Assembly: GCA_964538765.1 (NCBI GenBank)
Contig: CAZIHS010000004.1
Location: 1-45,634 of the forward strand
Source of the DNA: an uncultured Gammaproteobacteria bacterium
GTDB taxonomy: Bacteria > Patescibacteriota > Microgenomatia > UBA12405
Direction of reading: 5' to 3'
Length of the DNA stretch: 45,634 nt
Shown: positions 1 to 45,634 of the stretch, piece after piece
Layout of the letters: the number at the start of each line of letters is the position of its first letter
How positions within the stretch are numbered: the stretch's first letter is position 1
Position numbers and translations under genes: made by a program
The notes under the pieces: model-generated
Told to the model about the DNA's origin: nothing
The model's input: the letters and a program-made list of their open reading frames with translations, nothing else
The model's database searches: none

Positions 1-320
1 AAACGACTAGTTAAAAATTACTTAAAAAATTAGCGTTATCTAGTCAAGACCCAACTTTTTATTTAATAGATTTTGGTTTACCTCATTTACCTGCCCTGCA
101 ATCGGTTTTACTAGATTACGGAATTGATCCAAGTATTTACACAAATCCATCGGAGCAAACGCTACGAGACAATGCGGGTCATTTTAGAAGATATGTTTCT
201 GTTTATAGAGAACATGCAGAAGAATTATTTACAAAGAGAGAGAGATTAGAACAGCCAAAAGGACTAGCATAGTTAGTTAATAGTCATGCGGAAGCAGACG
301 AGAGAGTTGGTATTTCTGCA

Positions 321-818
321 ATGCTCCCAACAATTGAATTGCTGAGACAAAAAGGCATTACCAAACTTGTTTTGGGTAAAGAAGTTTTTTATCACTATGG
401 TGCACCCGATCCAAAAAATCCAACTTGGCAAGGATTTTTTGAAGCCAGTGAAGTAAATAAATATGCCAAACAACTTAGTGAGGCAGGTATTGAGGTAGTC
501 GTTATTGGGTTTGATTACAGATATAAAGAACAAGATGAAGAGCAGTCGCCATCTATAAAATTTGACGAATTTGATCCTTCTTATCGGCCACAAGCTATTG
601 AAGTTTACGACACCTCTGTGTGTCAGTCGTTATCAGGTAAGCGAATGGTTTTTGATCGGACGTCAGGACGCATTTATAAGATAATAAATGGTTTTGAAAA
701 GCCTGCCAGTGAATCTGAAATAGCAGACTTTTCTCGTAACTTACTTGATGCTGGGTTATCTGATGAAGAAATAGAAAGAATGAAAAAGAATTTGCCGCCA
801 AAACAAAAATCGGAATGA
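321..818 (+). CDS. Hypothetical protein (165 aa), probably the 3' part of a longer interrupted gene in foreign AT-rich DNA
   Basis: ORF track. The same frame is open upstream from 15 to 269 and 273 to 320, separated only by TAG at 270-272. Composition lacks the C-rich skew of the host DNA. Confidence 0.55.
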   Translation: MLPTIELLRQKGITKLVLGKEVFYHYGAPDPKNPTWQGFFEASEVNKYAKQLSEAGIEVVVIGFDYRYKEQDEEQSPSIKFDEFDPSYRPQAIEVYDTSVCQSLSGKRMVFDRTSGRIYKIINGFEKPASESEIADFSRNLLDAGLSDEEIERMKKNLPPKQKSE

Positions 819-883
819 TTTTTGTAGTTCGCGATTCGAAACTAAAAACTTGAAATCGTCCAATCCGAAAGGGTCGCCTCTGC

Positions 884-925
884 GGGCGGGCGGAAGGGGG
901 GGTCTGGGGGGAATTCCGCCCGCCC
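884..925. repeat. GC-rich perfect inverted repeat (12-bp stem, G-rich 18-nt loop), likely mobile-element end
   Basis: GGGCGGGCGGAA (884-895) is the exact reverse complement of TTCCGCCCGCCC (914-925); loop GGGGGGGTCTGGGGGGAA. Confidence 0.75.
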
Positions 926-970
926 TACAAATTTTGGGCGAAATCAGTTCGAATTTTTTCGAAAGCACAC

Positions 971-1300
971 CAGTGGGGTCGGGACACTAGTGTTGATTCT
1001 GTCATTGCCGGCCAACCGCTGATAGTTTTCAATGGTCAGCCTGCCTTCAGTGGTGACGACGATCCCAAAAAGTCATCCGTTGGACATCGCTCATTTATTG
1101 GCGCTTCCGACTCCACCGTCTACATCGGCATTGTTCATTCTGTCTCAATTGCCCAAATGTCACAGGTTTTGGCAAAAATGGGCCTAAAAAATGCCATTAA
1201 CCTCGACAGTGGGGGTTCAACCGCGCTTTGGTACAACGGCAAATTCCTTGCCGGCCCCGGCCGCGACACTCCGTTTGGCATCCTATTCGTCAAACGATAG
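971..1300 (+). pseudogene. Headless 3' fragment of a phosphodiester glycosidase (NAGPA/DUF2233-like) gene
   Basis: Manual translation: QWGRDTSVDSVIAGQPLIVFNG...RSFIG...MGLKNAINLDSGGSTALWYNGKFLAGPGRDTPFGILFVKR*. NLDSGGS matches the family NLDGGGS motif. No ATG/GTG/TTG in frame between the upstream TGA (851-853) and the internal Met at 1157. Confidence 0.75.
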
Positions 1301-2464
1301 ATTTCTCCCTTTCGGTGCTAATGACAAACTGTTGATAATATTGTCCTCACCCTCATACCCCAGCGCCCAAAACCCCACCCCGGCCAGTTCGGTTTGTCGG
1401 GCCAGGGCCACTTTAACCCCAATGCTTTTTGAGTTCTCGAAATACGCCGAATAAAGTTTTCCTCGCTTTTTATATACTACCCAAGGTGTCATTGATTCTT
1501 CATCAAAATTTTCCCTAAACTCACCTTCGCCAAGCACCCCGTCTGCGTCAACCGCTAGCCCCTCTTCTTTAATCAACCTTTTAGCCCGGTTAAAACTCAC
1601 CATCTCTCCCCCGCCTCCAACTACCAAAGACCCAAAACCATCGTCTTCCACCCTCCACACATAGCCATACAAAGGCAATGCTAAAATAATCTTCTTTTTG
1701 TCCAATTTTTCTTCAACCACCCGTTCTACAACTTCGATCAAACTTCGGCTTCCGGCCACCGATCTCAATGGAGCCACCGGCCCAGAGTTATTTGACCCCG
1801 GCCGATGAAAATCGTAAGCCATCACTATAAACCTGTCTACCACCGAAATAAATTTCGCCAAGTCCTCGCCGTCCCCTTTGATCATTGTATTAGCAAAGAC
1901 ATCAATTCCAACTTCAACTCCGGTTCCTTTTTTAAGCTCACCCAAAAAATCCAGCATTGATCGCGACAATATTTTTGTCGGGCTCCCTTGATACTCAAAA
2001 TCAACATTAATACCATCAAACCTGCCACCACCAACAAGATTCCTCACTTCCTCCACCAATTTGGCTCTTGCCATCTCCGAAGCTAAAAACTTGTCAATAT
2101 CATTATCTTTAAACAGTTTCAGCCCCACTGCCACTTTTCCGCCGCTATTTTTTACCTCATTTTTTTGTTTTTCAAAATCGGTTCCAAATATTTTTTTCGA
2201 TTGACTATCCCAAATCAGCCCCCCGTCTTTTCCCACTTCTATACCCAAAAACACCAATTCGCTCAACTCATTGCCATAAATCTTCGTTTTCCCTACCATC
2301 CAGGTTGGCAAAAAACCAACAACTTCCATCTTTCTGCTGTTTTCAAGGTTAAACAATTTACTAGACAATGGCGTCAACAAATCCCCTCCAGCCCTCCCAC
2401 TCCAAAATAACCACCCCCCAACTCCCAACAAAATCAGTATTATCAACCCAAACAATCTATTCAC
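1283..2464 (-). CDS. Glycoside hydrolase family 18 protein with N-terminal membrane anchor
   Basis: FDGINVDFEY catalytic motif, VMAYDFH, LALPLYGY, GVGFWALG; hydrophobic N-terminus. Confidence 0.9.
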   Translation of the reverse strand: MNRLFGLIILILLGVGGWLFWSGRAGGDLLTPLSSKLFNLENSRKMEVVGFLPTWMVGKTKIYGNELSELVFLGIEVGKDGGLIWDSQSKKIFGTDFEKQKNEVKNSGGKVAVGLKLFKDNDIDKFLASEMARAKLVEEVRNLVGGGRFDGINVDFEYQGSPTKILSRSMLDFLGELKKGTGVEVGIDVFANTMIKGDGEDLAKFISVVDRFIVMAYDFHRPGSNNSGPVAPLRSVAGSRSLIEVVERVVEEKLDKKKIILALPLYGYVWRVEDDGFGSLVVGGGGEMVSFNRAKRLIKEEGLAVDADGVLGEGEFRENFDEESMTPWVVYKKRGKLYSAYFENSKSIGVKVALARQTELAGVGFWALGYEGEDNIINSLSLAPKGRNLSFDE

Positions 2465-2581
2465 TCAAATATTTTATCCCACAAAACCTCTTAAAATTCC
2501 CCCAAGTCCCAAAAACCAAATAAAACCCAACCGTAAGAACCAAAAACTTTTTCACAATTTTTCCTTTCTTCATTGTTTTTG

Positions 2582-2655
2582 TGGGCAATAGTGGACTCGA
2601 ACCACTGACCTCTGTCTTATCAGGACAGCGCTCTAACCAACTGAGCTAATCGCCC
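2582..2655 (-). tRNA. tRNA-Ile(GAT), CCA not encoded
   Basis: Reverse complement GGGCGATTAGCTCAGTTGGTTAGAGCG-CTGTC-CTGATAA-GACAG-AGGTCAGTGGTTCGAGTCCACT-ATTGCCCA: full cloverleaf, anticodon GAT, TTCGA T-loop. Confidence 0.97.
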
Positions 2656-2667
2656 CAAAATTTCCAC

Positions 2668-2676
2668 AGTATAGCA
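2668..2676 (-). promoter_or_regulatory. Extended -10 promoter of tRNA-Ile
   Basis: Minus strand reads TGcTATACT, 12 nt before the tRNA 5' end. Confidence 0.6.
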
Positions 2677-2702
2677 CACATTTATCCATCCCTTCTATCT
2701 GC

Positions 2703-3848
2703 CTATTTACAGGCACTAGCACAGTCAGAGCTCGTCACCGGAATACACCTTGCCCCGGTATACCGACCGTCCAATCCCCAACAGGACTTACACCGATACC
2801 CGGTCTGACAGCTAACAAACCCATCAACATCACACCTTGAACAGGCCGTAGTCCATGGCGGCCTTGTCGGCCTCACCGTCACCGACGGCATTGGTGTTGT
2901 CGAACCAGAAAAACAACTTCCTCCGCTAGCAAACGCCTGCTCACAAGTCTGCCCCAAAGGTACGCATTTAGCCCCGGCGTACGTCGAACCCGACCAGCAA
3001 CTTTTACACCAGTAACCGCTTACGCATCCCGAAGATCCAGGAACATCGCATCTCTCACAGGCCAATGCCCTCACCCCCGATGCTGTTGGAGTTAATGTTG
3101 GCAAAACAACTCCAGTTGCGGTTGGATATGTTGCCGTTGGCGTTGATGTTGGTACTGCCGCTGTTGGCGTTGCCGTCGGCACCACCACAGTTGGTGTTGC
3201 TGTCGGAACACCTCCATAAGTTGGAGTCGGTGTCGGGGGCACCGAAGAAGGCGCCGGCGTTGAAGTTGGCGCTGGTCCACCACCCGACACCAAATACACA
3301 ATCCCCGCCGAAGCCAGTTGAATTGACGGATCAGCTCCAGTAGTCGACGCCACCCCCATGCTGTCAGTAGTGTTCAACGACACCATCGCGCTTCCACCAT
3401 TAATCGCCTTAAACTTAACTTTTCCTAAATTAACCACCCCTGTCGGCAAATCTGTTTCAGGTAAACTGTTTGGAACCGCACCCGACAACATCAGCTTCCC
3501 CTCGGCATTAATAAATGTATTTGCGAATATGTCCCCGCTGCTCCTAAAAATAAAGCTGGAGCTATTCCCATAATCAGGAGTAACTTCCAAAACCTGAACC
3601 TTGTCTTTATCAAAGTTTACCCTAACGTCAATTGCCACTAGTTTTTTATCTCCCACATCAACTTTTAAATCCATTAAAACTTCCTGGTTTACAGTCAAGT
3701 TTGTGACCGAAGAATTCATTATTACCGTTCCTGTTGAAAAGAATGCGCCCCTTCTGGTTTCTTGGTTTTTCCTCACCAGCACCAATCCTGCCGCCAGCGC
3801 CCCAAACAGCACCAAAACAAAAAGAACCCTTCCCATCTTCTTTAACAT
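2703..3848 (-). CDS. Membrane-anchored cohesin-domain protein with Pro/Thr linker and two Cys-rich C-terminal modules
   Basis: N-terminal TM + QETRRGA; cohesin-like beta-sandwich (AIDVRVNFDKDKVQVLEV, LGKVKFKA); PTATPT linker; duplicated CxxCDVxGxxxCxxGYxCKSCW module. Confidence 0.75.
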   Translation of the reverse strand: MLKKMGRVLFVLVLFGALAAGLVLVRKNQETRRGAFFSTGTVIMNSSVTNLTVNQEVLMDLKVDVGDKKLVAIDVRVNFDKDKVQVLEVTPDYGNSSSFIFRSSGDIFANTFINAEGKLMLSGAVPNSLPETDLPTGVVNLGKVKFKAINGGSAMVSLNTTDSMGVASTTGADPSIQLASAGIVYLVSGGGPAPTSTPAPSSVPPTPTPTYGGVPTATPTVVVPTATPTAAVPTSTPTATYPTATGVVLPTLTPTASGVRALACERCDVPGSSGCVSGYWCKSCWSGSTYAGAKCVPLGQTCEQAFASGGSCFSGSTTPMPSVTVRPTRPPWTTACSRCDVDGFVSCQTGYRCKSCWGLDGRYTGARCIPVTSSDCASACK

Positions 3849-3893
3849 TTTCTAAATATTCTATTAATCAATAATTAAATATTAGCATTATTT

Positions 3894-6800
3894 TTAATTT
3901 GCAGGAGTTTCTGATATAAAGCCTATCTTCAGTTGACCCCCTTTAGGAAACAAAACCACAAACCTTCCGTCGTTCTGATTGGTGTATATAATCCTCACCC
4001 CGTCTCCCCCCAAGGTTAGGCCCATATTCGCCTCAGACATTCCTCCAATCAATTTCCTTTCCAGGTTTTGATTAAACGCCGCCACCCTGGCATCGTAACT
4101 AAAGTTTGCATTTCTTTGATTCCACACCACCAAACAATTGTCAGAATTTGCCTTTTTACTACACCCTATATCAGGTACCGGATATTGCCCAGAAGATGCC
4201 ACCGTCACCGTCTGACCCCCAACCCTGGAAAGCATTACTCTCGCGCTACTCTCGGCATAACCTGGAGTCGGTACACTATTTCCGGTAAAATCTTGAAAAG
4301 TCACATAAAACGCCTGGGAAACATTGTTGTAGTCAGTGTTTGGTTTTTCAGAGGCATTTGCGCTCGCCGTTCCATCCCCATATAGCTTCACATTACTACC
4401 TACAAAATTAAGATTAGTTCCGTCAACCAGTTGGTACCAGATGTCAAACCGATCATGAGCGTGAGCATATGGTTGTGGAAGTACATTTTCCCTGTCGTCG
4501 CTCCACACCGACAATACTTTCCCGTCACCAAAAGCCAGGTCTGAATATTGCTGCATTCTGGCCACCGGATCACCCGCCACCATTCTCGTCATCAAAACAT
4601 TGCCGCCACTCAAGCTTCCGTCCATGTTCACCGCCTGACCAAATATTTCTTTTTCAGTATCAAACGGCCTTCCCATCCCCGACCGGTATCGGTGATCGTG
4701 CCAGGTGATAAAGTATTTGTTCGATGTCGGCACATATTGCACCATCGGCACCCATTGACAATCCGGCTGGCTCGGATCAGAAACCGCAATCTCCTGTCCC
4801 AAAAGCACTCCATCTTCCGATACTCTCCTGGCCAAAACATCATAACACCTTGCTTGAAATTGGCTCGAATCCGGCACTCTTTGCCAGGCCACCAAAAACT
4901 CCTTTGAGGACGGACTATAGCTAACATAAGGGTGCTGCTCATCTGTTGCCGTTGCACTAATTACAAAAGGGTCAGTAAGTTGGTTTCCTGCCCCATCAAC
5001 AATTTGTCCATAAACATTGTAGTTCGCGTTTGCCCCATACACCACTGCCGGGTCACCCGCGTTTTCAATCCAGCTTACTAAAAATTTCGGTGTTGCCAGG
5101 TTATCCCCAAATGCAAAATGCGGTTCACCTTTGTCTCTCGAGCCATAAACCAAGTTCTTAATTGTCGGCGATCCAATATTATATGCTCCTGCTGCCACTG
5201 GCGGCAACGTCACTGATGGTAGTGGCGATATTGTTGGAGTCACCGTCGATCCCCCAAGATAAGCCGTTCTAAACATTGAATAATCCAATATATCCACCCT
5301 CCCATTACAACTAAAATCAGATCGGGTTGCATTTTGGTTGTGCAAATAGTCGTCTCTCCACCATCCAAAGTCAACCAAATTCACCACCCCATCACAGTTT
5401 GCATCACCCGGCCTTCTCAAAACTCCCCCCTGGCAATATCCACACTGTCCACCACCGCTTCCAGCAGTCGGTGTTGCAGTCGGCGTTGGACTCGAAACAT
5501 TTCCCTCCGCCGCTTCCACCCAAACCATATGAAAAAAATCATCCCCAACGCCACTTTCAATTTCAATATTCGGCCCATGCCAGCCAACCACCGTGCTTGG
5601 CTCAACTTCTCCACTCAAATCAACATCACCAAGGTCCATCGTCTCCATCAACACCGCGTTAACTCCACCCCCGGCCACCCCCGGCCGCGTCCCTTTGGTC
5701 ACCACCCTGCTACCTACCCCTCCCCCCGCCTTCGAATACTTTACTGTAAAACTATCAGTCCCCTTGTTAAGAAAAAAGATTCTCAATTTCAACCCGTTCC
5801 CTCCAAACTTACCCTGATTCACCAGTCTTTGGTCAGCCAGTAATTTCATCCTTTGGCCTGCCGCCAATTTTCTCATCTGCCTGGTATACATCTGCCCGCT
5901 ATCTGCCACCAAGCCAGATGGATATACCATTTCCCCGCTATCCCACCTCACCACACTAGTTGCTTCAGGGTTTAAAAGTCTTAGATACTTTTCAAAATTA
6001 CCGCTAAGTTTGGCACTAAATCCCTTGCTTCTGTCAGCCACGTCACAATTGGGCAATCCCGGGTTCACATTACACCCAACTTCGGCATACGCCGGCAAAC
6101 CCTGTTCCAAACCATGTCCATAAAGATTTCCCTGGCCAAAAGGACCTTCCCTCCTTGTCACTGTCGAACCGTCAGATCGAAGCTCGCTGTCTCTAAACAC
6201 CACCCAGGCATGTTTTGCATCTCTCGGGCTAACTCCTAAATTTTCCTGATACCACTTCCAAAAGCCCAAACCACCTGTCGTCCCCAAATCGGGCCAAGGC
6301 GCGAAACCATCCATCCCCACTTTAACCAAAGGCGCCACTCCCCCTCCAAGGTCAACTTGTCCACTGCTGTTTACTGGTAAAATCCAATCATCCTGAAAGT
6401 CAGCAAAAGTGATGTTCGCTCTCAACGAGGCCAAAAAAGACCAATAGGCAAACTCTATTCTTTTTTTTTCGTCGCCACTTCTTCCTGCCAAATCTAAAGT
6501 TGTCTCCATTGCGGTTTTCGCCAAAGCCGTCATGTTAAACATGTCACTCACCGAATCCATCACCTGTATTTGCCCTCCTCTTAGTTTTAAGTTATTGTTG
6601 GTAACCGATATTGCCGAAGAATAACCCGAATTTTCGGGTTGCATCCCGTTATGTTTAAATCCAATCGCTGGAGACAGCGTCAAACTATAATCCCGCCACT
6701 GGGCAACAGTTTTGGTATCTCCATTTGCCGAATGCTGTAAAAATATGTCCTTTTGCGGAAATGCCTGCCTCCACACCTCCATTTGATATCTCACCCATTC

Positions 6801-7445
6801 CTTATATATACCTAAATTTTGCCATGTACCCCAAACACTGGCCGCATTACACCCTCGCCAATCTTTTGTTGCCGCCGCTTCATCGTCAACTCCAGAAGCC
6901 AAAGCAATGCCTGACAACCGCGGATCATCCTTAAGAGAAATGCTCTGGCCCCGATACACTGTCTGGTAGTTTGAAATAGCCCTCACCTTATCGGCATATC
7001 TGGCTTTAAAATTTGCGTCTCCATACTTTGGTATTTTAATCTTTCCGCAAGAGGCACTAATTAATTCCACATCATCAGCCCTGACATACGTCTTATACTG
7101 TTCATTAACCGGACCGGGCAAAACAGGATTAATTAAATACAACTGAAGTGTCATATAAAAAGGTTTGTCAACCATCTGACCATCAAAGTTCCTCACCTTT
7201 CTCCCCGCCTCAATTTTGTTTTTCACTGCTTGTTCAGTAAACACCTCATTTGAACCAGTCTCATCATACCAAGGTATCATAATATGTCCTCCAATCGGGC
7301 CAACTTTTGGATACAACGCCCCAAAATCTCTATTTGAATAATCGTCCCTAGAATAAATCATTGGCACCATCTCTGCCAATACCACACCACCTGCCATCAG
7401 CCAAAACACTCCACCCAGCACCAGCAAGCGAATCAACCTATTCAT
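3894..7445 (-). CDS. Large secreted protein: putative glycoside-hydrolase-like N-terminal domain, dockerin type I, C-terminal beta-repeat domain
   Basis: Signal peptide (VVLA-E); dockerin repeats GDANCDGVVNLVDF and SDFSCNGRVDILDY; P/T linkers; repeated hydrophobic-xxW strands (FLVSW, FLVAW, YFITW, VLSVW, CLVVW). The GH call rests on weak motif resemblance (KDDPRLSGIALASGVDDE; WRQAFP). Confidence 0.7.
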   Translation of the reverse strand: MNRLIRLLVLGGVFWLMAGGVVLAEMVPMIYSRDDYSNRDFGALYPKVGPIGGHIMIPWYDETGSNEVFTEQAVKNKIEAGRKVRNFDGQMVDKPFYMTLQLYLINPVLPGPVNEQYKTYVRADDVELISASCGKIKIPKYGDANFKARYADKVRAISNYQTVYRGQSISLKDDPRLSGIALASGVDDEAAATKDWRGCNAASVWGTWQNLGIYKEWVRYQMEVWRQAFPQKDIFLQHSANGDTKTVAQWRDYSLTLSPAIGFKHNGMQPENSGYSSAISVTNNNLKLRGGQIQVMDSVSDMFNMTALAKTAMETTLDLAGRSGDEKKRIEFAYWSFLASLRANITFADFQDDWILPVNSSGQVDLGGGVAPLVKVGMDGFAPWPDLGTTGGLGFWKWYQENLGVSPRDAKHAWVVFRDSELRSDGSTVTRREGPFGQGNLYGHGLEQGLPAYAEVGCNVNPGLPNCDVADRSKGFSAKLSGNFEKYLRLLNPEATSVVRWDSGEMVYPSGLVADSGQMYTRQMRKLAAGQRMKLLADQRLVNQGKFGGNGLKLRIFFLNKGTDSFTVKYSKAGGGVGSRVVTKGTRPGVAGGGVNAVLMETMDLGDVDLSGEVEPSTVVGWHGPNIEIESGVGDDFFHMVWVEAAEGNVSSPTPTATPTAGSGGGQCGYCQGGVLRRPGDANCDGVVNLVDFGWWRDDYLHNQNATRSDFSCNGRVDILDYSMFRTAYLGGSTVTPTISPLPSVTLPPVAAGAYNIGSPTIKNLVYGSRDKGEPHFAFGDNLATPKFLVSWIENAGDPAVVYGANANYNVYGQIVDGAGNQLTDPFVISATATDEQHPYVSYSPSSKEFLVAWQRVPDSSQFQARCYDVLARRVSEDGVLLGQEIAVSDPSQPDCQWVPMVQYVPTSNKYFITWHDHRYRSGMGRPFDTEKEIFGQAVNMDGSLSGGNVLMTRMVAGDPVARMQQYSDLAFGDGKVLSVWSDDRENVLPQPYAHAHDRFDIWYQLVDGTNLNFVGSNVKLYGDGTASANASEKPNTDYNNVSQAFYVTFQDFTGNSVPTPGYAESSARVMLSRVGGQTVTVASSGQYPVPDIGCSKKANSDNCLVVWNQRNANFSYDARVAAFNQNLERKLIGGMSEANMGLTLGGDGVRIIYTNQNDGRFVVLFPKGGQLKIGFISETPAN

Positions 7446-7447
7446 GC

Positions 7448-8668
7448 CTAATACAACTGATCTTGTTTTTCCTGAAGCGCTACCATTAAATTAGCAACAT
7501 CAAGACTGTTAACCAAGCAGTTGCCATCCAAATCAGCCTTCAAATCACCTCCCACCTCAGCCTGTTCCCTCAACAAAGCTTTCGCCTTCACATAAGCAAA
7601 ATCCACCCCATCCACCACTCCATCCTGTTCACCCGAATCTCTTCCAACAACATCTCCAGGCACCAAAGGATACCCACTAAAATCAACTGTTTGGTCAGCC
7701 AAAATTGTTATTTGCCCTCCTGGCCGATTATAAAAAGCAGTTTGTCCATCAACCGCATACTTAGTTTGGGCATGTTTTGGCCCCTTAATCAAAATTGCCA
7801 ACCCCTCTCTCTCTGAAATACCATCCAAATTCACCACCCCCAAATACTTCCTCAATCCACCCCCGTTTTCCACCAAAGCTAATCCAACATTCTCATAACT
7901 TCTCATTTGAGTTGGGCCAACAACCGTCACTTTCACCGGCCAGTTAACGGCACAACTTGAATCAGGCCCAACATCCTCAAAAGCCATCTTAAATTTCAAT
8001 AAATTAGCCGCCCCACCCGGCCCTGCCGTCGGGGTTGGAGTTGGCGAAGGCGTCAAAGTTGCTGTTGGTGTAGGTGTCGCCGTCGCTGTCACTTCAGGCG
8101 TAGGAGTATCCGTCGCTGCCGCTCCACTCCCAACCTGATAAACACCCCAACCCAGAGTTCCCCATTCCAACGTCTCCGGAGTCCCTTGACTGCTTATACC
8201 CCTCAACATATAAACGTAAGACCCATCAACCCCCAGCCTTGCCTCTCCCTGAGCCAGCGCCTCCAGTTCAATTCTAAATAAACTCGCCACCCCAGTCACC
8301 CCTCTAGTATCCCCTTCCCCTAAAGTCGCCTCCAGCACAATTTTCCCGGTCGCCTGATCAACTCTTTTCTGGATCACATCTCCAACTAACGGTTCTTTTG
8401 TCACTGAGTTAACTTTTAATCTGCTGTTATCAAAAACCAGCCCTATCTCCATCGCGCTCAAATACCGTTCTCTGACGTCCACTTTCACCACCACCGTCCA
8501 TGTCTCGCCCACTGCCACCGTCTTAGTATCCGGTAGAACCAGAAAATCAACCAGACCGTTAGCCGCCCCTCTTCTCGTTTCTTGTCTTCGGGAAACCAAC
8601 ACCAAGCTGGCCACCAGTGCCACCCCAACCAATCCCCACCACAACCACTTCAACTTATCTCTCAACAT
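7448..8668 (-). CDS. Membrane-anchored cohesin + dockerin protein
   Basis: N-terminal TM + QETRRGA; cohesin-like segment (SAMEIGLVFDNSRLKV, LFRIELEAL); TPT linker; C-terminal dockerin GDV...QDGVVDGVDF / ADLDGNCLVNSLDV. Confidence 0.8.
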   Translation of the reverse strand: MLRDKLKWLWWGLVGVALVASLVLVSRRQETRRGAANGLVDFLVLPDTKTVAVGETWTVVVKVDVRERYLSAMEIGLVFDNSRLKVNSVTKEPLVGDVIQKRVDQATGKIVLEATLGEGDTRGVTGVASLFRIELEALAQGEARLGVDGSYVYMLRGISSQGTPETLEWGTLGWGVYQVGSGAAATDTPTPEVTATATPTPTATLTPSPTPTPTAGPGGAANLLKFKMAFEDVGPDSSCAVNWPVKVTVVGPTQMRSYENVGLALVENGGGLRKYLGVVNLDGISEREGLAILIKGPKHAQTKYAVDGQTAFYNRPGGQITILADQTVDFSGYPLVPGDVVGRDSGEQDGVVDGVDFAYVKAKALLREQAEVGGDLKADLDGNCLVNSLDVANLMVALQEKQDQLY

Positions 8669-8677
8669 TAATTAAAT

Positions 8678-9607
8678 TTAGCACACTTTTTCTTTTTGCA
8701 ATAGCATCGAAACCACCTCTCGCGCCACATTAATTCCCGTCGCTTGCTCAAACCCCCTAAACTGGCACTGGCGATTAACTTCCAAGACATAGTTATTGCC
8801 TCTTTCGTCTTTCATAATATCCACCCCTGCATAATCAAGTCCACCGGCTTCTGCCACCGTTTCAGCCAGCCCTTTTTCCACATCGCTAAGTTCCCACCCC
8901 TCCACCTTTCCCCCTAAACTAAAATTACTTCTAAACTCTTTTCCCACTGCCGTTCTCTTCATTGCTCCAACTGCCCTTCCTCCAATCACTATCACCCTCA
9001 AATCCCAACCAAGCGGCAAATATCTTTGCCACAAAAACATCCCCAAATTTTTTTCATTTATTTTCTCCAGCCACCCCAGGGCTTCTTTTAAGTTAGACAG
9101 CTTTCGCACACTCTTTCCCTGATACCCCCTCTCATGTTTCACCACTAAAGGAAATTCCCACTTCTTGTCCAATCCGACCTGCCCAATTAAAAAGTTCCTC
9201 ACCACTTCCTTTTGGTAAAAAATTCTAGTCGGAACAACTTCTATTCCAGCCCCCTCAAACACCCCATGCTGACTAATTTTTCCCATCCTCGGCCAACCCA
9301 GATAACTTTTTCCATTAATGCACACCACCTCGTCCCTCAACAGTCTAATCAAAAGGTTTCTCCCTTCAACATACTTTCCGCTTTTGGTTCCTGCCACCCT
9401 AAACCAGCAACCCAAAGTATTGTCACCATTTATTTCCTCCCCGGCCACCAGCACCCTGCATCTACCACCACCAATTTCAAACTCAATCTCTCGGTACAGT
9501 GCCTTTTTTACCCCAACCCCCAGCCTCTCGGCCTCCTCAACCAATCTGTTAACCTCAAACTGGCTTTGCAAAAGCGACATTGTAAAAGTAATTATTCGTT
9601 TTTTCAT
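8678..9607 (-). CDS. RimK-family ATP-grasp ligase
   Basis: DLRVIVIGG, FRSNFSLGG, AGVDIM, VLEVN motifs. Confidence 0.88.
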   Translation of the reverse strand: MKKRIITFTMSLLQSQFEVNRLVEEAERLGVGVKKALYREIEFEIGGGRCRVLVAGEEINGDNTLGCWFRVAGTKSGKYVEGRNLLIRLLRDEVVCINGKSYLGWPRMGKISQHGVFEGAGIEVVPTRIFYQKEVVRNFLIGQVGLDKKWEFPLVVKHERGYQGKSVRKLSNLKEALGWLEKINEKNLGMFLWQRYLPLGWDLRVIVIGGRAVGAMKRTAVGKEFRSNFSLGGKVEGWELSDVEKGLAETVAEAGGLDYAGVDIMKDERGNNYVLEVNRQCQFRGFEQATGINVAREVVSMLLQKEKVC

Positions 9608-9608
9608 A

Positions 9609-10601
9609 CTATCCGGCCTCCCCCAGTAAATTTTTTAAAAACAACACTATTTCGGCCGGGACATCAATTCCGGTTGCCTCCATAAACCCTTTAAATTGTG
9701 GCCCCTTATTTACTTCCAAAACCACATAATCATCCAAATTTACATTCGTATCATTTTTATCTATCATCCCGCTCAAATTATTTTTGACCATAATATCCAC
9801 CCCCGCCACCTGCAAACCGCACACCCCGGCCGCTCTCACTGCCAGCTCTTTCACCTTTTTTGGTAAGTCAGCCACCTCAACCTTTCCTCCCGCCGAAAAA
9901 TTATTTCTAAATTCTTTCTCATCTTGCCTGCTTCTCCTCATCACCCCCAAAACCTTCTTCCCCAACACCAGCACTCTATAATCCCCATCGTTTTCAATCC
10001 ACTCCTGCAACAAATATCTTTTTCCCTCTTCAGTTTCACTCTTCCTAAGTTGCCAAACCAGCCTTTCCAGGTCTTCCAAATTTTCTGCCCTGTAAACCCT
10101 TGTCCCCCTGTCCCCCCCGCTTCCTTTCAATATCACCGGAAATGAAAAGCCTAAACCCAAATAGTTATTTTTGACCAGTTCATATAAATACCACAAGCTC
10201 CCATACACTGTTTTTGGCACCGCTATTCCCGCCCGGCTCAAAGCCGTCATTTGCCAGGCCTTGCATGCATAACTCGGCTTCCCCAGTCTCACCATTGAAT
10301 CAACCACCACCGTTCCCTTATCTATACTATTTATAATAAGATCAACTTCCTCCCAATGTTTTCCGGTTGTCCGAAAAAACAGCACTCCATATTCATCCAA
10401 CCCCTTTTTTTCAGCCATTTTCGCTCTGCTTCCCCTAATCCACACCTTTGACTCACCGCCATCTTCAGTCGAAAAAACCACTCTGTTGTACGAAATCAAA
10501 TCCAGCTCCACCCCAATTCTTCTGGCCGCCGCCTTAATAAGACCCAAATGTTTGGTCACTTTTCCCCCAAAAAATAACCCAATTCTCCTGTTTTTTGCCA
10601 T
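9609..10601 (-). CDS. RimK-family ATP-grasp ligase
   Basis: GIAVPKT, DYRVLVLG, FRNNFSAGG, AGVDIM, VLEVNKGPQF motifs. Confidence 0.88.
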   Translation of the reverse strand: MAKNRRIGLFFGGKVTKHLGLIKAAARRIGVELDLISYNRVVFSTEDGGESKVWIRGSRAKMAEKKGLDEYGVLFFRTTGKHWEEVDLIINSIDKGTVVVDSMVRLGKPSYACKAWQMTALSRAGIAVPKTVYGSLWYLYELVKNNYLGLGFSFPVILKGSGGDRGTRVYRAENLEDLERLVWQLRKSETEEGKRYLLQEWIENDGDYRVLVLGKKVLGVMRRSRQDEKEFRNNFSAGGKVEVADLPKKVKELAVRAAGVCGLQVAGVDIMVKNNLSGMIDKNDTNVNLDDYVVLEVNKGPQFKGFMEATGIDVPAEIVLFLKNLLGEAG

Positions 10602-11989
10602 TACTTTTTATATATTTTTGTAACCTCAACCTTTTTGGTCGACACCAGAAAACCTTCCAGATCTTTTCTTCCCAGCAAAAACTTTGTTCTCAGCTTCGAT
10701 CTGTCGGCCACATTAACCGCCGTCACCACCTTTCTATTTTTCAACCAAAAAGCCACTCCCACCACCGGCCTGTCATGATGTCTCCCTAAAGACGACCGGT
10801 AATGCCGGTAATACAGCACCTTGCTTTCTTCAAGCAAACCCAGTTTTCCCGCCAGCACCCTGTCAATCGAGCTTCTAAACGCTCCAGTATCCAATTTTGC
10901 CCTCACCTCAACCACCCTGTGTTTGCCCCTTTTCCTCACCACACTTTTTTGCAAATCCGGCTTAAACCCCTTTGCTATCTTTATTTCAATAGTTTCCAAC
11001 GGACCAACCGTTTTTGGACCATCCTTTTCTTCAACTTTTTCAAAAAATCTCTCTCCAAAAAGATATTTTGACAACGACAGGGCGTGGGCCACACTTCTCA
11101 CTTCAACATCCTCCACTTTCTCCATCCTCTGCTTCAGCCCCGCCTTATTACACAGTTGTATCGACAATCCCGGCCTCACGTTCAGTTCCAGCACCACCGG
11201 TCCTTTGTCCTTATCTAGAACCACGTCAACTCCCACAAACCCCATCCCCGCCACTGCCATCTGGCTCTTAACCGCTGTTTCCAAAATCTCACGCCACATT
11301 GGTATTTTTATCCCGTTAACTTTTATTTTTCTCTTGTTTTTCCGGGAAATAATACTGGTTACCACCTCTCCCTTTCCCACCACCCCAAAAGTTGTAATCC
11401 CTGTCGCCAGGTCAATCCCCAATCCATAGGCTCCTTGCTGCAAATTAGCCTTTCCTCCACTTATCTCCGTTGGAATCCTAAACATCGCCATCACCGGCAC
11501 TCGGTTATACATTACCACCCTGATATCTGGAGTTCCCCACCTCGTCAGCGCCAGAAATTTTGGGTGTATCTTCACCCTTTCTTCCACCAGCACACTATCC
11601 ACCATCCCGTGCAAACTATATTTGCCACCCAATATATCCCAACAATGTTTTTTAACTGCCTCTTCAGTCACCACCTTTCCGTCAATTTTCAGCCACCCAC
11701 CTCCCACCAGTCTCTTTCTAATAATTAATATCCCCTCGCCTCCAAATCCCGACACTGGCTTAACCACAAAATTTCCCTCCAGCCTATTCCACCCAAAATC
11801 ATCAACCTCTTCGGCATTTTTAAACCTGGCGATTAATTTAGGAACCCCAACTCCCTTCTTTTGCAAAATCCTTTTAGTCCTGTACTTACTATCGGCAATC
11901 TCTCTTGCTTCCGAGGAATTCTTTCTCAAATACACCTTGTTCCTCTCGTTTTTCGTCAAAAATTGCCTATATTTTTTTAGGCCCCACAT
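10601..11989 (-). CDS. Sugar-transfer-associated (alpha-L-glutamate ligase-like) ATP-grasp fused to a C-terminal RimB-type aspartyl protease
   Basis: FVVKPVSGFGGEGI, DIRV, ANLQQGA, GVDVV, VLELNVRPGLSIQ; C-terminal AKLDTGA...RPVV...DRSKLRTKFLLGRKDL protease motif. Confidence 0.85.
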   Translation of the reverse strand: MWGLKKYRQFLTKNERNKVYLRKNSSEAREIADSKYRTKRILQKKGVGVPKLIARFKNAEEVDDFGWNRLEGNFVVKPVSGFGGEGILIIRKRLVGGGWLKIDGKVVTEEAVKKHCWDILGGKYSLHGMVDSVLVEERVKIHPKFLALTRWGTPDIRVVMYNRVPVMAMFRIPTEISGGKANLQQGAYGLGIDLATGITTFGVVGKGEVVTSIISRKNKRKIKVNGIKIPMWREILETAVKSQMAVAGMGFVGVDVVLDKDKGPVVLELNVRPGLSIQLCNKAGLKQRMEKVEDVEVRSVAHALSLSKYLFGERFFEKVEEKDGPKTVGPLETIEIKIAKGFKPDLQKSVVRKRGKHRVVEVRAKLDTGAFRSSIDRVLAGKLGLLEESKVLYYRHYRSSLGRHHDRPVVGVAFWLKNRKVVTAVNVADRSKLRTKFLLGRKDLEGFLVSTKKVEVTKIYKK

Positions 11990-12848
11990 GTTTTTCTTTC
12001 TCCCTAATCGCTTTTCTAAATCTTTTTATCTCCAACAATCTTATCCCGGTATAATTTCCAATCAAAAAATTAATTACTATCACCAGACCCAGCACTATTT
12101 CGGGATAAACCAGCACCATCTGCTGTAACCACCGCCAGCTCATCAATCCCGCCCCTGCTACCGCTAAAAGCAAGGTTCCCACTGTCAATCTTTGAGCTTC
12201 ATTTTGGCTCTTAATCAGCTGTGTTTTTACAAACTCTTCAGCCAAAAGCACCATAAACATAACCGGAAATATAGATATTCTAGTCAAGTCAAATTGCTTC
12301 ACACTGCTCGACAACACAATAATCCCAAAAGCCGCCACCGATATCACCGACAATCCAATCGCTCTCGATGGCCAAAAGTGCAACTTCCACCTTCTCAAAC
12401 CAAACCCGGTTACCAGCGATACTATTAATATAGTTCCAAAAAGCAACAGCCCCCCGGCAATTCCGGTGTTTAGCAAAACCACTGCCACCATTGTCGGCAT
12501 AAACACCCCATAGCCAGACAGTCCCAGCAAATAATGAACCGCCGAGGTCAGTGTCGCCACCACCGGCAACAACAGCAGTAACACTACCGTTTCCGCCGCC
12601 AAACCCCTTTCCACCGCCAGTTTAATCAGCCACTGCAAACTGTTTGTCCCTCTCCAGCCGCCAATATTTCGATTCTTCACCACTTCATCTAAACCATAGT
12701 CCGTTTTTGTTTCGTTCCCCATTTCATTATCTGCCTTTGCCACCAACCCAACTGGTTCCACTCCCTCCACCCAGTTCACCTCACCGCTTCTAACCAGCCC
12801 CGCCAAAACCACCACCAGGAAAAATATTAATAATGATTTTTTAAGCAT
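11967..12848 (-). CDS. 7TM protein of the family usually fused to inactive transglutaminase, here without that domain
   Basis: LLLLLPVVATL, GYGVFMP, ISIFPVMFMVLLAEEF, YTGIRLLEIKRF; about seven hydrophobic segments; adjacent to the ATP-grasp partner typical of this family. Confidence 0.82.
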   Translation of the reverse strand: MLKKSLLIFFLVVVLAGLVRSGEVNWVEGVEPVGLVAKADNEMGNETKTDYGLDEVVKNRNIGGWRGTNSLQWLIKLAVERGLAAETVVLLLLLPVVATLTSAVHYLLGLSGYGVFMPTMVAVVLLNTGIAGGLLLFGTILIVSLVTGFGLRRWKLHFWPSRAIGLSVISVAAFGIIVLSSSVKQFDLTRISIFPVMFMVLLAEEFVKTQLIKSQNEAQRLTVGTLLLAVAGAGLMSWRWLQQMVLVYPEIVLGLVIVINFLIGNYTGIRLLEIKRFRKAIREKEKHVGPKKI

Positions 12849-12993
12849 CTGTTTGGATAATTTATTCTCTCAAGTCTAATTTGTGGCGTATTATAACCCC
12901 GCCCCCCTTCTCATTCAACAGTCTAATATCATCGTTGCCTTTCGTCAATTTCCTCTTTCTCTCCTTTTCTTCCCATATTGTATAATTCATTTA

Positions 12994-13326
12994 ATGTCAA
13001 TCCCACTTTTGGCCCAAGTTGATATAAAAAATACTCCACTTGGTGCCGGTTCAATTGGCACTATCTACTCCACCCCCGCCACTCTCATCAATCTCATTGT
13101 CAAAAATTCCCTCACCATTGCTGGCATCCTTCTTCTTGTTCTTTTGCTTTTTGGCGGCCTAAATTATATAATCGGCGCAGGCAAGAATGACCCAAAAAAG
13201 ACCCAACAATCTCAAGAAACCATCACCGCCGCTCTCATCGGCTTTGCCGTCGTTTTCCTTGCCTTCATCATTGTCCAAATTATCGAAATCATTACTGGCG
13301 TTCAAATTCTTTCCCCAAACATCTAA
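12994..13326 (+). CDS. VirB2/TrbC-like pilin 1 (start revised to ATG 12994)
   Basis: Two TM helices around the GGLNYIIGAG...ITAALIGFAVV pattern; TATAAT at 12981-12986. Confidence 0.8.
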   Translation: MSIPLLAQVDIKNTPLGAGSIGTIYSTPATLINLIVKNSLTIAGILLLVLLLFGGLNYIIGAGKNDPKKTQQSQETITAALIGFAVVFLAFIIVQIIEIITGVQILSPNI

Positions 13327-13330
13327 ACCA

Positions 13331-13705
13331 ATGAATCCAAAACTCTCATCCCGCAATTTTCCCATTGTTTTTGCAGGTATTTTCGGCAACATCAACCCGC
13401 CTCCCGGTGTCGACAAATACGTCTCTAAAGGTGGCAATCCCGGTGGCGGCCTTTTCCTTTTTATCAGTAATCTATTTTTTCTGGCCGGTGTCATCGCCGG
13501 CGTCTATGCTGTTTTCCAGTTTATTTCCGCAGGTTACGGCTACCTCAGCGCCGCCGGTGACCCCAAAAAAGTTGAAGCTGCCTGGGCCCAAATTTGGCAA
13601 AGCGCCCTTGGCCTGGTAATTATTGCCTCTGCCTTCGTTCTCGCCGGAGTAGTTGAAAAACTCACCGGGCTTAGTATTCTTTCACCTGTCATCTATGGTC
13701 CCTAA
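13331..13705 (+). CDS. VirB2/TrbC-like pilin 2 (start revised to ATG 13331)
   Basis: AGYGYLSAAGDPKKVEAAWAQIWQSALGLVII. Confidence 0.82.
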   Translation: MNPKLSSRNFPIVFAGIFGNINPPPGVDKYVSKGGNPGGGLFLFISNLFFLAGVIAGVYAVFQFISAGYGYLSAAGDPKKVEAAWAQIWQSALGLVIIASAFVLAGVVEKLTGLSILSPVIYGP

Positions 13706-14054
13706 TCTCCTGGCCCAGGTTACCTACAAAATCACCGGTCCCGGTCTGCAACCCGTCAACTCCAACGATGCCGTCTCAAAAATGGAAAAAGTTTTAAGCA
13801 ACGTCTTTGGTTTTCTCACTATTATTGCCATAGTTTATTTCGCCATTCAAATAATCCTTTCCGGTCTGGCCTTCATCAGTTCCCAGGGTGACGCCAAAAA
13901 CATGGAAAACGCCAGAAAAAGGCTCACCGAAAACGTCATCGGCCTCTTTATTGTCATCATCGCTCTCGGCCTGGCGTCCCTTTTTGCTTCCCTCACTGGT
14001 CTTGGCGACAACATATTCGATCTAAATGAGGTTATTAAAAAAATCGGTGTCTAA
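13695..14054 (+). CDS. VirB2/TrbC-like pilin 3 (start revised to ATG 13695)
   Basis: SGLAFISSQGDAKNMENARKRLTENVIGLFIV; overlaps the pilin 2 stop. Confidence 0.82.
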   Translation: MVPNLLAQVTYKITGPGLQPVNSNDAVSKMEKVLSNVFGFLTIIAIVYFAIQIILSGLAFISSQGDAKNMENARKRLTENVIGLFIVIIALGLASLFASLTGLGDNIFDLNEVIKKIGV

Positions 14055-14055
14055 C

Positions 14056-14442
14056 ATGATCAAAACGCTTTTAACTTCTACCCTTTTCATCCTCTTTTCT
14101 CCGCGTTCCAGTCTAGCCATAATCTGCAATCCTCTCATCAAAAACTGTCAAAACATTGTCACCGACCCAAAGGCCTACACCAACTCCGTAATCCAAACCA
14201 TGTTTTCCCTGTTTTTTGTAGTCGGCTTCATCTATTTTATTTGGCACTTTGTCATGGGCGCTTACCACTTCATGGTCACCGAAGGCGATCCGAAACGCTA
14301 CGAAACCGCTAAAAACGAAATCACCTGGTCGCTTCTTGGCGTCGTTGTCCTTTTTTCCGTCTTTGCCGTCCTAAAACTAATTGGCTACATTCTTGGTATC
14401 GAAGGCCTCGACCACTTAACCATTACACTACCCTCCCTTTAA
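14056..14442 (+). CDS. VirB2/TrbC-like pilin 4 (start revised to ATG 14056)
   Basis: Signal peptide (SSLA-I), Cys pair, GAYHFMVTEGDPKRYETAKNEITWSLLGVVV. Confidence 0.82.
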   Translation: MIKTLLTSTLFILFSPRSSLAIICNPLIKNCQNIVTDPKAYTNSVIQTMFSLFFVVGFIYFIWHFVMGAYHFMVTEGDPKRYETAKNEITWSLLGVVVLFSVFAVLKLIGYILGIEGLDHLTITLPSL

Positions 14443-14457
14443 CTTTCTTATCTTTAC

Positions 14458-14466
14458 TGATAAAAT
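14458..14466 (+). promoter_or_regulatory. Extended -10 upstream of pilin 5
   Basis: TGaTAAAAT in the 62-bp gap, 38 nt before the ATG at 14505. Confidence 0.5.
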
Positions 14467-14504
14467 TAGGCAATAGTTAAAAATTAATCGAAACATACCA
14501 AAAA

Positions 14505-14882
14505 ATGATCCAAAAACTAGTCCGCAAAATTAAAATGGCCGCTCTCGTTGCTCCGATTATGGCCCAAGACATCACCTTTGGCAGTAAAGTTGACAACTTC
14601 AAACCTCTCGAAGATCTTAAAGCCGAAAGCATTATCCAGGGCGCCATCTCTCTTGTTCTGGTGGTCGTCGCTCTGGTCTTCTTTTTCATGCTCGTTCTCG
14701 GTGGTTTAAAGTGGGTTATGTCTGAAGGCGATGAAAAAAGCGTCACCGCCGCCCGCAACCAAATCACCAACGCCCTCATCGGTCTTGCCATTGTCTTTTC
14801 CGCTTGGGCCATCATGCGCCTGATTGGCATTGTCTTTGGTGTCAACATTCTCGGTGGTATCAAAATTCCCACCCTCCAGTAA
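14505..14882 (+). CDS. VirB2/TrbC-like pilin 5 (candidate major pilin)
   Basis: Leader ending IMA-Q; GGLKWVMSEGDEKSVTAARNQITNALIGLAIV. Confidence 0.85.
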   Translation: MIQKLVRKIKMAALVAPIMAQDITFGSKVDNFKPLEDLKAESIIQGAISLVLVVVALVFFFMLVLGGLKWVMSEGDEKSVTAARNQITNALIGLAIVFSAWAIMRLIGIVFGVNILGGIKIPTLQ

Positions 14883-14899
14883 ACTTTCTTTGTCTTTTG

Positions 14900-14929
14900 A
14901 AAAGGGCAGGGTTCATCCCTGCCCTTTTT
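14900..14929 (+). terminator. Intrinsic (probably bidirectional) terminator after pilin 5
   Basis: AAAA-GGGCAGGG-TTCAT-CCCTGCCC-TTTTT: perfect 8-bp GC stem flanked by A and T tracts. Confidence 0.88.
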
Positions 14930-14937
14930 GTTATAAT
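14929..14937 (+). promoter_or_regulatory. Extended -10 for pilin 6 (leaderless-type)
   Basis: TGtTATAAT, 5 nt before the ATG at 14943. Confidence 0.65.
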
Positions 14938-14942
14938 TGTTT

Positions 14943-15368
14943 ATGAAATTCCTCCCTCAAAGATCCAACCTTTCCCCCAAAAGCCTTATTCTTTTTTTGA
15001 TCGCTCTCTTTTTTCCTGTTCCTGTTTTTGCCCAGCCTCAACCCTGGAACGCCAATCCAAATCTAAAATGTGTTGATCCCGCCAACCCCGACGTTCCCTA
15101 TATTAAAGGTCTCGAATGTCTTTTTTACAACGTACTTCAGGTTATTGTCGTCATCGCCGGCCTGGCTTTTTTTGCCATGTTTGTCACCGGCGGCTTTCAA
15201 TATCTTCTTTCTGGTGGCGACCAAAAAAAAGCCGCCGCCGCCGCCTCCACCCTCACCTCTTCCGTTATCGGCCTGGTTGGTATTATCGGCTCCTACCTCA
15301 TCCTTGTCCTCATTCAACACTTCACCGGCATCACCAGTCTCACCAAGTTCACTATTCCTGGTCCCTAA
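14943..15368 (+). CDS. VirB2/TrbC-like pilin 6 (start revised to ATG 14943)
   Basis: Signal peptide (VFA-Q), Cys pair, GGFQYLLSGGDQKKAAAAASTLTSSVIGLVGI. Confidence 0.82.
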   Translation: MKFLPQRSNLSPKSLILFLIALFFPVPVFAQPQPWNANPNLKCVDPANPDVPYIKGLECLFYNVLQVIVVIAGLAFFAMFVTGGFQYLLSGGDQKKAAAAASTLTSSVIGLVGIIGSYLILVLIQHFTGITSLTKFTIPGP

Positions 15369-15369
15369 A

Positions 15370-17688
15370 ATGAAATTCATTTCCCGGTCCTGTTGGACCA
15401 TTTTAATTGTCGCCCTCATCTTGTCATCTTGTTTGCCTTCATCGTCCCTCGCCGCCAACGCCGGCCTCAATCTTATCAATGACCCTGCCTCAGCCGGCAA
15501 CATGCCCGAAATTAATAATTGGTATTTTTACACCCCCGCTTCGCCTGCCGACCTTTTAAACGCCAATCTCTCGGCTCCCAACCTTGTCATCCGCCTTCAT
15601 TCATCTTGGACCGAACTTGGTCAACAGATGCTTTCCAACGACCCCCAGGAACAGGCCCGCGTTGCCTCGGCCTGGGCCGATGCCATTTCAAAACTATCTG
15701 CCTCCGGCAAGAAAATCTATGTCGAGCCTTTCAACGAGCTCGAACAGGATTATGAGCGGCGCAATTCTACCGGGCTTTTAAGCCTTGACCGAGGTCTTGC
15801 TAATGCCGCCCGCTTTATCACCGCCCTCCAAAAAGTTCTCCCCGCCTCTGCCACTCTCACCACCCCCGCCTATGACCCTCAAAATGGAAATTTTGAAACT
15901 GTTGTCAAATTTTTCTCCTCGCTTTTCCCTCAAATCAACACCGCCTCAGTCCACCCCTACACCCTGGCCGCCTTTAAGAAAATCTCCGACCATTTGAAAG
16001 GCAAAAATCTTCTTTTCACCGAAATCGGCGCCATCAACCCCAGTTCTGGCCACCCGGCCTACTATGACAGCCTCCTTATCGATTTCTTTTGTAACCAGGG
16101 TTTTGCCGCCCAAATGCATTCCACCCCCAACCTTTTGGCCTACTTTCTTTTTGCCTTCGCCCCCGGCGACTTTAATGGCCAGTGGAACTTTGTCAACCCA
16201 AATGTCAGCAAGGCTATCCAAAATCGCTGTTCTGAAATTGACCCAAACGCCACCCCCTATCCCACCCGTCTCCCCACTCCCACCATTCCTCCACCGGCCC
16301 TCGGCGCCAACAACGAAGCTTTCATTTCCACCAACACTTGTCAACCGGTTACCTCCTCAAACAGCATCGCCAATGGCGACCCCAATTCCAACGCCTGCAT
16401 CACCACCGGCGCTTCTTGTAGTTATCAGCACACCATCGAACAAAATTATCCCCAGCAATATACCAAAGACCCCGACACTGGCGAAAACACCCCCGTCGAA
16501 CAAGACATCACCAGCGTTGAACAGGAAGACATCGGCACCAACGGCCTCTACACCAACACCGAAAGTAAAGATTTAAGCGACCATTTAAATGGTGGTTTTG
16601 TTCCCAAAATTAGAAACGGTCTCTTTACCTACCCAAACGGCGCCCCCTCAACCATTCAAAAATACCAACTTACTTCTTATTCCTACAAAACCGCCCTCAA
16701 TCCCGCTCTTCGCGGCCTCCCTCTAGCCTGGGTTAAATATCTAAAAGGCCAACTCATCGAAGATTCGGTCGAATCACTTGAGTCCCTCAAATGTCTCCAA
16801 ACCAGCCCTACCTCCCTCGTTTCCTTCAACCACTCCGTCAGTGACCAGCCGGTCGCCTGGGGCATCCCCCGTGGTGGCGCCTACAATTGTATCGATTTTG
16901 ATAAGGGTCCCACCGATCGCCCCATCACCATCGCCGAGCTCGCCTACGGCCTCACCTATATCAACCACTACCCCTTCACTTTCACCTCAGAAGGTAACAG
17001 TCGCTTCACCCCCCGGCCCCTTTCGGCCAAAGCCCAGGACCTACTTACTCGCTACTATCTGGGTAGCGGCTACGAACAATGCACTGGCAAACCTTTTGTC
17101 CCCCTCATCGCCGGCTGCTACATTTTCATTTATAAAAACATTTCTCCGGTTGCCCGGGGGGCCGTCGACAACCTCATCACTGTCGAAAACATCGGCCGCA
17201 ACGGTCGCCCCGAGCCCACCCCCGCCCACCGTTCTTTCCGAGGTGCTGAAGGCTTTTGGTCAGGAACTGAAATCGTTTACAATCAATTTGGCAATTATTC
17301 CACCGGTCAAAAATCCCCCCCGCCTCCTTCTACCAATCTTTGTCAAACCGGCTCGGGCAACACCGACCCCAATCATCGCCCCACTCCCACCAATTTCTTC
17401 GCCTATGTTTTAAACCTTTTTAGAAAAGCCTTTGGCGGCCGCCAAACCGCCGAAGTTTTGGTTACCTCAACCTTCCCCAACTCCGGAAACTACGAAGCCT
17501 ACAACCAGTACATGGTCAAAAGCTATCTTTCCAAGCGCGACATCGACCGCTACTACAAAAACAATCCCTGTTCCAGCCAGGGCTCTTCCGCCTCCACCAA
17601 AGAGTTAAAAACTTGGGACCCTGGCCTCTGCGCGGAAGAAAAACTACTCGACCAAAACCTCACTCCCTGGAAAAACCAGCGGCTTTAA
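15370..17688 (+). CDS. Secreted protein with putative clan GH-A-like catalytic domain, P/T linker and Cys-containing C-terminal region (start revised to ATG 15370)
   Basis: Signal peptide after MKFISR; VIRLH, YVEPFNE (acid/base-like) and LLFTEIG (nucleophile-like) motifs; PTPYPTRLPTPT linker. Confidence 0.65.
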   Translation: MKFISRSCWTILIVALILSSCLPSSSLAANAGLNLINDPASAGNMPEINNWYFYTPASPADLLNANLSAPNLVIRLHSSWTELGQQMLSNDPQEQARVASAWADAISKLSASGKKIYVEPFNELEQDYERRNSTGLLSLDRGLANAARFITALQKVLPASATLTTPAYDPQNGNFETVVKFFSSLFPQINTASVHPYTLAAFKKISDHLKGKNLLFTEIGAINPSSGHPAYYDSLLIDFFCNQGFAAQMHSTPNLLAYFLFAFAPGDFNGQWNFVNPNVSKAIQNRCSEIDPNATPYPTRLPTPTIPPPALGANNEAFISTNTCQPVTSSNSIANGDPNSNACITTGASCSYQHTIEQNYPQQYTKDPDTGENTPVEQDITSVEQEDIGTNGLYTNTESKDLSDHLNGGFVPKIRNGLFTYPNGAPSTIQKYQLTSYSYKTALNPALRGLPLAWVKYLKGQLIEDSVESLESLKCLQTSPTSLVSFNHSVSDQPVAWGIPRGGAYNCIDFDKGPTDRPITIAELAYGLTYINHYPFTFTSEGNSRFTPRPLSAKAQDLLTRYYLGSGYEQCTGKPFVPLIAGCYIFIYKNISPVARGAVDNLITVENIGRNGRPEPTPAHRSFRGAEGFWSGTEIVYNQFGNYSTGQKSPPPPSTNLCQTGSGNTDPNHRPTPTNFFAYVLNLFRKAFGGRQTAEVLVTSTFPNSGNYEAYNQYMVKSYLSKRDIDRYYKNNPCSSQGSSASTKELKTWDPGLCAEEKLLDQNLTPWKNQRL

Positions 17689-17711
17689 TCTGTGTTAAAA
17701 TTATGCCAATC

Positions 17712-19235
17712 ATGAAGTCGCTTTTCCGCCGAATCTTTGTTTTTTCCCTCGTTTTGTTTCTTTTCTTTCTCTCCCGCCCTTCTTTGGCCCAAACCCCGCC
17801 CCCCAACCTTCTTTTTGAACACGAAGGCGCCATCCAGGACCCAAGTGCCAATTTTGAAAAATTAAGCAACGCGGGTTGGCAAAACATCGCCATCGACTCG
17901 CTTACCAGCCTCACCGGTCGCCCCCGCTTCGACGCTCAAGGCAATCTTCTTGGTTTTAATCAAGATGGTGCTTTCTCCACCACCAACCAGCTTATCGCCT
18001 CTCTTTATCAACCACCGGCTTCTGGTATCCAATACCTCGCCGAGCTAAAAGACAATTTTTTAGGTAAACCCGCCTATGCCCAAGGCGTCGGTTTTGTCGG
18101 TCTCACGCCCATTCTTCCTGTTTGGCGGGCCTTCCGAAACGTTGTCTACATTCTCTCCTCGCTAATTTTTATTATCATTGGCATCATGATTATGCTTCGG
18201 GTCAAACTTTCCCCCCAAGCCGTCGTCAACATCCAAAACGCCGTCCCCGGCCTAATCACCACCCTGATTCTGGTCACTTTTTCCTATGCCATTGCCGGTC
18301 TTCTAATCGATCTCATGAACCTTATCCAGGCTTTTTCTTTAGTCGTTCTCTTTCAGGCCACTGGTAAAAATCTAAACGAAAATTTGTTTGGCGCTGGTCT
18401 TAATTTCACCAACCCCTACACCTTTTCAACCCTGTCACAGCCTGGTCTTGGCGAAATTTTCAATCTCACCTACAAAGCTGTTCCTCTCACTGCCCTTGCC
18501 CCCATCACCGGCATTCTTGGGGCCATCGTCGGAGGAGTTTTCAGTCTCCCGATTTTTGGTGTTGGCGCCCCCGTCGGAGCCATTCTCGGTTTTGGTATCG
18601 GCGCTATCATTATCACCCTGATAATTGCCATCCTCATCCTGATCTGGCTTATTTCTTTCTTCTTTGGCTTAGTAAAATGCTATGTCCAGGTAATTCTAAA
18701 AATTGTCACTGCTCCTCTTGAAATTGGCCTTGGCGCCATCCCCGGTTTCAAAGGCGGCGGCTTTAGCAGTTGGATCTATGGCCTTATCGCCAACCTTGCC
18801 GTTTTCCCCATCAGTGTCTTATTTTTAGTCCTGGCCAACATTATCATCCAATTAGGATCTGGCGGAAGGCTTTGGCAGCCAACCCTTCTAAACGGCTCCC
18901 TTCTTTCAGGCATCACTAATGCCGCCACTCTCACCGGCGGTGGCCTGGCCACTGTCGCCATCGGCCTGGCCACTCTCATGATTATGTCCAAGCTCCCCAC
19001 CCTCATCCCCCAAGCCATTTTTGCCATCAAACCGTCTCCTTGGGAACAAGCCATTAATCTTGGCAAGGGAGGGGAACTTCTCATGGCCACCGGAAGACAG
19101 TTCGCCCATGACCAGCTACGATCAAGATACGACTCACAAGAGGCAGTAAAAGCTGGTTCCGCCGATCCAAAAGCAAAGGTAGGAAAATGGGTTGCCCAAG
19201 GTATGGAGTTAATTGGGATAGCAAAACCCCGATAA
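17712..19235 (+). CDS. VirB6/TrbL-like polytopic membrane protein (start 17712 or 17703)
   Basis: Signal peptide (PSLA-Q); many TM segments (WRAFRNVVY, LVTFSYAIAGLLIDL, ILKIVTAPL, LMIMSKLPTLI); position downstream of a pilin array as in CPR T4SS-like loci. Confidence 0.65.
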   Translation: MKSLFRRIFVFSLVLFLFFLSRPSLAQTPPPNLLFEHEGAIQDPSANFEKLSNAGWQNIAIDSLTSLTGRPRFDAQGNLLGFNQDGAFSTTNQLIASLYQPPASGIQYLAELKDNFLGKPAYAQGVGFVGLTPILPVWRAFRNVVYILSSLIFIIIGIMIMLRVKLSPQAVVNIQNAVPGLITTLILVTFSYAIAGLLIDLMNLIQAFSLVVLFQATGKNLNENLFGAGLNFTNPYTFSTLSQPGLGEIFNLTYKAVPLTALAPITGILGAIVGGVFSLPIFGVGAPVGAILGFGIGAIIITLIIAILILIWLISFFFGLVKCYVQVILKIVTAPLEIGLGAIPGFKGGGFSSWIYGLIANLAVFPISVLFLVLANIIIQLGSGGRLWQPTLLNGSLLSGITNAATLTGGGLATVAIGLATLMIMSKLPTLIPQAIFAIKPSPWEQAINLGKGGELLMATGRQFAHDQLRSRYDSQEAVKAGSADPKAKVGKWVAQGMELIGIAKPR

Positions 19236-19248
19236 TAAATCACCCAGA

Positions 19249-21330
19249 CTAAGTAGTAGTCACACCTCTGTTTCGCATCATAGCATCAGCCTTTATTCTG
19301 GCCCTTGTCACTAAATGTTGCATCCCGGCATGCAATCTCTCTCTAATTTCATTCCGAACTTTTCCGTCAGATACCAACCTAGGGCTCTGCAAAATCGAGT
19401 CAACAAAAGCATCATAATTCGGAACAGGACAAACCAACATTAATTTCGGACTTCTCTCAAGACCAACCGAATTAGCAATCATCCAAGAAATAGCATTGGC
19501 TCCGGTCAAGTCCGCAAACATTCTCTGTTCATCATTAACAGTCTTCATCGTAGCTAATTTGGCAAAAATATCAGGCAATGTCGATGTCCATTCAGAAAAT
19601 GTTTTAACATCCAAACGGCTCTTCCCAACAGCAGTCAAATAATATCTGTACCACGTATCCCACTTATCACAATAATCTCCAAACAGGTTCGAATCGCTCC
19701 CTTCAAAAACAACCTCTTTTTTTTCAAGCAAGGCTTGTGCAAGTGACATCTTTGCCACACCCGCTCCACCCTTCAGAACCTTAACGCCCAACATCTCGAG
19801 CATGCTTGCTCCAATTCTATCAGGAAAAGGTTTAAATGTCCCTTCATTTAACCCCTTAATTATGTCAGGTCTAATGTCAGTCCACATCAACATTTCCGCA
19901 AACCATGCCCCAAGCGGGCCACCCCACCCTTCTTCAGTGCCTTGAGCCTTACTTTTCTCATCCAGGTCAGGGGCCACCCCAAACTTCCTTTTTGCCTTTG
20001 CCATTGGATGCATCATTGACCTCACTTGTTCACCAAACACATTTGCGCAATTTCCAGGAATATCCCTATAGTTATCGGCTGACTCAACAGCATTGCTGAC
20101 ATACAAAAAATTCCAAGCCATCGCCACGGCCGCCTTAGCTTCTAATGGTTCCATACCCATTTCCTCGAGCTTGCCAATCAAACCCTCTTGATACTCCCTA
20201 AAACTAGCCAAAACATCCTTCCATTCTATTTCTCCCTCTTCTCCAAAGTTCTTCTTTCTCAAAGCCAAAAAATACGCCCTCGTATCACTACTGTCTCTCT
20301 CAAAAAAATCGTCCATAATTGATTCCATTGCCCACTTCACCCCAGGTTCCTCATATATCAATCTCAACTCTCTCTCAGTCAAATTAAGCCAGTCATTGCC
20401 TTTAGCTTTCTCACCATCCATTGCCGCCACCTTAGCCTTAATGTACGCGGCATTCGCCAAACAAACCCTCGCCCTAATTAGTTGTTGCCAATCAGCCACA
20501 CTGTTTCGCTCAGGCTTTTGCAAAAACCTTTCTGGAGGATGCTTAAACCACCCCGGCGGAAAAGTGTCCAACTGTAAAGTAATTGCCATTTGAAGAAGCT
20601 CAGCGTTAACAAAAGTGTCAAAGGTTGACTCCATCATCTCTCTTTCGCCACCTCCTCTTAACAACGATGCTAGCTGTGCCACCAAACCCGCGTCCAAGTT
20701 TCCTCCTGCAGCAGCTCCATCTTCCTCTTCCATCGCCCAAAACAAGTATTGCTGAACCCAAGCTATTTCCCGCGGCGGAACGTCCGGGTCTTCATATAAT
20801 CTTACCAACAATCCGTCTATCTGTTCCTCTTTTCTCCTAGACAACCTTCCGGTGTTTTTAGAAATATGATTATTCATTGTTCTTAACAATGCCTCCACTT
20901 TTCTGTTGGTAATTACCACCCTCCCCAACTCTTCTCCCAAACCTTTTAGGCCACCAACCTTGCCCACTCCCAATAACCGCTCCACCTCTTTATAATCATC
21001 TCTAGCAATCGCCAACCGCAAAGGATCATCGTCCGGACTTGCAGAAACTTTCTCTTGAACTGCCATCGCCATCCCAACCCCAATGTCTTCACCTAGCAAA
21101 CGCGAAACCCTGTCTCCCCCTAAGGCTTTCTGTCTCAATCCCGCAAAAGTATCTCTTCCAAAAATATTACTAAGTTGCCTCCCAGCTGCATCATCACCTT
21201 TCAAAAAGAGGGGGGCAATTCTTGCAACCTGTATAGCCCTCGCACTCGCCGTCAATTCAACAAAGGGATCGGTCTTTCCCACCAATAGAGCAGTATGTAA
21301 AACTCTTTGGTGTCCAGCCTCTATCGCCAT
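19249..21330 (-). CDS. Hypothetical soluble, mostly helical protein (~693 aa; start revised to ATG 21330)
   Basis: Long ORF without signal or TM segments; TAAAAT 5 nt upstream of ATG 21330; no family recognised. Confidence 0.75.
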   Translation of the reverse strand: MAIEAGHQRVLHTALLVGKTDPFVELTASARAIQVARIAPLFLKGDDAAGRQLSNIFGRDTFAGLRQKALGGDRVSRLLGEDIGVGMAMAVQEKVSASPDDDPLRLAIARDDYKEVERLLGVGKVGGLKGLGEELGRVVITNRKVEALLRTMNNHISKNTGRLSRRKEEQIDGLLVRLYEDPDVPPREIAWVQQYLFWAMEEEDGAAAGGNLDAGLVAQLASLLRGGGEREMMESTFDTFVNAELLQMAITLQLDTFPPGWFKHPPERFLQKPERNSVADWQQLIRARVCLANAAYIKAKVAAMDGEKAKGNDWLNLTERELRLIYEEPGVKWAMESIMDDFFERDSSDTRAYFLALRKKNFGEEGEIEWKDVLASFREYQEGLIGKLEEMGMEPLEAKAAVAMAWNFLYVSNAVESADNYRDIPGNCANVFGEQVRSMMHPMAKAKRKFGVAPDLDEKSKAQGTEEGWGGPLGAWFAEMLMWTDIRPDIIKGLNEGTFKPFPDRIGASMLEMLGVKVLKGGAGVAKMSLAQALLEKKEVVFEGSDSNLFGDYCDKWDTWYRYYLTAVGKSRLDVKTFSEWTSTLPDIFAKLATMKTVNDEQRMFADLTGANAISWMIANSVGLERSPKLMLVCPVPNYDAFVDSILQSPRLVSDGKVRNEIRERLHAGMQHLVTRARIKADAMMRNRGVTTT

Positions 21331-21374
21331 TCCCAATTTTACCTTCCCCCACCCTCAAATACAACCACCAAAGC

Positions 21375-23438
21375 CTATAACATGGTTTCTACTCTGTTTT
21401 CTTCTACCTTCTTCCCCATCTTCATCACTTCTTCAAATTCCTCTTGCCCCAGGCTTTCCTTCTCCATCAACAACTTAGCCAATTCTTCCAACTTACCCTT
21501 TCTTGCCTCCAATATTTTCTTGGCTCTTACCAGCGCCTCGTTAATCAGTCTTCCAATTTCTCTGTCCACCTTTGCCTGCATCCGGTCCGACAATTCTGGC
21601 GGCCCAAAGCTTGCCCTTCCCCAATCGCTCATCTCATACTGTGGCCCAAAATTTATCGGTCCCAGCCTCGACATTCCCCAGGCCATCACCATATTTCTAG
21701 CAATTCTGGTCACATGGTCAATATCACTCGCCGCCCCGCTGGTAATTTCCTCGTCTCCAAACATCAGTTCCTCGGCCGCCCTTCCCCCCATCGCCATCGT
21801 CATTTGGCTGATCAACCTCTTTTTTGTTTCATGCACCCTGTCTCTTTCCGGCGGCACCAGTGTAAATCCCAACGCCATTCCTCGCGACACAATCGAAATT
21901 CTTTGCACCGCGTCCAGCTTCTCCTCAAAGTTCACCACTGCGTGCCCAGCCTCATGAAAAGCCGTAATTTTTTTATCATCATCTGTCTGCGCCCTTCTCT
22001 TCTCAGCCCCCAGTTTCACTTTCAATCCCGCCTCATCAACGTCTTCCCTGCTAATCTTAGTTTTATTTTTTCTTGCCGCCGCAATCGCCGCCTCATTCAA
22101 CATATTTTCCAAATCGGCCCCGCTAAATCCTACCGTTGCCTGTGATATTTTCTCCCAATCAATTTCTCTAAAAAAGGGCTTTCCCCTGGCGTGAATTTTT
22201 AATATTTCTTCCCTCGCTTTTTTATCCGGCATTTCCAAAATCACCCTTCGGTCAAACCTGCCCGGTCTCATCAGGGCCGGGTCAAGCAAATCCCCCCTGT
22301 TTGTCGCCGCCAGCACCACCACCGCCGTGTTTGCTTCAAACCCGTCCATTTCCACCAAAATTTGGTTCAAAGTCTGTTCTCTCTCTCCATGTCCTCCGTC
22401 AATCCCGCCTCTAATTCGGCCAATAGCGTCAATTTCGTCAATAAAAATAATCGCCTTTCCTGCCTTTTTGGCCGTTCCAAACAAATCACGCACCCGGCTG
22501 GCCCCTACCCCCACCAGCATTTCCATAAATTCACTTCCCGCCATCGAATAAAAAGGCACGTTGGCCTCTCCTGCCACCGCCTTTGCCAAAAGCGTTTTAC
22601 CCACTCCGCTTGGTCCCACCAGAAGCACCCCTTTAGGGGCCCTTGCCCCCATTTTTTGATATTTTTTGGGATTTTTTAAAAAATCAACCACCTCTTCCAA
22701 ATCTTTTTTTGCCTCCTCCACTCCCGCCACATCTTTAAAAGTTATGTTTTGTTTACCCTTAACAAACAGCTTCGCCCCCGACTTTCCAAATCCAAACATT
22801 CCCCCGCTCCCCATCGCTCCCGTTTGCCGTCCAAATAACCACAAAATCACCACCAAAGGCAAACCCACTGTCAACAGCAAACTAAATATTTCTGCTGCTG
22901 CCTTCCAGCCCTGTCTGTTTTCAACCCTAAATTTGATTCCCCGCAAATCAACCCCTTCCTTCTGCAATATCTCAACAAGCGACACCCCCGGTTCCTTATC
23001 ACTTGTCAAAACCTTATCCCCGTTTTTCAGCTTAACCGCAATTTCGTTATCCATCACCGTCACCTCCGCCGCCGCCCCGCTTTTTATTTGTTCAATCACG
23101 GAAGACAAAGGCACTTTTTCTGGCTCTATTGGCATTAAAAGCGACCTCAAAGACAAAAGCACCCACCAAAACAGCATCAAATACAACAAGCCTTTTAACA
23201 ACTGCTTCGGTCCGACTTCGATTTTCCTAATTTTTATTCCCTCAGGCAGCTTGTCCAGCATTTCCTTTGAAATGCCCAAATCCTTGGCCATTTTTTCTCT
23301 TTCGTTTTCCCCGGTTTTTCTCTTTACCCCGCCCCCATTTTTTGTCACTCCCCCCGCAATCCGCCCAAATATATTTTTCCACCCGATTTTCCATCTTTTT
23401 TCATTACCACTCGGCTTTTCTTTCAACTTTTCATTCAT
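21375..23438 (-). CDS. ftsH: ATP-dependent zinc metalloprotease FtsH
   Basis: Two TMs, GPSGVGKT Walker A, IFIDEIDA Walker B, LMRPGRFDR, HEAGH zinc motif. Confidence 0.97.
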   Translation of the reverse strand: MNEKLKEKPSGNEKRWKIGWKNIFGRIAGGVTKNGGGVKRKTGENEREKMAKDLGISKEMLDKLPEGIKIRKIEVGPKQLLKGLLYLMLFWWVLLSLRSLLMPIEPEKVPLSSVIEQIKSGAAAEVTVMDNEIAVKLKNGDKVLTSDKEPGVSLVEILQKEGVDLRGIKFRVENRQGWKAAAEIFSLLLTVGLPLVVILWLFGRQTGAMGSGGMFGFGKSGAKLFVKGKQNITFKDVAGVEEAKKDLEEVVDFLKNPKKYQKMGARAPKGVLLVGPSGVGKTLLAKAVAGEANVPFYSMAGSEFMEMLVGVGASRVRDLFGTAKKAGKAIIFIDEIDAIGRIRGGIDGGHGEREQTLNQILVEMDGFEANTAVVVLAATNRGDLLDPALMRPGRFDRRVILEMPDKKAREEILKIHARGKPFFREIDWEKISQATVGFSGADLENMLNEAAIAAARKNKTKISREDVDEAGLKVKLGAEKRRAQTDDDKKITAFHEAGHAVVNFEEKLDAVQRISIVSRGMALGFTLVPPERDRVHETKKRLISQMTMAMGGRAAEELMFGDEEITSGAASDIDHVTRIARNMVMAWGMSRLGPINFGPQYEMSDWGRASFGPPELSDRMQAKVDREIGRLINEALVRAKKILEARKGKLEELAKLLMEKESLGQEEFEEVMKMGKKVEENRVETML

Positions 23439-23444
23439 CCGGCC

Positions 23445-23453
23445 ATTATATCA
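23445..23453 (-). promoter_or_regulatory. Extended -10 for ftsH (leaderless-type)
   Basis: Minus strand TGaTATAAT, 6 nt before the ATG. Confidence 0.65.
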
Positions 23454-23493
23454 TCAACCCAAACAATCGTACATTCTTCCCCCCATTTCTTCG

Positions 23494-23790
23494 CTACCCT
23501 GCCCCCAACCTTAAAAGTTCGTCTCTATTGTCTCCTATTCCTTCTCTCACCCAAAATATTTTTCCACACATTAAACATCTATAATTTATCCGAAACTTGC
23601 CGTTTATGTATTCCGTCTTCACCGGCTCCATCATTCCTCCGCACCCGCTTTTTCTATCGCCTGGCACCTCCTCATCCCGATGTTTTCCCCACAGACACTT
23701 TGGACAATGGTCGGTATAGCCGTCTCCCGCCACTCCCGCCCCACATTTCTCACACACAAAATTTTCTTTCACTCTTACAAAATTTTTCAC
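23494..23790 (-). CDS. RNHCP-domain protein
   Basis: FVCEKCG...DHCPKCLWGKH...PGDR...CGGMMEP...YRCLMCG. Confidence 0.88.
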   Translation of the reverse strand: MKNFVRVKENFVCEKCGAGVAGDGYTDHCPKCLWGKHRDEEVPGDRKSGCGGMMEPVKTEYINGKFRINYRCLMCGKIFWVREGIGDNRDELLRLGAG

Positions 23791-26642
23791 TCCTGCTCCT
23801 TCACCAGTTCAATCCCCATTCTCATATCTTCCGACAATTTCTGGTTAAACAACAGTTTCTCGTTTACTATTGACCCCTCTGGTTGAACCTGGTTCACCTG
23901 CCAACCCTTTGGCCAGCTAAACAAGGTCACCAGCCCCGTGTCTCCAAACCCCGATTGTTTTTGAACATAAAGTAAATATGACATTTTTAGTCCGCCCCTG
24001 TTTACCACCGGCAGGCTGTATCTAATTTCCACCTGCCTTTTACCTGCCACCGGCACCACCGCCAAAAGCCCCACTTCCTTTCTTCCAAGATAATTTTTGA
24101 CTCGGTATTCACCTTCGTTGTATATTTTTTTATTACCACCTTCTCCTTCCGAAATACTTACTTCCGCCAGGTTCGCCCCCAGCGGCAAATATACCCTTAA
24201 ATAGTTTTTATAATCCCCTCCCGGCCAACTGCTTGTTTTGGCGCTGTTTTCATAATTTATCTTTACCACTCTCGAAACTCCATTTTCACCCACCTCCACC
24301 AGCTGTTCAACATTTCTGTAAACAAAGTAATTGGCTTTGTTCACCCCCAAATTTGCTTCCACCAGGTACAAATAATCGGCCACACAACTATCTTCACTGC
24401 ATTTTCCGCCAAACATTGCCCCATCCCACCCCAGACCCGCCAGCGCCGCCGCCGCCTTTTTGTCCTCCACCCAAACCTGAATTTCATTTCTCGACAGCAT
24501 TGTCAAGGTCGCCTCCGCCAAACCAAAAAGCTTTTCTCCTTTCGCCAGCTTAATCTCCTCCAAAAGGGTTTTTGCCAGTGCCCCCAAAAAACTTGCCTTT
24601 TGAACCGAGCCGGGGAAAAATTTTGTTTCCGAATAAAATTCGGCCTGTTCATACAAATTATTTTTGTTTATTTTTTCCTTAAAATCTGCCACATACACTT
24701 CTCCCGCCACCCCCACCATCGCTTTGGCCACCGTCAGGTTTATCCCAATCACCCCGTCTACCCCCCTCCCTGTTTCTTTTTCTAAAAACCAGGCCACATC
24801 CTTTGCCGCCGCCGGAAAGCTGGCCTGCCAGTTTGCGTCCCTCATAAACCACCCGCCTTCGCCCAAATAAGCCCTTATTTCTTCAGGTGGCTCAACATGC
24901 CCTTTCAACTGACCGTCTGCCTCATAAACATCTTTAACCTCAAGTCCAGCCAATTTTCCCGCGTCAAAACTTAAAATTCCATAAGATCCAATAAAACCAC
25001 CGCCAGGCCTTAGTTCGTTTTCGTTCTGAAACAACACTAAATATTCTTTCTTTTTATTCCCTTCAATTCCCAAAATCCCTGGCAAAACCCCCAAAAACTC
25101 TCTTCCTGCCGCCAATCCTTCTCTCATCTTTGCCATTTCTCTCGATCTTGACTCAATTTTTTTTCTCCACCCGGCCGGCAGCCACATTCTCTTGCCCTTC
25201 AATCTTGCTTCCAAAATTGCCACCTTACCATCCAAATTTCCCAAAATAACAGCCAAATTATCGATTGTCTTTCTAAAATCAATTTCGCTTTCTCGCAACA
25301 CCGCCTCTGTTATTTTTTCGCCTTCTTTAGCCGCCCTGGCCCCTTCCCTTTCCACCTCCAGCGCCACCTCCACCAGTCTTAATCCTTCAAGATAATCTCC
25401 AAACATTCTCCCTCCAAAACCCTCCTCTGCTTTTCTTACCTCCAAAAGCCATCCTTCACTTTCTTTCACCAGCTGGTCATATTTCCCCTCTTTAATCATC
25501 TCTTGACCTTTCAGCGGGTAATTCAAAATTCTCAACACCCTCGTTCCCGCTGCCACCGCCAACATCAAAAGTGCCAGCCCCAATGTCCCAGCCAGCCATT
25601 TTTCCCACCCCTCCGGCCAATTTAGAAAATATTTTTTCCCAGGTTCTTTTTTCTCAACCGCTTCCTCATTCCTCTCCTCCGTACCTTTCCTGTATTCAAC
25701 TCCGCCAGCTACCTCCTCCTCCCCATCATCCTTTTCCCACTCTCTCACTTTCGTCAACGCTCTTTTTATCTCCTCCTCTCTTCCCTTTATTTCCTTTCCC
25801 ACCACCATTTCACCAACCTCCGCCTCATTTTCCTCTATTTTTGCAATTTCTCTATCAACACCCCCCCTCTCCTCCACTTCAACCCGGTACCCTTTCCAGT
25901 TTTCCTTCTTTAATCCTGCCTGGCTTTTCCTTTTTTTTAATTCTCTTTTTTTAACTCTTCTTTTTTCGTCCTCTTTTGTAAAAAAATACTGCAAAACCAT
26001 ATCCATTCCCAAGGCCAGGTTCACTTCAGGTCTCCACCTCAATTTCCTCCATTCATTTTCCACTTCCACCCTAGGTTCCAAAATTTCAACCTCCTTTTCC
26101 GCCACTTTAAACCGGGTCATCTTCGCCTTGTTGATTAATACTTTGGCCAGCTCATCAATCTCCGCCTCCTCTCCCCAAATCTCAACCACCCCCCCTTCTT
26201 CACCCAAAAACATTCCTCTCAATATCGCCTCAACCGCGTCATCAATTGCCAGCAACCTCGGTCTTTTTTTCCTGTCGGGCAAAACTAAATTTTCATTCCT
26301 AACCGCTCTAACAATCGCCTCAGCCAGCCAGCCCTCTTCTTTCATTCCCGGCCCGTATACCTGTCTTAGCCAAATCAACGTCCCCTTTTCGCCAGTCACC
26401 CGACCATCCATTCTTTCTCCTGCTTCTTCAACCATTATTTTAACCGTTTTCGCCCCAAAACGCCCCCCCACTGCCATCACTTCCGCATCATCCTTAAAGT
26501 CAAAAATATAATTTACTTTTCCACCGTCATATTGGCCTTTTTCCACCACCTCAATATCTTTTTCTCTCAACACTTCCTCCAGCCCTTTTTCCACCCCGCC
26601 CCCTTGTCCCACAATTAGTGCTCTAACTCCAACGTCGCTCAT
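23787..26642 (-). CDS. DUF4012-domain membrane protein with a degenerate NAD-dependent epimerase-like N-terminus
   Basis: YLVLFQNENELRPGGGFIG, RDANW, VDGVI, NKANYF; single TM near residue 360; N-terminal RQVYGPG and IDDAVEAI resemble extended SDR motifs. Confidence 0.85.
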   Translation of the reverse strand: MSDVGVRALIVGQGGGVEKGLEEVLREKDIEVVEKGQYDGGKVNYIFDFKDDAEVMAVGGRFGAKTVKIMVEEAGERMDGRVTGEKGTLIWLRQVYGPGMKEEGWLAEAIVRAVRNENLVLPDRKKRPRLLAIDDAVEAILRGMFLGEEGGVVEIWGEEAEIDELAKVLINKAKMTRFKVAEKEVEILEPRVEVENEWRKLRWRPEVNLALGMDMVLQYFFTKEDEKRRVKKRELKKRKSQAGLKKENWKGYRVEVEERGGVDREIAKIEENEAEVGEMVVGKEIKGREEEIKRALTKVREWEKDDGEEEVAGGVEYRKGTEERNEEAVEKKEPGKKYFLNWPEGWEKWLAGTLGLALLMLAVAAGTRVLRILNYPLKGQEMIKEGKYDQLVKESEGWLLEVRKAEEGFGGRMFGDYLEGLRLVEVALEVEREGARAAKEGEKITEAVLRESEIDFRKTIDNLAVILGNLDGKVAILEARLKGKRMWLPAGWRKKIESRSREMAKMREGLAAGREFLGVLPGILGIEGNKKKEYLVLFQNENELRPGGGFIGSYGILSFDAGKLAGLEVKDVYEADGQLKGHVEPPEEIRAYLGEGGWFMRDANWQASFPAAAKDVAWFLEKETGRGVDGVIGINLTVAKAMVGVAGEVYVADFKEKINKNNLYEQAEFYSETKFFPGSVQKASFLGALAKTLLEEIKLAKGEKLFGLAEATLTMLSRNEIQVWVEDKKAAAALAGLGWDGAMFGGKCSEDSCVADYLYLVEANLGVNKANYFVYRNVEQLVEVGENGVSRVVKINYENSAKTSSWPGGDYKNYLRVYLPLGANLAEVSISEGEGGNKKIYNEGEYRVKNYLGRKEVGLLAVVPVAGKRQVEIRYSLPVVNRGGLKMSYLLYVQKQSGFGDTGLVTLFSWPKGWQVNQVQPEGSIVNEKLLFNQKLSEDMRMGIELVKEQE

Positions 26643-26667
26643 CCTATTATTCTAATTGATATTTATT

Positions 26668-26752
26668 CCTCGGGTATTGCCAAGTTAGTTGCGGTAATGT
26701 TTCGGTTATTATGCGGTTATTACTATTCGGTTCCAACTTCTACCCCCTCGGG
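26668..26752. repeat. Phased short CGGT(T/A)AT repeats in a 305-bp non-coding gap
   Basis: CGGTAAT (26692), CGGTTATT (26703), CGGTTATT (26714), CGGTTCC (26728), bracketed by CCTCGGG at 26668 and 26746. Confidence 0.5.
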
Positions 26753-26947
26753 AAACATTAAGAACGTGAAAAGTTGTAAGAACAAAAACAAGAGTAATCT
26801 GTAGGAAAATGTTCTAATCCTAGTCTTTTCTATTTTAGAAAACCGGGATTAACCATCAAAATTATGTTCTGATTTTGATTTTGCTGTTTTGAGAGACCAT
26901 AAATATCGTCATAACTCCAAAGTAAAAAGTGATAAAAAATATATCAG

Positions 26948-28159
26948 TTACCTAAGTCGGGCCCATCTCCAGGTCATCAAAAAACACGCCGACAATTCCG
27001 TTAAAACAGTCGATATTGCCGCTCCTCTTATTCCCAGCCTTGGTATCAGTCCAATATTAAATCCCAAATTTAATCCCAGCGACACCAAACCTATCAGCAG
27101 CACTTCTTTCTGTCTGCCTGCCGATATCAATCCAAATCCGCTCAAATGCCCCATAAATGAAAAAACTAGCGCAACCAAAAGTATCCTAAGCACTTCAATA
27201 GCCGGAGCAAACTCTTTTCCTCCCAGCACCATAATCCCAAAGGGTGCCAAAACATACGCCAGCGGAACCATCAGCCCCAATCCGGCCACCAGCCATTTTA
27301 TTGCCCCTCCAAACACTTTTTTCTGATTCTCTTTTATCGCCAGTAGGGGAAACACACTGCTGACAAAATAATATGCCGGCTGAACCATCACCAAATATAT
27401 TTTATAAGCCAATCCATACCAGGCCACCTCTCTAATCCCCAGGTATCTTTCTATCATCATCGAGTCAACTGCCCGGTCATAACCGGCAAATATTAAAAGA
27501 TAAAAACCCATCGGCCAAATCATCTTCAGCACCTTTGATATTCCCGCCAAAGACACGTTTTGCCAGCCAAATTTTGGTGCCGTTTTCCTTGCCCACCATC
27601 CTTCCAGCAATAACGTTAAAAGCCGTGTTCCCAAAAGCCACCCCACCACCAACAGCAAATTAAGATTATCCTGCCACCACCATATTCCTAAAAGATTCAA
27701 CACTGAAAACAAAATTTCACTCGTCACCTTTATCTTCAATTTCATTGACCATTGCCACACTATTTCCATGCTTCCAACAATCCCCGACAAGCCCACCATT
27801 AACACCGCCACACATGCCTCAAATCTAAATCCCTCAAATCCCGGCCACCACCAGCCCAAAATCAACCCTATCATTATCGCCACCCCCGCCATTACCATCC
27901 TCAAAATAACCAAATTACCATAAACATCCCTTCTTTCTTCCCCAGTTTTAGCCACCGAAAGCTCTCTCACTCCAATCACCTTCGATCCAAAGTCAGCCAC
28001 CGAGTCCAGCACCACCCCCACCGCTCCAATCAACACCATCCCACCATAAGCCTCAACTCCCAGCCCTCTAGTTAAAAGTTTCATCATTATCACCCCCGTC
28101 ACCACCCCCACCGCTTTCGCCGTCAATCTCAACATCGTGTTAACCAAAGGTTTTTTCAT
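26948..28159 (-). CDS. Polysaccharide flippase (Wzx/MOP superfamily)
   Basis: About 12 TMs; LGVEAYG, DFG...GVRELS, YDRAVDSMMI...VAWYGLAYKI, LIPRLGIRGAA. Confidence 0.88.
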   Translation of the reverse strand: MKKPLVNTMLRLTAKAVGVVTGVIMMKLLTRGLGVEAYGGMVLIGAVGVVLDSVADFGSKVIGVRELSVAKTGEERRDVYGNLVILRMVMAGVAIMIGLILGWWWPGFEGFRFEACVAVLMVGLSGIVGSMEIVWQWSMKLKIKVTSEILFSVLNLLGIWWWQDNLNLLLVVGWLLGTRLLTLLLEGWWARKTAPKFGWQNVSLAGISKVLKMIWPMGFYLLIFAGYDRAVDSMMIERYLGIREVAWYGLAYKIYLVMVQPAYYFVSSVFPLLAIKENQKKVFGGAIKWLVAGLGLMVPLAYVLAPFGIMVLGGKEFAPAIEVLRILLVALVFSFMGHLSGFGLISAGRQKEVLLIGLVSLGLNLGFNIGLIPRLGIRGAAISTVLTELSACFLMTWRWARLR

Positions 28160-29324
28160 TCTTATTTTTCAATATCGATCTGGCCACCAGCAACACGATA
28201 AGCCAGCTATTTTGATTTAACGTCAACCAATAATGATCTGTCATTCCGGTTAAAACCAATCCGGCCACAACCCACCATTCCCATTTAATTTTTGACACCA
28301 GATAACCCGCTGCCGCCAATCCCGCCACTCCTGTTTCCGCCAAAAACAGCATCAGCGCATTATGAACCGGCTGCCACCAACCCTTGCTAATCACCCCATA
28401 TTGTTGCATTTTCACAATAAAATTATTTAAGCCAACCCCGAAAATAGGGGAGTCTGAAACCATCTTCAAAGCCACCCATAACAATTCTATCCTTTTACTC
28501 CCGCTCGCCAGATCCCACCCCCCAATTCTGCCTGTTAGCAGTAAGCCACCGACCAGCACCATCACCAGCCAAACCAACCCCACCATACTTTGTTTTTTTC
28601 TCATCAAATCCCAAAATATCATTATCACCATTGCCAGCCAGGCTGTCCGGCTAAAAGTTAACCCCAAAATCAGCAATCCGGCCAAGGTCCCAAACCACCA
28701 CCATCCCTGGTTTGTCCTCCACTCCCTCCACCACCACCAAACAAGCAACACAAATCCTGCCAAACTGTTAGGATGAGAAAACGTTCCATAACCTCTCAAA
28801 TACACTTCATCACCCACATTTATTCTGGCCACTCCCACTGATTCCAGCTCCATTCTCCTTTCTCCCAGCCAATACCACCCCCCGCCAACACTTTTCCCGG
28901 CCACTATCTGCATCCACACCAAACAAAGTTCTGTCAAAAACCAGCCAAAAATTATTAAAGGCATTTTCTTATACCACCATTTTTCCCTAATCAAATAAAC
29001 CCCAACTCCGATTTTAATCACCCATTTCAAAAGAGCCACCTCGGCAATCCTCCATTCTTCCGCCATCACCACATTAATCATCATTAAACCCACCACTAAG
29101 CAAATCACCGCCCGGTTTTTTCCTATCTCTTTTCTCCATTTCCAAAACCCAACCGCCCCTATCAGTCCTGCCAGCAAGTCTGTCAAATAGATAGTTGGCG
29201 CCAAATAATCCACCCTCACCCCGCCTGCCAAGCTCCATTCCGGCCAAAAATGTTTCCCCAGTTGCGTCGGTACCAGCATCAAAAAACAAATCACCAACGT
29301 CCTTTCACAAAAACCCCAGCTCAA
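28140..29324 (-). CDS. O-antigen ligase/polymerase family (Wzy_C) protein
   Basis: RGYGTFSHPNSLAG, LTFSRTAW, PIFGVGLNNF, PVHN. Confidence 0.88.
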   Translation of the reverse strand: MSWGFCERTLVICFLMLVPTQLGKHFWPEWSLAGGVRVDYLAPTIYLTDLLAGLIGAVGFWKWRKEIGKNRAVICLVVGLMMINVVMAEEWRIAEVALLKWVIKIGVGVYLIREKWWYKKMPLIIFGWFLTELCLVWMQIVAGKSVGGGWYWLGERRMELESVGVARINVGDEVYLRGYGTFSHPNSLAGFVLLVWWWWREWRTNQGWWWFGTLAGLLILGLTFSRTAWLAMVIMIFWDLMRKKQSMVGLVWLVMVLVGGLLLTGRIGGWDLASGSKRIELLWVALKMVSDSPIFGVGLNNFIVKMQQYGVISKGWWQPVHNALMLFLAETGVAGLAAAGYLVSKIKWEWWVVAGLVLTGMTDHYWLTLNQNSWLIVLLVARSILKNKNEKTFG

Positions 29325-29338
29325 AATTATATTAATTT

Positions 29339-29809
29339 TTAACTATTCTTTCTAATCACCACCCTTCTTTCTTCTTCTTCGCCCCTCGACTCGCTCTCAA
29401 CTCCTTCCTTCTCCTGTATCACCAGATGAACTATTCTTCTTTCATAGGCACTCATTGGCATCATTTCCACTTCCTCTCCTGTTTCCAACACTTTTTCAGC
29501 CGCTCTCTCGGCCATTTCTTCCAACTTTTTTCTTTGTTCAACCCGGTATTCATTGATGTCCACCACCACTTTCACCCATTCGCCCAACTCCGCCTTTACT
29601 ATTAATCCCAGCACCGATTGAATTGCCGCCAAATTTCTTCCTCTAAATCCAATCAAAGCGCCAGGGTTTTCAACTTGTATACCCACCAAAACCTGGTTTT
29701 CTTCTCCTTCCGCATCCTCAGCAAAGGCCTTCTCCACCACCACATTCATCTTTTCCAGAAGACCACACATCAGCTCAAGTATTTTTTCGTTCCTGACTCG
29801 GTTATCCAT
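29339..29809 (-). CDS. jag: Jag/KhpB (EloR) RNA-binding protein, KH + R3H
   Basis: GALIGFRGRNLAAIQ KH motif; MSAYERRIVH R3H motif; next to yidC. Confidence 0.9.
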   Translation of the reverse strand: MDNRVRNEKILELMCGLLEKMNVVVEKAFAEDAEGEENQVLVGIQVENPGALIGFRGRNLAAIQSVLGLIVKAELGEWVKVVVDINEYRVEQRKKLEEMAERAAEKVLETGEEVEMMPMSAYERRIVHLVIQEKEGVESESRGEEEERRVVIRKNS

Positions 29810-29828
29810 AGTCGCTATTTTAGCACGT

Positions 29829-30614
29829 TTATTTTGCCTTTTTCCTGCTCACCACCATCTGTTGACCCACCATCAAAACACTATTCATAAACCAGTACAA
29901 AAGCATCCCGATAGAAAAATTCCAACCAATAAATACCGTCATCGCTGGCATCACATACAAAGACTGGGTCCTCATCGCCGCCATCATGTCGTCTCCTGCG
30001 CCCGGCGTTTCCTTAACATAAGCCGTATCATCCACCTTCGGGCTCTTGTCGGGCATCATCATTTTTGCACTCCAATACTGCAACCCTCCCGAACCCAAAA
30101 GCAAAATTATCGGCAGCCACATTTTTACCAACCCTTCTTTTGCCGCAATCGCCGCCGGCGTTGTCATTAAATTACTTCCCAAAAACATCACCTCAAATTT
30201 AAAATCAGCCGCCAGCCTCAACCCGGGGACCAAATATCTGTTTATTTCTTCAACCCCCATCTTTCCCGCCGCCACGTTGCTCACCAAACTAAAAGCCGAA
30301 AAAAATATGATCAAAATTCCAATCGTCAATAGCTGAGGCAAACACCCCGATAGGGGATTAACCCCCTCTTCCTTGTAAAGTTGCATTTGTGCTTTTGCCA
30401 GGCCCTCTTTATCCTTGCCAAATTTCTCCGTCAATTTCTTCAACTTCGGTTGCAGCTCTCTCATTTTATCCGCCGACTTTAAACTCGGCAACACCAGCGG
30501 CAAAGTCAGCAATTTCACTACCACCGTCACCAAAATCACCGCCATCCCCAAACTTCCTGTTAACCCATAAGTACCAACCAATCCATTAATAAAAGGTGTC
30601 ATCAACCAATTCAT
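29829..30614 (-). CDS. yidC: Membrane protein insertase YidC/Oxa1
   Basis: LQPKLKKL...QMQLYKEEGVNPLSGCLP, LYWFMNS; conserved locus. Confidence 0.95.
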   Translation of the reverse strand: MNWLMTPFINGLVGTYGLTGSLGMAVILVTVVVKLLTLPLVLPSLKSADKMRELQPKLKKLTEKFGKDKEGLAKAQMQLYKEEGVNPLSGCLPQLLTIGILIIFFSAFSLVSNVAAGKMGVEEINRYLVPGLRLAADFKFEVMFLGSNLMTTPAAIAAKEGLVKMWLPIILLLGSGGLQYWSAKMMMPDKSPKVDDTAYVKETPGAGDDMMAAMRTQSLYVMPAMTVFIGWNFSIGMLLYWFMNSVLMVGQQMVVSRKKAK

Positions 30615-30620
30615 AATCTT

Positions 30621-30824
30621 TTATTCTACCAAATCAATCCCCCCGTCTTCGAAAGGATGGCATTTGCTCACTCTTTTAATTGCCATCCAGCCGCCCCTCA
30701 TCACCCCATACCTATTAATTGCCTCAAAAGAATACTCGCTACAGCTCGGTACAAACCTGCATCCATACCCCTTCGACAAATATTTTTTGTAAATAACCAA
30801 CATCCTTAAAATAATCTTTTTCAT
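30621..30824 (-). CDS. yidD: Membrane protein insertion efficiency factor YidD
   Basis: CRFVPSCSEYSFEAI...KCHPF...GID. Confidence 0.95.
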   Translation of the reverse strand: MKKIILRMLVIYKKYLSKGYGCRFVPSCSEYSFEAINRYGVMRGGWMAIKRVSKCHPFEDGGIDLVE

Positions 30825-31153
30825 TTAAATCTGTTAATCAATCCATCCAACTCTCTTTTAGCCTCTTCTGCCAAAATTTTCCCGGCCTCACTCTTTACCA
30901 CCACCAACACCCTGATCCCTTCTCTCAACCCCCCCAGCCTGTCTTTAATCACGTTAAAAACCATTCTTTTCATTCTGTTTCTAGCAACCGCCCTTTTGTC
31001 ATATTTTTTACCCACCGCCACTGCCACCTTTTTCTCTCTATCATTTTCAAACGTCCATTTCACCATAAACTTTTCACCCTTAATATAGCCTGCTTTATTC
31101 CACAACTCATCAACCTCAATCTTTTTTAAACCCCGGTTTATTTTTGGCAGCAC
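30821..31153 (-). CDS. rnpA: Ribonuclease P protein component
   Basis: MLPKINR, VGKKYDKRAVARNRMKR (RNR motif); position between rpmH and yidD. Confidence 0.92.
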   Translation of the reverse strand: MLPKINRGLKKIEVDELWNKAGYIKGEKFMVKWTFENDREKKVAVAVGKKYDKRAVARNRMKRMVFNVIKDRLGGLREGIRVLVVVKSEAGKILAEEAKRELDGLINRFK

Positions 31154-31163
31154 TTTTATAAGT

Positions 31164-31307
31164 TCAACTTGTCTTGACCGTCAGTCGTCTCCTGCCCTTT
31201 GCCCGTCTTCTTTTTAAAAGATTTCTCCCTGTCAACGTTTTCATCCTTTTCAAGAAACCATGAACCCGGCCTCTTTTTCTTTTTTTAGGCTGATATGTCA
31301 TTTTCAC
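31164..31307 (-). CDS. rpmH: 50S ribosomal protein L34 (below the ORF-track cutoff)
   Basis: Manual translation from GTG 31307: [47 protein letters not shown]; TGaTAGAAT 5 nt upstream. Confidence 0.96.
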
Positions 31308-31379
31308 CACCTATTCTATCACGTTTATTTTCTTTTCATTTCACCTCCAGCCATCGCCCCTCTTTGATCTCTTTCCAAT

Positions 31380-31388
31380 TGTGGAAAA
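31380..31388 (-). promoter_or_regulatory. DnaA box in the rpmH-dnaA intergenic region
   Basis: TGTGGAAAA = TTTTCCACA, a perfect TTWTNCACA match; a one-mismatch box lies at 31398-31406. Confidence 0.65.
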
Positions 31389-31484
31389 CTCATTTATTAT
31401 TTCACAGATTCCAAAATTGGCCCCCTAATCTCGAAATCTAAAGATTGCCCATAAAAGGTTATTTTTTATATTCAACTCAATCTC

Positions 31485-32834
31485 ATGGACCCCGAAAGAC
31501 TTTGGAAAAATGTTATCGAAGAGTTAAAAATCTCTCTCCCTTCATCTGTTTTCCAAACTTTTGTCGCCAAAACTCAAATTCTTTCTATTGAGAACAACTC
31601 CGTTCTTGTTTCATGCCCCAGTTCCTACCTTGTCGAAATCAACACCAAACGCCACCACCACCTCTTTAAAGAAGCTCTGGATCGTCAAACCAAACAAAAC
31701 AACCAGCTCAAATTTATTTTCCAGCCCCTACCGGCTTCTTCCTCAAACTCTCTTAATTCAGCTCCACTTTTCTCTTTCCAGCAAAACCAGGCAACCCTTC
31801 AACAAAACTCTCAACTTCACCCTCATTACACCTTTGCCAACCTTGTCGTCGGCAACAGCAATCAGTTTGCTTATGCCGCCGCCCAAGGAATCATCAACAA
31901 TCCCGGTCTCAACTATAATCCATTTTTCATCTGGGGCGGAGTCGGCGTTGGTAAAACCCACCTAATGCAAGCCATTGGCCACCAGCTTCTTAAGAATTTT
32001 CCCCAATATAAAATTAAATATTTTCCTGCCGAAACTTTTGGCAACGAGCTGATCAGCGCTCTTAAAAACAAATCCATCGCTCAATTTAAAGACAAGTATC
32101 GACAGCTCGATTGCATCCTTGTTGACGACATCCAATTCATCGCCGGTAAAGAATATATTCAAGAAGAATTTTTTCACACATTCAACGCCCTTCACCTCTC
32201 CGGCAAACAAATAGTTCTCACCTCCGATCGCCGCCCAGATCAAATTAACGATTTAAAAGACCGTCTGGTTTCCCGTTTTTCCGGCGGACTCACTGTTGAC
32301 ATTCAACCACCAGACTACGAAATGCGTCTGGCTATCATCAAGCAATTATCCGACAAACAGGGGATTAGTCTCCATCACGATGCTCTCTCCTATCTTGCCC
32401 AAAACCTCACCACCAACATTCGGGACATTCACGGTCAACTTCAACAGCTCATTATGAAAGCACTTTCTCAAAGTCTAACCGAAATAACTCCTCAATTTCT
32501 CAACCAGCTTCACTCGTCAACACTTACTTTTTCCGCCGCTTCCTCCGATTCCAAAATCACTCCCCGTCACCTGATTTCCGTTTGTGCCAAATATTTCGAT
32601 GTTAAAACCAGTGACCTTTGCGGCCCCTCCCGCAAAAAAGAACTGGCCAGCGCCCGCCACTTCACCGCCTATCTTCTTCTAACCCAAACCAAACTCGCTC
32701 TCCAGGAAGTTGGTCGGCTTCTTGGAGGCCGTGATCACACCAGTATTATTCATGCCCGCGACAAAATCCAAAAGAGTCTTTCCACAAATCCCCACACCCA
32801 ACAAACCATCATTAATATCCAGAAAAATCTATGA
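31485..32834 (+). CDS. dnaA: Chromosomal replication initiator DnaA
   Basis: YTFANLVVGNSN, YNPFFIWGGVGVGKTHL, LVDDIQFI, QEEFFHTFN, RDHTSIIHA. Confidence 0.98.
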   Translation: MDPERLWKNVIEELKISLPSSVFQTFVAKTQILSIENNSVLVSCPSSYLVEINTKRHHHLFKEALDRQTKQNNQLKFIFQPLPASSSNSLNSAPLFSFQQNQATLQQNSQLHPHYTFANLVVGNSNQFAYAAAQGIINNPGLNYNPFFIWGGVGVGKTHLMQAIGHQLLKNFPQYKIKYFPAETFGNELISALKNKSIAQFKDKYRQLDCILVDDIQFIAGKEYIQEEFFHTFNALHLSGKQIVLTSDRRPDQINDLKDRLVSRFSGGLTVDIQPPDYEMRLAIIKQLSDKQGISLHHDALSYLAQNLTTNIRDIHGQLQQLIMKALSQSLTEITPQFLNQLHSSTLTFSAASSDSKITPRHLISVCAKYFDVKTSDLCGPSRKKELASARHFTAYLLLTQTKLALQEVGRLLGGRDHTSIIHARDKIQKSLSTNPHTQQTIINIQKNL

Positions 32835-33112
32835 TCCATCCCTCGTTGTCCCTTCCTCTTATTCACCACCAGTCATCGCTTTTTCCCCCGAATCTAACCC
32901 CAACCCCAGGCCACTTTATAAGCCACTACCACCCTGTCTCCTGGTTCCGTCACCACCTTTTCCCTTTTATCCACCTCTTCTCACCCTCTGTTTCCTGCCA
33001 ACTTTCCGTTTTTACAGTTCTTCATTTCACTTCTCCACCGATCCTAATACTCACTACTACTAATTTATTAAACATTCATTAATTACTAATTAATTATTTG
33101 TTATCATTACGA
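32835..33112. other. Candidate oriC (dnaA-dnaN intergenic)
   Basis: 278-bp gap; degenerate boxes TTATTCACC (32859), TTATCCACC (32967), TTCTCCACC (33031); then CTA-rich trio-like run 33044-33062 and an AT-rich tract up to dnaN. Confidence 0.5.
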
Positions 33113-34234
33113 ATGAAACTATCTCTCCTTCAGGAAAACTTAAATTTAGCTCTTTCTTCTGTTTCCCGCTTTACCACCATCAAATCTCAGCTTCCGATTT
33201 TAAGCCACATTCTTTTTTCCACCGATAACGGTCGTTTAAAACTTTCAGCAACCAATTTAGAAGTCGGCATAAACTATTGGCTCGGTGCTAAAATAGATGC
33301 TGAAGGAAGTATTACCGTCCCTGCCCGGGATATTACCGAGTTTGTTTCCTATCTACCCCCTGGCAAAATTGATCTCTTTCTAAATGATCAGAACCTTCTT
33401 TCCCTTTCCACTCCTTCTTCCCAGTCGACTTTTGCCTCCACCCCGCCCGCCGACTACCCCCAATTAGCTTCTCTAGACCCCGCCAGCGCCCTGTCGGCCG
33501 ACCTGCCTTCTCTCCAGTCAGCCATCAATCAAATTGCATTTTCTGCCGCCTCTGACGACACTCGTCCTGTGCTCACCGCTGTTCTCACCAGGTTTGATCA
33601 AAATAATCTCACCCTAGTTGCCACCGATGGTTTTCGTCTTTCCCACAAAACCATTGTTCTTTCAAAATCGGCCGAGCCTAAACCTGACAACCCCCAAACC
33701 TATCTTATCCCCGCGCGAAGTTTAAATGAAATTGCCAAAATTAACCAACCTTCGGCCTCTTTTAAGATTGGTCAAACACCCGATGGTCATCAGCTGGTTT
33801 TTGTCTTTGACGATCTTCAAATTATCTCTCGTCTCATCGAAGGGGACTATCCCGATTTTACGAGAATTATTCCGGAAAGTTTTGCCACCACCCTCACTCT
33901 TTCCAAGGCAGAGTTGGCAAAGGCAATAAAAATCGCCTCAGTTTTTGCCCGTCAGTCGGCCAACGTTGTCAAGTTTTCAGTTACCGAAAAATCACTTACG
34001 TTAACCGCCAACGCCCCTCAGGTGGGCCAAAACCATGTTTCCCTGCCTGCCAAAACAGAAGGCCCTCCTCTCGAAATCGCTTTTAATTATAAATTTGTCG
34101 CCGACTTTCTTTCTGTTTGTCCGGGGGATCAAATCACCCTCGATCTCAATCAGTCGCTCACTCCGGCCATGTTTAAAGACACCTCTCTTTCCGATTATTT
34201 TCACATTATCATGCCGGTCCGTCTTCAGGATTAA
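33113..34234 (+). CDS. dnaN: DNA polymerase III beta sliding clamp (start revised to ATG 33113)
   Basis: LSATNLE, VATDGFRLS, SRLIEGDYPDF, IAFNYKF, IIMPVR. Confidence 0.97.
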   Translation: MKLSLLQENLNLALSSVSRFTTIKSQLPILSHILFSTDNGRLKLSATNLEVGINYWLGAKIDAEGSITVPARDITEFVSYLPPGKIDLFLNDQNLLSLSTPSSQSTFASTPPADYPQLASLDPASALSADLPSLQSAINQIAFSAASDDTRPVLTAVLTRFDQNNLTLVATDGFRLSHKTIVLSKSAEPKPDNPQTYLIPARSLNEIAKINQPSASFKIGQTPDGHQLVFVFDDLQIISRLIEGDYPDFTRIIPESFATTLTLSKAELAKAIKIASVFARQSANVVKFSVTEKSLTLTANAPQVGQNHVSLPAKTEGPPLEIAFNYKFVADFLSVCPGDQITLDLNQSLTPAMFKDTSLSDYFHIIMPVRLQD

Positions 34235-34527
34235 AGCCTCTCTTTAATTTTATCCACATAAAGCGTAGATCCGGAAAACATACCTTCCACCTCCACCTTC
34301 TTAAGAAGATACTGGTCAAGATTAACTTTTTTACTGGTAATATTCACCATCTCTCCATTACTGCTCATCACAAACTCGTCTCCCGTTTTTGCCTTAATTT
34401 CGCCGCTAACCACCACCACTCCGCCGCTGTTTTTTCCTCCTCCTGTTGTTTCTTTCTCCACTTTTCCACATCCTCCCAGCCCAACACCCAACATCATTAA
34501 AATCAAAAAAGATACCGCTTTTTTCAT
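34231..34527 (-). CDS. Small lipoprotein
   Basis: Basic N-terminus, hydrophobic core, lipobox LGGC. Confidence 0.75.
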   Translation of the reverse strand: MKKAVSFLILMMLGVGLGGCGKVEKETTGGGKNSGGVVVVSGEIKAKTGDEFVMSSNGEMVNITSKKVNLDQYLLKKVEVEGMFSGSTLYVDKIKERL

Positions 34528-34529
34528 AT

Positions 34530-34943
34530 TTATTGATTAAACACCAGATTAATTTTTTCTGGGTCAATATCATTCATTGTCAACCAGCCCTTCACCTCTT
34601 TTTCCACAATTTTTTTATCCAAACCCCTCAATCTCACGCTCAGTGTCAATGGTGCCACATATCTTTCGATCACAAAACCCTTACCGGGGTGGGGAAGTAG
34701 TTGCCAGCCGGGATATTGGTCTTCCCCTATCTTTTCTTCAGGTTCTGGCGGCGGTGAAACATTGTCCCAGTCGACCTCTCCCTCCCGGGTATTTGTTGGA
34801 GTTGCAATTTGCCGATCAATATTTGTCGGTATTATCGTTTTATCGTTTCCACTATCAATGGTCTGTCTGTTGTTTCCAAATTTAATCAATCCCATCACCA
34901 CCACTATCAAACTAAGTAAAATTACCATGCTGTATCTTTTCAT
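34530..34943 (-). CDS. Hypothetical N-terminally anchored protein
   Basis: ORF in operon, N-terminal TM. Confidence 0.7.
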   Translation of the reverse strand: MKRYSMVILLSLIVVVMGLIKFGNNRQTIDSGNDKTIIPTNIDRQIATPTNTREGEVDWDNVSPPPEPEEKIGEDQYPGWQLLPHPGKGFVIERYVAPLTLSVRLRGLDKKIVEKEVKGWLTMNDIDPEKINLVFNQ

Positions 34944-35941
34944 CTTTCGACTCCTAATGTTACCGCTACTGGTCCTGAAATGTTAATTCCATTCCCTTCG
35001 ATCCAGTAGTATGGTATCAATCTATTTTCATTCTCGTTCCAATAGAATCCGTTGTGTATATAAGTTGCCCTCACCACTTCCATTTCCTTTTCCCGATATT
35101 CCAAATCTGCACTCGGCCCTCCCCACACCCTAAATATTCTTGCCTTTTCATTGGCATAAGCCCCAAATTTAGTGCCGTTAAATTTATTTTCCTGCGCTTT
35201 TCTACTTATTTGTTTCCCCATTATCCTCATTTTAAAATTTAATATTTTTCCATCCATTCTCACCACCGCTTTCACCATTTCCTCGTTGGCCGACATCACT
35301 TTTTTACCCTCAATTTCTAAATTAGCCATCACCTCTACTGCCGCCGCCTCTTTTTCGGTGCACCCGACCCATCGGGGGTATACCAGCTTTTTAAAATTTA
35401 CGCCCTCAACCTCAAACCTTTCCCCTTCGTTTACCATTCTAATTTTTTCTGCCATCATTACCACTTTTTTAAGTATTTCTTCGGTTTTAAGTTTTTTCTC
35501 TGCCACAAGCTGTTCGCTTCGCTCAATATTTTCCCCTGCCTCCAAAACCCCATCTTTTGTTTTCCATTCAAAGTAGGCCTTTCTCTCCGTGTCGGCAATC
35601 TTAATCTGCCCGTCAATCTCTTGCCTGCTTGGCCAGTCAAAACCCATAGTCTCGGCCACTTCCTTTAACGTTTCATCTTTTATTTGCGCCGGCTCCAACA
35701 CCACCGATTCGCTTTTATCCTTATTGTCAACATCCTCTGTTTCCCAGACAATGGTTTTTGGTCGGTCAAGTTTTTTAATGGCGTCTGCTTTTTGGACCGT
35801 CACGTTGTCTTCTATGTTTATCTCCCCAAACCCCCTTCCGTTATCACTTTTCTTGACGTTTTTTTGACCAATGACCAAAAAAACCACCAGCACTGCTCCC
35901 GCCGCCACCATTCCCGCTCTTTCAAACTTCCTGATATCCAT
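34940..35941 (-). CDS. Hypothetical N-terminally anchored protein
   Basis: ORF with N-terminal TM; TGcTAGACT 6 nt upstream of the ATG. Confidence 0.75.
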   Translation of the reverse strand: MDIRKFERAGMVAAGAVLVVFLVIGQKNVKKSDNGRGFGEINIEDNVTVQKADAIKKLDRPKTIVWETEDVDNKDKSESVVLEPAQIKDETLKEVAETMGFDWPSRQEIDGQIKIADTERKAYFEWKTKDGVLEAGENIERSEQLVAEKKLKTEEILKKVVMMAEKIRMVNEGERFEVEGVNFKKLVYPRWVGCTEKEAAAVEVMANLEIEGKKVMSANEEMVKAVVRMDGKILNFKMRIMGKQISRKAQENKFNGTKFGAYANEKARIFRVWGGPSADLEYREKEMEVVRATYIHNGFYWNENENRLIPYYWIEGNGINISGPVAVTLGVER

Positions 35942-35960
35942 TATTCAAGTCTAGCAAAAG

Positions 35961-38525
35961 CTATTGGCATCTTACACTCGTATTAACACAACATCCTTCC
36001 CATTGTCCAAACTGTGGTGTTTCCAGCCCTCTTATTTCATAGTGAACGTGGGGACCGGTTGAGTTACCGGTGTTGTCTGATAATCCAACCACATCCCCCG
36101 CCGCCACTTCTTTTCCATTATCTACCGTTCCAGGCCTCAAGTGGCCGTATATGGTCATCACCATTGTTTCTTTGCCTCCCGTTCTGCAAACCGACGTCAC
36201 CGCCACAAACACCCCATATCCATTCTCCTCAAAACCTACCCTTGTTACTCCTCCGTGAGTTGCTTTTACTGGGGTATCATTGGCAGTTGCAATATCGATC
36301 ATATTGTATTTTCCTTCGTGACTGCAGCTGGTCGCGTTTGGTCCTTGAGTTATTGTTCCGTCCACCGGCAAACCGTTTGGACATCCCTCTATATCTGTTT
36401 TTGGGGTCCAGCTTGGTAGGGGAATATATCCCCGATAATTTCCCCCGCCGCTAAGCGACCCGCCTGTTCCTGTTTGCGGTGGTTTTAACGCTCCTATCCT
36501 GATATTGCCTATCATCAAAAACACCGCCATTCCAATAAAGATGCCGGCAACTACCCGTGTCACCATTTTTACCACGTCGATTTTCATAAGTGCCATCGGC
36601 ACCAACACCAGCAAAGCGCTTCCTCCGCTGATTGCTGTCAGCCCGATTTTTCCCAACGCCGCCGGTAAAGCTCTTCCCAAAAAATTTTTAGTTAATACTT
36701 GTAAACCCAACTTGTTGGCCACTACCCCAAATGCCGATTTAATTCCTCCGCTCAAAAAACCAGCCGCTCCCAGCACCCAGCCAATCGGTCCGGTTCCGGC
36801 CAGGGTTAGCTTTGTCAGCAATCCGGCCGCTCCTTTGGCCACCAGCCCCTTTGCCGCCGCCCCGCCAACTCCTCCTGCCAACCCCATTCCCAATCTTGAA
36901 TAAATCAGTTGCCAAATTGATCCGTCCACAATCTGTCCAACTTGCCCCATTCCCAGCGCTATTTTTCCAAGCCCCCACCTTTCCATCATCGCCGCCGGCT
37001 GCCTTAAAAGTTGTATTTTCCCTAAAAACGAACCGGTTGACTGGGCCATTTTTCCAAAAATCAAGTTTACGTTAGTCATCTGAAGCGCTTTCGACACTCT
37101 TTCAATCGACCTCAGTTTATTTGCAAAAATTGGGTCTTTTACTACTGCCTCTCCCAGCTGGTCTATCGCTTTGGCTACCGGATCGTTGTAGTTTGGCACT
37201 AAACCATGTTCCTCTAGTTTCTGTCTGTATCTTGTCAATCGACCGACTACTCCCCCCTCCCATTTCCGCCCGACTCCTTGGCTTATCATTGCTCTAACTA
37301 CCTCCACTTGGATTCCAGCTTCGTCTTCTGCTTGATTTCCGGTTCTGGCCATCGAAGACTCTCCGATTCCTTTTCTAACTTGATTTACCATTACAGCCAT
37401 TTCTCTTGCCACTATCAATTTTTCGTCAGAAGTGTCACCACCGTTGAAGCCTAGAAAATAACTTTCTGTTGGTACCACTCCCGCCCCCGCCTCCTCATCC
37501 AAAATCATTTCTTTCACTTTTTCTGCCATTTCCGCCAATTGAATCGGAGAAATTTGAACACCGAGTTCTTCAAGTTTTGCCGCCAGGTCTGTTCTTGCCT
37601 TTACTCCGCTTGCTCCCTCCATTTTTTCAAACCGCGGTTCAGTCAAAACCGACGGGTCTTTCCAATTAAAAGCTCGATTAACTTCTTCATAAACTGCCGT
37701 CACGATATTGTCTTTCGATTCGATAGTCGTTTCACTTTCTTCTCCCGCCTTTTTCGCAAATTCAAAAGCCATTTCTGCCACTCTCACTTTGATTGAGATA
37801 TTTTTGCTGGTCAGTTCGATTGTGTCTCTTACATATTGCTCTTTTTCCGAGCCCAATTCCTTTAAAGTCGGCGTCGAAGTTTCAATAGACTCCTCGTTTA
37901 TAATTGCCCCACGTGTTGTTTCTGAAGCAATTTCGTTGGCCTTTGTTGGCTCCACTCCTGCCACCTCCAGTTTTACTGCCATTCCAATTTCACCTGCCGC
38001 CATTTGTCTGGCCACCTCTTCCACCATTGGTGGTGGAAGATCCGCTCTTGCCTTCGCCAGCATTTCTTTAATCACTACTTTTCTCGCCAACATTCTGCCA
38101 GCCTTTTCCCCCAAAATAGTTCGAATTTTCAATTCGGCCGCTTTCCTTTCAACTCCTTTGGCCTCGTCGTATTTTCTTAACAGCTCTGCCAGTTCCTCGC
38201 TGTTAAAAGCTTTAGCCGACAAATCCTTACTTTCGACCTCTTCTAGGTCCTTATTAATAGCCAGTAAATCATCAATTAACACTTCTGCCCCTATTTCCCC
38301 CAAAATATACCAGGCCAGTCTTGGTGATTCTGGTAAACCTTTCCCTGGTATTGCTTTTTCGATTGCTTCTTTCAAGCCCGGATAATCACTTAAATCACCC
38401 CACTTATTGTCATTCTTAAAGTGGCTTAAATGAAAGAGAATGTCGTCAACATATTTGTATTCGCCCACCCTTATGTCCACATGTTCCGCCACCTCAACAA
38501 AATCAGCCCTTTTTTTGTTCACCAT
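35961..38525 (-). CDS. M23 family peptidase with long helical N-terminus and Gly/Ala-rich membrane region
   Basis: C-terminal SHEGKYNMIDIA, IYGHL, GNSTGPHVHYEI; follows VirB4. Confidence 0.85.
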   Translation of the reverse strand: MVNKKRADFVEVAEHVDIRVGEYKYVDDILFHLSHFKNDNKWGDLSDYPGLKEAIEKAIPGKGLPESPRLAWYILGEIGAEVLIDDLLAINKDLEEVESKDLSAKAFNSEELAELLRKYDEAKGVERKAAELKIRTILGEKAGRMLARKVVIKEMLAKARADLPPPMVEEVARQMAAGEIGMAVKLEVAGVEPTKANEIASETTRGAIINEESIETSTPTLKELGSEKEQYVRDTIELTSKNISIKVRVAEMAFEFAKKAGEESETTIESKDNIVTAVYEEVNRAFNWKDPSVLTEPRFEKMEGASGVKARTDLAAKLEELGVQISPIQLAEMAEKVKEMILDEEAGAGVVPTESYFLGFNGGDTSDEKLIVAREMAVMVNQVRKGIGESSMARTGNQAEDEAGIQVEVVRAMISQGVGRKWEGGVVGRLTRYRQKLEEHGLVPNYNDPVAKAIDQLGEAVVKDPIFANKLRSIERVSKALQMTNVNLIFGKMAQSTGSFLGKIQLLRQPAAMMERWGLGKIALGMGQVGQIVDGSIWQLIYSRLGMGLAGGVGGAAAKGLVAKGAAGLLTKLTLAGTGPIGWVLGAAGFLSGGIKSAFGVVANKLGLQVLTKNFLGRALPAALGKIGLTAISGGSALLVLVPMALMKIDVVKMVTRVVAGIFIGMAVFLMIGNIRIGALKPPQTGTGGSLSGGGNYRGYIPLPSWTPKTDIEGCPNGLPVDGTITQGPNATSCSHEGKYNMIDIATANDTPVKATHGGVTRVGFEENGYGVFVAVTSVCRTGGKETMVMTIYGHLRPGTVDNGKEVAAGDVVGLSDNTGNSTGPHVHYEIRGLETPQFGQWEGCCVNTSVRCQ

Positions 38526-38569
38526 ATTATTATACCAACCGGCTTTTTTCTACTGCCCCACCGTCACCT

Positions 38570-40999
38570 CTATCCTTTTCCCGCTCCCAGCAAACTATCA
38601 TAATCTTCGGGTGGTTTAATGTTGTTTGTCGGCTCGACCTTTTTTTGTGCCAGTGCTTTTGCCAATTGTGGTGGTTGTGGAATCTTTGTTTCTTCCTGTT
38701 TAAAAAATATTGGTTTGTCGCCGCCGGCCGCCTTATTTGGTCCGGCCACTTCAGCCTGATACAGCGGCACCTTGTTTTTAACAGCCATAGCGTCATATTT
38801 TGGTAGTGGTGGCAGTGGAGGCAGTGGTGGCAACTTGCCTCCAAATCCTCCTCCAAAAAGTTGTTTATTTCCAAACGGCCCATTAAAGGAAACTCCTTGT
38901 TTCATCCTTTCTTCAGCCTCTTTCTGTCTCTTCTCTTCATCCATCTTTATTTTGTGTTCTTCCAAAACCTTTTTTTCCTCTGCCTCCATAATTTCAATTT
39001 TTCTTTTCAATAATTCTTCTGTTGAGTTGTCCGTTTCTACTCTGGGTTTCCCCACCATCAAGACCTTTTCTTCTGGAACTTCAGTTTTTTTAACCTCTAC
39101 TAATTTATCCGATTTATTCTCACTCGGCCTGTCGTCCACCTTAACTCCTGTCTCTGTCCCCAAAAGCTCTCTGGCTTTGTCTGTTTTTTCTTTTTCAGTC
39201 TTCATTTTCAGCACTTCTTCCGGGTTTGAGGTGATCAGCTTATTTTCTTCTTCTGACGCGATCACGCTGATGGCAACATGGTTTTTTCCAGCAAAAAATA
39301 TTCCTTCGCCTTTTTGGGCCGTCAATAGCAGTTGCTTTTCTCCTTCAGATAAATAAAACACTTCGCCGATCTGTTCTATCGCCGCGCTGTGCTGTTTAAG
39401 TAATATTTGAATTGAGCTGTTGGTTACAATTTCTTTACCATAAGCTGTTTCCAAAAAATCGTCCACGTCCTGGGTAATTGTTGTTACCCCCAAGTAGTAC
39501 TTTCTGCCTCTTTTAACAATCCCTCTTAAAAACGCCGCCGAATCTTCATACTGCATCATGTACCAGGCCTCATCAACCACCAGGATCCTTTTTTTCAGGG
39601 TTTTTTTAACAATTGTCCAGATGTAATCCAAAATAATGTGCATCGCCACCGGTCTTAATGTTTCCTCCAGGTTTCTGATCCCGAAAACCACAAATGCGTT
39701 ATTCAGGTTCACTGTCGTTTTCTGGTTAAATATTCCGGCAAACGATCCTTTTATATATTTTTCAAATCTTGCCGCCAAGTTTTTGGCCTTTTCCTCCTCC
39801 ATTCCGATTAGTGATTTATATAAATCTTCAATCAAAGGCGGCTCTTTGCTTTGCGTTTCTGGGTCAGGCGTTATCCCTTTCATTTTGTACGCATCCATCA
39901 CCGCTCTGTCCAATATTGACTCTTCAAGTGGATCCAATGCGCCGATCATCACTTTAAAAAGTTTATGAAGGGATAAAATTTTAGAGTTTAGGGCATTTTC
40001 TCCCTCTTCTTCCACCAGCGACAGGTCAAATGGATTTATTTTTGATTCTTCGCCATAACCGAAAGCAATATATTGCCCTCCCACCGCCTCGCTCAGGTTT
40101 CGGTACTCATTTTCCGGGTCAATTACAATCACCTCTGTTCCCAACATTAACGACCTTAATGCCTCCAGTTTTATCAAATACGATTTTCCGGCTCCGGCTG
40201 TAGCAAACACTACCGAGTTATAGTTGGGCATTGAAAACCTGTCAAAAATAACCAGCGAACCATTGTGAATATTAACCCCGTACATTATCCCCTTATCATC
40301 AGATAAATCAGAAGACACAAACGGAAACGTGGTTGCCAGCGATGTCGTATCCATGTTTCTGGAAATGTTCAACCTGTCACACGCCAGTGGCAAAGTGCTC
40401 ACAAACCCATCCTCCATCTGTAAGGTTGCCTTCTTGCTGATAATTAGTATCGAACCCAGCGCCGCTTCCAGGTTCTTGTTTATTCTTTCGATATCTTCAA
40501 GTGAGTCGGCCGAAATAGTTGCATACAAGCCAAATTGAAAAAACCTTTCTACTCCTTTTACCAAATCGGCTTGCAGGCTCATCGCGTCTTCCAGTTTTGC
40601 CTGGGTTGCCGGGTTAACCACCCTGCCTCTTTGAATGTCAGTGCTAATCTCGGCGCTCATTTCGGCTATCTTTCTTCTCAGATCATCCAATATTTCTTTT
40701 CCGTCTGTGGGGTATATGTGCATCGACACCGTCAACGAGGCGTCAAAATTAATTAATCCGCCCAACCAGTTAATTCCCACAAATCTTGGATATCCGGCCA
40801 CAAATAAGGTCCGATAATACTTTGCCCCTATCCTTATAAAATTAAAATCAACTTCAATCGCTCCCGGCGCGATTATATCCTTGGTCGACACCAACCCCTC
40901 CACAAAAGGCTTTTCGCCGACCTTGCCGCTGGCCTTGGGGGCACTGTCTGTTACCACCTTTTCCTTTTTAATAAATTTAAATATATTGCCTATTTTCAT
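38570..40999 (-). CDS. virB4: VirB4-like conjugal-transfer ATPase (DUF87/TraC-like)
   Basis: FDRFSMPNYNSVVFATAGAGKS Walker A, IDPENEY, LVVDEAW Walker B, KRGRKY, TQDVDDF. Confidence 0.92.
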   Translation of the reverse strand: MKIGNIFKFIKKEKVVTDSAPKASGKVGEKPFVEGLVSTKDIIAPGAIEVDFNFIRIGAKYYRTLFVAGYPRFVGINWLGGLINFDASLTVSMHIYPTDGKEILDDLRRKIAEMSAEISTDIQRGRVVNPATQAKLEDAMSLQADLVKGVERFFQFGLYATISADSLEDIERINKNLEAALGSILIISKKATLQMEDGFVSTLPLACDRLNISRNMDTTSLATTFPFVSSDLSDDKGIMYGVNIHNGSLVIFDRFSMPNYNSVVFATAGAGKSYLIKLEALRSLMLGTEVIVIDPENEYRNLSEAVGGQYIAFGYGEESKINPFDLSLVEEEGENALNSKILSLHKLFKVMIGALDPLEESILDRAVMDAYKMKGITPDPETQSKEPPLIEDLYKSLIGMEEEKAKNLAARFEKYIKGSFAGIFNQKTTVNLNNAFVVFGIRNLEETLRPVAMHIILDYIWTIVKKTLKKRILVVDEAWYMMQYEDSAAFLRGIVKRGRKYYLGVTTITQDVDDFLETAYGKEIVTNSSIQILLKQHSAAIEQIGEVFYLSEGEKQLLLTAQKGEGIFFAGKNHVAISVIASEEENKLITSNPEEVLKMKTEKEKTDKARELLGTETGVKVDDRPSENKSDKLVEVKKTEVPEEKVLMVGKPRVETDNSTEELLKRKIEIMEAEEKKVLEEHKIKMDEEKRQKEAEERMKQGVSFNGPFGNKQLFGGGFGGKLPPLPPLPPLPKYDAMAVKNKVPLYQAEVAGPNKAAGGDKPIFFKQEETKIPQPPQLAKALAQKKVEPTNNIKPPEDYDSLLGAGKG

Positions 41000-41000
41000 A

Positions 41001-41708
41001 TTAGTTTCTCTTGGTTGTCACCGTTGGTGCCGTATAATTCAATGTTTGAATCTTTTGGTTTGCCGCTGTGTCTTCGTTATATATTCTGTAAAAAAGTTCT
41101 ATTGTTTCTTTTGTTCCCAACGCTCTTATTTCCAGACCTAGCCGTGAAAACAATCTCATAATATGGTCTCTCTTCGGTTCCAGGCTTGCTTTGGCTTTCT
41201 CAACAATATATTCCTTGGTAAACGGCAATTCGGTTCCCGACTTTGGAATTGGCAGTAAAAGTGATATTTTTTTGGCCGTATCACTTTTTAACCCCAACTC
41301 AATCGTCGAAAAAGACACGATCACGTAAAATGATTTTGACAAAACCTCATTTTTCTTAACGGTTTCTTCCACAAATTTTCGATATGAAACAATCCTCTGT
41401 CTAAGTTGGCTGTTAATTTGTCTTTCCTCCGAAAGTTTCAGGTTGTCCAGATACGAACTGACATCCTTGGCGTTGGAATAAATTAGAATCTGAATCGGAA
41501 AGTTTAGCGAGTTTAATATTCCGCCATAGGCAAACACCAGCGCCGATTGTTCCCTTTCCGATAGTAGGTCAAAATTTACCGACGACAATTGCATCACCAT
41601 GGCCGCCGACCCGTCTTTTAGTATCACCACTCCATCAATCACATCCTCAATTGGCAAGTGATCCTGAGTTGTTCCCTTAATTGCTGATTTTAATGGATCT
41701 GCTGGCAT
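41001..41708 (-). CDS. TraE/VirB4-N-terminal-like accessory protein of the CPR T4SS-like cluster
   Basis: TQDHLPIEDVIDGVVILKDG, SVNFDLLSEREQ...LNSLNFPIQI; located between PrgI and VirB4. Confidence 0.65.
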   Translation of the reverse strand: MPADPLKSAIKGTTQDHLPIEDVIDGVVILKDGSAAMVMQLSSVNFDLLSEREQSALVFAYGGILNSLNFPIQILIYSNAKDVSSYLDNLKLSEERQINSQLRQRIVSYRKFVEETVKKNEVLSKSFYVIVSFSTIELGLKSDTAKKISLLLPIPKSGTELPFTKEYIVEKAKASLEPKRDHIMRLFSRLGLEIRALGTKETIELFYRIYNEDTAANQKIQTLNYTAPTVTTKRN

Positions 41709-41753
41709 ACCCTCACATAATAATAACTGAAATTTGAGATAAAGTCTCTCTTT

Positions 41754-42680
41754 CTAATTAACCAGTCTTTTGGCGCTAATTTTAATTGGCTTCACTATTT
41801 CGTCTTTAATAACCAGATCCATTCGGTCAAAAACGTACCCCTCTCTTTCGCAGACAATCAAATATTTTCCCGCCGCCAGCGGAGTTACAGTTTTAAACTG
41901 GCCAAGCGAGTTAGTTTTAAACACCCTCACCGGGTTTCCCTCGTCGTCTTGAATTTCAATTATCGCCCCTTCAACAATCTTTCCGTCATCGTCGGTTGTC
42001 ATTCCCACCACCACCCCGTTTACTTCGGGCACATCGGGCATTGGTATTTGGCCAAACTTCACTTTTCCAGTAGCTTCCAGCTTTTGCCGCCTCACTCCCA
42101 GGCCGATCTGGTTTTCGGCCACACCACTCTCTTCTTTTTTGTCGCCGTTTCCTTCCGTCAGTCCAGCGTTTACTCCTTCGCCTCCCAACCCTGTTTTCCC
42201 CTCCCCCCCAATTGTTCTGGTTTTCTCCTTGTGGTCCTGACCGATCGTCTTTGTTTTATCAGAAGGTAACGACATTATAAACTCACCAACTTTTGTCTCA
42301 TCTTTTTTATTGGTTTTTTCCTCTTCTTCTTTTGTTTCATCTTCATTCTTTTGGTTAACCTTACTCATGTCGATGTCCAGCCAGTTATTGGACGCCCTTT
42401 TTTTGTAGGTATAGATTGTTGGAGCATAAATTGACTTAATAAATGCCAGCGCCCAGGTTTCCAGCGGTCTATCTTCCAGTGGCAAAAAGGCCAATGCCAG
42501 CCCCGCTCCGGCAAACAACAGCATTAGTGGCCACTTAATAAAAAAGACCATGTTGGTCGAATTTAAAAGCAGTGCCACAATTATTCCCGCCAGTGCTTTT
42601 AAAAACTGCTTCAGCGTCATTTCTCCCACCAGCTTAAATTCGTACGACGATATCTGTTGGGGTATCGGATGTTGTTCCAT
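41754..42680 (-). CDS. PrgI-family protein with C-terminal carboxypeptidase-regulatory-like beta domain
   Basis: HPIPQQISSYEFKLVGEMTLKQF + two TMs + DRPLETW; C-terminal VEGAIIEIQD...TNSLGQF...GKYLI. Confidence 0.8.
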   Translation of the reverse strand: MEQHPIPQQISSYEFKLVGEMTLKQFLKALAGIIVALLLNSTNMVFFIKWPLMLLFAGAGLALAFLPLEDRPLETWALAFIKSIYAPTIYTYKKRASNNWLDIDMSKVNQKNEDETKEEEEKTNKKDETKVGEFIMSLPSDKTKTIGQDHKEKTRTIGGEGKTGLGGEGVNAGLTEGNGDKKEESGVAENQIGLGVRRQKLEATGKVKFGQIPMPDVPEVNGVVVGMTTDDDGKIVEGAIIEIQDDEGNPVRVFKTNSLGQFKTVTPLAAGKYLIVCEREGYVFDRMDLVIKDEIVKPIKISAKRLVN

Positions 42681-43475
42681 TACTTTATTTTACTCGATCT
42701 TCCCGCCCGGTATTTATCCAAAATTATCTCCAGTCCGGCCAGGGCATAATCCAGCCTTTTTTTATCCTCCTCCTTGCTCATTTCTCTGTTTTCTAAAAGT
42801 GTTTTTCTATCCACCCTTTCAACCCATGGGTCTTCCCACTCCAGCCAATCAACTTCTTTAACTACCACCTCACTTGCCAGGTCAATCATAGTTTTCACCA
42901 TAAACCCCCAGTTGTTTTCTCTAAGCCCGCCAATTTTCAATATTTTTTCCAGTCTAAGTTTTTCTACCACCAAATAGCACCAAAAATAATCCAGCCTTTT
43001 TCCAAAAAGCACTCTGCCGGCCTCTGTCACCATTTTTTCTATTGCCTCATAATTTCTCGGATGCGATCTCCAGGCGTTTTTTGATCTCCAAAACACCACC
43101 GGCCTTTTTTCTTGTTCTGCCCATTCAACGTCTTTGGTAAAAAACTTTCCTAAATATTCCAATCGCCATCACCAGCCTGTCAATCACCGCCAAATGAATT
43201 TTTTGCTCATTGTCGGCTATGGTCAAACTTTTTTCATACCCGGCCAAAAAATCATCAGCGACAAACCTTTGTTCTTTTTGTCTCACTACCACCCAAAAAT
43301 CATCGGCCTCAAGCGTCTTCACCAGTCGGGGACAGGTCTCTTGCGTTGTCGTTGTCACCGCCACCACCGCTCTATCAAAAATTCCCGCAACCACTGCCTT
43401 ATTTTTTAAAAGCAGCCCGGTCAATCTGCCATCCTTGTCGTGTATCGGAAAGGTAATCAGCGGCTTCTTTCTCAT
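42680..43475 (-). pseudogene. Single hypothetical gene (~264 aa) split by a 1-nt frameshift
   Basis: ORFs 43125-43475 and 42680-43162 overlap by 38 nt in adjacent frames; deleting one T from the T6 run (A6 at 43139-43144 on +) gives a 795-nt continuous ORF. Confidence 0.65.
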
Positions 43476-43546
43476 CCTGGGGTTAAGTTTACTTTGCTTT
43501 TTCTCGCCTTGTCAAAAGCTATCTATAAAATCAACTATAATCAACC

Positions 43547-44488
43547 ATGTCCCATCTTTTGGTCATTGACGCCCACGCCATTCTCCACCGGGCCTACCAC
43601 TCCATTCCGCCCCTAACCCACCACGGTCAGCCGGTTAATGCGCTCTTTGGTTTTTATTCAATGTTGCTTTCCTCCCTTGACCTACTAAACCCCAGTCACC
43701 TTGTCGTTTGTGTCGACTCGCCCGGCCCCACCTTTCGCTCCACTGAATTTATCGGCTACCGCGCCAAACGTCGCCCACCCGAATCAGATCTTCTCCGCCA
43801 GCTTCCTCTTTTGCCTGCCACCCTTCAAACCTCGGCTATTCCTTTTTTTGCCATCGGCGGCTATGAAGCCGACGATCTTATTGCCACCATCACTGCCAAA
43901 TCAAAATCCCGGGTCACCAAATCAAAAAAACACTTTTTTAAAAAAATCACCATAATTACCGGCGATAAAGACCTGATGCAGCTGGTTGACGATCGGGTAA
44001 ACCTCTATGTTCCGGTTCGGGGTCTTTCCGAAACCAAAATATATGGCATTGGCGAAGTTAAAGAAAAGTTGGGGGTTCTCCCGTCCCAGGTTGTCGATCT
44101 CAAAGCCCTCATGGGCGACAGCTCTGATAATTATCCTGGAGTCGCCGGCATTGGTCCAAAAAACGCCGTAGATTTACTTTTAAAATACCAATCTTTGGAT
44201 GGCATCTATTCCCACCTTGACAGTCTCCCTCTTCCTCTTCGTGCCAGGCTTGAATCTGCCAAAAAAGACGCCTATCTTTCCCAAAAACTCGCCACTCTTA
44301 TTTTCAATATCCCTCTGGCTTTCAGGCCAAAAATGGCCCGCTGGACACCTACCCAGGTGGCCGGCCTTGCCAAAGTCTTTGGTGAGTATGGTTTTAAGTC
44401 TCTCCTTTCTCGTCTTCAAAAAAAACATTCACCCAAATTAACCCCTCAAAATCCACTTTCCAATCCCAACCAAACCTCTTTGTTCTAA
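43547..44488 (+). CDS. Stand-alone 5'-3' exonuclease (PolA N-terminal/FEN domain)
   Basis: IDAHAILHRAYH, YRAKR, YEADDLIATI, TGDKDLMQL, ALMGDSSDNYPGVAGIGPK; ends without a polymerase domain. Confidence 0.93.
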   Translation: MSHLLVIDAHAILHRAYHSIPPLTHHGQPVNALFGFYSMLLSSLDLLNPSHLVVCVDSPGPTFRSTEFIGYRAKRRPPESDLLRQLPLLPATLQTSAIPFFAIGGYEADDLIATITAKSKSRVTKSKKHFFKKITIITGDKDLMQLVDDRVNLYVPVRGLSETKIYGIGEVKEKLGVLPSQVVDLKALMGDSSDNYPGVAGIGPKNAVDLLLKYQSLDGIYSHLDSLPLPLRARLESAKKDAYLSQKLATLIFNIPLAFRPKMARWTPTQVAGLAKVFGEYGFKSLLSRLQKKHSPKLTPQNPLSNPNQTSLF

Positions 44489-44622
44489 GTGCCCGAAAAT
44501 ACTCTCTCTCTCTTAAAGACATTGGTCCATTTTTCAATTAAACGATCCGGAACTTCCCCATAATAAGTTTCTGCTTCGCCCACCGCTAAAGCACCAAAAG
44601 TCTCCGACCTGGTGAAAGTATC
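44485..44622 (-). pseudogene. Possible 3' remnant of a host gene truncated by foreign DNA
   Basis: Open 45 codons DTFTRSETFGALAVGEAETYYGEVPDRLIEKWTNVFKRERVFSGT*; its TAG overlaps the exonuclease TAA (CTAA); a stop lies immediately upstream where composition changes. Confidence 0.35.
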
Positions 44623-44810
44623 TTATTAACCCGTCACACTGCATGACTGGGAACTTCCGCCCGAACTGCCCAGGATGCGGGAGGTGGTTGATTGGCCCGC
44701 ATCAGACCGCCTGGCGATCCTCTGGCTGGTGCAGCGTTATCGGGAGATGAAAGAAACGACGGCGTTATAGGGCGTAAGGAGACAAGGCGCACCTTCTGGA
44801 TGAGTATTCC

Positions 44811-44976
44811 GCTTGCCTATGCTTTCTTATTTTGCCACACGGTCAAGGACGCTTCGGCAGCCTCTCATACCCGCTCTCGCGCTTTTGGGGCCGGCTGCCT
44901 GCGCGCGAGTCCTCCCCCGCCGCGGCGGGGGAGTCTTCTTGACTACGTGTGCTGGCATGAAGTTAAGCAGGCAAGC
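44811..44976. other. Structured non-coding element (RNA or ssDNA fold), family unknown
   Basis: Nested stems 44811-18/44969-76, 44821-24/44965-68, 44836-41/44946-51, 44842-47/44938-43; 22-nt perfect palindrome 44912-33; interleaved 7-bp helices 44856-62/44893-99 and 44876-82/44903-09. Confidence 0.6.
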
Positions 44977-45052
44977 ATTATTCAATGCCTGACCGGTACC
45001 CCTAAACTGGAGTGATTATTCTATTTGAATTATCCTTTTAAGGAGGTACTAA

Positions 45053-45304
45053 ATGAGCGCTATCAACAATGAAGTCAAACAGGAAATTTTAGGAAAAGTT
45101 AAATCAGGTGAGGAGGTTAAAAAAGTAGCTGCCCAGTATGGTGTGTCTGACCGAACTATCTATGCTTGGTTAAAGAAAGGAGTGACCAACAACATTTCAG
45201 TTTTGGAATTAGGAAAACTCCGGAAAGAAAACCAAATCCTTAAAGAGATTGTTGGCATCCTGACAGTAGAAGTTGAGAAACTAAAAAAAAAGACCAGGAA
45301 GTAA
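45053..45304 (+). CDS. IS3 transposase OrfA
   Basis: VAAQYGVSDRTIYAWLKK HTH and ELGKLRKENQILKEIV leucine zipper; SD AAGGAGGT at 45040-45047. Confidence 0.88.
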   Translation: MSAINNEVKQEILGKVKSGEEVKKVAAQYGVSDRTIYAWLKKGVTNNISVLELGKLRKENQILKEIVGILTVEVEKLKKKTRK

Positions 45305-45587
45305 AAGTACTTTTTATCGGGAATTAACCAAGTTTGTCAAAGAAGAATTAGCCACTAGAGCTATCCAACTTAAAGATAATTTGGTGGCTAAGTTTCTGGG
45401 AATCTCCCAGTCGGTTTTCTTTTACCAGCCCAAATTGACCCATGAAAACGAGAACCTTAGGGAGCAAATTCTCTCTGTTCTGTCAGCCAACCCCGCCTAT
45501 GGTCACCGAAGAATCGCCATTGCTTTAAGTGCAGGAAAGAAAAGGGTCAGGAGGGTGATGAAACTTTATGGGATTAAACCGCAATAA
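45285..45587 (+). pseudogene. IS3 transposase OrfB N-terminal part, truncated
   Basis: Frame open from 45285 (KKRPGSKSTFYR...) to TAA 45585-45587; lacks the DDE domain. Confidence 0.75.
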
Positions 45588-45634
45588 CTCAATACCTTGG
45601 AAACGATAGTCTGTGTTTGGCAAAAACATGAGAG

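Follow-up and report, generated by a model that had tools for sequence, protein, structure and literature searches.

Seven co-oriented genes occupy positions 2703-12848 on the minus strand of the window, the 45,634-nucleotide stretch of Microgenomates DNA analysed here. Read 5'->3' on the minus strand, the junctions in the ORF listing are a 23-nt overlap, a 1-nt TAATG overlap and gaps of 1, 9, 2 and 45 nt. The initial annotation had given the genes and all of these spacings correctly, and nearly every one of its domain calls was right in the HMM searches it had proposed. The region consists of two units that need not occur together. Unit 1 (12848 to 8678), a four-gene peptide-ligase module, encodes a 7TM protein, an ATP-grasp ligase-retropepsin fusion and two RimK-family ligases (RimK1 and RimK2). 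Unit 2 (8668 to 2703) is a cohesin-dockerin cassette encoding a cohesin-dockerin adaptor, a dockerin-bearing cargo and an anchor cohesin protein. A tRNA-Ile(GAU) gene (2581..2655, minus strand) forms the conserved downstream limit of a variable slot, and beyond the tRNA, outside the cassette, lies a gene for a GH18 family protein (1283..2464, minus strand; PF00704, E 4.5e-27), which is found downstream of the module in 38 related loci. Envelope-related neighbours include a pilin array as well as this GH18 protein, with Wzy and a Polysacc_synt (polysaccharide-synthesis) protein farther off.

Gaps below 50 nt and co-orientation are usual throughout the window, which is compact; FtsH, Wzy, Jag and YidC, for example, are equally tightly packed. 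Since tight packing is the rule, spacing by itself carries little information. The junction between RimK2 and the cohesin gene is not an assembly artefact, as a separately assembled Logan contig (12,185 bp) spans 5950-13000 with zero differences.

The peptide-ligase module

The first gene (11967..12848) encodes an RloB-like 7TM membrane protein of 293 aa with an N-terminal hydrophobic segment, an external stretch of ~60 aa and a 7TM bundle. It matches PF14402 (7TM_transglut, E 9e-22) at residues 87-279, and the NCBIfam RloB model only at model positions 312-506 of 508, i.e. in the 7TM part, which agrees with the earlier view that the transglutaminase domain is missing. In all complete related loci this gene precedes the fusion gene. 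The fusion protein (10601..11989, 462 aa; TIGR02291, E 6.5e-74; PF14397, E 2.3e-57) contains an ATP-grasp ligase domain (aa 10-298, 11096..11962; ATPgrasp_ST, PF14397, and TIGR02291), whose motifs are invariant in the fusion-family alignment A1, and a retropepsin domain (about aa 355-455, 10625..10927) with the catalytic motifs D367-T-G-A and L438-L-G-R-K-D. In the alignment of relatives DTGA and LLGRKDL are invariant. The C-terminal match to PF05618 reaches 26.9 bits against a cut-off of 27, and the retropepsin profile A6 matches the RloA crystal structures 9G59 (E 6.3e-6, best in PDB) and 9G58, with both motifs aligned. The aspartyl protease described earlier as fused to the ligase can be specified as a C-terminal RimB/RloA-type retropepsin on an RloC-type ATP-grasp ligase. 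The protease part is strongly basic (32 K+R vs 11 D+E in aa 340-462), which agrees with the report that the polyglutamate channel of RloA is positively charged (PMC12239564). For the fusion, AlphaFold gave a model of pLDDT 44, too low to be used. Homologues of the fusion numbered 2,287 at E<=1e-10, mostly in records labelled Shapirobacteria or Woesebacteria, and the best 120 share 67-75 % identity.

RimK1 (9609..10601, 330 aa; PF08443, E 5e-26) and RimK2 (8678..9607, 309 aa; PF08443, E 8e-29) both have E. coli RimK as their top PDB match (5ZCT/4IWX, E 8e-13, for RimK1; E 8e-15 for RimK2). Their non-canonical nucleotide loops, already pointed out, are real: KGSGGDRGTRV is kept in 59 orthologues of RimK1 and KHERGYQGKSV in 50 of RimK2, with the G-x-x-G core retained. 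None of the Mg and substrate motifs of either paralogue is lost in these orthologues: in RimK1 the Mg ligands D, E and N are 100 % conserved, and the catalytic residues of RimK2 are conserved too. The TIGR00768 scores (127.5 and 128.9 bits for RimK1 and RimK2, cut-off 143.4) and the TIGR02291 score of the fusion are below the curated NCBI cut-offs, and the substrate may therefore have diverged. RimK2 is missing from a derived single-RimK clade, and one RimK is dispensable in several lineages.

As had been suggested, the ligase block is a variant form of the RloABC and RimK/RimB systems of Pseudomonas: it is without a transglutaminase-like domain, its protease is fused to a ligase and its RimK loops are lineage-specific. 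Like RloABC of Pseudomonas aeruginosa (Lormand et al. 2025, mBio, PMC12239564), it encodes three functions together: an RloC-type ATP-grasp ligase (TIGR02291 is the best family match), a 7TM partner of the RloB family and a retropepsin-like aspartic peptidase (PF05618, its profile aligning to 9G58 and 9G59). It differs from RloABC in that the 7TM protein is without the inactive transglutaminase domain (293 aa vs 508), that two RimK-family ligases are added, and that the host is a Microgenomates (CPR) lineage, whereas 96 % of RloB matches were reported from Proteobacteria. Unlike RloA, the protease cannot act extracellularly, because it is without a signal peptide and forms the C-terminal part of a fusion with a cytoplasmic ligase. 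With the RimK/RimB(/RimA) S6 polyglutamylation system (Pseudomonas, E. coli RimK; PDB 4IWX, 5ZCT, 7QYR) the module shares RimK-family ATP-grasp ligases having the conserved K, the G-x-x-G loop, R-S/N-N and the D/E/N Mg ligands, a cytoplasmic retropepsin encoded together with the ligases, and a basic protease substrate face suited to acidic tails. It differs in having two paralogues with lineage-specific loops, which score far under the S6-ligase equivalog model (56.7 and 66.2 bits, cut-off 331), a protease fused to an RloC-type ligase, and a membrane partner; RimA is absent from the window and rpsF is not nearby.

These likenesses bear on the idea that the RimKs glutamylate S6 or another cytoplasmic protein, with the fused retropepsin in the role of RimB and the 7TM and RloC parts regulating or localising the activity. 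Both paralogues have bona fide RimK enzymes as their closest relatives of solved structure, the protease is cytoplasmic as RimB is and not secreted as RloA is, and the module is conserved like a housekeeping gene (fusion identity across relatives 65-75 %, vs 66-73 % for FtsH). Nevertheless, we consider a ribosomal role quite unlikely: besides the low equivalog scores, the ligase to which the protease is joined is of the RloC type and no RimK, the module always comes with its own 7TM partner, and rpsF is absent from the window, as had been observed before. Very unlikely, in our view, is that the ligases build a short peptide or an amino-acid-decorated envelope component other than poly-Glu, which the 7TM protein exports and the protease releases from its carrier. 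Three different ATP-grasp ligases per operon would fit stepwise assembly, PF14397 is called 'sugar-transfer associated' by Pfam, the lineage-specific yet strictly conserved nucleotide loops suggest diverged specificities, and the pilin array and GH18, with Wzy and Polysacc_synt at a distance, give an envelope-related setting. However, the conserved module includes no glycosyltransferase or carrier gene, one of the RimKs can be lost, and the protease domain retains the basic character reported for the polyglutamate-cleaving RloA.

In the reading that we favour, Unit 1 belongs to the core operons of Shapirobacteria/Woesebacteria-type Microgenomates and is inherited vertically. By homology, the three cytoplasmic ligases would add alpha-linked acidic residues, by analogy with RimK, RimB and RloA only most likely glutamate, to some acceptor or to each other's product at the membrane. 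The tethered, highly basic retropepsin, probably dimeric like other retropepsins, would trim or release the acidic chain, and the 7TM partner may dock the ligase product or hand it on.

The cohesin-dockerin cassette

The adaptor (7448..8668, 406 aa) has a TM helix with QETRRGA, a cohesin, a Pro/Thr linker, a domain here called Mid and a dockerin; local profiles place Coh at residues 32-156, Mid at 223-340 and Doc at 337-402. Mid is a conserved beta-rich domain with KGPKHxQxKY, and the C-terminal dockerin ends in ...EKQDQLY. The Pfam matches to cohesin (E 4e-4) and dockerin (E 8e-4) each fall slightly under the cut-off on the full-length protein, and 12 adaptor-type relatives have a matching architecture. 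The secreted cargo (3894..7445, 1183 aa) consists of a signal peptide, an N-domain (about aa 25-650), a dockerin (675-730; weak in Pfam, E 0.037, clear with the local profile) and a C-terminal domain of 440 aa, for which no relatives were detected. The cargo has one close homologue, P0123, and 57 proteins were matched at E<=0.001, query included, some of the remote ones having CBM96 or weak GH42 matches; among 84 related loci the cargo gene is unique to this window. The initial annotation had called the cargo a GH-like enzyme, and the 13 best PDB matches of the N-domain family profile A5 are indeed all clan GH-A TIM-barrel enzymes (GH35/GH42/GH10), but the matches are weak (E 0.0017-0.11). The anchor cohesin protein (2703..3848, 381 aa) also has a TM helix with QETRRGA, a cohesin and a Pro/Thr linker, together with two Cys-rich repeats of about 40 aa and no dockerin. 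It gave no match in Pfam, and residues 32-166 match the local cohesin profile built from relatives.

At the family level, PF00963 is matched by 22 of 25 cohesin domains and PF00404 by 21 of 24 dockerins, and the respective profiles match PDB cohesins (E 6.6e-6) and PDB dockerins (E 4.5e-15), so the downstream genes do encode genuine cohesin and dockerin proteins. There are two dockerin subtypes, the cargo type with DFxxW[RK] and the adaptor type ending in KQxQLY. As judged from sequence, two subtypes together with two cohesins suggest a tiered anchor/adaptor/cargo assembly. Unit 2 would be a self-contained cassette for surface assembly, in which the cohesin protein and the cohesin-Mid-dockerin adaptor are both anchored in the membrane and the cargo is secreted.

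As in the cellulosomes of Acetivibrio thermocellus, Ruminococcus flavefaciens and others, there are cohesins, duplicated Ca-binding dockerins, Pro/Thr-rich linkers and a layout of anchor, adaptor and dockerin-bearing cargo. In contrast to cellulosomes, there is one cohesin per protein (two in some relatives), both CBM3 and a multi-enzyme scaffoldin are missing, an N-terminal TM helix with QETRRGA takes the place of SLH or sortase as the anchor, and the diverse cargo here and in relatives comprises a BNR propeller, SLH, Cys-rich modules and the weakly GH-A-like barrel. The cargo of one relative carries SLH. The term cellulosome-like, used before, can be kept for the assembly principle and for nothing further, because each protein has a single cohesin and the cargo is no recognised cellulase. 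Non-cellulosomal cohesin-dockerin modules have reportedly been surveyed by Peer et al. in 2009. Those of the Clostridium perfringens NagJ complexes (PDB 2OZN, 2JH2), whose cohesins are among the PDB matches of our cohesin profile, likewise serve general surface or extracellular assembly in a non-cellulolytic organism. Unlike them, the present cassettes are compact, paralogous and relocatable within an ultra-small CPR genome, and the 3' end of a ligase operon is one of the two sites at which they are preferentially found.

The slot behind the last RimK gene

Every related locus of sufficient length shows the gene order 7TM, fusion, RimK(s). The cassette is best described as the occupant of a variable accessory slot between the last RimK gene and tRNA-Ile, which in 46 species-level loci contained a cassette (17), nothing (16), unrelated genes such as Sm_multidrug_ex, B12-radical SAM, NUDIX and VTT (12) or an ambiguous small protein (1). 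The tRNA-Ile lies downstream of the module in 46 of 47 relatives scanned, 44 times in the module's orientation; in loci with a cassette it invariably follows the cassette. In 22 related loci the first cassette gene, whatever its type, starts 1-40 nt after RimK2 on the same strand, and in the fusion-protein tree cassettes appear on deep as well as shallow branches. They occur only beside two-RimK modules (22 loci, vs 0 of 11 confirmed single-RimK loci), the whole single-RimK clade being without them. A second conserved site of the same cassette type lies among housekeeping genes (rpsB-tsf-frr-rseP / GH39 / cassette / yqeY-dnaX-cysS); no ATP-grasp gene was found nearby, and in a tree of cassette copies those of one site do not separate from those of the other.

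The tight ligase-cassette join reported earlier thus recurs over deep branches, but its generality does not stand, as 28 of the 46 species-level loci have no cassette in the slot. From the slot survey and the second site we therefore conclude that the join is real and recurrent, probably old, and not obligatory. Absence from most related loci also weakens the functional proposal of the initial annotation, in which a ligase-made peptide or poly-amino acid decorates or serves the scaffold, or the ligases modify scaffold proteins, in one pathway. RimK-type enzymes work on protein C-termini, and the Coh-Mid-Doc proteins share the extreme C-terminus ...KQ(D/E)QLY; the 1-40 nt distance across deep and shallow branches and the restriction to two-RimK modules also speak for such coupling. 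Yet this C-terminus belongs to the dockerin fold, the scaffold proteins are exported while the three ligases and the protease are without signal peptides, and no protein in the window has an RpsF-like acidic C-terminal tail. With unrelated genes in 12 of the 28 slots lacking a cassette, a similar cassette far from any ATP-grasp gene and copies mixed between the sites, decoration of the scaffold is not supported and a common pathway appears unlikely. The restriction to two-RimK modules could hint at a dependence of the cassette on RimK2, and is here read as coincidental co-loss; selection for coupling is another possible reason why the gap has stayed at <40 nt across deeply diverged lineages.

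The RimK2-adaptor junction reads TAA-atttaatta-ATG; its 9-nt gap is too small for a promoter, and no terminator-like hairpin was seen in the junction scan. The best promoter-like site of the region, TTGAAT-17-TATAAT (12890..12918, minus strand, 10/12 matches), lies 42 nt upstream of the 7TM start codon. Because the scan as a whole (24 sites, vs 16.5 +/- 4.4 in shuffles) was not above shuffles, this candidate operon promoter is a lead only. Transcription from the Unit 1 promoter probably continues into the cassette. A rather unlikely alternative is that genome compaction at a hot spot flanked by a tRNA gene produced the adjacency, without co-expression, and that the cassette is served by a promoter of its own within the 3' end of RimK2. 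A promoter-like match does occur there (8843-8814), gaps of <50 nt are normal between unrelated genes of the window, other lineages have unrelated slot genes, and a serine recombinase adjoins the tRNA in locus L001. The match is, however, weak in a scan not exceeding shuffles, the 1-40 nt distance is kept in all 22 loci, and the junction is without a terminator-like hairpin.

Of the overall interpretation proposed before, the variant of a known ligase system, the genuine cohesins and dockerins and the recurring join stand, while linkage is not general and the functional inference is weakened. We regard as reasonably probable the reading as a whole, in which a conserved ligase operon with the activities proposed above is followed by a separable cassette in a variable slot. 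For these Microgenomates the adjacency of ligases and cassette, old, recurrent and dispensable, would most likely provide co-expression rather than a shared biochemical pathway.

The ligase module

The seven minus-strand genes at 2703-12848 agree exactly with the ORF table in the coordinates given by the initial annotation and in their junctions: the first two genes overlap by 23 nt (11967-11989), the second and third by 1 nt (TAATG, at 10601), and the others are separated by 1, 9, 2 and 45 nt. The ligase genes (12848 to 8678) and the cohesin-dockerin genes (8668 to 2703) do adjoin in the DNA: a Logan contig of 12,185 bp, assembled independently from the source run, spans 5950-13000 with no differences, and the junction is therefore not an assembly artefact. 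DNA runs place the stretch in sludge metagenomes, and no RNA run was found to contain it. The genes for FtsH and its neighbour, Wzy, Jag and YidC are also less than 50 nt apart; since co-oriented genes with short gaps are the rule throughout the window, spacing alone is uninformative.

The first gene of the module encodes a 293-aa 7TM protein which, as had been noticed, lacks the transglutaminase domain. It matches 7TM_transglut (E 9e-22; PF14402 at residues 87-279), and of the RloB model only the membrane half is matched (positions 312-506 of 508, 45 bits vs a cut-off of 900). The fusion of an ATP-grasp ligase to an aspartyl protease was also upheld, ATPgrasp_ST and a C-terminal PF05618 domain occurring in one 462-aa protein. 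The ligase part scores 194.8 bits (E 2.3e-57) with PF14397 (ATPgrasp_ST; cut-off 31.4) and 248.8 bits (E 6.5e-74) with TIGR02291, an 'alpha-L-glutamate ligase-like' model with a curated cut-off of 314.2; by these profiles the fusion is a member of the RloC-type family but below equivalog level. The C-terminal match to PF05618 reaches 26.9 bits vs a cut-off of 27, and a PF05618 match is on record for most homologues. Homologues number 2,287 at E<=1e-10, with 67-75 % identity for the best 120, and where source names are given nearly all are Shapirobacteria, Woesebacteria, Microgenomates or Patescibacteria.

In a 16-sequence alignment the segments D367-T-G-A and L438-L-G-R-K-D of the fusion are invariant. 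Motifs of the DTGA and LLGRKD types are the two hallmark motifs of retropepsins. The fold was assigned by comparing sequence profiles with PDB, an AlphaFold2 model made from a 16-sequence alignment being too poor for a fold search (mean pLDDT 44). The profile of the C-terminal domain, A6, matched the two crystal structures of RloA from Lormand et al., 9G59 (E 6.3e-6) and 9G58, with both motifs aligned; 2PMA and, weakly, the Rickettsia retropepsin ApRick were matched as well. The domain is strongly basic (32 K+R vs 11 D+E), which fits the positively charged, polyglutamate-binding channel of RloA and RimB (PMC12239564). It carries no signal peptide and forms the C-terminal part of a cytoplasmic ligase.

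Both RimK calls proved correct at the level of the domain (E 5e-26 and 8e-29). RimK1 and RimK2 score 91.9 and 101.1 bits with PF08443 (cut-off 21), 127.5 and 128.9 bits with TIGR00768 (cut-off 143.4), and 56.7 and 66.2 bits with the S6-ligase equivalog model (cut-off 331). The best PDB match of both is E. coli RimK (5ZCT/4IWX; E 8e-13 and 8e-15), with LysX and ArgX next. Their odd nucleotide loops are real and strict within each group, KGSGGDRGTRV in 59 orthologues and KHERGYQGKSV in 50. Both loops retain K and G-x-x-G, and conservation of the R-S/N-N motif and of the D/E/N Mg ligands is 100 % in both groups. With the loops kept so strictly and the catalytic residues intact, the loops are therefore lineage signatures under selection, and not decay.

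RloABC is the closest published system; its cytoplasmic counterpart, RimK/RimB, acts on ribosomal protein S6. Systems that combine ATP-grasp, 7TM and aspartyl-protease proteins were reportedly first predicted by Iyer et al. in 2009. In Pseudomonas, RloABC consists of a secreted retropepsin (RloA), a 7TM protein with an inactive transglutaminase (RloB) and a cytoplasmic ATP-grasp protein (RloC); RloA cleaves runs of at least 8 glutamates, and the defects of mutants without the protease are suppressed when RloB or RloC is lost (PMC12239564). According to the same paper 96 % of RloB matches come from Proteobacteria, and fused forms and CPR bacteria are not mentioned in it (PMC12239564). Whereas RloB comprises both a 7TM and a transglutaminase half, the protein found here has the 7TM half only; and whereas RloA is secreted with an N-terminal signal peptide, the retropepsin here has none and is fused to the ligase. 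A cytoplasmic RimB-type retropepsin encoded together with the ligase is present as in RimK/RimB, but as a fused domain and not as a gene of its own. Judged by its parts, the module is a hybrid of RloABC and RimK/RimB: its 7TM protein is RloB-like but has no external domain, one ligase is RloC-like and bears the fused RimB-like protease, and the other two ligases are RimK-like. This combination of a ligase-protease fusion, no transglutaminase domain and two RimK paralogues was not found in the searchable literature. A Klebsiella paper on fimbrial modification by CfmP was set aside as a parallel, as it concerns a TupA-like ATP-grasp. The glutamate-ligating and polyglutamate-cleaving activities are predicted from the RloA/RimB data and the basic protease domain. 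As the initial annotation stated, no obvious substrate is encoded nearby: rpsF is absent from the 45.6 kb of the contig, and no ORF on it has an acidic tail.

The cohesin-dockerin proteins

Cohesin, Mid and dockerin domains were delimited with local HMMs, built from the domains in the window and iterated over the ORFs of 84 related loci. These replaced a word-indexed homologue search, in which the 406-aa protein returned 2 proteins only, probably because words from its Pro/Thr linker dominated. At family level, Pfam and PDB profile matches bore out that the downstream genes encode cohesin and dockerin proteins. PF00963 was matched by 22 of 25 cohesin domains (best E 5e-10) and PF00404 by 21 of 24 dockerins, and the cohesin and dockerin family profiles (A2 and A3) matched solved cohesins at E 6.6e-6 and solved dockerins at E 4.5e-15, respectively. 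The window's own proteins lie at the edge of these families. The 406-aa protein reaches 21 bits with PF00963 at full length and 23.9 bits as an excised domain vs the cut-off of 24.1, and its dockerin also falls just under the Pfam cut-off; no significant Pfam match was obtained for the 381-aa or the 1183-aa protein, the cohesin of the former being matched by the family profile only. In the dockerins of the 406-aa and the 1183-aa protein both Ca-binding loop-helix repeats can be seen. Scanned against PHROGs, the cassette proteins and the 7TM protein gave linker-type matches only.

The 381-aa protein consists of a TM helix, a QETRRGA motif, a cohesin, a Pro/Thr linker and two Cys-rich repeats. 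The 406-aa protein begins likewise with a TM helix, the QETRRGA motif and a cohesin, followed by a linker, the Mid domain (conserved, beta-rich, with the motif KGPKHxQxKY) and a dockerin ending in ...EKQDQLY. In the 1183-aa protein a signal peptide and an N-domain precede the dockerin (675-730) and a C-domain follows it. Across the family there are two types of dockerin, a cargo type with DFxxW[RK] and an adaptor type with DFxYVK that ends in ...KQxQLY. Two dockerin types and two cohesins suggest an assembly of anchor (381 aa), adaptor (406 aa) and cargo (1183 aa); this order, and which dockerin would pair with which cohesin, are deduced from sequence, and binding between them is predicted. 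The N-terminal signature, a TM helix followed by K/R-N-Q-E-T-R-R-G-A, was found only in cohesin-bearing proteins (18 of 18 motif ORFs) and matched no library family; it may act as a special signal for sorting or processing. The two Cys-rich repeats, about 40 aa each, occupy the C-terminal ~125 aa of the anchor (2703-3100, minus strand) with the pattern C-x-R-C-D-V-x-G-x3-C-x2-G-Y-x-C-K-S-C-W ... C-[VI]-P; they gave no family match and had no relatives among the 84 loci.

The cargo had been called a dockerin-bearing, GH-like enzyme. Its dockerin was confirmed, but the glycoside hydrolase label is weakly supported: Pfam gave no GH match, and the 13 best PDB matches of the N-domain family profile are all clan GH-A barrels (GH35, GH42, GH10), at E 0.0017-0.11. 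The homologue search found one close relative of the N-domain, and an exhaustive representative search gave 57 proteins at E<=0.001, the query and this relative included. Among ten remote homologues scanned, four carried CBM96 and two a weak GH42 match over the homologous region. Among the 84 loci, neither the N-domain nor the C-domain occurs outside this window. The C-terminal ~440 aa (3894-5213, minus strand) show recurring segments containing W, D and G, possibly a beta-propeller, and had no relatives in Pfam, the PDB sequences or the loci. A cellulosome in the strict sense has a scaffoldin with several cohesins, a cellulose-binding module and dockerin-bearing cellulases or hemicellulases, whereas here each cohesin protein has one cohesin, there is no CBM, the cargo N-domain is weakly GH-A-like, and the diverse cargo of the relatives carries SLH repeats, a BNR propeller or Cys-rich modules. 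The cassettes are further members of the known non-cellulosomal cohesin-dockerin class.

Linkage of cassette and module among relatives

One genome per species was scanned, which gave 166 loci encoding the fusion, and 80 of these were fetched. The conserved order is a divergent VirB2-like pilin array, the 7TM protein, the fusion, RimK1, RimK2, a slot of variable content, tRNA-Ile(GAU) (2581-2655, minus strand, in the window), GH18 and tRNA-Ala(UGC). In the 46 loci having both RimK and the tRNA, the slot was empty (3-136 nt) in 16 and held a cohesin-dockerin cassette of 1-5 genes in 17, an Sm_multidrug_ex membrane protein, alone or next to a B12-radical SAM enzyme, in 7, other genes (NUDIX, VTT/DedA, unknowns) in 5 and an ambiguous small protein in 1; five additional contigs end inside a cassette. 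The linkage is thus recurrent in 17 of the 46 slots but missing from the 28 that are empty or hold unrelated genes, the ambiguous one aside. The proposal that the module is welded to a cohesin-dockerin complex stands for the DNA, in roughly a third to a half of the relatives, but is unsupported as a statement about a pathway.

Small ORFs of 151-156 aa behind RimK in cassette-less loci, considered as hidden cohesins, turned out to be Sm_multidrug_ex proteins. These share 63-95 % identity and follow RimK directly (loci L040, L049, L060, L066, L078, L030 and L064 of the fusion-encoding set), and are accompanied in two loci by a B12-binding radical SAM/DUF4070 enzyme.

In each of the 22 loci where a cassette follows the module, its first gene starts 1-40 nt past the RimK2 stop codon on the same strand. 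The persistence of this short gap over deep divergence, and the occurrence of module-linked cassettes only beside two-RimK modules, speak for a true functional coupling of the two units, whereas the unrelated cargo that the slot holds in other lineages speaks against it. When the fusion proteins are arranged in a neighbour-joining tree, loci with a cassette fall in deep branches and in a large clade containing the window, whereas cassettes are absent from one two-RimK clade and from all single-RimK lineages. The simplest reading would be an old linkage followed by clade-wide losses and replacements, tentatively, because the tree is a single-gene, midpoint-rooted one.

A reciprocal search from the Mid-dockerin part of the adaptor led to 73 metagenome loci, which were fetched. 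Close relatives with at least 5 kb upstream fell into two distinct places behind RimK genes and seven elsewhere, and five of the latter share the order rpsB-tsf-frr-rseP, GH39, cassette, yqeY-dnaX-cysS. At this second site five genes, at about 7-12.5 kb in each of the cassette-bearing loci L085, L088, L102, L113 and L127, encode in order a dockerin cargo, a Coh-Mid-Doc protein, a 175-210-aa protein, a cohesin, and a cohesin or dockerin; these loci contain no ATP-grasp gene there. A Woesebacteria fusion homologue from another assembly has a cassette behind RimK2 in its locus, and if one of the second-site contigs comes from that homologue's genome, this genome has a cassette at each site. The Mid-dockerin tree does not separate copies by site but intermixes them, and the cassette therefore behaves as a relocatable, paralogous unit. 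A site without a ligase nearby counts further against functional coupling, as do the cytoplasmic location of the ligases as opposed to the exported scaffold, and an acidic acceptor tail being found on no window protein; we regard such coupling as unlikely.

An alternative view of the cassette as a mobile element inserted at the tRNA was rejected, as cassettes lie 5' of the tRNA and inside the operon. The one clear mobile-element gene encodes a serine recombinase (578 aa, Resolvase/Recombinase) at 13925-15667 of L001, the closest related locus. It lies on the far side of tRNA-Ile, which it abuts (the annotated coordinates overlap), and is followed by unknown genes and then GH18; this region resembles a mobile element that has integrated at the tRNA and is distinct from the cohesin slot. 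Transfer RNAs for Ile and Ala are typical of rRNA-operon spacers; here, in nearly all relatives, the pair follows the ligase module split by the GH18 gene, with no rRNA genes.

Several other features of the stretch recur in relatives or have been described before. Upstream of the module an array of small VirB2/T4SS_pilin-like genes with 872-aa and 540-aa proteins (12883-19235, plus strand) runs divergently, an arrangement conserved in relatives. A replication origin is expected near dnaA. The dnaA (449 aa) and dnaN (378 aa) genes lie at 31485-34234 on the plus strand, adjoined by yidC and jag (29339-30614, minus strand), and the GC skew does not change sign at dnaA/dnaN within the window. The plus strand has 14,173 C vs 6,665 G (skew -0.36), and at third codon positions the skew is about +0.6 in genes on the minus strand and -0.5 to -0.65 in those on the plus strand, so the skew follows the DNA strand and not transcription. 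The same extreme strand skew occurs in all related loci. It matches the 'nucleotide composition disparity' of the Microgenomates order UBA1400, for which unidirectional replication has been proposed (PMC7143001). Also near dnaA is a second type IV secretion cluster (35961-42680, minus strand) with a VirB4/TraG-like ATPase, an M23 peptidase protein and a PrgI-family protein; both it and the pilin array are of kinds described for Patescibacteria (bioRxiv 10.1101/2025.01.22.634366). Many MAG records with this locus are titled 'uncultured Gammaproteobacteria' (L006, L009, L014, L015 and others) and one 'Candidatus Methanoperedens'; these records are probably mislabelled or mis-binned.

Proposed mechanism and significance

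The junction between RimK2 and the adaptor reads ...TGC TAA atttaatta ATG TTG... and contains no terminator-like hairpin. The best promoter-like site of the region lies upstream of the 7TM gene (12918-12890) and a weak one inside RimK2 (8843-8814); as the promoter and terminator scans did not rise above shuffled expectation, these sites are leads only. From its spacing the cassette is likely to be co-transcribed with the ligase genes.

We consider it reasonably probable that the three cytoplasmic ligases would add acidic residues, probably Glu, to an acceptor at the membrane, that the fused basic retropepsin would trim or release the chain and that the 7TM protein would dock or pass on the product, while the cassette proteins would form an anchor-adaptor-cargo surface assembly, co-expressed by read-through and independent of the ligases; functional coupling and other explanations share the remaining probability. 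A specific form of dependence, slightly less probable even than functional coupling at large, is that Ca-dependent cohesin-dockerin assembly in two-RimK lineages requires, or is tuned by, an acidic peptide which RimK2 and its partners add or supply. By one route the ...KQ(D/E)QLY tail would be modified before export; by the other an anionic envelope peptide would leave via the 7TM protein. If true, it would be the first known case of a surface scaffold that relies on ATP-grasp peptide ligation, in an organism presumed to live attached to other cells. The negative result is of value too: in genomes this compact, tight spacing is no evidence for a shared pathway.

On its sequence relationships, the module brings CPR bacteria into the Rlo/Rim family, itself only recently described. 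No description of the Rlo system appeared before 2025, and RloB was reported as almost confined to Proteobacteria. The version seen here, stripped down and rearranged, counts over 2,000 homologues and is about as well conserved as FtsH throughout a large CPR lineage. Its core chemistry thus appears to be ancient and to matter even to minimal cells. The fusion provides direct genetic evidence that synthesis and trimming of the product belong together, and, being small and soluble, it is attractive for learning what RloC-type ligases make. The cassettes, for their part, show that ultra-small bacteria possess three-part kits for surface display, compact, relocatable and equipped with an N-terminal anchor motif of their own, a finding relevant to the attachment of CPR cells to hosts or substrates.

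Follow-up and report, generated by a model that had tools for sequence, protein, structure and literature searches.

A large imperfect inverted repeat in a foreign mobile-element scrap, tentatively assigned to a transfer-origin region

The fold at 44811-44976 of the window (the whole stretch of DNA analysed, 45,634 nt) is a large imperfect inverted repeat, here called the rod, which encloses two hairpins and lies within a truncated fragment of a mobile element whose horizontal acquisition is well supported. We tentatively read the rod as a DNA-level large inverted repeat from the transfer-origin (oriT-like) region of the donor element, enclosing a terminator hairpin. The fold would then be the orphaned intergenic control region of a foreign Anaerolineae (Chloroflexota)-type conjugative or mobilizable element and would be no gene of the host. 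In the present genome it is most likely a functionless relic, since no Replic_Relax gene is present, the small gene ahead of the fold is truncated and the downstream side has been replaced by nested IS elements. What seemed to be a novel RNA fold becomes, on this account, an ordinary but informative relic of horizontally acquired mobile-element DNA. The features are listed here in order of position, with those that have no assigned strand given as unstranded.

44485-44622, minus strand: 45-codon scrap, headless and tail-less, with weak likeness to the N-terminal region of a glycosyltransferase-like protein of relatives (tblastn E 0.05-0.14)
44623-44989, unstranded: foreign GC-rich block, 367 bp, 57-71% GC, single copy
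44630-44770, plus strand: C-terminal half of the small gene, 46 codons and a stop, with the N-terminal CxxC...CxxC half missing (profile E 7.8e-20)
44771-44810, plus strand: spacer from the stop codon to the rod, conserved in part with the homologous locus L211 (GGCGTAA..., ACC.TC.GGAT, TCC)
44811-44976, unstranded: the whole fold, with the rod enclosing two hairpins
44811-44849, unstranded: 5' arm of the rod, with GCTTGCCT and GCCACACGGTCAAGGA conserved in L211 and GTCAAGG found also in the rod of loci L207 and L208
44856-44899, unstranded: hairpin A, comprising helix A (GGCAGCC/GGCTGCC), a 5-bp extension and a 3-bp tip
44876-44909, unstranded: span of the proposed helix B (CTCGCGC at 44876-44882, GCGCGAG at 44903-44909), interleaved with helix A
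44912-44933, plus strand: perfect 22-nt palindrome CTCCCCCGCCGCGGCGGGGGAG, a 9-bp stem with a 4-nt loop, followed by TCTTCTT; terminator-like
44936-44976, unstranded: 3' arm of the rod, containing TTGACT (44939-44944) where relatives have the -35 box of the downstream promoter
44990-45580, plus strand: IS3-like element with left end TGACCGG..., OrfA (HTH domain) and the start of OrfB (HTH_21); truncated at 45580
45581-45634, plus strand: left end of a second element, which interrupts the IS3-like element and whose relatives carry an rve-integrase gene; reaches the contig end

A foreign GC-rich block at the contig end

The window is one whole contig of a host genome of 818 kb, a MAG in 48 contigs with 44% GC. 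The 5'-3' exonuclease gene ends at 44488, and in relatives the next gene on the same strand is glycosyltransferase-like; the inverted scrap at 44485-44622, weakly resembling such a gene, suggests an IS-mediated rearrangement or deletion at this place. There is a step in GC content at about 44623, and every alignment of the IS3-like copies in related genomes begins exactly at the base at 44990, so the fold sits in the 367-bp GC-rich block and outside the IS, which was inserted 13 nt past the rod. The block is bounded on one side by a truncation junction and on the other by the exact left end of the IS3-like element. Relatives of the second element encode HTH_32 and rve integrase-core proteins (L185, which is G072:C25 1433-2402, and L186), giving a nested IS at the end of the contig.

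When the 104 genomes of the same family and the 132 of the same order were searched, no counterpart of the block was found save chance matches to the bare palindrome, and plasmid and phage collections gave neither a DNA nor a protein match. A continuation of the block on another contig was considered and set aside: the host's remaining GC-rich patches consist mostly of coding DNA, and no link to the block is obvious for any of them. Two of the host's other contigs drew attention in their own right. One (G000 contig C42, 3694 bp) reaches 69% GC, and its first ~180 bases recur at ~3538-3694, making a circular molecule, a tandem repeat or a contaminant possible. The other (C14) has at 1-100 an extreme G+C low-complexity run (CCGCGCGCCCCCCCCGCCCC...GGGGCGCGGCGCGCGG) that may be an assembly-end artefact or a repeat.

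The coding remnant in the block belongs to a family of small zinc-ribbon proteins. Its plus-strand frame (44630-44767) lacks a start codon and closes with a TAG stop, and a search of 1.84 billion representative proteins returned 13 matches at E <=1e-3, of 50-104 aa (best E 9.6e-8, 62% identity), all of which align at their C-termini. Full members have an N-terminal CxxC...CxxC zinc ribbon followed by YRYLEP..L..WELPPELP.MRE.VD.PA.ERLAILWLV..Y, and the remnant retains this sequence only from 'P.TL..WELPP' on. Neither Pfam nor NCBIfam holds a model for the family. A predicted structure (AlphaFold, pLDDT 74, moderate) had no match in the PDB, and in the ESM Atlas the protein matched unnamed viral clusters only, at scores below 0.9.

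A profile of the family, run over 401 genomes of the window's phylum, found the window alone (0 of the 400 others). The family is rare, being found in 0 of 401 genomes of an evenly drawn phylum sample, and it appeared in 2 of 401 genomes of the class to which an Anaerolinea MAG belongs. In one of these two, the small gene has a 307-aa neighbour that, compared by eye and unaligned, is of the type seen in locus L205, and then a Walker-A open reading frame read as the start of a T4CP. One family member is labelled 'Chloroflexi bacterium', the family includes NLS76653.1, and further relatives were seen across loci L202-L217, L220 and L221. It is the neighbours of this family, a coupling protein and a Replic_Relax relaxase, that identify the block as the scrap of a foreign conjugative or mobilizable element. 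The mobile-element origin proposed from the letters of the sequence is therefore borne out, with the fold inside a foreign block and the family of the coding remnant found in T4CP/MOBC-relaxase transfer modules.

Shape, stability and conservation of the fold

That the fold itself is real is well supported. Measured against dinucleotide shuffles of the same composition, the 166-nt fold had an MFE of -82.2 kcal/mol as plus-strand RNA (z -4.52) and -79.2 kcal/mol as minus-strand RNA (z -4.81), with 0 of 200 shuffles as good in either case, and as ssDNA it had a fold energy of -43.4 kcal/mol (z -4.65) that again none of 200 shuffles equalled. The rod was retained when a 411-nt stretch was folded, and the flanking 190 nt of the GC-rich block showed no significant extra structure. 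Only 4 of the 59 pairs in the plus-strand MFE structure and 1 of the 55 in the minus-strand one are G-U, and with so few on either strand the fold is nearly strand-symmetric. The proposal that it could form on either strand or as ssDNA agrees with this near symmetry and with the nearly equal stability of the two strands.

In the MFE structure, 44811-44849 pairs with 44936-44976 through six stems of 8, 4, 3, 5, 3 and 9 bp. The sequence-only reading was right that nested stems close the structure, but had counted four of them. The junction closed by the rod holds hairpin A and the 22-nt palindrome. On re-reading the sequence, the palindrome, helix A (44856-44862 with 44893-44899) and helix B were all found where they had been placed, with spacers of 13, 10 and 3 nt. 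Among shuffles, two interleaved perfect 7-bp helices appeared in 1.3% for the 84-nt core and in 6.3% for the full 166 nt, an unusual arrangement as judged by a frequency calculated post hoc, and a perfect hairpin stem of at least 9 bp appeared in about 1%. A nested conformer in which helix B replaces helix A lies 5.4 kcal/mol above the MFE.

The palindrome is best read as a stock intrinsic-terminator hairpin of the small gene, and as no special part of a novel RNA. A terminator scan flagged it with 9 pairs (8 of them GC), a loop of 4 nt and the tail TCTTCTTGAC, with 5 T in the next 8 nt, and a stop codon lies 141 nt upstream on the same strand. Outside the small-gene context, the exact 20-24-nt sequence is present in at least 5 of 401 Anaerolineae-class genomes, with near-copies in others; these copies, inspected by eye, look intergenic at the ends of genes, and their stems are often extended. 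In the relative G022, a run of T8 comes after the core palindrome, making a clear terminator. The genomes of this class that carry exact CTCCCCCGCCGCGGCGGGGGAG (at L222, L224, L227 and other loci) are unrelated to one another, and the sequence seems to be a stock terminator-like hairpin that they share or have reached by convergence.

The comparison of non-coding sequence rests on one homologue, L211, the only sharer found (nhmmer E 2.7e-45 with a two-sequence model); its 5-kb contig shows no visible Dtr gene. The two sequences, which are 82% identical over 55 nt by blastn, were compared by semi-global pairwise alignment, the 3' arms not being alignable by MAFFT. Their non-coding core is conserved above the adjacent coding DNA. 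L211 keeps the outer stem, in which GCTTGCCT pairs with AGGCAGGC (8 of 8 pairs, one a wobble), the TGCCA/TGGC stem, the 5' core GCCACACNGTCAAGGACGCTYCGGCNGCC and the GGCTGCYTGCGCGC stretch. Of the rod pairs, 20 of 33 are kept, mostly outer ones, and the inner 5' arm has no partner. The base of hairpin A is conserved in sequence save for a single mismatch, where an A-to-C change midway along helix A goes uncompensated; helix A also has one wobble, and helix B keeps 4 of its 7 pairs. In the place of the palindrome stands a GC hairpin of unrelated sequence (GGGGTG...CACCCC). Folding of the wider 211 nt of L211 gave four hairpins enclosed by a closing stem (RNA z -2.3), and the 133-nt core gave no significant fold (DNA z -0.09).

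Transfer modules in relatives and the candidate transfer origin

The small gene has a recurrent setting in relatives. Sixteen metagenome loci that encode zinc-ribbon relatives (49-63% GC) were collected, and the order of the module runs from a VirD4-like coupling protein through a Replic_Relax/MOBC relaxase to the small gene, a strong hairpin, a promoter and SprT-like genes. A VirD4/TraG-like coupling protein is encoded in L205, and L206 and L210 encode 490-aa proteins homologous to it; directly upstream of the small gene, L206 and L210 encode a Replic_Relax (PF13814) protein; and SprT-like (L206, L207, L210), PD-(D/E)XK, PIN and AAA_22 proteins are encoded downstream. CONJscan scores PF13814 as the MOBC relaxase class, and in streptococcal IMEs the domain accompanies VirD4-type coupling proteins (PMC5357655). 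TraX of pAD1 typifies the MOBC relaxases, which are enzymes of the PD-(D/E)XK type (PMC5714925, PMC6736028).

In most locus types, a strong hairpin follows the small gene, with its 3' arm overlapping the -35 box for the SprT-like, nuclease or PIN genes. In L206, L209 and L210 this is a perfect hairpin of 17-19 bp (z -5.6 and -6.9) whose 3' arm holds the -35 box of a TGnTATAAT promoter, and compensatory G-C to A-T changes separate the hairpin of L206 from those of L209 and L210. L207 and L208 have a 135-nt rod (DNA z -10) that carries GTCAAGGG/CCCTTGAC, with apical arms GCGTCAAGGG/CCCTTGACGC, and in L207 two pairs of direct repeats of 10-17 nt come right after it. After the small gene of L205 and L213 there is only the promoter, the hairpin being absent, and the -35 box of L213 is CCCTTGACG. 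In the window, a search of 44740-44992, where the downstream flank ends at the IS at 44990, found no short direct repeats, and a promoter scan found no acceptable -10 box behind the TTGACT of the 3' arm. The window has no gene for a relaxase or a coupling protein, and a genome-wide search of the host for Replic_Relax (PF13814) found none.

A role in an oriT region is favoured by the position of the repeat between Dtr genes (T4CP, MOBC relaxase and a small accessory-like protein) and leading-region-like genes, by its strand symmetry together with the second rod of similar size in L207 and L208, and by the conservation in sequence, without covariation, of the outer arms and the GTCAAGG/CTTGAC motif. 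The function itself we infer from synteny and from one literature precedent. In such a role, relaxosome or regulatory proteins might bind the outer arms GCTTGCCT / AGGCAAGC and the GTCAAGG/CTTGAC motif, a nick or recognition site could be presented through extrusion or through folding of ssDNA, as may be compared with the ~140-bp repeat of the MOBC-type oriT2 of pAD1, and the inner 22-nt palindrome would double as the intrinsic terminator of the small gene.

The precedent is the oriT2 of pAD1/pAM373 in Enterococcus faecalis (with TraX and the TraG-like TraW), which Francia and Clewell reportedly described in 2002 as an inverted repeat of ~140 bp, nicked inside by the MOBC relaxase TraX and lying beside short direct repeats. 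The likeness lies in a large repeat, which measures ~140 bp in oriT2, 166 nt in the window and 135 nt in L207, in its intergenic place within a module that encodes both a VirD4/TraG-like coupling protein and a MOBC relaxase of PD-(D/E)XK type, here seen in the relatives, and in short direct repeats beside it, here seen in L207. Unlike oriT2, the window has no such direct repeats on its surviving flank and no relaxase or coupling-protein gene, its repeat is GC-rich and not AT-rich, and the order here is T4CP, relaxase, small gene and repeat. At 166 nt, the rod exceeds the length of an intergenic inverted repeat (>100 bp) taken to mark a MOBC oriT. The oriT sites of pAD1 and pAM373 contain inverted repeats (PMC5587640).

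Several observations count against an oriT. The hairpin measures merely ~19 bp in the loci where the relaxase gene adjoins (L206 and L210), it is missing from L205 and L213, the 3' arm of the inner rod is missing from L211, and a hairpin that follows a stop codon and overlaps the next promoter also resembles a plain terminator. Among the identities offered by the sequence-only reading, an oriT-like or ssDNA-level signal is still the best fit, given a near-symmetric repeat with sequence-conserved outer arms, although the marks of a single-strand origin (CS-6, a usable -10 box) were not found.

At the start of the L210 locus, three tRNA genes of a nearby tRNA cluster offer a possible integration site. 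A few kb from the module, on the same 182-kb contig, a Moco riboswitch (8622-8768) lies upstream of a molybdopterin oxidoreductase gene.

Alternative readings and wider meaning

The main alternative is that the structure is a plain 3'-UTR terminator or insulator, one that stops transcription of the small gene and screens or occludes the -35 box of the promoter that follows; the length of the rod would then be an accident of the lineage. We consider this possible though rather unlikely. It is in keeping with a rod that begins 40 nt past the stop codon, with a palindrome and T-rich tail flagged as terminator-like and used as a stock hairpin elsewhere, and with the simple hairpins of L206 and L209 just ahead of a TATAAT promoter. 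Rods of 135-166 nt with z-scores of -4.6 to -10 are, however, needless for a terminator, the outer arms and 5' core of L211 are conserved in sequence even where their pairing partners are lost, and the non-coding core is conserved above the neighbouring coding DNA. Set beside known intrinsic terminators (including GC-rich ones with a weak U-tract from high-GC bacteria), the palindrome shares the stem-loop and T-rich tail after a stop codon, but differs in being nested in a 166-nt rod with a second hairpin. The two readings, oriT repeat and terminator, are compatible and do not exclude one another.

More doubtful is an ssDNA-active signal of the transferred strand (an Frpo/ssi promoter or an sso origin) that would bring in RNA polymerase or primase once inside the recipient; we judge this improbable. 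Like Frpo/ssi promoters and ssoA origins, the fold is a long imperfect hairpin, nearly all Watson-Crick, in a transfer-associated intergenic place, with a -35-like box (TTGACT) where the 3' arm is paired throughout, and its place in relatives is ahead of leading-region-like genes (SprT-like, nuclease). It differs from them in having no -10 box and neither CS-6 nor an RSB-type motif. In the search for a -35/-10 pair at a spacing of ~17 nt within the stem, TTGACT and TTGACC were present, and neither arm had an acceptable -10 box at 15-19 nt; the best match was 3/6, that on the plus arm lacking both A2 and T6. The promoter scan was negative, and the CS-6 of ssoA (TAGCGT/A) was absent from both strands of 44771-44989.

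The idea of a novel structured ncRNA of a mobile element, with a pseudoknot or conformational switch, fared poorly and is now very improbable. The significance of the fold, the rarity of its interleaved helices among shuffles of the core and the different-sequence hairpin in the place of the palindrome in L211 all speak for it. Against it, L211 leaves the mismatch in helix A uncompensated, keeps 4 of the 7 pairs of helix B and has lost the inner rod with its 3' arm, and the absence of compensatory changes in homologues, seen here in the single one available (n = 1), is what the sequence-only reading had itself named as evidence to the contrary. The conformer with helix B is costly in energy, no promoter was found ahead of the fold, and the strand symmetry indicates DNA rather than RNA. 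As had been anticipated, the fold matched no Rfam family, even at E <=10; at the gathering threshold, the Rfam 15 covariance models returned only a tRNA elsewhere in the window, and the best hit in the nearest region was an L31 leader (13.8 bits, E 5.6), outside the fold.

That the fold arose by chance in GC-rich junk, or is an artefact of assembly, is hardly credible: GC-rich DNA does fold readily and the locus is the rearranged, IS-ridden end of a MAG contig, but the z-scores are relative to dinucleotide shuffles of the same composition, L211 is an independent metagenome homologue, and the block adjoins host DNA at one end and, at the other, an IS end typical of the family.

Other identities were also weighed and rejected. 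The fold resembles 6S RNA and SRP RNA in its rod shape and in a length of ~170 nt, but lacks a central bubble and domain IV motifs and lies in foreign DNA. The Rfam models for SRP and 6S RNA detected nothing over the host genome, and a housekeeping RNA missed by Rfam was discarded because the fold is absent from 132 of 132 order relatives and lies in foreign DNA, RNase P and tmRNA being found elsewhere. A MITE or repeated palindromic element does not fit a sequence that matches only itself in the genome, nor can the fold be part of the IS3-like element, all family copies of which start at 44990, past the fold. A retron ncRNA whose reverse transcriptase had been cut off by the IS was dismissed, there being no RVT_1 in the genome and the architecture being wrong, as was a DGR target or template, there being no TR/VR-type repeats in the window. 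For a TnpB/IscB omega RNA or an IS110 bridge or seek RNA, the upstream frame is that of a small zinc-ribbon protein and not a transposase tail; for an integron attC, which would have paired R''/R' boxes (RYYYAAC ... GTTRRRY) at its two ends and an integrase or cassette array close by, there is a single GTTAAGC box without a partner in the 5' arm, and no array of such sites was seen in the window. A loose structural pattern, too loose to discriminate, gave only chance matches over the genome and viral contigs, and R/Y-coded and core patterns found nothing in viral contigs.

Returning to the oriT-region reading, the rod and small gene may mark where transfer starts in an undescribed family of Anaerolineae elements, integrative or mobilizable and of MOBC type, with the scrap recording that DNA was taken up directly from a host or neighbour belonging to the Chloroflexota, although we hold this broader proposal to be unlikely. 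If it were true, the scrap might be used as a marker that links an uncultured episymbiont to its host. The analysis exposes a rare unannotated zinc-ribbon family tied to Chloroflexota MOBC-relaxase modules with strong hairpins or large inverted repeats. Little is known of the oriT sites of this relaxase class, and the repeats are candidates for its transfer origins. A cross-phylum scrap in a reduced genome also bears on DNA acquisition, and possibly on the identity of the host. Neither the family nor the scrap is a major surprise.

The scrap lies in a 0.8-Mb genome of candidate-phyla-radiation type, a few hundred bases from the host's own VirB4/PrgI secretion cluster. When the donor-type neighbour proteins were compared with the host genome, they matched only its own T4CP-like genes, at 32-34% identity. 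The host carries two VirD4/TraG-like coupling-protein genes (G000 C12:313-2475 and C15:6770-9100), which show this level of identity to the coupling protein of L205.
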